Assembly: GCA_964597715.1 (NCBI GenBank)
Contig: CAZQZE010000001.1
Location: 1 to 32,696, forward strand
Direction: 5' to 3'
Length of the DNA: 32,696 nt
Origin: an uncultured Halobacteriales archaeon
Lineage (GTDB): Archaea > Halobacteriota > Halobacteria > Halobacteriales > Haloarculaceae
The notes below the pieces were generated by a model. It had not been told where the DNA came from and did not search any database. It saw nothing but the letters and a program-made list of their open reading frames with translations. Of this stretch, positions 1 through 32,696 are shown piece after piece (within the stretch, counting starts at the first letter, position 1; each line of letters starts with the position of its first letter). The position numbers and the translations under genes were made by a program.

Positions 1-475
1 GTTCACCGTCCTCTGCCGGGGCGACGCCGGCGATTCCCGGGAACATGTCCAAGGGCACCTCAATCCCGTTCACGAAGTGTGCTATGTCGTCCTCCAGATC
101 CCAGATGTGGAGGCCAGGGTCAGGGAAATCTTCGGGCAGTAGGCCCAGCCCCATCTCCCCGGGCATGAACCCGGTGAACCCCCAGCCCTTGTGCTCGAAG
201 TCGAGCAGGTTGACTGCCAGCACATCGCCGGGCTCGGCGCCCTCAACGGCGATCGGCCCGGTCAGCGGATGGACCGGGTCGAAACTCGCGTTCGCCAAGT
301 CCTCAGCCGTTGAATCCTGCATAACCTGTCCATCGAGTGCATCACGACACTCAAAACCGACGACTTCTCCGGGCTTGACAGTAAGTACGGGATCTAAACT
401 GTTGTTCCATACGCTGTGAACGTTGTCATCAGTGTCGCTCAACTCGTAGTCGACCGTATAGTCCTCTGCCGACAT
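1..475 (-). CDS. Acetamidase/formamidase family protein (partial, runs off the window's left edge)
   Basis: Not in the ORF track. Hand translation from ATG at 475: MSAEDYTVDYELSDTDDNVHSVWNNSLDPVLTVKPGEVVGFECRDALDGQ...VHPLTGPIAVEGAEPGDVLAVNLLD...WGFTG...MFPGIAGVAP. HPLTGPIxVEGAEPGDVL is the FmdA/AmdA family hallmark. Confidence 0.9.
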   Translation of the reverse strand, partial: MSAEDYTVDYELSDTDDNVHSVWNNSLDPVLTVKPGEVVGFECRDALDGQVMQDSTAEDLANASFDPVHPLTGPIAVEGAEPGDVLAVNLLDFEHKGWGFTGFMPGEMGLGLLPEDFPDPGLHIWDLEDDIAHFVNGIEVPLDMFPGIAGVAPAEDGE

Positions 476-547
476 GCTGTTCAGACTCTCGTATTGGACC
501 AATATGAAGATAGAGGTAGGCGTGACCGATTCGAAATAGCGTCAGAA

Positions 548-1252
548 TTAAATCGCAATGTAGTCCTGAACGATTTCCGAATCTTCGAGCTCGTCAGCCG
601 GGATCTTATCCACAACCCTCCCTTTTTCCATCACGTACGTTCGTTCGGAAGTATTGATGGTGAATTCGAGGTTCTGTTCGACAAAGAAGATCGTCATGTC
701 GAGTTGGGTCCGGATGTCTCCGAGCGTCTCACTAATCTGATCGACAATGTTGGGTTGCACCCCCTCCGACGGCTCGTCGAGGAGCAACAGATCGGGGTTT
801 CCGATCAGTGCCCGTCCGATCGCGAGCATCTGCTGTTCGCCCCCACTCATCGTCCCAGCTTTCTGTCCCCGGCGCTCGTCTAACCGTGGAAAAAAGTCGT
901 ATACTTCCTGATACAGATAGCCATCGCTGGTCTCGTTAATCTGTTCGCCGACGCGGAGATTTTCTTCGACAGATAGCTGTGAGAAGATGTCGCGTCCTTG
1001 TGGTACGTATCCGAGTCCGAGTCCAGCCCGTTCGTCCGCAGACACGCCAGTTACGTCCTCTCCGTCGTACGTGATCGTCCCGTCGGTCGGTTGGAGGAGC
1101 CCGATGATCGTCTTCATGAGCGTCGTCTTCCCGACGCCGTTCCGACCGATCAGCGAGACGATTTCACCCTGATCGACCGAGAGGCTGGTATCCCGGAGGA
1201 CGGGCGTTCGCCCGTAGGAGACGGATATCTCGTCGATTGAGAGGAGACTCAT
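548..1252 (-). CDS. urtE: Urea/short-chain amide/branched-chain amino acid ABC transporter ATP-binding subunit (UrtE/LivF-like)
   Basis: Walker A GRNGVGKT, YVPQGRDIF, signature MSGGEQQMLAIGRAL, Walker B LLLLDEPSEG; last gene of the transporter operon. Confidence 0.88.
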   Translation of the reverse strand: MSLLSIDEISVSYGRTPVLRDTSLSVDQGEIVSLIGRNGVGKTTLMKTIIGLLQPTDGTITYDGEDVTGVSADERAGLGLGYVPQGRDIFSQLSVEENLRVGEQINETSDGYLYQEVYDFFPRLDERRGQKAGTMSGGEQQMLAIGRALIGNPDLLLLDEPSEGVQPNIVDQISETLGDIRTQLDMTIFFVEQNLEFTINTSERTYVMEKGRVVDKIPADELEDSEIVQDYIAI

Positions 1253-1257
1253 CCGAA

Positions 1258-2013
1258 CTATTCCTCCCCCAGGTAGATCCTCTGGACCGCTTCGTTGTTC
1301 TTGATTTCGTCCACGGTCCCTTCGGTGAATATCTCGCCGTTATGGAGGACGGTGACACGTTCGGCGATCTGCTCGACGAAGGTAATGTCGTGTTCGACGA
1401 CGATGACGGTCATCCCCTGATCGGCCAACGACTGGATCAACTCCCCCGTCTCTTTGGTCTCTTCGATGGTCATCCCGGCCGTTGGCTCGTCGAGTAACAG
1501 CAGATCCGGCTCAATCGCGGTCGAGATGGCCATTTCCAGCCACTGCTGTTCTCCGTGGGAGAGCCGATCGACGTCGAAATCGGCTTTTTTTTCGAGATCG
1601 ATCAGGTTGAGCAGTTCATCGATTGCTCTGTCGATGTTCTCGTCGTCTTCGTACCGCTGGACCGGAATCCGGAGGTTCTCCCGTACCGACAGGTCCGGGT
1701 AGACGTTCACGTCCTGAAATTTGATACTGAGCCCGCGACGAGCCCGGTCGTGTGGTTCAAGATCGGTGATGTCTTTGCCCTTGTAGACAATCCGGCCGTC
1801 AGTCGGGCGCAACTGGCCAGCGAGCATGTTGAAGAACGTGCTCTTGCCGGCGCCGTTCGGCCCGATCAAGCAGCGGATCTCACCGTACGGCATCCGGTAG
1901 TCCACATTATCGATTGCTGTCAAGCCGCCGAACGTCTTCGTTAGCCCCTCCGTTCGAAGGATGTCCTCGCTCTCGGTTCCGGTCTGGTCGGTTGGATTCG
2001 TAGTGTGACTCAT
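1258..2013 (-). CDS. urtD: ABC transporter ATP-binding subunit (UrtD/LivG-like)
   Basis: GPNGAGKST, LSHGEQQWLEMA, LLLLDEPTAGMT, VVEHD, C-terminal VQRIYLG. LSHGxxQWLE and DEPTAGM are UrtD-like. Confidence 0.88.
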   Translation of the reverse strand: MSHTTNPTDQTGTESEDILRTEGLTKTFGGLTAIDNVDYRMPYGEIRCLIGPNGAGKSTFFNMLAGQLRPTDGRIVYKGKDITDLEPHDRARRGLSIKFQDVNVYPDLSVRENLRIPVQRYEDDENIDRAIDELLNLIDLEKKADFDVDRLSHGEQQWLEMAISTAIEPDLLLLDEPTAGMTIEETKETGELIQSLADQGMTVIVVEHDITFVEQIAERVTVLHNGEIFTEGTVDEIKNNEAVQRIYLGEE

Positions 2014-3122
2014 GACTGGTCACCCATCTCGGGCTCGGACCGGCGCTGGAGATACCGGTTGATCGTCGGCACGGCTCCCTCCGGCAGCAACAGCACAGCG
2101 ACTAACAATAGCAGGCCGATGAAGATGACCGCAAACTCGTTGCCGGCGGAGGCGAGACGGTTGCTCAGCGACCGGACAGCGAGCGTCCCCAGAATCGCCC
2201 CGATGAGGGTCTTGCGCCCGCCCACGGTGATCCAGATCACTGGGAGCGCGGCAAACGCCAGCCCCATGATCGGCGGGCTGATGAAGTTCCCCGTCGAGGC
2301 GTACAGCGCTCCGCCGAGTCCGGCGACGCCGCCCGCGACCGTGAACACCTGGAGCTTGATGAGGCGGGTGTCGTATCCCAACGTCTCCGTCCGGTTCTCG
2401 GACTCACGCGTGGCCACAATCATGTAGCCGTAGTTCGAGTTGAGGACGTACCGCAGTGCCAGGTACATCACCACCAGGAGCCCGACGACAAAGTAGAACG
2501 TGGCGTTGGGACCAAGTTCGTATGCCACCGAGCCGACTCCAAACGTCAAATCCGGAATGCCCGTCATGCCGTTGTACCCTCCGAGCTGGGCGTCACCGAT
2601 CGCATACTCCTGGCCAGCCGTTCGCGAGAACAGCAGTTCCAGTATTAGCGTGACTGCGAGGGTGATGATCGCCACGTAGACTCCCGAGACGCGCCCGTAG
2701 AAAATGAAATATCCGACCGCCGCCGCACCGATCGCCGGGATGAGTATCGCCGTCACCAGCGCGAGCGTCGTGCCGCCGGTCACGGGAAGGAGGTTGATCC
2801 CGACGACACCGAAGGTGTATCCCCCCAGCCCGAAGAACGCAGTCTGCCCGAAACTGAAGATGCCGGCGTAGCCCCAGCAGATGCTGAGGCTCAAGGAGAG
2901 AAGCACCCAGACGAACAGCGTCGTCGTCGTGAGTACACCGAACTCGTTCGCCGTCATCGGGTAGATGAAAATCAGGGTGACAACCAGCAGGAACCCTAGC
3001 CAGAATCTGTTCGAGGAGCCGATTGTGTGAGGGCCCTCGAACCGCTCGAAGACACTGAACAGATTCTCGCCGATGCCTGCTTCCCCTGCTCTCTCGTCGA
3101 TGGTTTCAGTTTGATCGCTCAT
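2010..3122 (-). CDS. urtC: ABC transporter permease (UrtC/LivM-like)
   Basis: Multi-TM protein with WGYAGIFSFGQTAFFGLGGY, GGYNGMTGIP, VGGRKTLIGAILG; ATGA overlap with the next gene. Confidence 0.85.
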   Translation of the reverse strand: MSDQTETIDERAGEAGIGENLFSVFERFEGPHTIGSSNRFWLGFLLVVTLIFIYPMTANEFGVLTTTTLFVWVLLSLSLSICWGYAGIFSFGQTAFFGLGGYTFGVVGINLLPVTGGTTLALVTAILIPAIGAAAVGYFIFYGRVSGVYVAIITLAVTLILELLFSRTAGQEYAIGDAQLGGYNGMTGIPDLTFGVGSVAYELGPNATFYFVVGLLVVMYLALRYVLNSNYGYMIVATRESENRTETLGYDTRLIKLQVFTVAGGVAGLGGALYASTGNFISPPIMGLAFAALPVIWITVGGRKTLIGAILGTLAVRSLSNRLASAGNEFAVIFIGLLLLVAVLLLPEGAVPTINRYLQRRSEPEMGDQS

Positions 3123-3126
3123 GTAT

Positions 3127-4002
3127 TCAGCCTCCGAAGCGGACTGTCAGATACTCTGAGAGACCTTCTGGAAGCACCCGGATAATGAGGATGGCTACGA
3201 CCAGGAGCGCTACACGTCCTGCCAAGGTCCCACCTACTTGCGAAGCCCCACCGTTGATAACCGAAAGCGAGAGGCCGCTCGCTGGGACGCCCACAAGGAT
3301 ACTCGGCCCACCGACGATCACCGTCACGAACGCTTCAATGATGTACGATCCACCCAGCGACGGGACGAGTGCAATAGTCGGGGCGAACAGTCCCCCCGCC
3401 ACGCCAGCCAGTACTGATCCAATAAAGAAGGTGATCATGTAGATTCGTGACGTGTCAATACCGAGACTCCGGGCGGTTTCTGCGTCTTCGATTGTCGCCT
3501 TCGCGTGGAGGCCGTACTCAGTGTAATTGAATATGAGGTAGACCGTCACGAGGAGGACAATCGCGGCGGCGGCAAGGACCCACTGATAGATTGATGCTGA
3601 GTATGCCCCGTAGCTCACTGATCCGAACGGCGTCCCAATGCCGTCAAGCGTTGGCCCGAAAATCAACAGTACCGACTGCGACATAATGAGACTGAGACCC
3701 CAGGTTGCCACCATCGAGTCGATTGTTCGGTTGTAGAGGTGTCGGACGACCAGTCCTTCCACGATGACGCCGAACACTCCGGTCGCGAGGCCGCCGACGA
3801 GGATTGCGAGGATTAACGGAACTCCCTGATGGTACGAGAGTGCCGTCGCGTACGCTCCAATCATTATGAACTCCCCGTGGGCGAGGTTGATAATGCCCAT
3901 CATGCCGAAGATGATGGCTAACCCAAGCGCGACGAGTACCAGCGTCCCGAAACCGCTGGCGATGATGGTGAGCAGGTCAAGTGTAGTCGTGATGGCTGTC
4001 AT
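3127..4002 (-). CDS. urtB: ABC transporter permease (UrtB/LivH-like)
   Basis: LGLAIIFGMMGIINLAHGEFIMIGAY motif. Start moved to ATG 4002 (MTAITTT...), directly after the urtA stop. Confidence 0.85.
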   Translation of the reverse strand: MTAITTTLDLLTIIASGFGTLVLVALGLAIIFGMMGIINLAHGEFIMIGAYATALSYHQGVPLILAILVGGLATGVFGVIVEGLVVRHLYNRTIDSMVATWGLSLIMSQSVLLIFGPTLDGIGTPFGSVSYGAYSASIYQWVLAAAAIVLLVTVYLIFNYTEYGLHAKATIEDAETARSLGIDTSRIYMITFFIGSVLAGVAGGLFAPTIALVPSLGGSYIIEAFVTVIVGGPSILVGVPASGLSLSVINGGASQVGGTLAGRVALLVVAILIIRVLPEGLSEYLTVRFGG

Positions 4003-4003
4003 C

Positions 4004-5305
4004 TCAGTTTGGCTGGAAGAATTCGCTAGTCGGCTCTTCCCACGTACTTTCCGTGCCCAGACTACACCGCTCTTGCAGCCAACTGGGCTCAATCGGATCA
4101 CTTTCCTCGATGAATTCGAGATTGTGATCCTCTGTCACCCTGGTTAGTGACATGCTGTGGACCAAGTGATGCGTCGCTGGATCAAGCGCGACATCTCCCT
4201 GTGGGGCCTCGACAGTAATCCCGGATTCGAGTGCCTCGTTGACTTCCGGTTGTTCGGTCGTGCCAGCCTCCTCGACAGCCGCCTCGTAGAGCAGACAGGA
4301 GACGTACTGACTCTCTGCGTGCTGGTTGATATACTGCGTCTCCGGGAACATCTCGTAGAACCGGTCGACAAAGGCTTCGTTCCGGTCTGTCGGGAGTTCC
4401 TCCAGGTAGTTCCAGGTCGAGTGCATCCCCTCGAGATTCGGCGGTGACAATGTCTTGTGTTCGTACGACGCCCCAATCTGCACAGTCGAGGCCATCGGCT
4501 TCTGTAGACCCGCGGATTCAGCCTGACTAAAAAACGACACGTGGTTGTTTCCGACGAGTAGGCTCATGATCCAGTCCGGGTCCTCGGATTCGACCCGGTC
4601 AATCGTCGAACCGAAGTCCGAGACGGAAAGCGGAATAAACTCTTCGCCCACAATTGAGCCCCCGTTGTCCTCGACGTACCGGTTGGCCCACAGTGCTGAA
4701 ATCTGCCCAAAATTATAGTCCGCCGCAAGCGTGTACACGTCGCCACCAAACTCGTCTACCATGTACTCAATCAGCGGCAGGAGCTGCTGTGTGGGCGTGG
4801 GCCCGGTCATGTACACGTATTCATCACAGATTCCACCCTCATAGAGAGCCGGGTAAAAGTACAACTGCTGGTTCTCGTCGACAATATCTTCCCGAATTGC
4901 CTCCCGCGATGCGCTAGTGATCCCACCCATGAGGACGTCAACATTGTCATCGAGAATGAGTTGACGGGCGAGATTCTGGTACTGCTGGTTATCGGACTGC
5001 GGGTCAGGGTTATTTACTTCCACTTCACGTCCCAACAGGCCATCATTGTCGTTGACTTCAGATTGCCAGAGCTGGGTTGCATTGTTCATAGGAGTACCAT
5101 ACACCGAGATCGCACCCGTGCGATCCGCGAGGAGTCCAACCTGGATTGGACCACCACCACCACCCGTACTGCCACCACTACACCCTGCGAGTGAGGCCAG
5201 TAGTGCCGCTCCACCGGTCTTGAGTGCTGTCCGGCGATTGATCCGGTCTGTTGCTGTACTGGTTGATGTCTTTTCTCCCGAATTGTCAATGCTGCCTGCT
5301 ACCAT
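4004..5305 (-). CDS. urtA: Urea/amide ABC transporter substrate-binding Tat lipoprotein (UrtA/AmiC/FmdD-like)
   Basis: Twin-arginine signal NRRTALK plus lipobox LAGC; GGITSASREAIR, YFYPALYEGG and AADYNFG match the AmiC/UrtA periplasmic binding family. Confidence 0.85.
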   Translation of the reverse strand: MVAGSIDNSGEKTSTSTATDRINRRTALKTGGAALLASLAGCSGGSTGGGGGPIQVGLLADRTGAISVYGTPMNNATQLWQSEVNDNDGLLGREVEVNNPDPQSDNQQYQNLARQLILDDNVDVLMGGITSASREAIREDIVDENQQLYFYPALYEGGICDEYVYMTGPTPTQQLLPLIEYMVDEFGGDVYTLAADYNFGQISALWANRYVEDNGGSIVGEEFIPLSVSDFGSTIDRVESEDPDWIMSLLVGNNHVSFFSQAESAGLQKPMASTVQIGASYEHKTLSPPNLEGMHSTWNYLEELPTDRNEAFVDRFYEMFPETQYINQHAESQYVSCLLYEAAVEEAGTTEQPEVNEALESGITVEAPQGDVALDPATHHLVHSMSLTRVTEDHNLEFIEESDPIEPSWLQERCSLGTESTWEEPTSEFFQPN

Positions 5306-5319
5306 GATACTCGTACTGT

Positions 5320-5349
5320 TGTCTGGTGACTATATAAATACCCCAGACA
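5320..5349 (-). promoter_or_regulatory. urt operon promoter (TATA box) bracketed by an inverted repeat
   Basis: Minus-strand GGGTATTTATATAG (5330-5343) lies 25-38 nt upstream of ATG 5305, flanked by TGTCTGG(5320-5326)-N16-CCAGACA(5343-5349). Confidence 0.6.
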
Positions 5350-5451
5350 GTCACGAACGCTGCCGCCTTTGATATAAAAGTTGAAAAATTGACAAAAATC
5401 GTTTCTTCGTCTGGCTGTTTAGTAGTTACATATTAATTATATTTTTTATCT

Positions 5452-6948
5452 TTAGTCCGAGGAGAGCGGTGGCGCGGTATTTGGTGATTCCCGGGTAGCT
5501 GTCACCTGTTCATATGCGTAGGCCATTTCAACGAGCCGGTGTTCGTCGTATGACGTGCCGAGCAGTTCAATCCCGACAGGCAGGCCCTCCTCGGTCAGTT
5601 CCCCGGGCATCGAAATCGCGGGACATTGCGTTTGTGCCCCAATCGGCGTATTCGTCGGGAAGTTCGCTGTCGTGTACCGCTCCCCCAGTTCTGAGATCCT
5701 CGGCGGAACCACTTGGACGTCCGGAAAAACAATTGCGTCCAAGTCGTTCACAGCAAACGTCTCAAGCACGTCCCGTCGGAACGATTCCTGGTCAAGGGTG
5801 CTACGCCAGTAATCCAGTTCGCTTTCCGGGTCGTCGGTTGTTTCCGCAATATCCTGGATTAGATCCAGACCCTCATGATACGCTCCGGCCTCGTAGAGTT
5901 CACGGATCGAATCGTACGGAATGCCATCACGTGCCTCAAGGAACGCATTGAGATGGATCGTAGCGTGATATCCATAGATTGTCGTATCCTCAACCTGTGC
6001 GTCTAAGTCGGGAATAGAGACCGGATCAACCAGTTCTGCCCCAGCCTCAACTAACGACTCCAATGCGGATTCAAACGTCCGGTTAACCGGTTCAGCGTTG
6101 GGGTCCTCCTCTCCGAGAGCATCACGTAACACCCCCAGCCGCTTCCCTTCAAGACCATCATCGTTCAGATAATTCATATAGGAATCGACGTGTGACTGGG
6201 AGACGGCCCCTGTCCAAGAGTCCTCATCGTCGTATCCGACCAATACGTCCAACAGACGGGTCATATCTGTCATGGTCCGGGCTACAGGCCCGGGCGTGTC
6301 TTGACGGGGCACAATCGGAGAGAAGCCAGTTCGGCTGATCAGTCCTGTCGTCACACGAATGCCAAAGAGATTGCAGTTGGCTGCAGGAACACGCACCGAG
6401 CCACCCGTGTCCTCAGCAATCCCGATGGTACCGAGATTCGCCGCGACGCCTGCCCCAGATCCTGCGCTGGATCCTCCAGGATCTCGCGACGGATCGTATG
6501 GATTTTTCGTCTGCCCGGCCGCCGAAGAGTAACCAAAGTAGGCTGACGCCCAGTCTGGAAGGTTTGTTTTCGCGGTGATGACCGCCCCAGCCTCTTTCAG
6601 GTGGGTAACTATCGTCGCATCCGTCTCGGGAATGTAGTCAGTACATGCCTCGGAGCCGAACGTTGTCGTAATTCCGGCCGTCTCGGCTTGGTCTTTGACC
6701 AGTACTGGAATGCCGTGCAGTGGACCGACCATGCCGTCTGTTTCGAGTATCTCGTCCAGTTCGGCAGCGCGCTCAACGGCTTCGTCGTTGAGAGTGGTGA
6801 TGCTGTTCAGTTCTGGTCCGTCTTGATCATACGCCTCGATTCGTCTGAAGTACCGACGCACGAGTTCCTCACTTGTGAGGGTGCCAGCTTTCATCGCTTC
6901 GTGAATCTCGTTGATCGTCGCTTCAACGATCTCAAACTCATCTGTCAT
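5452..6948 (-). CDS. Amidase signature family enzyme
   Basis: GPLHGIPVLVKD (Lys), PGGSSAGSGA (cis-Ser), EDTGGSVRVPA (nucleophilic Ser). Confidence 0.92.
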   Translation of the reverse strand: MTDEFEIVEATINEIHEAMKAGTLTSEELVRRYFRRIEAYDQDGPELNSITTLNDEAVERAAELDEILETDGMVGPLHGIPVLVKDQAETAGITTTFGSEACTDYIPETDATIVTHLKEAGAVITAKTNLPDWASAYFGYSSAAGQTKNPYDPSRDPGGSSAGSGAGVAANLGTIGIAEDTGGSVRVPAANCNLFGIRVTTGLISRTGFSPIVPRQDTPGPVARTMTDMTRLLDVLVGYDDEDSWTGAVSQSHVDSYMNYLNDDGLEGKRLGVLRDALGEEDPNAEPVNRTFESALESLVEAGAELVDPVSIPDLDAQVEDTTIYGYHATIHLNAFLEARDGIPYDSIRELYEAGAYHEGLDLIQDIAETTDDPESELDYWRSTLDQESFRRDVLETFAVNDLDAIVFPDVQVVPPRISELGERYTTANFPTNTPIGAQTQCPAISMPGELTEEGLPVGIELLGTSYDEHRLVEMAYAYEQVTATRESPNTAPPLSSD

Positions 6949-6974
6949 GGCACAGCATGCAGTATCGAACCGAC

Positions 6975-6988
6975 CTATATTAATACCC
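6975..6988 (-). promoter_or_regulatory. TATA-box promoter of the amidase gene
   Basis: Minus-strand GGGTATTAATATAG 27-40 nt upstream of ATG 6948; 13/14 identical to the urtA promoter core. Confidence 0.55.
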
Positions 6989-7512
6989 TTCTTTCATAAT
7001 GGGCGTTGTTTATATATTACACATCCGCGTGACGACTGCGAGGCAGGAGCATAGTTTTCTCTAGATTCTTGACCGAAACCCGTGTTTTTGAAATTCTTAG
7101 TGGCGCGTCAATTTTTGAGTAGCGGTCATCAAATCTTTTCCATAGATCGATCTTGAGACCCACGTTCAGGTTTGAAACACCACTTAGCGATTACCGCTTG
7201 TCCGATGACGTGACCCGTCTTGGGCGTGAGAGTGCTGACGATACCGGTACTCTCACCTACCCGAGAATAAAAAACACGCGCAACGGCACACCGTTGCGAC
7301 TGTAGACGCATACTAAACGATTCTATATATCATAACACCATCACTATCGATGAATGAGTGCTCCCTTCTAACCCGCGTGCAACTTTGAAGTAGATTAACG
7401 ATTCGTCACGACGCTCAAACAACACTCGATACACTCTGAGTGGATTACGCCGTCAGTGATCTTGATTGTCGTAAATATCACCGCAATACACACTAAGGTA
7501 TCTTAAGACTCT

Positions 7513-9054
7513 ATGTGTACACCTGTGCCTATAAGAAAACCGTCCCGTGACGAACTGCGTGAGATTGCAGATGATGCAGGGATGCCGTTGAACGAACAGG
7601 AACTCGAGGATTACGAGGAACTCGTAGCTGGAACACTAGAAACTCTCGAACGGATTCAGGAGGTTCCTGAGCCGACCTTCGCGCCACATGAAACCGCTTA
7701 CCCCGACCGAACGGGGCCACATCGTCCTGAGCCAGAGAACAACCCTCACAACGTTTGGATCACCAAAGTCGAAGTCGACGGAGCAGACGGTGGTCTACTG
7801 GCCGGAAAGACCATTGGGCTGAAAGATCACATCAGCTTAGCCGGTGTCGAAATGACCTGTGGTTCACAGGTGCTCGAAGGATACGTCCCCGACGTTGATG
7901 CAACGATCGTTGAGCGCCTTCTGGATGCGGGCGGGACGATCACCGGGAAACTCAATATGGAAAGTTTCGCTTTTTCAGGGTCGAGCGACACCTCGGACTT
8001 CGGGACCGTGTCAAATCCCCGCGCCCCTGGGCACATTGCAGGTGGTTCATCAAGCGGGAGCGGAGCAGCGCCCGCGGCCGGCGAGGTTGATATTGCGATT
8101 GGGGGCGATCAGGGCGGCTCTATTCGGATCCCGGCCGCTTGTTGTGGGATTGTCGGTATCAAGCCCACGACAGGGCTTGTCCCATACACCGGAATCTTTC
8201 CAATCGACAACTCGCTTGACCACACTGGTCCCATGGCAGAGACCGTTGAAGATGTCGCGACAGCACTTGAAGTCATGGCGGGCCCTGACGGGCTTGACCC
8301 GCGCCAACCGAGTGATCTTGAAGCCGACAACTACACTGATTCACTCGTTGACGACCCGTCGGATCTCACGATCGCTGTTCTTGAGGAGGGATTCAATAGG
8401 GAAGAAAGCGATCCCGATGTGAACGAGACGGTCCGGGAGGCGCTTGACGATCTCAAGGACATGGGTGCTGAAACGTTCGAAGTTTCTCTCCCACGATATT
8501 TGGATTCGCTCGCACTGTGGATAGCGATCGCCGGTCAGGGTGGGATCCAGGTACTCAAACAGGGAGGTGTCGGCTCTCTGTACGATGGCTGGTACAATAG
8601 CGGCCTCGCGGACGCCTACTCAAAATTCAGACAGAGTGACGGCCGCGACTTCCCCGCTTCTGTGAAGACGACCTGGCTGACTATGGAATATCTCAATCGG
8701 CAGACAAAAGGAAGTAGTTTCTACGCAAAGGGGCAGAACATCACGCTCCAGATGCGACGCGAGATCGACGCAATCTTGCAAGATGCGGACGTGATCGCGA
8801 TGCCAACGATCCCGCTGAAACCCTTTGAAATCGATCCAGACCTGTCTCGGGTTGAGCGAATCGGTCGGTCACTCCCAATTGCAAAGAACACGGCGCCGTT
8901 CGATCTAACTCACCACCCGGCAATTTCTGTCCCCTGCGGCACGGCAGATGGGCTGCCAGTGGGGCTGATGTTTGCTGGTGGTCGGTTTGAAGACGGGGAT
9001 GTAATCAAGGCCGCCTACACCTGGGAGCAGAACTCCGACTGGCAAAGTCGGTGA
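7513..9054 (+). CDS. Amidase signature family enzyme (aliphatic/aromatic amidase type)
   Basis: GKTIGLKD, AGGSSSGSG, GGDQGGSIRIPA; N-terminal IRKPSRDEL. The start could instead be GTG 7525. Confidence 0.92.
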   Translation: MCTPVPIRKPSRDELREIADDAGMPLNEQELEDYEELVAGTLETLERIQEVPEPTFAPHETAYPDRTGPHRPEPENNPHNVWITKVEVDGADGGLLAGKTIGLKDHISLAGVEMTCGSQVLEGYVPDVDATIVERLLDAGGTITGKLNMESFAFSGSSDTSDFGTVSNPRAPGHIAGGSSSGSGAAPAAGEVDIAIGGDQGGSIRIPAACCGIVGIKPTTGLVPYTGIFPIDNSLDHTGPMAETVEDVATALEVMAGPDGLDPRQPSDLEADNYTDSLVDDPSDLTIAVLEEGFNREESDPDVNETVREALDDLKDMGAETFEVSLPRYLDSLALWIAIAGQGGIQVLKQGGVGSLYDGWYNSGLADAYSKFRQSDGRDFPASVKTTWLTMEYLNRQTKGSSFYAKGQNITLQMRREIDAILQDADVIAMPTIPLKPFEIDPDLSRVERIGRSLPIAKNTAPFDLTHHPAISVPCGTADGLPVGLMFAGGRFEDGDVIKAAYTWEQNSDWQSR

Positions 9055-9194
9055 GCTCCCGTTCATAATCGTCACTCCGGAGTATCGGTTGTCATTGGCT
9101 GGTGCGCTCGGAGAGAGGGGTACCCTAATCTGATCAATCTGTTCGTCCAGTTTATTTAATGCTAGCGTTATAGAATGGCCAATTCCGGTGCACA

Positions 9195-9488
9195 ATGTGT
9201 GTATCCCGTCTTAATAACGGTCCGGACCATCGGGAGAAAGTCGTCGCTCAAGCACGAAGGCTCACTGCAGCGAGTCACAACGAACCGGGTGTCATCAATT
9301 ATCGAGTAGCTACGGATATTGAAAACCCGAACCTTCTGTGGTTCGTTGAGCAGTGTGAGTCTGCCGACGCCGTCGAAGTCCATGCTCAGACCGAGCATTA
9401 CGAGGCGTTTGCGGACGCCGTGATGCCCGAGTTACTGGCGGAAAAGCCAGAAATCTCACAGTTAAAGATCACAGCCAACGTAGACTGA
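9195..9488 (+). CDS. ABM-domain protein (putative quinol monooxygenase family)
   Basis: ASHNEPGVINYRVATDIENPNLLWFVEQ...HAQTEHYEAF fits the EPGxxxY...DxxxPxxxxxxE...HxxxxH ABM pattern. The N-terminus looks atypical. Confidence 0.7.
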   Translation: MCVSRLNNGPDHREKVVAQARRLTAASHNEPGVINYRVATDIENPNLLWFVEQCESADAVEVHAQTEHYEAFADAVMPELLAEKPEISQLKITANVD

Positions 9489-9550
9489 ACTCGGCTCACG
9501 ACCGAGGGAAATGTGAGCAATCGTTCACCGCCAGTAAGCAGTAGTACGGG

Positions 9551-11107
9551 TCAGTACATCTCTTCGATCCGCTTCCCTGCGCCGAGGACCGTTGCATCTT
9601 CGAAGTGACTCCCAGTGAGCATCACGCCTACTGGCAGACCGTTTGCTTTCGAAACGGGAACCGACAGCGACGGATGTCCGGTCATGTTGAACGCGCTCGT
9701 GTTGGCGAGGTTCGTCCACGCATCAGCGATGAATTCGAAGATATCAGCGTCCGGCTTGTATCGATGCGCTTGCATTGGTGTCGTCGGCATCGCGACGATG
9801 TCGAACTCCGAGAGAACGCTGTCGTAGTTGCGAGTGAGTCGGTTCCGGAGGTTCATTGCCTTCGCGTAGGAGACGGTCTGTGTCTCAGTTTTGGCGTACC
9901 CACCGACGAGAAGGGTGAGTTTCACACTCGGAGGGAAGTATCCACCCTGTGCACGACGGGCGTTCCCGAACGCGTTGATCCACCCTGTGTCGTACTCACC
10001 TTTCCAGTTGTGGCCTGCTCCCTCACCTTCGATAGCAGCGACGAATCCTTCGGCAAGTGCAACGGTATAGATGTCCATCACATCCGCATGCATGGGAACT
10101 GAGATAGATTCGACCGTGGCTCCTGCATCCTCGAGCTGGTCAAGTGCCTCGTTGACGGCTTTGTTCACTTCAGACTCATGCTCGGGCCGGTCAAAGCCCT
10201 CTTTCACCACGGCAACCGAGAGTTCAGTCACGTCCTCGGTAAGGTTCTCATGATACTGTTCAGTAGGGACGCGTTCTGGTTGTCGTGGATCTGCTGGGTC
10301 CCGGCCGGCCAGCACGGAGAGTGTCTGTGCCGCAGTTTCAATATCAGGAGCGAGCGGACCGCAGTGATCAATTGTATTTTCGATCCCAATCGCACCTGTG
10401 TATGGGACCAGTCCATGTGTCGGCTTGTGTCCGACAATTCCCGTCCACGCTGCAGGTGCACGAATTGACCCACCCTGGTCACCGCCGAGTGCCACGTCTA
10501 CCTCGCCCTGCTGCACTGCGATGGCACTTCCTCCGGAGGATCCACCAGCTAAGTGTTCGTCATCATGTGGATTAAGTGTCGGACCGAACGCACTGGAGTG
10601 GCCGTTACCGGTGAAAGCCATGTCGTCCATGTTTGTTTTCCCGACTATCGTTGCACCAGCCTCGAGTAGTCGCTCTACAACCGTTGCGTCGTGTCGGGGA
10701 GTAAATCCCTCTACCACCTGTGAGCCGCAGGTCATTTCAACCCCCCCGACCGCAATATTATCTTTGATTGCCACTTCCCATCCAGTCAGGGGTCCAGAAT
10801 CAGATCCTTCAACACGACACCGCGTAATCCAGGCGTTGAACGGATCATCGACTGCCTGTTGTTCAACCCGATAGCCAGGCTGCCGATCACCGCCTGCAAG
10901 GCTCTCATCGTTGATGATTTCACCGTACGAATGTACAACATCGTATGAGGCTAGTGTTTCCCCAACCAATTCCTTGTACTGCTCAATCTCAACTTCGGAC
11001 AAATCAAAAAAGAACTCGTCACTCAATTCCTGTATATCTTCTTTTGTCGGTGGTCTGACTGTCACAGTACCTTTTGATTGTCCTGTCATCTTCAATCTGA
11101 GGGGCAT
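9551..11107 (-). CDS. Amidase signature family enzyme, paralog of 7513..9054
   Basis: VAIKDNI, AGGSSGGSA, GGDQGGSIRAPA; shares GVEMTCGSQVxEG, DATxVERLLxAG and DPRQP with 7513..9054. The start may be ATG 11089. Confidence 0.92.
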   Translation of the reverse strand: MPLRLKMTGQSKGTVTVRPPTKEDIQELSDEFFFDLSEVEIEQYKELVGETLASYDVVHSYGEIINDESLAGGDRQPGYRVEQQAVDDPFNAWITRCRVEGSDSGPLTGWEVAIKDNIAVGGVEMTCGSQVVEGFTPRHDATVVERLLEAGATIVGKTNMDDMAFTGNGHSSAFGPTLNPHDDEHLAGGSSGGSAIAVQQGEVDVALGGDQGGSIRAPAAWTGIVGHKPTHGLVPYTGAIGIENTIDHCGPLAPDIETAAQTLSVLAGRDPADPRQPERVPTEQYHENLTEDVTELSVAVVKEGFDRPEHESEVNKAVNEALDQLEDAGATVESISVPMHADVMDIYTVALAEGFVAAIEGEGAGHNWKGEYDTGWINAFGNARRAQGGYFPPSVKLTLLVGGYAKTETQTVSYAKAMNLRNRLTRNYDSVLSEFDIVAMPTTPMQAHRYKPDADIFEFIADAWTNLANTSAFNMTGHPSLSVPVSKANGLPVGVMLTGSHFEDATVLGAGKRIEEMY

Positions 11108-11231
11108 TACCAGACTCTTATTGAGATAGTTCGGCAGTCTCTGAAGTTCATACTCAGCTTTGCACCTCGGCAGCGGAGAATGAATAAAAATCCCTGTTGG
11201 ATTTTACTACGTTCTTGTGGGTGAAGGGTTG

Positions 11232-12248
11232 TTAAATTTCACATATTCCCAAGTACTCTCGACGCTGTTCCATGCGTGCTTTGCTTGAGCGTTGGTCGTA
11301 GAATTCGTCGAGGACGGATTCTGAGACGTTTGCTCGGTCACTGAGGACCTTTTCTGGGATGTCAGCATTCAACGCGTGTGTCAGTGCGCCCCGCCGGAGT
11401 GCGTGTGGCGACACGCTTGAGGGACACTCGTAGGGGTGATCGTGACCCGTCGCATCGCACTCGACGATCTCGCGATCGTGTGGACACTCATCTGTGAATA
11501 CGCAAGGTCGAGTGAATCTGTAGCAATCTCGGCGAAGGGTTGTTCTGTGAACTTGCCCCTGCGGTGAGGAGATTAGTGGGTGCCGGTCATATTCATCCTG
11601 TACTGCAGGTCGGCGATCGGTGATCCAATCCGATACGATCTGAGAGAACTCATCAGAGAGGGCGACCAACCGTTCTCCACTCTCTTGGTTTTTAATAGAG
11701 GTTCCGGTGTCCACACGATGTTTCACCTCAAGATATTCTTCCGATGCAGTGTAGTCATCCACGTCGAGTGCACGAAGCGCTCCAACTCGCATCATCGTAT
11801 GCCACAGCAATCCGAGTACGACGTGTTGAGGGGATGCGAACTCGTATTTTTGTAAGTAGTCCAACGCTCGCTTGGCGCGGTCGCTGCTTAGCATCACGTC
11901 GCGTGATTTATTCCCATCGCTCAGGGATGGTGATCTGACCTTGGTATGCAAATCCTGCTCCACCCCGTCGATTTTCTCCAACCATCGGATGAACACTCGA
12001 AGAGTATCCATCTGGGTTTTCTCCGACGCTGGAGAGAGCTCACCATCGGCTCGTCGCCACTGGCGGTACTTGTGTAATCGTCTGCCGGACAACTCGTTCA
12101 GGTTCGCAATCGCCTGCTGCTCACACCAGCGGATGAAGTGTCCCAGACGGCACTGGTGTGACCTAAGTGTTGCTTGCGTCAGTTCTGCTTCTCTGTCTGT
12201 GAGGTACAGTTCGACAGCCTCGGCCGGTTCGATCGGTTCCAGTGCCAT
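11232..12248 (-). CDS. Tyrosine recombinase/integrase, haloarchaeal SNJ2-like family
   Basis: MALEPIEPAEAVELYL N-terminus; catalytic set R (TMMRVGAL), K (SIKN), HxxR (SPHALRRG), A (DRANVS), Y (DEFYD); Cys-rich insert CVFTDECPH...C...CPSS. Start set to ATG 12248. Confidence 0.9.
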   Translation of the reverse strand: MALEPIEPAEAVELYLTDREAELTQATLRSHQCRLGHFIRWCEQQAIANLNELSGRRLHKYRQWRRADGELSPASEKTQMDTLRVFIRWLEKIDGVEQDLHTKVRSPSLSDGNKSRDVMLSSDRAKRALDYLQKYEFASPQHVVLGLLWHTMMRVGALRALDVDDYTASEEYLEVKHRVDTGTSIKNQESGERLVALSDEFSQIVSDWITDRRPAVQDEYDRHPLISSPQGQVHRTTLRRDCYRFTRPCVFTDECPHDREIVECDATGHDHPYECPSSVSPHALRRGALTHALNADIPEKVLSDRANVSESVLDEFYDQRSSKARMEQRREYLGICEI

Positions 12249-12347
12249 GGTTCGGTTGGGGGAACCGCGATGACAGCACAAGACTGACCCCTCAAAACCG
12301 GATATGACACCGATTAAAGGGCGGTTCGTTCAGGGTCTGAATGAAAG

Positions 12348-12477
12348 CCCGCCACGCCCGTTTCCGCCGAGCGACAGCGAGACGTGAAACGGCCCGGTGA
12401 TTCGACCCCTGCCAGTTGCAGCGGCCGAGCGGAGCGAGGCCGACCATCCGGCTCCGGTCCGAATCCCGCCACGCCCG
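12348..12477. repeat. Degenerate tRNA-3'-end-like hairpin element flanked by the 13-bp direct repeat CCCGCCACGCCCG (candidate att core)
   Basis: CCCGCCACGCCCG at 12348-12360 and 12465-12477. Imperfect hairpin GATTCG(12399)...CGGCC-N11-GGCCG...CGAATC(12465). GGTCCGAATCCC resembles a T-loop. Confidence 0.65.
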
Positions 12478-12682
12478 CCTCACGGTTGCTTATACTGTCG
12501 GACAGAACATTTCGCACCCCACGTCCGACGGAGAGGGCCGAAACTGCAGGATTTCGGGCCACTGCACGACACCGGTCTTCACGTACTTCTGTCCGGCAGT
12601 ATTAATTCCGCCCGAAACACGCTCGCAAGCGCGGCACACCTCACAAACACATCGGGCTTGCCCACTGCGCCCGCGAGGTAAC

Positions 12683-13417
12683 TTATTCCGGCTCACTGCC
12701 GCCGGTGGACGAACGCCCATCAGAGCCGAGGGAGAAACTCGGCGTCCATCGCTTGGCCTGGAGCCAGCCGGTCGTCGTCAGACAGACGGCGATGAGCGGC
12801 GCAGCCGTCATGCCCCCCGGCGTCAGGACGTGACTGCCGAGAAGTGCCAGGACGGTTGCGACCCCGGCGGTCGTGTAGACGCGCGTGTAAATGAGGCTCT
12901 CACCGCGGCGCCAGGCGACGGCAAAGAGCGCGCTCCCGCCGCCGAACAGCCCCACGAGCAGCCCGGTGTGGGCCCAGTAGCCGACCTTCGGGGTGAACTC
13001 GGCCAGCAGAGAGGAGGAGGCGTCCATCGTCCAGTAAACGGAGTGCACCGGTGCGGTGATCAACAGCGTGATTGCGAGGCCAACTGTGACAGCAGCGGTG
13101 CCGTAGACGGCCCGACGTGCGGGGATGTTGGGTGTGGTGCTGGCAGTACTCGCAAACAGGAACCAGCCGAGGCCGGCGAGCAGCGCGCCGACCATGCTCA
13201 GCGAGAAGAAAAACTGGTCGACGACCGGGGTCGTGCTGAGAAACTGCACGGCGAACACCCCGTTCCAGACGCCGACACCCATGACAAGGAGTATATACGC
13301 GAGTCCATTGTCCCGGTGGCGGTAGGCGAGCCCCGTGGACACGTAGATGTAGGTGGTGAGGGCGCCGAAGATCGCCCCCGTCGTGAGCACCATGTTGAGC
13401 AGGCTTACTCCTGACAT
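12683..13417 (-). CDS. Stand-alone 7TM sensor-domain membrane protein (HisKA_7TM-like), no kinase domain
   Basis: About seven hydrophobic helices; GVGVWNG, WFLFA, ITAPVHSVYW and GYWAHT fit the histidine-kinase N-terminal 7TM region. Starts 9 nt after the upstream gene's stop. Confidence 0.7.
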   Translation of the reverse strand: MSGVSLLNMVLTTGAIFGALTTYIYVSTGLAYRHRDNGLAYILLVMGVGVWNGVFAVQFLSTTPVVDQFFFSLSMVGALLAGLGWFLFASTASTTPNIPARRAVYGTAAVTVGLAITLLITAPVHSVYWTMDASSSLLAEFTPKVGYWAHTGLLVGLFGGGSALFAVAWRRGESLIYTRVYTTAGVATVLALLGSHVLTPGGMTAAPLIAVCLTTTGWLQAKRWTPSFSLGSDGRSSTGGSEPE

Positions 13418-13426
13418 CCTGCGTGG

Positions 13427-13903
13427 CTATCGGCGTGACGGTTCGTCGGTCTCCTCGGTCTCTCTGCCGGTCCCGCTGAGGAAGGACTCGAGACACGTCA
13501 GCTGGGACAACACGGCGGTGAGACACGCCCGTGCGGCTTCCAGGTCGTCGATCCGGTACTCCTTTGTCTGGACGCACTCGCGCCGGGCCAGAATCCCCTC
13601 CTCCTCGAGCGAGTGGAGGTGTGGATAGACGGTCCCGGGGCTGAACTGGACGCCGAACTGGTGTGTGAACTCCCGGATGATGTCCATCCCGTTCGCCTCC
13701 TCACAGCGAAACAGGACCGCGATGATGAGTTCGTCGAGATACTCGCTGGCGAAGGACCGTTCGAGACGAACCCTGGTAGGCGGGGTGTCGCCGCGGCTGG
13801 CTGGTGCCGAACTGTCCGACGGCGCCAGCTGTGGTGAGGGGTCATGCTGCTGTTCGGCCTGGTCGGTGGCTTCCTCGAGAAGCGCCTTCATATCGTCGTT
13901 CAT
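13427..13903 (-). CDS. gvpE: GvpE-like (PadR-type winged HTH) transcriptional activator
   Basis: EYLDELIIAVL...GMDIIREFTHQFGVQFSPGTVYPHLHSLEEEGIL...KEYRI aligns with recalled Halobacterium GvpE (EHIDEILLLLI...GKELLQDLRRLFGADLSPGTVYPHLNDLAVEGVL...KVYRL); amphipathic Leu-rich C-terminal helix. Start ATG 13903, 158 aa. Orthology versus a generic haloarchaeal PadR paralog is unproven. Confidence 0.65.
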   Translation of the reverse strand: MNDDMKALLEEATDQAEQQHDPSPQLAPSDSSAPASRGDTPPTRVRLERSFASEYLDELIIAVLFRCEEANGMDIIREFTHQFGVQFSPGTVYPHLHSLEEEGILARRECVQTKEYRIDDLEAARACLTAVLSQLTCLESFLSGTGRETEETDEPSRR

Positions 13904-14195
13904 GGTTCGTAACTGTCTGGTACTGAAACTGTCCGGCCACTCGGCTCGTCGGGGTGCCCCGGTAGTCCGGTCTGTCGCTGCTGTCGCCTCGTGGCTGCCG
14001 GTGTGACCCGCGGGACCGGACGAAAAGCCGACTGATGCCGGAGTCGGGTGGGGACTGCACTGGGGGGGACAGAGTGTGGGGGGTCGTGGGGGAGATGTCG
14101 ACCACGTCTGTGCTCCGGCATCGCTCGAACCGAGGAGGCATATCCCGTTAGGCGCTCTGGGTGAATGTTCGCGTCGGTGCCGGGACTGGGGGTGA

Positions 14196-17100
14196 CTATT
14201 CACCCCCGTTGTCGAATACCGTGTCGAAGAGGGTCCGCTCGGCGGCCCTGACGTGGCGGTAAAACGTCTGTGGCGACACACCGAGCTGGTCGGCGACATC
14301 CTCGCCGGTATTGGAACGAGGGGACTCGAAAAAGCCACTGTCGTAGGCGGTCTGTAGCACCTCCTGCTGGCGGGGCGTCAGCTTCGACCGGTACGGCTCC
14401 TCGGTCCTGGTGTCGGTGTGGTCCTGCTCGCTTTTCGAGACGAGTTCGGGGTCACCGTACCGCGACTCCAGGTCCTCGAACAGCTCCCGGACGTCGACAG
14501 TGTCGGGGACCGAGAGCCGGAACTCCGCGGCCTCGGCGTCGGCGGTGGCGTCGAGCACGCGAATCCCGCGGTCGGCGAAGTAGTCGGTGAGTGACGTGCT
14601 CGAGACCTGTAGCTCGACGATATCCTCGTCGCCCGCCTCCACGGGCGACGCCTCGGAGAGTGCGGCGACCTTCTCGGCGATTTCGGTAACCGTTGCCGGG
14701 GTGGCCCCCTCCACGCGGACGCGTTTCAGGATATCGCCGCCGGGTTGAGGGGTAACGGTCCTCAGGACCAGCGAGCAGCCCGCCTCCGAGGCAATGTAGT
14801 AGAGCGGAATACGGTCGTCGGTGAACTGGACCGTCACCTCCGTCATCGTGCCGGAGAGGACCGCGTGCTGGTGGTCCACCGTGTTCATCAGGTTCGCGAC
14901 CTTCTGGCTGAGGTCGGACAGTGCCAGCCGCGACAGCTCGTCGAAAAAGTCCTCGCGCTCCGCGTAGACGGTGAGCGTCCCATAGGAGATATCCTTGTAC
15001 CGAAGCGGGAGGCTGAGAACCGACCGAAAGCCGTGTGAAAGGGCGGCCTTGCGCCAGGCCTCGTCCTGTAGACTGTCCGCGGCGTCCGGGACGTACACCG
15101 GCTTCTCGGTGACCGCGGCCCGCGCTGCGGGCTCGAAGTTGTCGTGGAGTGTGCCCGAGACGGCGTCGAGATACCGGTCTGCCTGCGGCCCGCCGGCCCA
15201 CTCTCTGGGGACCAGCGACTGGTCCTCGGAGTCGAACCCGCTGACCCTGACCATCGCAATCCCGTCTGACGTGGACAGGTGGTCACAGACGCCACGCTCG
15301 ATATCCGTCCGGGTGTCGGCCTGCGCGACCCTCTGCCCGATCTCACGGACTGTCGCGTTGAGCTGACGTAACTCCCCGAGTTGGCGGTTCTGTGCCTCGA
15401 GTTCCGCCGTCCGTGCCTGTAGCTTGCTTCCCCGTTCGACACGGTCGAGTGCCGTCTCGGCCGTCGCTGTCAGTGTTTCCACCAGCTCCACGTCCCCGTC
15501 GGTCACCGCCGAATCCGTCTCGCCGAAGAGACAGACGGCGTGGTCGTTGAGCGGGACGACAAACGCCCCCGTGACCGGGAGTGACGGTGTGGTGCCCGTC
15601 GCGCTGACCGTCTTCGGCTCCTCGTCGAGAAACGTCTCCCCGACGATACTGTCGTCCCCGAGAGCCACCGGGCCGAGGGCCGACCTGTCGACGGTCTCAC
15701 TGCTGACCGCAGCAGGGCACAACACCCCCTCGGAGGGGTCGAACAGGTAGACAACGACAACGGGCATCGAGAGGATGTCGGTCGCGGCCTCGACAATACT
15801 CCCGGCGACCGCCGTCTTCGACTCGGCGGCGAGAAGGTCCCGTGCGGAGCCGTGAAGCGCCGTCAGCGTCCGTTCGTACTGCTCGCGGTCGGTCACGTCA
15901 CGGATGACGAGCAGGTGTCGGCCCGGCAGGATATCGGGCGTCGCCGCGAGTTCGGCGATACAGTCGGCGCCCGTCGCGGTACGCAGCGGGACAGTTGCCC
16001 GTTCGGGGCGTGTCCCACGGGTGTCCTGCCACGGCCACGTGCGCTCCTGTGCGTCCGGGACGAAGTCGACGAACGACCGGCCCAGGAGTTCCTCGCGTGG
16101 CGTCTCGAATAGCTCGCAGGCCGCCGGGTTCGCGTCGACGTGTGTGCCGGTGTCGTCGGTGACGACCATCGCGTCGAAGGCTCTCTCGAACAGCGAGCGA
16201 AACCGCTGCTCGCTCGCGCGCATCGCCTGTTCGGCACGGTACCCCTCGACGGCGTTCGAGACCCGGTGGGCCAGCTTCTCGTAGTGGTCGGTGTCGGACT
16301 GCTTTCTGAAGTAGTCGGTGACACCGGCCGAGACTGCCTCGGCGGCGGTCTCCTCGTCACTGTTGCCCGTGAGCATCAGAAACGGCAGGTCGGGGTGGCG
16401 CTCGCGCACCAACCCGAGAAAGTCCAGCCCGTCGACCCCGGGCATTGCGTAGTCCGAAACGACACAGTCGACGGGACTGTCCTCGAGACGGGCCAGCGCC
16501 TCCTGGGGGTCCGTCTCGGCGACGACTGTGTCGACCCCGTCGTTCAGTTCGAGGTACTCGGCGACCATGTCGGCGTAGCCGGGTTCGTCGTCGACTAGTA
16601 GCACGCGAACCGGGCGGTCGCCTGCGGTCGGGCGCAGGGACGACGCCGAACCGCCCTGTGCCTGCTGGAGGGGGGGTTGCGCCCCCGGACTACCGGCCGC
16701 CCGGTGCCCGGTCGACCCGTTGCCCCGGTCGGGCGGCTCGTAGCGGGTATTGTGAGTGACGGTCCCGTCGTCGAGCAGAAGGGGGTGATTGTGGACAACG
16801 TCGGAGATGGCCTCCGGCGGGAATCTGTTGCGGTTGTACTGACAGAGCGCAACACAGTCCTCGCCGGCCAGGGCGGGGTTGAGAAGCGCCTCGTACTCCG
16901 CAAGGGCGTCGAGACCGGTCCCGCTGTCGAGTGCCCACGTCATCTCGACGGCGGTCCGGAGTCTCTCGAACCCCTGACCCCGGGCTCGCTCGCGTGCTTC
17001 CGTCCAGAACTCGACCGTCGCTGCCCGGTCGAACTCACCCGTCCTGAGCTGCACCTCCTCCGGCGTTCGAACCGCGAGCGCACCGGAGCCCCTGGCCGCT

Positions 17101-17336
17101 GCGACATCGACACCGCCGTCCCTGAGGGCGACGCGCACGGCCTCGGCGGTGTTGTCGTGGACCACGTACAGACACCGCTCGTTCTGTTGTAGCCCCTGGC
17201 GGAGAAAGGAGGCGACGGTCTCGAGTTGCTCGTCGCTGTCCTCGTAGACAGAGGCGAGGTGGGCGGTACGCCCGCCCAGTCCCGCCCCGCCGGTCGGCCG
17301 GTCGTGCCCGAAGGAGACGCCGCTGGAGTCACTCAT
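14196..17336 (-). CDS. Multi-sensor Bat-type transcriptional activator: MEDS-REC-PAS-GAF-GAF-BAT-HTH_10
   Basis: MEDS (HLASVYE...FLRQGLQQNERCLYV...EMTWAL...ALCQYNRNRF...HP); REC (LLVDDE, VVSDYAMP, LTG, DYFRK); PAS (DANPAACELF); two GAF-like regions; HTH_10 (LTPRQQEVLQTAYDSGFFESPR...HVRAAE). Start ATG 17336, 1046 aa. Confidence 0.85.
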   Translation of the reverse strand: MSDSSGVSFGHDRPTGGAGLGGRTAHLASVYEDSDEQLETVASFLRQGLQQNERCLYVVHDNTAEAVRVALRDGGVDVAAARGSGALAVRTPEEVQLRTGEFDRAATVEFWTEARERARGQGFERLRTAVEMTWALDSGTGLDALAEYEALLNPALAGEDCVALCQYNRNRFPPEAISDVVHNHPLLLDDGTVTHNTRYEPPDRGNGSTGHRAAGSPGAQPPLQQAQGGSASSLRPTAGDRPVRVLLVDDEPGYADMVAEYLELNDGVDTVVAETDPQEALARLEDSPVDCVVSDYAMPGVDGLDFLGLVRERHPDLPFLMLTGNSDEETAAEAVSAGVTDYFRKQSDTDHYEKLAHRVSNAVEGYRAEQAMRASEQRFRSLFERAFDAMVVTDDTGTHVDANPAACELFETPREELLGRSFVDFVPDAQERTWPWQDTRGTRPERATVPLRTATGADCIAELAATPDILPGRHLLVIRDVTDREQYERTLTALHGSARDLLAAESKTAVAGSIVEAATDILSMPVVVVYLFDPSEGVLCPAAVSSETVDRSALGPVALGDDSIVGETFLDEEPKTVSATGTTPSLPVTGAFVVPLNDHAVCLFGETDSAVTDGDVELVETLTATAETALDRVERGSKLQARTAELEAQNRQLGELRQLNATVREIGQRVAQADTRTDIERGVCDHLSTSDGIAMVRVSGFDSEDQSLVPREWAGGPQADRYLDAVSGTLHDNFEPAARAAVTEKPVYVPDAADSLQDEAWRKAALSHGFRSVLSLPLRYKDISYGTLTVYAEREDFFDELSRLALSDLSQKVANLMNTVDHQHAVLSGTMTEVTVQFTDDRIPLYYIASEAGCSLVLRTVTPQPGGDILKRVRVEGATPATVTEIAEKVAALSEASPVEAGDEDIVELQVSSTSLTDYFADRGIRVLDATADAEAAEFRLSVPDTVDVRELFEDLESRYGDPELVSKSEQDHTDTRTEEPYRSKLTPRQQEVLQTAYDSGFFESPRSNTGEDVADQLGVSPQTFYRHVRAAERTLFDTVFDNGGE

Positions 17337-17862
17337 GCCTGGCGACCACACCCGTCGTGGCAGGTGGCTCGTCTCCCACGCGGTCCCGCGCGAGCGCCGG
17401 GGCATCCGGTGGCGGGGCCACCGACAGCCCGACGACCGCGACAGGGGACGACCTGTCACCCGGGGGCGGACACACGCTCGGGGCGCTGGTACCGGTCACG
17501 ACGGGTGCCGGGCGTTGGTCTGCCAGGGGGACGCAGCTGCCGTTCCCGGGTGGAGCGTGTCTGTTCACACAGGGAGAGTCGGCTTACGGCGATAAAGTAG
17601 CTGTGGCGCATTTCGAGGGTTGAAAACGAGGGCCCGGCGACGTCCGGGGGACCGAGCCGGAGGCCGCCAGACAGGACGGCTGAACAGCCCGCCCACGTGG
17701 ACGATAGACTGTGTGTGCTACCGGTGGCGGTGGGGACCGGCCGACGGAGGCCCTGCGCGCCGCCGATGCGTCACCGACCGGGGCTGCCATACTGCCGGCT
17801 GTGCGTCTGTTGAGAAGCTCGCCATCCCGGGGTAGTACCTTGACGACGGGACAGCGGCGGTA

Positions 17863-18210
17863 TCAGAGCGCTTTGCCCTGCAGTTCGCTCCGCTTGAACC
17901 GCTGCTGGAGCGAGTACTCCTCGACCGTCCCGGTCCTCGAGAGGTGAAGCTCGTACCGGCCGATGATGTCCTGTGTATCGGGGACCGCACTGCGTTCGAC
18001 GACCTCAAACAGCGCACGCCAGCCGCCGCCCTCGGCGCGTTCGACCGACGTGATCCCGTCGAAGGGCTGACCGAGGAGCGACTCGGCGACCTCGGACACC
18101 CGCTCGCGGACGTCGAGGACAGTTAGCTCCTCGTCCTCGGGCGAACCGGCTGTCGCGTCGTCGTCGGGTTCGTCCTGTTGCTCCGAGTCGAGCGACTGCT
18201 GGTCGGTCAT
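17863..18210 (-). CDS. gvpO: Gas vesicle protein GvpO
   Basis: LLGQPFDGI...WRALFEVVERSAVPDTQDIIGRYEL...RFKR is characteristic of GvpO; overlaps gvpN. Confidence 0.93.
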   Translation of the reverse strand: MTDQQSLDSEQQDEPDDDATAGSPEDEELTVLDVRERVSEVAESLLGQPFDGITSVERAEGGGWRALFEVVERSAVPDTQDIIGRYELHLSRTGTVEEYSLQQRFKRSELQGKAL

Positions 18211-19247
18211 ACGCCGTCACCGTCCATGTCGTCGATGGCTGTCGCCACACACTCCTGTGCGGCGTCGAGTTCCGCTCGGCCGGAGACCTTCGACGAGAGA
18301 ACGTCGGTCATCACCTCGAGGAAGAAGGCGTCGTCGCGCTCCTCCTCGGGGACGGTGAGTAACCCCTCGGCGGCGATGATGGCCCCGCGGGTGCCGAGAT
18401 TCCAGTCGAACTCGTCGCGGACGGTGCGCAGCACGTCGACACACCCCCGGACGAGCGGGTCGGGTGCCTCCGGGACGTGGGAGTGGACGATCTCCACCTC
18501 CGTCTCGAAGTTGTAGTAGTCCATGTAGACGCCGACGAGACGGTCGAGCAGCGCGTCCTGTGGCTCGTGAACCCCCGCGTACTCGACGTCGTTCGAGGTG
18601 AGGATGGCGCGAAACTCCGGGTGGACCTCGACGAGCCTGTCGTCGCCACGCTGGCCAGGAAGTTCGAGAATTCCTTCCTCGAAAACTGAGAGAAGTGCGT
18701 TGTTCGCGGCGGGTTTCGTCCGCGAGAACTCGTTGTAGACGAGGGTTGCGCCCTCCCGAACGGCGACAGTGAGCGGATTGTCAACCCAGCGGTCCCGGAC
18801 GATGTCAGTGCTTTTGGTGACGTTGTGGATGTACTTGTCGCGCACAGACACCCGCTCCTGTTCGCTGAAGTCGCCGACGAGGTCCTTCGTGTCGAGGTCG
18901 GCGTCACCGTTGATCCAGACGACTGGGCGGTTCCGCTCGGACGCGACCCGCATCGCGAGCGCCGTCTTCCCACAGCCGGTCGGTCCAACGAGGTGAACCG
19001 GACGGTCGACCGAGACCCAGCGCTCGACGCGCCGGGTGACCGACTCCGTCTCGGGGGAGTCGACAAACGAGTCGAGGAGGTCACTGACGTCACGCAGCCC
19101 TGCGGACTGCCCGGCGGCGGTGCCCGTCTGTGCCGACTGGCGCTGCGTCGAGGAGCTTCCGCCCCCGTTCTGTCGACGCTTTTCGCTTCGGCTGTCGCGG
19201 ATCTGCGAGCCACGCACCTTCCGCTCGTGACCGTCTCGCTGCGCCAT
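18207..19247 (-). CDS. gvpN: Gas vesicle AAA+ ATPase GvpN
   Basis: ERKVRG N-terminus, PVHLVGPTGCGKT, WVDNPLT, LVYNEFSRTKP, EYAGVHEPQDALLDRL. Confidence 0.96.
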   Translation of the reverse strand: MAQRDGHERKVRGSQIRDSRSEKRRQNGGGSSSTQRQSAQTGTAAGQSAGLRDVSDLLDSFVDSPETESVTRRVERWVSVDRPVHLVGPTGCGKTALAMRVASERNRPVVWINGDADLDTKDLVGDFSEQERVSVRDKYIHNVTKSTDIVRDRWVDNPLTVAVREGATLVYNEFSRTKPAANNALLSVFEEGILELPGQRGDDRLVEVHPEFRAILTSNDVEYAGVHEPQDALLDRLVGVYMDYYNFETEVEIVHSHVPEAPDPLVRGCVDVLRTVRDEFDWNLGTRGAIIAAEGLLTVPEEERDDAFFLEVMTDVLSSKVSGRAELDAAQECVATAIDDMDGDGV

Positions 19248-20191
19248 TACTCCTCACCCGGGAACAGCGCCACGTCGGGCCCGTGTTCTTCCTTGTACTC
19301 CTCCATGGAGAGTTCGTGGGTCTGGAGGTGTGACTCGGTGATGGCCTGGTAGTACTCCCCGCAGGTCAGACACTTGACCATGTCCTCGGGCGCGCCCCCG
19401 CTGTCCTGTGACTCGGCGTCCTCGCCCGTCAGCTGGTCGTTGATCGTCGGCAACTCACTGTCACCGACGGGGATATCGACGCCGTCGTCGGCCCGCTCGG
19501 TCTCGTCGGCGTCGGCGTCGGCCGGGTCGTGGCCGTCGGTCGTGGACGACTCGGACACGGACTCGTCGTCGGTGACCGACCCGGCTGTGGTGGCCGTGGC
19601 GGTGTGTGCCGGCTCCTCCTCGTACCCGTAGAACTCGACGACAGCCCGGGAGAACTCGTCACTCGCCTGCTCGTAGGCCGCCCGGACCTCCTCGACCGTC
19701 TCGAGAAACGCCTCGACATCCTGCTGTTTCTCCTGTACGTCCTGGTCGAACGCCCTGGCGAACTCCTCGAAGTCCCCCAGCGCCTCGGCGAAGGCGGCGT
19801 GTGTCGCGGCGACCTCCTCCCGGAACTCGTCGACCCGCTGTTGTTTCGCGCCAACGTCGTCCTCGAAGTCCTCGGTGTAGGCCTCGAACTCGACGAGCAT
19901 GGTCTCGAAGGCGTCGCGGGTCGCCTCGATCTCCTCGCGAAAGGCGGTCGCCGCGTCCTGCTTTGTGGCGACATCGGACTCGAACTCCGCGGCGTACGCG
20001 TCAAAGGCAGCCAGTGCCTGTTCGAATGTCGACTCCATGTCCGACATCTCCTCGCGGAACGTCACCGCGAGCTGTTGTTTGTCCCTGACGTCGCCCCAGA
20101 ACTGCTCGGTGTACTGGTTAACGTCTTCTCGCGCGAGCGCGAACTCGGCGCGCATCTCGGCGAATCCGTCGTGTTTCTCTTTTACTGTCAT
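19247..20191 (-). CDS. gvpC: Gas vesicle structural protein GvpC
   Basis: MTVKEK start, acidic 39-aa helical repeats, C-terminal CLTCGEYYQAITESHLQTH...YKEEHGPDV motif of haloarchaeal GvpC. Confidence 0.95.
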   Translation of the reverse strand: MTVKEKHDGFAEMRAEFALAREDVNQYTEQFWGDVRDKQQLAVTFREEMSDMESTFEQALAAFDAYAAEFESDVATKQDAATAFREEIEATRDAFETMLVEFEAYTEDFEDDVGAKQQRVDEFREEVAATHAAFAEALGDFEEFARAFDQDVQEKQQDVEAFLETVEEVRAAYEQASDEFSRAVVEFYGYEEEPAHTATATTAGSVTDDESVSESSTTDGHDPADADADETERADDGVDIPVGDSELPTINDQLTGEDAESQDSGGAPEDMVKCLTCGEYYQAITESHLQTHELSMEEYKEEHGPDVALFPGEE

Positions 20192-20217
20192 GTTCCTGGT
20201 TGTATGGTGTACGTTCG

Positions 20218-20252
20218 AAAACGGGACTGCGTGACGGGAGCGCGCCGGCGCG
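20218..20252 (-). terminator. Short GC hairpin plus T4 run after gvpA (possible partial terminator or stabilising element)
   Basis: Perfect palindrome CGCGCCGGCGCG (20241-20252) immediately after the gvpA stop; TTTT on the minus strand at 20218-20221. Confidence 0.35.
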
Positions 20253-20495
20253 TTAGGGCGTCGGTGCGTCCGCCGGTGCTTCGGCCGCGGTGGCGGTCAT
20301 TTCGGCTTGCTCGATTTTTGCGATCTCCTCGGCGTAGTGGAGGAACGTGTCGACCGAGGACGCGACGACGCGGGCCTCGACGGTCAGGATCTCGATCCCG
20401 ACGAGCGAGACACGGGCGAAGACGTCGACGACAATGCCCTTGTCGAGCACGCGGTCCAATACTTCTGCCAGACTGGATGAGTCGGGTTGTGCCAT
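20253..20495 (-). CDS. gvpA: Major gas vesicle structural protein GvpA
   Basis: [65 protein letters not shown]; start ATG 20495, 80 aa. Confidence 0.98.
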
Positions 20496-20677
20496 TGGTG
20501 TTCGTGGACAGATGTCCATCTCTTCAGAGACACGGGGGATATGAATAGGTATGTACGATTTCAGACAGGATTACGGGTCGCGTGATGGCCCGCGTTACGC
20601 CCGACGTAACGGCCGACAAAACGACACACGTAACCGGAGATACTGTTTTGCCAGTGGCTCGTCTGTGTTCGAACGCG
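20496..20677. promoter_or_regulatory. Divergent PA/PD promoter region with GvpE-UAS-like boxes
   Basis: Minus strand: CGTAATCC-n4-TGAAATCG-TACATACC-TATTCATA, then a leader hairpin TGGAC-ATCT-GTCCA before the gvpA ATG. Plus strand: CGTAACGG-n4-CAAAACGA-n4-CGTAACCG before a weak TTTTG box. Confidence 0.7.
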
Positions 20678-22177
20678 GTGTCACACCATTCAGAACGTGA
20701 ACACGTAAACGCGGGTCAACGCGGCGTCGAGAAGTTCCCGGCAGAGCTCCTGCGGTTTTTCACCCAGGGGCGGGGTCAGGTGCTCCTCGTTCGCGGAGAC
20801 CCTGGTGCCGGGAAGACGCTCTTTGCCGTCCAGGCGCTCGACATTCTCCGGCAGTACGGCGGGGACGTTCTCTACGTGACCACGCGCGTGGACACTGACA
20901 CCATCTACCGCAACTACCTGAAGGAGACAACCCGTCTCACCCCGTCGAACGTGCTCGACATCTCGCAGGACCCGTTCGACGCCGACATCACACCCGCCGA
21001 GGAGATCGGCGCCGACAGGTTCGACCCCGACACCTTCCTCGAGTGGCTGCGGGCGGTCAGCGACGTCTCGGACCCCTTTACCGCCGTGTTCGACAGCTGG
21101 GAACTCGTCGAACAACACCTGCTCTCGGAGGCCCACCAGGACGATGCGCCCGAACCCGAGGAGCTGGTGACCCGGATGGCCAAACTCGCCCGTCGCCACG
21201 GGTTCCGGATCATCCTGATCACCGAGGAGGCGGACCAGACGAAGCTTGACTACGTCGTGGACGGTGTCGTCGAACTCCGTGTCGGTCACAGCACCGGGGG
21301 TCGCCCCGAGCGGGAACTCCTGCTCGAGAAACTCCGGGGTGTCCGGATCGCCAACCGGACGCGGCCGTTCACACTCTCCGAGGAGACCTTTCGGGTGTTC
21401 ACGCCCGTCGACCTGCCGGTCTCCCGGGGCGTCGTCGGCGACCCGGAGTGGACGCCCGTCGGCAACTCGAAGTCGAAGTTCTCGACCGGTATCGAGGACC
21501 TCGACACGATGCTCGACGGCGGCTACAACCGCGGCAGTGTCGTCCACTTCGAACTCGGTCCCGACCTCTCCCGGGACGCCTGGAGTCTGCCCTGTCTCGC
21601 CACCGCACAGAATTTCCTCTCTCACGGCCTGGGTGTTGCGGTCGTCCCGCTCCCGGAGAGCAGTCCCGGGCTGGTGCGGCGGAACCTGGAGCCGGGGCTC
21701 GCGGACTCGGAGTTCGAGGCCCGCTGTGACGTCTTCGAGACCTACGACCACAGGAGCATGACAGCCATGTCCGGTGTCGACGACGACCCGACAGACGCCG
21801 ACGGGGACGGCCTACGGGACGACGCCGGCGGGTTCGAGTACGACGACTACATCCGTCGTCTCGAGTCCCTCCGCGGGGAGAGTGACGGCCCGCTGTTGCA
21901 CACTATCAGCATGGACGCGGCAGGTGACGCGCTCAGCGACATCATGAGTGACCACGCCACCTACGTCGCGCTGCACAACGACCTCTCGGTCCTCGTGACG
22001 AAACCGGGCAGCAGAGAGCGAACCCGTGCCGACCGGGTGGCGGACGTCCACCTTCGCCTCGAACGGCGGGGCGAAACCGTCTTTATGTACGGCAAGAACC
22101 CGGTCACCCCGTTTCTCGGGTTCGACACGAGCATGACCGACGGGACCCTCGACATCGCACTCCAGGAGATGGTCTGA
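20678..22177 (+). CDS. gvpD: Gas vesicle regulatory ATPase GvpD (KaiC-like repressor)
   Basis: P-loop GDPGAGKT, FDSWE, LEKLRGVRI, NSKSKFSTGI, GYNRGSVVH, GPDLSRDAWS, VALHNDL, ends EMV. GTG 20678 preferred because the ORF-track start 20582 lies inside the operator array. Confidence 0.95.
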   Translation: MSHHSEREHVNAGQRGVEKFPAELLRFFTQGRGQVLLVRGDPGAGKTLFAVQALDILRQYGGDVLYVTTRVDTDTIYRNYLKETTRLTPSNVLDISQDPFDADITPAEEIGADRFDPDTFLEWLRAVSDVSDPFTAVFDSWELVEQHLLSEAHQDDAPEPEELVTRMAKLARRHGFRIILITEEADQTKLDYVVDGVVELRVGHSTGGRPERELLLEKLRGVRIANRTRPFTLSEETFRVFTPVDLPVSRGVVGDPEWTPVGNSKSKFSTGIEDLDTMLDGGYNRGSVVHFELGPDLSRDAWSLPCLATAQNFLSHGLGVAVVPLPESSPGLVRRNLEPGLADSEFEARCDVFETYDHRSMTAMSGVDDDPTDADGDGLRDDAGGFEYDDYIRRLESLRGESDGPLLHTISMDAAGDALSDIMSDHATYVALHNDLSVLVTKPGSRERTRADRVADVHLRLERRGETVFMYGKNPVTPFLGFDTSMTDGTLDIALQEMV

Positions 22178-22178
22178 G

Positions 22179-22256
22179 GTGGCCGTACCGACCTACCCAC
22201 GCGGCGCCGCGCCGACATCAACCGGCAGTTCCACCACTCACAACCCAGAACAATGA
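22179..22256 (+). other. 25-codon mini-ORF (MAVPTYPRGAAPTSTGSSTTHNPEQ) bridging gvpD and gvpF at the usual gvpE position
   Basis: GTG 1 nt after the gvpD stop, GGAGA upstream, TGA overlapping the gvpF ATG (ATGA). Confidence 0.35.
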
Positions 22257-22894
22257 GCGACAACAATTCCAACCTGTACGTGTACGGCATCATCGAACAG
22301 ACCGACATCGAGATGGAGGTCGATGGCGTCTTCGGCGCGTCGAGGCTCGTGACGGTCGACTACCGGTCCCACTCGGCGCTCACCTCCACGGTCGATACCA
22401 CCGAGCCGGAGCGGTCCGACGAGGCCGTCGCAACGCACGACGACGTGCTCCGGTCGGTCGTCGAGCGCGACGACGTCCAGACCGTCGTGCCGATGAGCTT
22501 TGGCATGGCGTTCAAAAACGCCCGGACGCTGAAGGGGGTGATGCGGGGCGCCCAGCGGGCGTTCCGGAAGGCGCTCAACGACGTCGAGGGCTGTGTCGAA
22601 CTCGGGGTCAAGATGGTCGACCCCGCCGACGGGGCGACCGACGCCGACGAACTCCGCGGGCTACTCGAGGACGAACTCGACCCGCTGAGTGCCGGCCAGA
22701 CAGAGGACGACCTCTTCAGTGACCGGCTCATCGCAAACCGGTCGTATCTCGTCGAACAGGACCAGCGCGACGACTTCGACGAGGCCGTCGACCGGCTCGA
22801 AGCAGCAAACGAGGACGTGCTCGTCAAGTACACCGGTCCCTGGGCGCCGTACAACTTTGTCGACATCCGGGTCGGGGCGGAGGCGAGTAACTGA
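22253..22894 (+). CDS. gvpF: Gas vesicle protein GvpF
   Basis: NLYVYGIIEQ, VVPMSFGMAFKNARTLKGVMRGA, YTGPWAPYNFVDI. Confidence 0.96.
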   Translation: MSDNNSNLYVYGIIEQTDIEMEVDGVFGASRLVTVDYRSHSALTSTVDTTEPERSDEAVATHDDVLRSVVERDDVQTVVPMSFGMAFKNARTLKGVMRGAQRAFRKALNDVEGCVELGVKMVDPADGATDADELRGLLEDELDPLSAGQTEDDLFSDRLIANRSYLVEQDQRDDFDEAVDRLEAANEDVLVKYTGPWAPYNFVDIRVGAEASN

Positions 22895-23145
22895 TGATCC
22901 TGGTCGACGACCTGTTGCTCAAGCCGTTCGTCTCGCTGCTCGACATCCTCCACGCGATGGTGCTGGACGAACTCCACGATATGGGGGCCATCCGTGACGA
23001 CCTCAAGGAAAACCAGTTGCTGTACGAACTCGGGGAACGGCCGGAGTCGGAGTACGAGCGGAAGAAAGGGCAGTTAGAGGCCGAACTCCAGGTTGCCGAG
23101 GAGGTCCACGAGAAACTCATCAGCGGGAACATCGAGGTGCAGTGA
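22894..23145 (+). CDS. gvpG: Gas vesicle protein GvpG
   Basis: DDLLLKPFVSLLDILH...IRDDLKENQLLYELGER. Confidence 0.95.
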   Translation: MILVDDLLLKPFVSLLDILHAMVLDELHDMGAIRDDLKENQLLYELGERPESEYERKKGQLEAELQVAEEVHEKLISGNIEVQ

Positions 23146-23681
23146 CTATGCCCGACGACACCGACAGAGACGACTCGGACGAGGACGAGGAGTTCCCCGG
23201 GTCGATTCCGCTCGGGAACGTCTTCGAGACGCTCTCGACACTGCTCGAACAGCTCGACGACGCCGACCTGGACACCGGTGAGCGACGGTCCGACACCGTC
23301 CGGCGCGGGGACGCGACGTTCGACTACGACATCAATATCGGCACGATAGCCCCCGACGGCGAGGGTCGCAGCGACCGCCGGAGCCCGGACTGGGACATCA
23401 GAGGGGAGTCCGAGGACCACGAGTACCGGGTCAGGGTCAACGACGCCGACGGCGAACTCGTCGTCGTTGCCGACCTCCCGGCGGTTTCGGCCGACGAGGT
23501 CAGCGTCGAGACGACCGACGACGACGAGGCACTCGAGATCCGTGTCGACGGTGCGGTTCTCAGGTCGGTCCCGCTCGACTGGGGCGGGGCGAGTGTCACC
23601 GAGGTCGCATTCACCAACCAGGTACTCGAGGTACACGTCGAACCACAGGGCGGCGAGACCGACGGAGAGACGAATACATGA
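23142..23681 (+). CDS. gvpH: Gas vesicle protein GvpH (Hsp20-like fold)
   Basis: FDYDINIG, ELVVVADLPAVS, FTNQVLEVH; lies between G and I. The start could be ATG 23148. Confidence 0.9.
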   Translation: MTMPDDTDRDDSDEDEEFPGSIPLGNVFETLSTLLEQLDDADLDTGERRSDTVRRGDATFDYDINIGTIAPDGEGRSDRRSPDWDIRGESEDHEYRVRVNDADGELVVVADLPAVSADEVSVETTDDDEALEIRVDGAVLRSVPLDWGGASVTEVAFTNQVLEVHVEPQGGETDGETNT

Positions 23682-24082
23682 CGAACAACAGAACCCAACG
23701 ACGAAAACAGACACAGCAGCGGAACAAGGTCGTCGCCAGAGCGCTCCGTAACCGCGACAGGACGAGACAGAACCTCCTCGCCCAGGGCCGGAAACTGGCG
23801 CGTCGACGCGCCGAGAACGTCGACCGCGACACCGACCAGTCCGAGGACAGGGGGTCGACGGGCGCGAGCGCACACTCGACGGTCCCGTCGACCGACTCGA
23901 ACGAGGAGGTTGCGGTGCGACACTCACACTCGACCGTCCCGGCACAGCCGAGAGGGTCGACCGTCCCGGCGGCGGCCCGTCTCTACGGGCTCAAGTTGTA
24001 CGAACAGATTCGGGCCGACCGCGACGAGGACGGGGACGGGCCGGCCACGGGCGAGGCCGACGGCGAGGGTGAGGAGCAATGA
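23678..24082 (+). CDS. gvpI: Gas vesicle protein GvpI
   Basis: Basic N-terminus (NRDRTRQNLLAQGRKLARRR), repeated HSTVP motifs, RLYG. Confidence 0.9.
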   Translation: MTNNRTQRRKQTQQRNKVVARALRNRDRTRQNLLAQGRKLARRRAENVDRDTDQSEDRGSTGASAHSTVPSTDSNEEVAVRHSHSTVPAQPRGSTVPAAARLYGLKLYEQIRADRDEDGDGPATGEADGEGEEQ

Positions 24083-24369
24083 GCGGACCGAAACCCACCC
24101 GCACACAGGGTGACCTCGCACAGATGCTCGAGACGCTGCTGGACAAGGGTGTGGTGATCAACGCGGATATCGCCATCACGATCGGGGACACGGAACTGCT
24201 CGGTGTGAAACTCCGTGCGGCGATTGCCTCGTTCGAAACTGCCGCCGAGTACGGTCTCGAGTTCCCCCTCGGTACCGACCTGGAGTCGGTCGCCGAGGCG
24301 AGCGAGAGCGGCCCCGAGGAGGCGACAGCAGCGGACGCCACCGGCGTCACCGGCGGAGGCCAGGGGTGA
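24079..24369 (+). CDS. gvpJ: Gas vesicle protein GvpJ
   Basis: PKPTRTQGDLAQMLETLLDKGVVINADI...RAAIASFETAAEYGLEFP. Confidence 0.96.
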   Translation: MSGPKPTRTQGDLAQMLETLLDKGVVINADIAITIGDTELLGVKLRAAIASFETAAEYGLEFPLGTDLESVAEASESGPEEATAADATGVTGGGQG

Positions 24370-24375
24370 CCGGCC

Positions 24376-24681
24376 GTGCAACTCACAATCGACGAGGACG
24401 ACGGGCTACAGAGTGGGCTGACATCGCTGGTCGTGACCGTCGTCGAACTGCTCGTCGAGGCGCTCGAGCGGGAGGCTGTCCGTCGTATGGAGAGTGGAAC
24501 GCTCTCCGAGGCGGAGGTCGAGCGTCTCGGACAGCAGCTGTGTCGCTTGGACGCGGAACTCGAGCGGCTGAAGACAGACCAGGACATCGAGGAGGAGGTC
24601 GACTCCTTCCGTGGGCAACTCGACGATGTCGTCGACGATGCGCTCCGGAACGTCGTGAACGGGGAGGGCCAACATGAGTGA
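24376..24681 (+). CDS. gvpK: Gas vesicle protein GvpK
   Basis: [39 protein letters not shown]; GTG start. Confidence 0.95.
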
Positions 24682-25528
24682 AACCGCAGACCCCGACGGG
24701 AGTACAGTCGGAGAGACCGCCGACACCGGCCGGTATCTCTACTGTCTCGTGGACCTCGACGAGGGCGGCGAGACGGGCACCGTACCGGTCGATATCGACG
24801 GTATCGAGGGTGAGTCGGTCTTTCTCATCACAGCCCAGCACGCCACTGTCGGTGCACTCGTCCACGAGCGTGGGGCCCCCTTCGATTCGACCGACCTCAC
24901 GAAACTCCGGGACTGGCTGCTCGCCCACCAGCAGGTCGTCGACGCCGCCGGTGACCGGTTTGGAACACCCCTGCCGGTCCAGTTCGATACGGTGCTCGAC
25001 GGCGACGACGACGCGGTTGCCGCGTGGCTCGACCGGAACGGCGAGCAGGTCGTGGATGCGTTCGACGACCTGGGCGGCTGCTGGGAGTACCGTGTGACGC
25101 TGTCCTGGGACCCGACGGGCTTCGAGGCCGAACAGCGGACGACCGACGCCGAACTCTCGAGCATCGACCGGCGGCTCGACCAGTCCGGCACCGGCACCCA
25201 GTTTCTGCTCGAGAAGAAGTACGACCAGCGACTGCGCGAGCTGGTCAGACAGCGACAGACGGCGCTAAAGGAGATGCTCGTCGACCGGCTGCGCGCGGAC
25301 GCCATGGAGGTCACCGAGCGGCCGGTGCAGTCGGATGCCGCCGCCTCCCTGGGGGTCGAACTGGACTCCGACGCTATCGGGCAGGTTGCCCTGTTGGCAC
25401 CGTCGACTGCGGAGTCACCCATCGGCGCGACGCTCGACGAGATCGCCGACATCCCCGGTGTCGATGTCCGGTTCACCGGCCCCTGGCCGCCGTACACGTT
25501 TGCCCCGGAGATCACCGATGACGGGTAG
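24674..25528 (+). CDS. gvpL: Gas vesicle protein GvpL
   Basis: [41 protein letters not shown]. Confidence 0.96.
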
Positions 25529-25608
25529 CGCTCGCGGCCACGCCCGCGACGGGACCCGACCGAGTACCGACGGACCGAACAACCGACCCGAAACCCCAGC
25601 CACACCAC

Positions 25609-25806
25609 ATGCAACCGACCCGAACTGAGGAGCACGCGGTCGTCGAACTGCTCGACGTCCTGCTCGAGAAGGGCGTGGTCATCCAGGCGGACGTCGTCGT
25701 GACGGTCGCCGACATCCCGCTCGTCGGGATCAGTCTCCAGGCCGCCATCGCGGGGATGGCGAAGATGTCCGAGTACGGGGGCCAGGCGTGGGCGGAACGG
25801 GAGTAG
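25609..25806 (+). CDS. gvpM: Gas vesicle protein GvpM (short, 65 aa)
   Basis: MQPT..EHAVVELLDVLL..G.VIQADVVVTVADIPLVGISL.AAIAGM..M.EYG; last gene of the operon. Confidence 0.92.
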   Translation: MQPTRTEEHAVVELLDVLLEKGVVIQADVVVTVADIPLVGISLQAAIAGMAKMSEYGGQAWAERE

Positions 25807-26239
25807 CCCCCCGGACAGACGCACGGCCGGTGTGAGCGCAGCCCGCCGGGGGTCGTCTGCGCCGGGTCCGATAGGCCCGGGTCGTTGTCTTTGACCCCCG
25901 AGTTTCACCTGTGAAAAACTCGCCGTACATGGGTGCGGTTATCGTGGCCACACATACCAACCGGCCAGTGTAGCCGGCGAGGAGACCGACGACGACGCGG
26001 GCACCGTGGGTGCCGGGTTCTCGGGCTGTCCCAACTCCACCGACTGCGCGACGAACCGGGTCTGTCGGTAAGGGGTATCGAGAGGGCCGGTGGGGTGTTG
26101 GACGAGCAAAGCGCCAGCCACGAACCCCCAGTGGATACCGATGACCGACCACCGCGACAGCCGGGCCGCGGCTGGACTGTCCCACGGGGCCCGTGAGGTG
26201 AGCGAAAGTTTGTTGCTGGCGGTCCTCGTGGGCGCGAGC

Positions 26240-27022
26240 ATGGATACCCGGGAGAAACTCGCCGAACTGGAGGAGTTCGACACGCCGTCCGTCTCGAATG
26301 TCGTGGCGACATACCCCGATGACCCGCTCTGTCTGGGGCTGTACAACCCGTGGAGTCAGGACTGGTACACCGACCGGCGGGTCGAGTGTCTGTACCCCGA
26401 GTTGGGCCCTCGGGCCGGGCACGCTGTGACGTGTGTCTACGGCATGCCCGACCCGGGTTTCGGGGAACTGACATTCATCGACGTGGCCGACGCACTCGAG
26501 GCGTCGCCGGCGCCGACGGTGCTGGCCCTGTCACAGGACTTTCCCGACGAGGTGGCGGGGACGGTCGGGCTCACCGGCGGCAACATGACCACGGCGATGC
26601 AGTCACTCGGCTGTGTCGGCTGTGTGACCGACGGTCCGGTGCGTGACATCGACGAGGTGCGGCCGATGGAGTTCCAGTATCTGGCGACAGGTGTCACACC
26701 GGGACACGGGGAGATGGCGGTCCACGCGGTGAACGGTCCGGTGTCGATTTCCGGGATGGACGTCGCACCTGGCGAACTCATCCACATGGACGAGAACGGG
26801 GCAGTGAAGTTCCCGGCCGACCGTCTCGACGACGTTCTCGAGAACGTGCGGGCGCTCAGCGACCGCGAGGAGGCGCTTCAAAAGCGGGTCGCGGTCGCGA
26901 GCAGCGCCGCGGAGGTCCGCGCAGCCTTCGCCGGAGAGGCGTACGGCGAGGACCGGGAGGGTGACGACGGTGACGAGGACAGCCAGGATAGCACCGACGC
27001 GGGCAACGGAGTGGCCGAGTAA
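26240..27022 (+). CDS. RraA/HMG-CHA aldolase family protein
   Basis: FDTPSVSNV, GGNMTTAM..LGCVGCVTDGPVRDIDE, VAPGELIHMDENGAVKFP; start ATG 26240. Confidence 0.88.
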   Translation: MDTREKLAELEEFDTPSVSNVVATYPDDPLCLGLYNPWSQDWYTDRRVECLYPELGPRAGHAVTCVYGMPDPGFGELTFIDVADALEASPAPTVLALSQDFPDEVAGTVGLTGGNMTTAMQSLGCVGCVTDGPVRDIDEVRPMEFQYLATGVTPGHGEMAVHAVNGPVSISGMDVAPGELIHMDENGAVKFPADRLDDVLENVRALSDREEALQKRVAVASSAAEVRAAFAGEAYGEDREGDDGDEDSQDSTDAGNGVAE

Positions 27023-27107
27023 CACGGCCGGCGATGACCACCCCGTCTCTCTCGCACACCGCAGGCCAACCGAATCTGTAAGTGACCCCGGGGAGTCTGT
27101 GAGCGGG

Positions 27108-28151
27108 ATGGCATATCACGTCACCGTCGAACGCGACGTTCGCCACCCGGAGACCGGTGTCATCCCCGGGTTCGACCGCCTCTTCGAGGACCCCGCGGTC
27201 GAACTGTCCGTTCTCGGCCCCGACCGCGGCCCGGAACTCGAACCCGAGGACCTCCGGGGTGCCGACGCGTACGTCTCCTACAGCTACGACCTCACCGCCG
27301 ACTCGCTTTCGGGGGTCGACTCGCTTGACCTCGTCACGCGGGCCGGCGCCGGCTACGAGAATCTCGACCTCGACGCGATGACCGACCGCGGCGTCGTCGC
27401 CGCTCACGCCCCCCAGGGACCGACGGCCTCGGCCGCCCAGGCCACCGTCGCGATGGTCCTCGCCTGCGCCCACAACATCCCGCGCCAGCAGCACCGCCTC
27501 AGAACGCAGGGGTGGGAGGCGGCCCGCGACCAGGGGTTCGAACTCCAGCACGCGACCGTCGGGTTCGTCGGCATGGGACTCATCGGCCGGAAAGTGCTCT
27601 CGAACCTGGCGCCGTTCCGGGAGGACGGCCTCGAGGCGATAGTCTACGACCCCTACCTCTCCCCGGAGGAGGCCGACGAACTCGGCCTCGGGCAGGTCGG
27701 CCTCGATACGCTGCTGGAGACGTCCGACATCCTCACCCTCCACGTACCGCTGACGGAGGAGACCCGTGGTATGCTCGGCACGGCCGAGTTCGAGCGGATG
27801 CAGGAGTCGGCCTATCTGGTCAACACGTCTCGTGGGGGGGTCTACCCGGACGAGGAGCTGGCACAGGCGCTCCGCGAGGGGGAACTCGCCGGCGCCGCCG
27901 TCGACGTCTTCGAGGACGAACCCGATGTCGAGGGGAACCCGCTGCTCGCCGTCGAGGATATCCTGGTGACGCCACACGTCGCCGGCGTGACCACGGACTC
28001 GTTGCGCCGTATCCACCGGATCATGGCGGAGTCGGTCGACGCCCACAGGAACGGCGACCCGCCGCGCAACGTCCTCAACCCGGCCGCCTACGAGGGGCAG
28101 ACGGGCGAGAGGCTTCCGGAGGGGAGGGAGACCCCGTCGTTCCGCGGTTGA
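27108..28151 (+). CDS. D-isomer specific 2-hydroxyacid dehydrogenase (SerA/glyoxylate reductase-like)
   Basis: RAGAGYENLD, GFVGMGLIG, LHVPLTEETRGM, NTSRGG, DVFEDEP, TPHVAG; start ATG 27108. Confidence 0.92.
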   Translation: MAYHVTVERDVRHPETGVIPGFDRLFEDPAVELSVLGPDRGPELEPEDLRGADAYVSYSYDLTADSLSGVDSLDLVTRAGAGYENLDLDAMTDRGVVAAHAPQGPTASAAQATVAMVLACAHNIPRQQHRLRTQGWEAARDQGFELQHATVGFVGMGLIGRKVLSNLAPFREDGLEAIVYDPYLSPEEADELGLGQVGLDTLLETSDILTLHVPLTEETRGMLGTAEFERMQESAYLVNTSRGGVYPDEELAQALREGELAGAAVDVFEDEPDVEGNPLLAVEDILVTPHVAGVTTDSLRRIHRIMAESVDAHRNGDPPRNVLNPAAYEGQTGERLPEGRETPSFRG

Positions 28152-28207
28152 CGGGCCCTCCCGGCAGGTCGAGGCCGAGGGTCGAAGCGGAGCCCGGCGG
28201 TGACCGC

Positions 28208-29005
28208 TCACCGCGAGAACCCGGCGACTTCCTCCGCGAGCGCCCCGCCCTGTTCGGTGTACCAGTGGTGGAGGATCCGGGTGTCCGTGTTGAGACTGAA
28301 ATCGCGGACGCCGAGGTCGAGGTACGCCTCGGCCGCGCCGGGGTGGCGGACCTCCGCACGGGGGGCGATACCCATCTCCAGGGCCGTCTCGACGGTCCTC
28401 CGTTCCGCCTCCTCGACCGCCGGAGCGTCGAAGGCGCCGGGCTCGCCGATGCTCAGCGAGTAGTCCGCGGGCCCGAACTGAACCATATCGACCCCCTCGA
28501 CAGCGAGGATCGCCTCGAGATTCGCAACCGTCTCCTCCTTCTCGACCATGACCGCGACGACGGCCTCCTCACACCACTCGACGACCTCCTCGGGCGACGC
28601 GTAGCCGCCGACGTAGCCGTTCCGGCGGTCCGAGCGGACGCCGTTGTCCCCCTCCGGCTCCGGCCGGACAGCCGCGACAGCCTCTCGGGCGTCCTCGACC
28701 GACCGGATATCGGCGAACAGGAGGTTCTGGATGCCGGCAGCCATCGCGCGCTGGGCGACGAACCCGCGGGACTCCGCGTCTATCTTTATCATCATCGACA
28801 GGTCAGACAGCTCCGCCGCACGTGCCATGTTCTCCAGGTCCCGCAGGTCGTAGGGGGCGTACTCCGCGAGGAACTCGACGTAATCGAACTGGCCGGTCTG
28901 GCCGATGACCTCGAGCAGCCCCGGCCACTGGGTCTGCATCCGCGTGCCGATACTCACCTCGCCGCTCTCGATCCGCTCACGCAGGTGGTTCACCACGGTG
29001 GACAT
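28208..29005 (-). CDS. HpcH/HpaI (2-dehydro-3-deoxy-sugar-acid type) aldolase family protein
   Basis: FDYVEFLAEYAP, VMVEK, ILAVEGVDMVQFGPADYSLSIG; start ATG 29005. Confidence 0.88.
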   Translation of the reverse strand: MSTVVNHLRERIESGEVSIGTRMQTQWPGLLEVIGQTGQFDYVEFLAEYAPYDLRDLENMARAAELSDLSMMIKIDAESRGFVAQRAMAAGIQNLLFADIRSVEDAREAVAAVRPEPEGDNGVRSDRRNGYVGGYASPEEVVEWCEEAVVAVMVEKEETVANLEAILAVEGVDMVQFGPADYSLSIGEPGAFDAPAVEEAERRTVETALEMGIAPRAEVRHPGAAEAYLDLGVRDFSLNTDTRILHHWYTEQGGALAEEVAGFSR

Positions 29006-29051
29006 ACGCCCTCGGGCCTCGGCAAAGACGGTTTCCCCGGCTTCCGAGGGG

Positions 29052-31298
29052 TCAGGGGTCGTCGAGGCCGGTGACCTCGAAGCGTGCACCGCCCGCCGAG
29101 CCCTCGGTCACCCGAACACCCCAGCCGTGTGCCGCTGCCGTCTCACGGACGATAGCGAGGCCGAACCCCGTCCCGTGCTCCGAGGTAGAGTGGCCCGGCT
29201 CGAACACGCGCTCCCGCTCCGTCTCCGGGACCCCCGGGCCGTCGTCCTCGACGTAGAAGCCGTCCTCGAGTTCGCCGACCGTCACCACGACGCTCTCGCT
29301 GCCGTGTTCTACGGCGTTGCGGATGAGATTCTCGAACAGCTGTCGCAGGCGACTCTCGTCGGCGTTGACGGTCCGGTCGGCCTCGACTTGGAGGGTCGCC
29401 TCGCCGGTCTCGACGGTTGTCCAGCAGGCCTCGAGCAGGTCGGGGAGCGCGACCGGTTCCAGCCCGCCGATCGTCTCACCCTCCCGTGCGAGTGTCAGGA
29501 GGTCGTCGATAAGCGCCTGACTCCGGTCGAGTGCCTCGGCGGCGTCCTCGAGATGAGCGTTTCCGGTCTCCTCACTGGCCAGTTCGACCCGGCCCTGGGC
29601 GACGTTCAGCGGGTTCCGCAGGTCGTGGGAGACGACGCTCGCAAACCGGTTGAGACGCTCGTTCTGGCGGGTCAGCTCCCGTTCGCGCTCCCGGAGCTGT
29701 TTGGTCTGTTCGACCTGCTCCAGCGCCGTCTCGATGCTACCGGCGAGGATACGCCCGAGCGCCATATCGCGCTGGTCGAACCGCTCCGGGACCGACGAGC
29801 AGGCGATAAGCACCCCGTAGTCACCGACCGGCAGGTGGAGTTCACTCCGGACCGGGGAGTCGGGGTTGTAGATGTCGGGGTCATCGTGGACGTCGTCGAC
29901 CGCCAGCGCCTCGCCTCGCTGGTAGACCCGCCAGGCGATACTGCCCGAACCCGAGAACGTCGGGGGGTCGCCCACCAGCTCGCGGCCGGCGTCGGTTATC
30001 GCCACCGGGACGAGCGACCCCTCGCCGTCGCTGCTCTCCTCGTAGAGGTGGAGCGCGTTCGCCTCGAGCCCGAGGATGTCCCGGACGGTTTCGACCCCGA
30101 CCTCGGCGACCGTCTCCCGGGACGTGGCAGCCATCAGCTCCCGGGCCGTCCCGCTGAGCGCCTCGAGACTGCGCTCGTACTCCTTTCGCTCGGTGATGTC
30201 GCGAATAACACCGACCCGCTCGGTCCGGCCGTCCGCCCGTGTGATGTTGATCAGGCGGAGTTCGGCGGGGATAGCCCCCCCATCGGCGGGGTTGAAGACG
30301 TTCTCGACGACCCCGACAGTCCGGTCACCCGCCCGTAGCTCCTCGCGAGCCTCCCGCGCGAGGGCGATCGTTTCGTCGTCGGCCCACTCGGTGATCGGGT
30401 CACCGATGAGCTCCGCAGGGTCGACGCCTTTCATCGACGCGTACGTGCTGTTGACGTAGACGAGGGTCTCGTCGTCGTCGAGGACGTAGACCGCGTCGTC
30501 GAGTTCCTCGAAGACGCTCTCGTAGCGCCGGAGCTCCCGCTCGCGTTCCTTTCGCTGGGCGATACCCCGGAGGACACCGGTCGACCCCTTCACCGTCCCG
30601 TTCTCCTCGAGCAGGGTGACCCGTGCCTCGACCGGGAGTGTCTCGCCGTCTGCGGTGTGGAGTCTCCCTTCGAACTGGTCGACGGTGTGGTCACCGGTGA
30701 GTAGCGCCCGGACCGCCGCCCGGCCTCGCTCGACCTCCTCCTCGCCGAGGACGAGCGAGGCGTGGCTCCCGAGCAGTCGCTCGCGGCCGTAGCCTGTCCA
30801 CTCGACCAGCCGCTCGTTGACCGACGTCAGAACGCCGTCCAGGTCGAGCGCGTAGACGGCGTCCCCGGCTGCCTCCAGGATCGCCTCGTTGCGTTCGAGA
30901 CCACGGCGGGAGCGGTACCGCTCGACGGCGTTCCGGACCCGGTTTGCGAGCACGTCGAACTGGCCGGTTCCGGTCCCCTTCTGGAGGTAGTCAGTCACGC
31001 CCGCCGAGATGGCCTCGCTCGCGAGTTCCTCGCTTCCACGGCCGGTGTAGAGGATGAACGGGAGGTTCGGCTGTGACTCGCGGACAGCTTCGAGGAACTC
31101 GAGGCCGTCCCGGTCGGCCATGTCGTGGTCGGAGACGACGGCGTCGAACCTGTCCTCCCGGAGCCGGGCGAGCCCGTCGGTGGCACTCGTCTCCGTCTCG
31201 ACGTGAAACTGGCCCTCGTCGCGCTCGAGTACGGTCGAAACGATACCCGCAAACTCCGGGTCGTTGTCGACGTGGAGCACGCGGACCGGGTCAGCCAT
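29052..31298 (-). CDS. Hybrid sensor histidine kinase REC-PAS-PAS-GAF-HisKA-HATPase
   Basis: VLHVDND...VVSDHDM REC; two PAS; GAF (GSIAWRVY...SELHLPVG); H-box SVVSHDLRNPL; N-box ENLIRNAVEHG; DDGPG; GTGFGL. Confidence 0.92.
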   Translation of the reverse strand: MADPVRVLHVDNDPEFAGIVSTVLERDEGQFHVETETSATDGLARLREDRFDAVVSDHDMADRDGLEFLEAVRESQPNLPFILYTGRGSEELASEAISAGVTDYLQKGTGTGQFDVLANRVRNAVERYRSRRGLERNEAILEAAGDAVYALDLDGVLTSVNERLVEWTGYGRERLLGSHASLVLGEEEVERGRAAVRALLTGDHTVDQFEGRLHTADGETLPVEARVTLLEENGTVKGSTGVLRGIAQRKERERELRRYESVFEELDDAVYVLDDDETLVYVNSTYASMKGVDPAELIGDPITEWADDETIALAREAREELRAGDRTVGVVENVFNPADGGAIPAELRLINITRADGRTERVGVIRDITERKEYERSLEALSGTARELMAATSRETVAEVGVETVRDILGLEANALHLYEESSDGEGSLVPVAITDAGRELVGDPPTFSGSGSIAWRVYQRGEALAVDDVHDDPDIYNPDSPVRSELHLPVGDYGVLIACSSVPERFDQRDMALGRILAGSIETALEQVEQTKQLRERERELTRQNERLNRFASVVSHDLRNPLNVAQGRVELASEETGNAHLEDAAEALDRSQALIDDLLTLAREGETIGGLEPVALPDLLEACWTTVETGEATLQVEADRTVNADESRLRQLFENLIRNAVEHGSESVVVTVGELEDGFYVEDDGPGVPETERERVFEPGHSTSEHGTGFGLAIVRETAAAHGWGVRVTEGSAGGARFEVTGLDDP

Positions 31299-31393
31299 GC
31301 TATGTTATACCTCTTAACCGGCAACGTAAATATTCACCACTCCCCTGTGGGGACAGCCAACACTTACTACCGCGCCCTTCTTTGCGGGTACAC

Positions 31394-32680
31394 ATGACAA
31401 CGGCCCTCACCGCCGAGATCGGGTCGAACACCGACGACCTGCTCGAACTCGTCGAGCGCCTGGTCGAGACGCCAACTGTTACCGGCAACGAGAGGCCCGG
31501 GCAGGAGGTGGTCATCGGGTACCTCGAGTCGATGGGGCTCGAGCCCGACGTCTGGGTGCCCGAGGAGTCGGCGTTGGCGGACCATGCGGGGTACGCCCGG
31601 ACGTCGGTCACCGCGGAGGTCGGCTTCGAGGGCCGCCCCAACGTTGCCGTCCGGGTCCCGGGCAGCGGCGACGGGCCGACCCTGACCGTCGGCGGCCACA
31701 TCGACGTCGTCGACGTGACCGAGGACGAGTGGACACGGGAGCCCTGGGAACTGACACGGGAGGGTGAGACGCTGTACGGCCGCGGCGTCGCGGATATGAA
31801 AGGCGGGTTGGCCGCAGTGCTCTACACCGTGAGGACAGTCTTGAACTCGGAGGTCGACCTCGCGGGCGACCTGATCGTCCAGAGCACCATCGAGGAGGAG
31901 GCAGGCGGGACCGGCGGCGCGCTCGCAACCATCGAGCGCGGCTACCTCCCGGACGCGGCGGCGATTGCCGAGCCCTCCGACATCCCCAATATCACGGTCG
32001 CCAGCGCCGGTGTGATGTACTTCGAGGTGACGGTGCCGGGCGTGAGCGCCCACGCGGCGTGGGGTCACGAGGGCGACAACGCTATCGGGAACGCCACACT
32101 CGTCTACCAGGCCCTCGAGGACCTCGACCGCGAACGAAAGGACCGCATCGACTTCGAGCCCGCGTACCGTGCCAACCCGGGGCTGGAGGGGAACGTGACC
32201 AACATCAATATCGGCCAGATCGAGGCCGGCGACTGGCCGTCGACGCTGCCCAGCCGTGCGACAATGCGCGGTCGGGTCGGGTGGCCACCCGGCGAGAGCC
32301 GCGAGGAGGTCCGGGCGCAAATCGAGGCCGCCGTCGCCGGTGTCACCGACCACGATGACTGGGCGGTCGACGCGGCGCCGACCGTGGAGTGGGTCGGCTG
32401 GCAGGCAGCCCCACACCGGACAGACAGCGACTCGACGGTCGCCCAGCTCGCGATGGAGACGGCCGAGGCCGTCACAGGCGAGACGGGCGCGTTCACCGGC
32501 GGGAACGGCGGTATGGACGAGCGGTTCTACAAGCGCTACTACGACGTCCCCTCGGTCTCGGTCGGCCCCACACCGCACAACATCCACGGCGCCGACGAGC
32601 ACACCTCGGTCGCGTCGCTGGTCGAGACCTCGCGGACGTACGCCCGGGTCATCACCGAGTACTGTGGGGTCACGGACTGA
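31394..32680 (+). CDS. M20 family metallo-hydrolase (ArgE/DapE-like deacylase)
   Basis: GGHIDVV, LYGRGVADMKGG, EEEAGG, AEP, HGADEH; start ATG 31394. Confidence 0.92.
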   Translation: MTTALTAEIGSNTDDLLELVERLVETPTVTGNERPGQEVVIGYLESMGLEPDVWVPEESALADHAGYARTSVTAEVGFEGRPNVAVRVPGSGDGPTLTVGGHIDVVDVTEDEWTREPWELTREGETLYGRGVADMKGGLAAVLYTVRTVLNSEVDLAGDLIVQSTIEEEAGGTGGALATIERGYLPDAAAIAEPSDIPNITVASAGVMYFEVTVPGVSAHAAWGHEGDNAIGNATLVYQALEDLDRERKDRIDFEPAYRANPGLEGNVTNINIGQIEAGDWPSTLPSRATMRGRVGWPPGESREEVRAQIEAAVAGVTDHDDWAVDAAPTVEWVGWQAAPHRTDSDSTVAQLAMETAEAVTGETGAFTGGNGGMDERFYKRYYDVPSVSVGPTPHNIHGADEHTSVASLVETSRTYARVITEYCGVTD

Positions 32681-32696
32681 CCGCTCTGGCCACCCC

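Follow-up and report, generated by a model that had tools for sequence, protein, structure and literature searches.

A haloarchaeal gas vesicle cluster with gvpD and without gvpE, linked to a Bat-type sensor gene and a GvpE-like PadR gene as its candidate regulators

The cluster of gas vesicle genes in an uncultured Halobacteriales archaeon, contained in a stretch of 32,696 nucleotides (the window hereafter), lacks gvpE and keeps gvpD, and its activator is, on a balance tipped only slightly in favour, a GvpE-like PadR-family protein transcribed separately from the cluster and predicted to be switched by a Bat-type regulator. Through this predicted two-step chain, environmental signals would likely switch buoyancy on. 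What was observed directly is gene content, linkage, and conserved DNA elements, from which we infer all regulatory steps. A first-pass annotation had read the same region as a GvpE-like activator moved out of gvpD-M into a separate sensor module comprising a Bat-type protein, the activator, and a 7TM sensor. Of that interpretation, the association of the Bat and PadR genes with gvpE-less gvpD clusters stands, and the half-sites kept at PA and PD and the candidate Bat sites close ahead of the PadR promoter speak for it, whereas the 7TM protein, the identity as a relocated gvpE, the direction of the move, and the role given to MEDS and REC are not supported.

Table 1. Positions of the genes and DNA elements in the window.
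Feature	Position	Strand	Remarks
Stand-alone HisKA_7TM gene, 244 aa, no kinase domains	12683..13417	-	PF16927 only
GvpE-like wHTH regulator of the PadR family ('clade X'), 158 aa	13427..13903	-	PF03551; putative PA/PD activator
Variable upstream ORF, 73 codons, stop over PadR start	13900..14121	-	presumably leaderless and translationally coupled
Weak TATA-like element, putative PadR promoter	14145..14151	-	TAA invariant in 9/9 loci
Second palindrome, GNGA-N4-TCAC, degenerate, beside BRE position	14161..14172	-	candidate Bat-type site
First palindrome, GTGA-N4-TCAC, over activator stop codon	14192..14203	-	candidate Bat-type site
Bat-type activator, MEDS-REC-PAS-GAF-GAF-BAT-HTH_10, 1046 aa	14196..17336	-	Pfam
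Upstream ORF, 79 codons, GTG start	17329..17568	-	8-nt overlap with activator start; 24 nt past TATA-like box
gvpA, gvpC, gvpN, gvpO	17863..20495	-	
PA TATA and BRE	20540..20555	-	BRE identical to that of canonical cluster L004
Seven 8-nt GvpE-type half-sites, 12-nt period, between two BREs	20556..20635	.	UAS geometry from PMC2241852
PD BRE and TATA-like element, abutting last half-site	20637..20652	+	position suggested by conservation
gvpD	20678..22177	+	PF07088 and PF20440; Walker A and B-like motifs intact
25-codon mini-ORF at gvpE position	22179..22256	+	starts 1 nt past gvpD stop, ends over gvpF start
gvpF, G, H, I, J, K, L, M	22253..25806	+	

Thirteen of the 14 genes of the canonical haloarchaeal vac region (gvpACNO plus gvpDEFGHIJKLM) are present in the window, which departs from that set by the lack of gvpE. 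The gene content annotated earlier is borne out: gvpD (stop at 22177) gives way to gvpF (start at 22253) after a gap of 75 bp, and past gvpO, on the gvpACNO strand, lie in order the activator, the PadR gene, and the kinase-less 7TM gene, the PadR gene being 4 kb beyond gvpO and on the strand opposite to gvpD and gvpF. The start of gvpD is likely the GTG at 20678 rather than position 20582, judging by a position kept in most relatives. In the clade, the start of the mini-ORF that follows is conserved in all 13 loci compared and its stop overlaps the gvpF start in 12 of them (both by eye, two loci duplicating others). No match at the level of GvpE was found in this genome, whose assembly is 79% complete. 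Ten genomes with gvpE-less clusters likewise yielded no canonical gvpE, though nine of these are either incomplete or have no completeness given. A second gvpA copy lies on contig C177, and positions 11000-26500 gave no matches to Rfam.

The layout is confirmed as real and not as a one-off. The PadR gene is on the gvp contig in all nine clade loci with enough flank (the window, L049, L059, L061, L063, L064, L065, L078, and L080), spread over several genera, though these loci represent some 4-5 sub-lineages. A Bat-type gene directly precedes it in eight of the nine; in the ninth, L078, the Bat gene has been lost, with the PadR gene kept behind a Bat-type promoter and the spacer array kept as well. 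The L060 genome carries the intact pair on a separate contig, its gvp contig ending after gvpO. Two distant clusters with gvpD and without gvpE, in G106 (98% complete) and G114 (88%), also have a Bat gene followed by a PadR gene, which in each genome is the only family member found. Conversely, none of 17 distinct gvpDEF clusters showed another member of the PadR family within the flanking sequence retrieved, four gvpF/L-bearing genomes from a single other family had none near the gvp genes, and a search of 400 further genomes of the order did not find clade X (highest score 103.5 bits, compared with 205-255). Surveyed across gvpE-less clusters, the proposed trio reduces to a linked pair, without the 7TM gene. 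Against the preferred reading, three congeners have a second X copy that is not close to gvp genes and whose upstream region differs.

Bat and PadR might instead have been carried along passively on a block that travelled with the cluster, in which case the array would be a relic or be read by a generic PadR paralog, an explanation to which we give very little weight. The cluster is patchy, being found by GvpD in two of 41 relatives and not found in the 99%-complete congener G001, it adjoins an integrase and a MITE, and generic paralogs score closer to GvpE than the window PadR does. Yet in L065 the pair has moved together to a place past gvpM and stayed with the cluster while flanking genes differ, G106 and G114 have it again, no family member besides the X gene was found at E<=1e-8 in the L063 and L060 genomes, and array length is unchanged in ten of 11 loci.

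The PadR protein was originally credited with a GvpE core, FSPGTVYPHL. The motif is present as part of a PadR wHTH core (SPGT.YP.L), but SPG.YP.L hardly varies among 97 further members of the family and the same FSPGTVYPHL occurs in an unlinked paralog on contig C53, and it was rejected as diagnostic of GvpE. Nor is a relocated gvpE supported: the protein falls outside the GvpE clade and scores 48 bits to canonical GvpE, below two generic paralogs of the genome (68 and 59 bits), which also counts against our reading. Phylogenies were built on 108 alignment columns, with X on a long stem, as a 180-row tree by a quick method and as two careful trees of 55 and 60 rows, hand-picked subsets of the 180, the second without P0156 and P0084 and with seven others. 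GvpE and X form separate clades in all three (each 98-100), X being recovered in the careful trees with 98/92 and 100/99. In the same two trees X, GvpE, and the PadR group of G106, plus one stray row, stand apart from the other paralogs (90/92 and 96/91), and constraining the three as a unit raised lnL by 5.66 (p-AU 0.594); however, the exact grouping occurs in 12% of bootstrap trees of the tree with 96/91, and the quick tree does not join X and GvpE. Comparison with GvpE and PadR paralogs places X near GvpE, not within it, with moderate and unstable support.

Other features of the protein are likewise mixed. Identity between X and GvpE is about 35% over the matched core, A70, H95, and L135 are common to both and uncommon elsewhere in the family, and a sequence search of the PDB returned generic PadR/RosR-type structures only. 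The basic wing of GvpE, KRK(V/I)Y, is functional and conserved among the GvpE rows, whereas X has a generic QTKEY wing. The C-terminus of GvpE is described in sections of a review (PMC4390858) as a leucine-zipper-like helix; X has a hydrophobic heptad at 128/135/142, of which L135 is shared with GvpE and is mostly His elsewhere, and lacks the later Cys of GvpE.

The spacer between gvpA and gvpD is the presumed target. Seven phased units are in register in ten of 11 loci and carry 1.43 bits where the spacers have 0.99, though autocorrelation at lags 11-13 reaches only 0.12-0.16. At the level of sequence, 8-n4-8 UASs abut both the PA and the PD BRE in the manner of GvpE targets, the predicted half-sites matching YGAAAYGA at 5/8 and 6/8 positions at PA and 7/8 at the distal PD site. 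A tandem UAS pattern has a single window match, which lies against the PA BRE (0.07 expected), and three genome-wide, two of which are the two gvpA promoters; however, one position of the pattern had been loosened with these promoters already known, 6/100 shuffles matched, its reversed control gave seven genome matches against three, and neither L038 nor L065 contains a match.

An opposite logic, with PadR repressing from the array, or the Bat protein acting directly on PA and PD, appears improbable to us. Repressors are common among PadR-family proteins, X is without the basic wing of GvpE, the first basic region of the clade's GvpD is altered, the window GvpD having fewer arginines there than canonical GvpD, and seven sites would also suit cooperative occlusion. 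The half-sites, however, abut each BRE without covering it, which is the geometry required for activation by GvpE (PMC2241852), the A-D spacer contains no match to GTGA-N4-TCAC, and in L078 no Bat gene is adjacent.

The activator itself is assigned to the Bat type by its BAT (PF15915, 6.6e-27) and HTH_10 (PF04967, 1.7e-18) domains, together with PAS and GAF domains above cut-off. By eye, its REC domain has the acidic pair, the acceptor Asp, the Thr, and the Lys, and its PAS domain shows no LOV-type motif. The 8-nt overlap of the upstream ORF with the activator recurs by eye in L051/L079, L061, and L080. MEDS, earlier thought with REC to define the inputs, is absent from the linked activators of L063, G106, and G114, and one locus has no activator at all; MEDS was rejected as a required input.

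The stretch between activator and PadR gene is also conserved. The palindrome pair occurs in all nine aligned loci and in L126, the second palindrome keeping GA..A.T invariant in the nine and being present in L126 too, and L065 retains the first although its stop codon falls elsewhere within the motif. The TATA-like element lies about 26 nt ahead of an invariant GATG, the start of the upstream ORF, in 9/9 loci, all of which show by eye the layout for coupling this ORF to PadR. The pair, upstream of the PadR BRE/TATA, sits where a Bat-type activation site would be expected and is a candidate for one; inspection by eye of the sequence following five further Bat genes in the genome did not reveal it. 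GTGA-N4-TCAC alone, against this, is not rare (two matches, 0.99 expected).

Whether Bat acts on this promoter bears on a further alternative, which we regard as unlikely: PadR would activate PA and PD through the array from a Bat-independent promoter, the palindromes being a terminator-like hairpin or the site of another factor and Bat travelling for some other target. L078 keeps PadR and array without Bat, the pair was not seen by eye at G106 or G114, and a GvpE-type half-site beside the PadR TATA in L065 hints at self-regulation there. The first palindrome could be a hairpin, its G-run and C-run flanks being able to pair in the window, but the core is kept in L063 and L059, where the flanks cannot pair, and its spacing to the second site, the TATA, and the start is fixed. 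The recognition helix of the activator (S-P/A-Q-T-F/V-Y-R-H) is conserved alongside the palindrome, and the order Bat then PadR is shared by three distant lineages; these observations argue for control by Bat.

According to the favoured two-step chain, the Bat-type protein would integrate phospho-REC, PAS, GAF, and MEDS inputs and bind the two palindromes just past its own stop codon, turning on the weak PadR promoter, with PadR translated by coupling to the leaderless upstream ORF. PadR would bind the seven-unit array and activate PA, serving gvpACNO and the gvpA copy on C177, and PD, from which gvpD, the mini-ORF, and gvpF-M would be expressed together as a coupled unit. GvpD would act as a brake, reducing the amount of PadR in the way known for GvpE. 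Runs of a complex prediction for GvpD and PadR scored 0.44, 0.28, and 0.00 against a mark of 0.32 and were counted neither for nor against this step. The negative loop would stay, and self-activation by gvpE would be replaced by sensor control. Uncoupling from feedback, as first proposed, would extend to the positive loop at most, since PD keeps its half-sites.

The direction implied by 'moved out' is unproven and possibly the reverse, as the cassette may be the ancestral state. More speculatively, a cassette from Bat sensor to GvpE-like activator could be ancestral to gvpD-type clusters and kept in three deep lineages with freely swapped sensor domains, the gvpDE operon having arisen when the activator entered the operon of gvpD, giving up its sensor and acquiring self-activation; as an ATPase of the KaiC family, GvpD may also feed back through the KaiC-like MEDS where present. 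We hold this only tentatively. MEDS is listed as an inactivated KaiC-like domain (PMC5847659).

The 7TM gene, likely co-transcribed with PadR in the window, is a lineage-specific passenger outside the conserved core. It follows PadR in the window and one congener (L049) only, being absent from that position in all seven informative non-congener loci, and in the four complete genomes with both, gvp genes and relatives of the 7TM gene lie apart; its membership of the module was given up on these grounds. It was also rejected as a truncated kinase in view of 139 full-length stand-alone relatives from a search that covered proteins of similar length. A kinase at 29052-31298 was discarded as a conserved partner, with a REC match after gvpM in congener loci and L076 only; against the proposed chain, conservation of a kinase gene close to the cluster is confined to congeners and a single near-identical metagenome contig.

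The first-pass remark that no description of such an arrangement was known agrees with the literature searched, which yielded none for a Bat-PadR, gvpE-less layout. As presented in sections of Pfeifer's 2015 review (PMC4390858), clusters have both gvpD and gvpE or neither, and GvpE and GvpD are often not the route of environmental signals to the vac region. Clusters with gvpD, without gvpE, and with Bat and PadR are a third vac layout, mostly of uncultured saltern lineages, and supply candidates for the sensor, for its sites, and for the second-tier activator, together with target promoters. If the reading is true, they would link sensor to buoyancy in a direct cascade, form an archaeal chain of activators in two tiers, and offer both a candidate operator for a BAT-HTH_10 protein and a clue to the origin of gvpE.

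Like p-vac and c-vac of Halobacterium salinarum and mc-vac of Haloferax mediterranei, the cluster has divergent gvpACNO and gvpD-M, a GvpD with a P-loop, 8-n4-8 half-sites abutting both BREs, and a regulator with the PadR fold from the same haloarchaeal family. In contrast to them, it has the mini-ORF instead of gvpE between gvpD and gvpF, a regulator outside the GvpE clade with its own promoter behind a Bat gene, and seven units instead of 3-5, and therefore its two UASs need not overlap; p-vac, moreover, has its PF promoter inside gvpE, and the 75-bp gap is too small for such a promoter. The gvpDE-less vac regions of Haloquadratum walsbyi, Halorubrum vacuolatum, Natrialba magadii, and others, as covered in parts of PMC4390858 and PMC9501494, share the lack of gvpE but are also without gvpD. 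The activator resembles Bat and other haloarchaeal BAT-HTH_10 regulators in its PAS, GAF, BAT, and HTH_10 domains and N-terminal REC, and differs in the extra MEDS, the intact-looking REC, the PAS without a LOV-type motif by eye, and a proposed target that is a second transcription factor. The 7TM protein shares its domain with the input domain of HisKA_7TM kinases (PF16927), but stands alone without HisKA or HATPase and belongs to a widespread family not tied to gvp genes.

In the G000 assembly (2.58 Mb, 425 contigs, 79% complete), whose contig C1 is the window, Pfam and NCBIfam place gvpACNO on the minus strand and gvpD-FGHIJKLM on the plus strand, the gvpI and gvpK labels coming from position and similarity to annotated clusters. 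The gvpE-less gvpD-gvpF junction and the three genes past gvpO that the first-pass annotation had described are borne out by these searches. A short repeat separates gvpO from the Bat-type activator gene, which suggests that the latter has its own promoter.

Features of the gas vesicle cluster and of related loci
Feature	Location	Remarks
MEDS-REC-PAS-GAF-GAF-BAT-HTH_10 protein	beyond gvpO	1046 aa (Pfam)
PadR protein	beyond gvpO	158 aa (Pfam)
HisKA_7TM protein	beyond gvpO	244 aa (Pfam)
gvpD stop; gvpF start	window 22177; 22253	
Seven 8-nt units, 12-nt period, between two BREs	window 20556-20635	gvpA-gvpD spacer, clade-wide
In-frame ATG	window 20519-20496	8 codons ahead of gvpA start; in most clade promoters
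Short repeat	window ~17780-17870	between gvpO and Bat gene; dozens of 75-90% copies in congeners G002-G004
uORFs ahead of both regulators	window 17568-17329; 14121-13900	length and sequence vary; stop overlaps next start
MITE-like element	window 12492-12602	111 bp; 16-nt terminal inverted repeats; >30 near-identical copies, full or partial, in G000, many at contig ends
Lower-GC region	window 1-12280	50-62% vs 68% genome-wide; adjoins Bat-PadR cassette; three amidases, branched-chain-type ABC transporter, tyrosine integrase (11232-12248)
REC-PAS-PAS-GAF-HisKA-HATPase hybrid kinase	window 29052-31298	3.2 kb past gvpM
Second clade-X PadR	G000 C53 9107-9562; L054, L055	remote from gvp genes, in three congeners; different palindrome upstream
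Second gvpA	G000 C177 4461-4846 (L101); G004 C68 (L052)	386 bp, 99.7% identity in G000; in at least two congeners; near transporter-like gene and carotenoid-oxygenase-like ORF (labels by eye)
gvpD-gvpE interval	L043 12783-13988	canonical-type cluster; about 1.2 kb
Bat-type gene of G106	L047 16181-18686	starts 11 nt after gvpM stop, same strand
Double-AAA ATPase and two genes without Pfam match, G114	L048 4074-7760; L103 4350-5015	between gvpO, Bat gene and PadR; C-termini of the two Pfam-less genes alike (by eye)

The gvpE-less Bat-PadR layout is a real and recurrent variant of gas-vesicle regulation. A GvpD scan returned 18 genome loci and nine metagenome loci, with GvpD 68-97% identical to the window's in eight genome and five metagenome loci, a sixth, partial metagenome locus reaching 63%; these loci, about 4-5 sub-lineages assigned to Salinirussus, Halovenus, Haloglomus, Haloferacaceae, J07HX64, A07HB70 and other Halobacteriales MAGs, all have gvpF directly after gvpD. 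The PadR gene is on the gvp contig in all nine far-reaching loci (the window, L049, L059, L061, L063, L064, L065, L078 and L080), L049 comprising gvpACNO only, with no gvpD found in its 66%-complete genome, and the Bat gene stands just before it in eight of the nine loci with enough flank. The pair lies beyond gvpM in L065, the L063 activator is without MEDS and REC, and L078 is without the Bat gene; ahead of its PadR is a region that, by eye, looks like the promoter of the L061 and L080 Bat genes. Contigs L051 and L079 carry the activator and end before PadR, L062, L076 and L082 are uninformative, and the L060 genome has a complete pair on another contig.

Of 400 further genomes sampled evenly across the order, 16 have gvpD: fourteen with D-E-F, one of these with a 1.2-kb gap before E, and two, G106 and G114, with D-F and a Bat-then-PadR cassette. 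The G106 cassette begins just past gvpM with a PAS-BAT-HTH_10 gene, followed by PadR; from its spacing and strand it may be transcribed from PD there, through which positive feedback could persist. In G114 the genes past gvpO run in the order unassigned, AAA ATPase, Bat-type (1271 aa), unassigned, PadR. In both genomes PadR is the sole family member found, and the fetched flanks of 17 distinct D-E-F clusters (three of them short) yielded no second member. A canonical gvpE elsewhere was sought in ten gvpE-less genomes, where the GvpE query matched nothing above 77 bits. In the canonical-type cluster L043, gvpE may be uncoupled from gvpD as well.

An ATG or GTG stands one base after the gvpD stop in 13/13 clade loci compared (two of them duplicating others), gvpE starting 2-4 bases past that stop in the four annotated clusters. 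In 12 of these 13 loci the short gap ORF, read by eye, has its stop over the start of gvpF, an outcome that chance would produce in one or two of the three frames. The ORF could be a gvpE relic or a slot later filled by gvpE. Passages of PMC4390858 and PMC9501494 place the gvpF promoter of p-vac inside gvpE, so that in this cluster PD probably serves gvpF-M as well, barring a promoter inside gvpD.

The phylogeny went against the reading of the 158-aa protein as GvpE: on sequence grounds the window PadR is outside GvpE by membership and probably a lineage related to it. Searching with it gave 44 matches, 43 of them with 52-88% identity and the last a weak outlier. In G000 the profile of its family group, clade X, scores 205-255 bits, against no more than 103.5 across 400 other genomes; three further PadR-family members of G000 stand at 59%, 41% and 40%. 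Trees from a 108-column alignment core (a 180-row quick tree and two careful trees on subsets) separate clade X and GvpE as well-supported clades; in one of the careful trees the G106 PadR stands next to GvpE (98/86). Both careful trees keep X, GvpE and the G106 group, each time joined by a single stray row, away from the other paralogs (90/92, 96/91), a constraint holding the three together had an lnL better by 5.66 and was not rejected, and A70, H95 and L135 are common to X and GvpE, whereas the X-GvpE join is absent from the quick tree, the exact grouping appears in 12% of bootstrap trees, the X wing is the generic QTKEY, and a GvpE query scores X below two generic paralogs. The G114 PadR, not placed on the tree, has H95 and is without A70 and L135. 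The second clade-X PadR is a possible extra input to the same promoters as the window PadR.

The strongest sign of a GvpE-like factor still acting at the cluster is the half-site array between gvpA and gvpD. The GvpE site, as given by Bauer et al. (PMC2241852), comprises two 8-nt halves 4 nt apart, with consensus YGAAAYGA, and must abut the BRE. The seven-unit array keeps a gapless register in 10 of 11 loci, with a one-base shift in the remaining one; the mean is 1.43 bits for units against 0.99 for spacers, with weak autocorrelation at lags 11-13 (0.12-0.16). The array is also expanded among canonical clusters, which carry 3 (L004), 4 (L034) or 5 (L035) units. The pattern YGWAAY-N6-YGWAAY, loosened at one position after these promoters had been seen, matches the window once, against the PA BRE (0.07 expected; 6/100 shuffles match), and G000 three times, twice at gvpA promoters (reversed control, seven). 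Among 94 loci scanned it matches 29, at the gvpA-gvpD spacer in canonical clusters as in gvpE-less ones, with no match in L038 or L065. The G106 PA has a perfect distal half-site, and the second gvpA keeps PA and five units. The in-frame ATG ahead of gvpA may mark a transcript start or an N-terminal extension.

The link from the Bat gene to PadR is weaker than this promoter link, since its motif alone is not rare and G106 and G114 are by eye without the pair. After the activator stop, a GTGA-N4-TCAC-type palindrome and, about 31-36 nt on, a degenerate second copy are followed by an invariant TAA and about 26 nt later an invariant GATG in all nine aligned loci, a layout that L126 fits; that L065 has its stop at a different position inside the motif speaks for constraint on the DNA itself. 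The GATG begins an ORF of about 33-85 codons ending over the PadR start (9/9 loci, by eye), and in the uORFs the frame rather than the peptide seems conserved. No such pair was seen by eye after five other Bat genes of G000, chosen from the search matches; the two palindromes are candidate sites for the Bat-type activator.

The activator REC looks phosphorylatable from its residues. Among the loci compared, no kinase gene near the cluster is conserved beyond close kin, the hybrid kinase past gvpM being a possible phosphodonor in congeners only. The domains of Bat are given in PMC2253796. The proposed small-molecule input keeps its MEDS domain in the window activator, but a section of PMC5847659 treats MEDS as an inactivated KaiC-like domain, which makes a small-molecule sensor one reading among others, and L063 does without it. 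GvpD is itself KaiC-family (Pfam), with intact Walker motifs, and has GGRPER where canonical ones mostly have RGRTRR. The 7TM protein drops out of the proposed module: its gene lies 9 nt after PadR in the window and L049, whereas a search of that position found none in L059, L061, L063, L065, L078, L080 or L126. It has 139 relatives of similar length, and nine of 200 other genomes have one; four complete ones also carry gvpF/L, on other contigs or >1.6 Mb away, and five, four incomplete, gave no gvpF/L match.

That gvpE had moved out of the cluster holds as far as its absence between D and F; the direction may be the reverse, and the GvpD identities fit an ancestral cassette. The three gvpE-less lineages share 39-43% mutually and 39-47% with canonical GvpD, and the divergent canonical L046 protein shares 51-54% with five canonical proteins and 44% with L045, values that fit deep, separate gvpE-less branches; either direction may hold. 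PadR is predicted, with fair confidence, to activate PA and PD; for the full chain from Bat-type sensor through PadR to both promoters, the prediction is evenly balanced. As the first-pass annotation had supposed, literature searches that reached a minority of the primary GvpE papers found neither gvpD+/gvpE- clusters nor a vac-region Bat-PadR cassette described, though vac-region supplementary tables could show the layout, and the portion of PMC3630111 describing J07HX64 leaves its gvpE-less cluster unmentioned. The vac clusters in sections of two reviews (PMC4390858, PMC9501494) have both gvpD and gvpE or neither, Haloquadratum being without both (PMC5496347, in part), and beside these the gvpE-less Bat-PadR layout is apparently undescribed.
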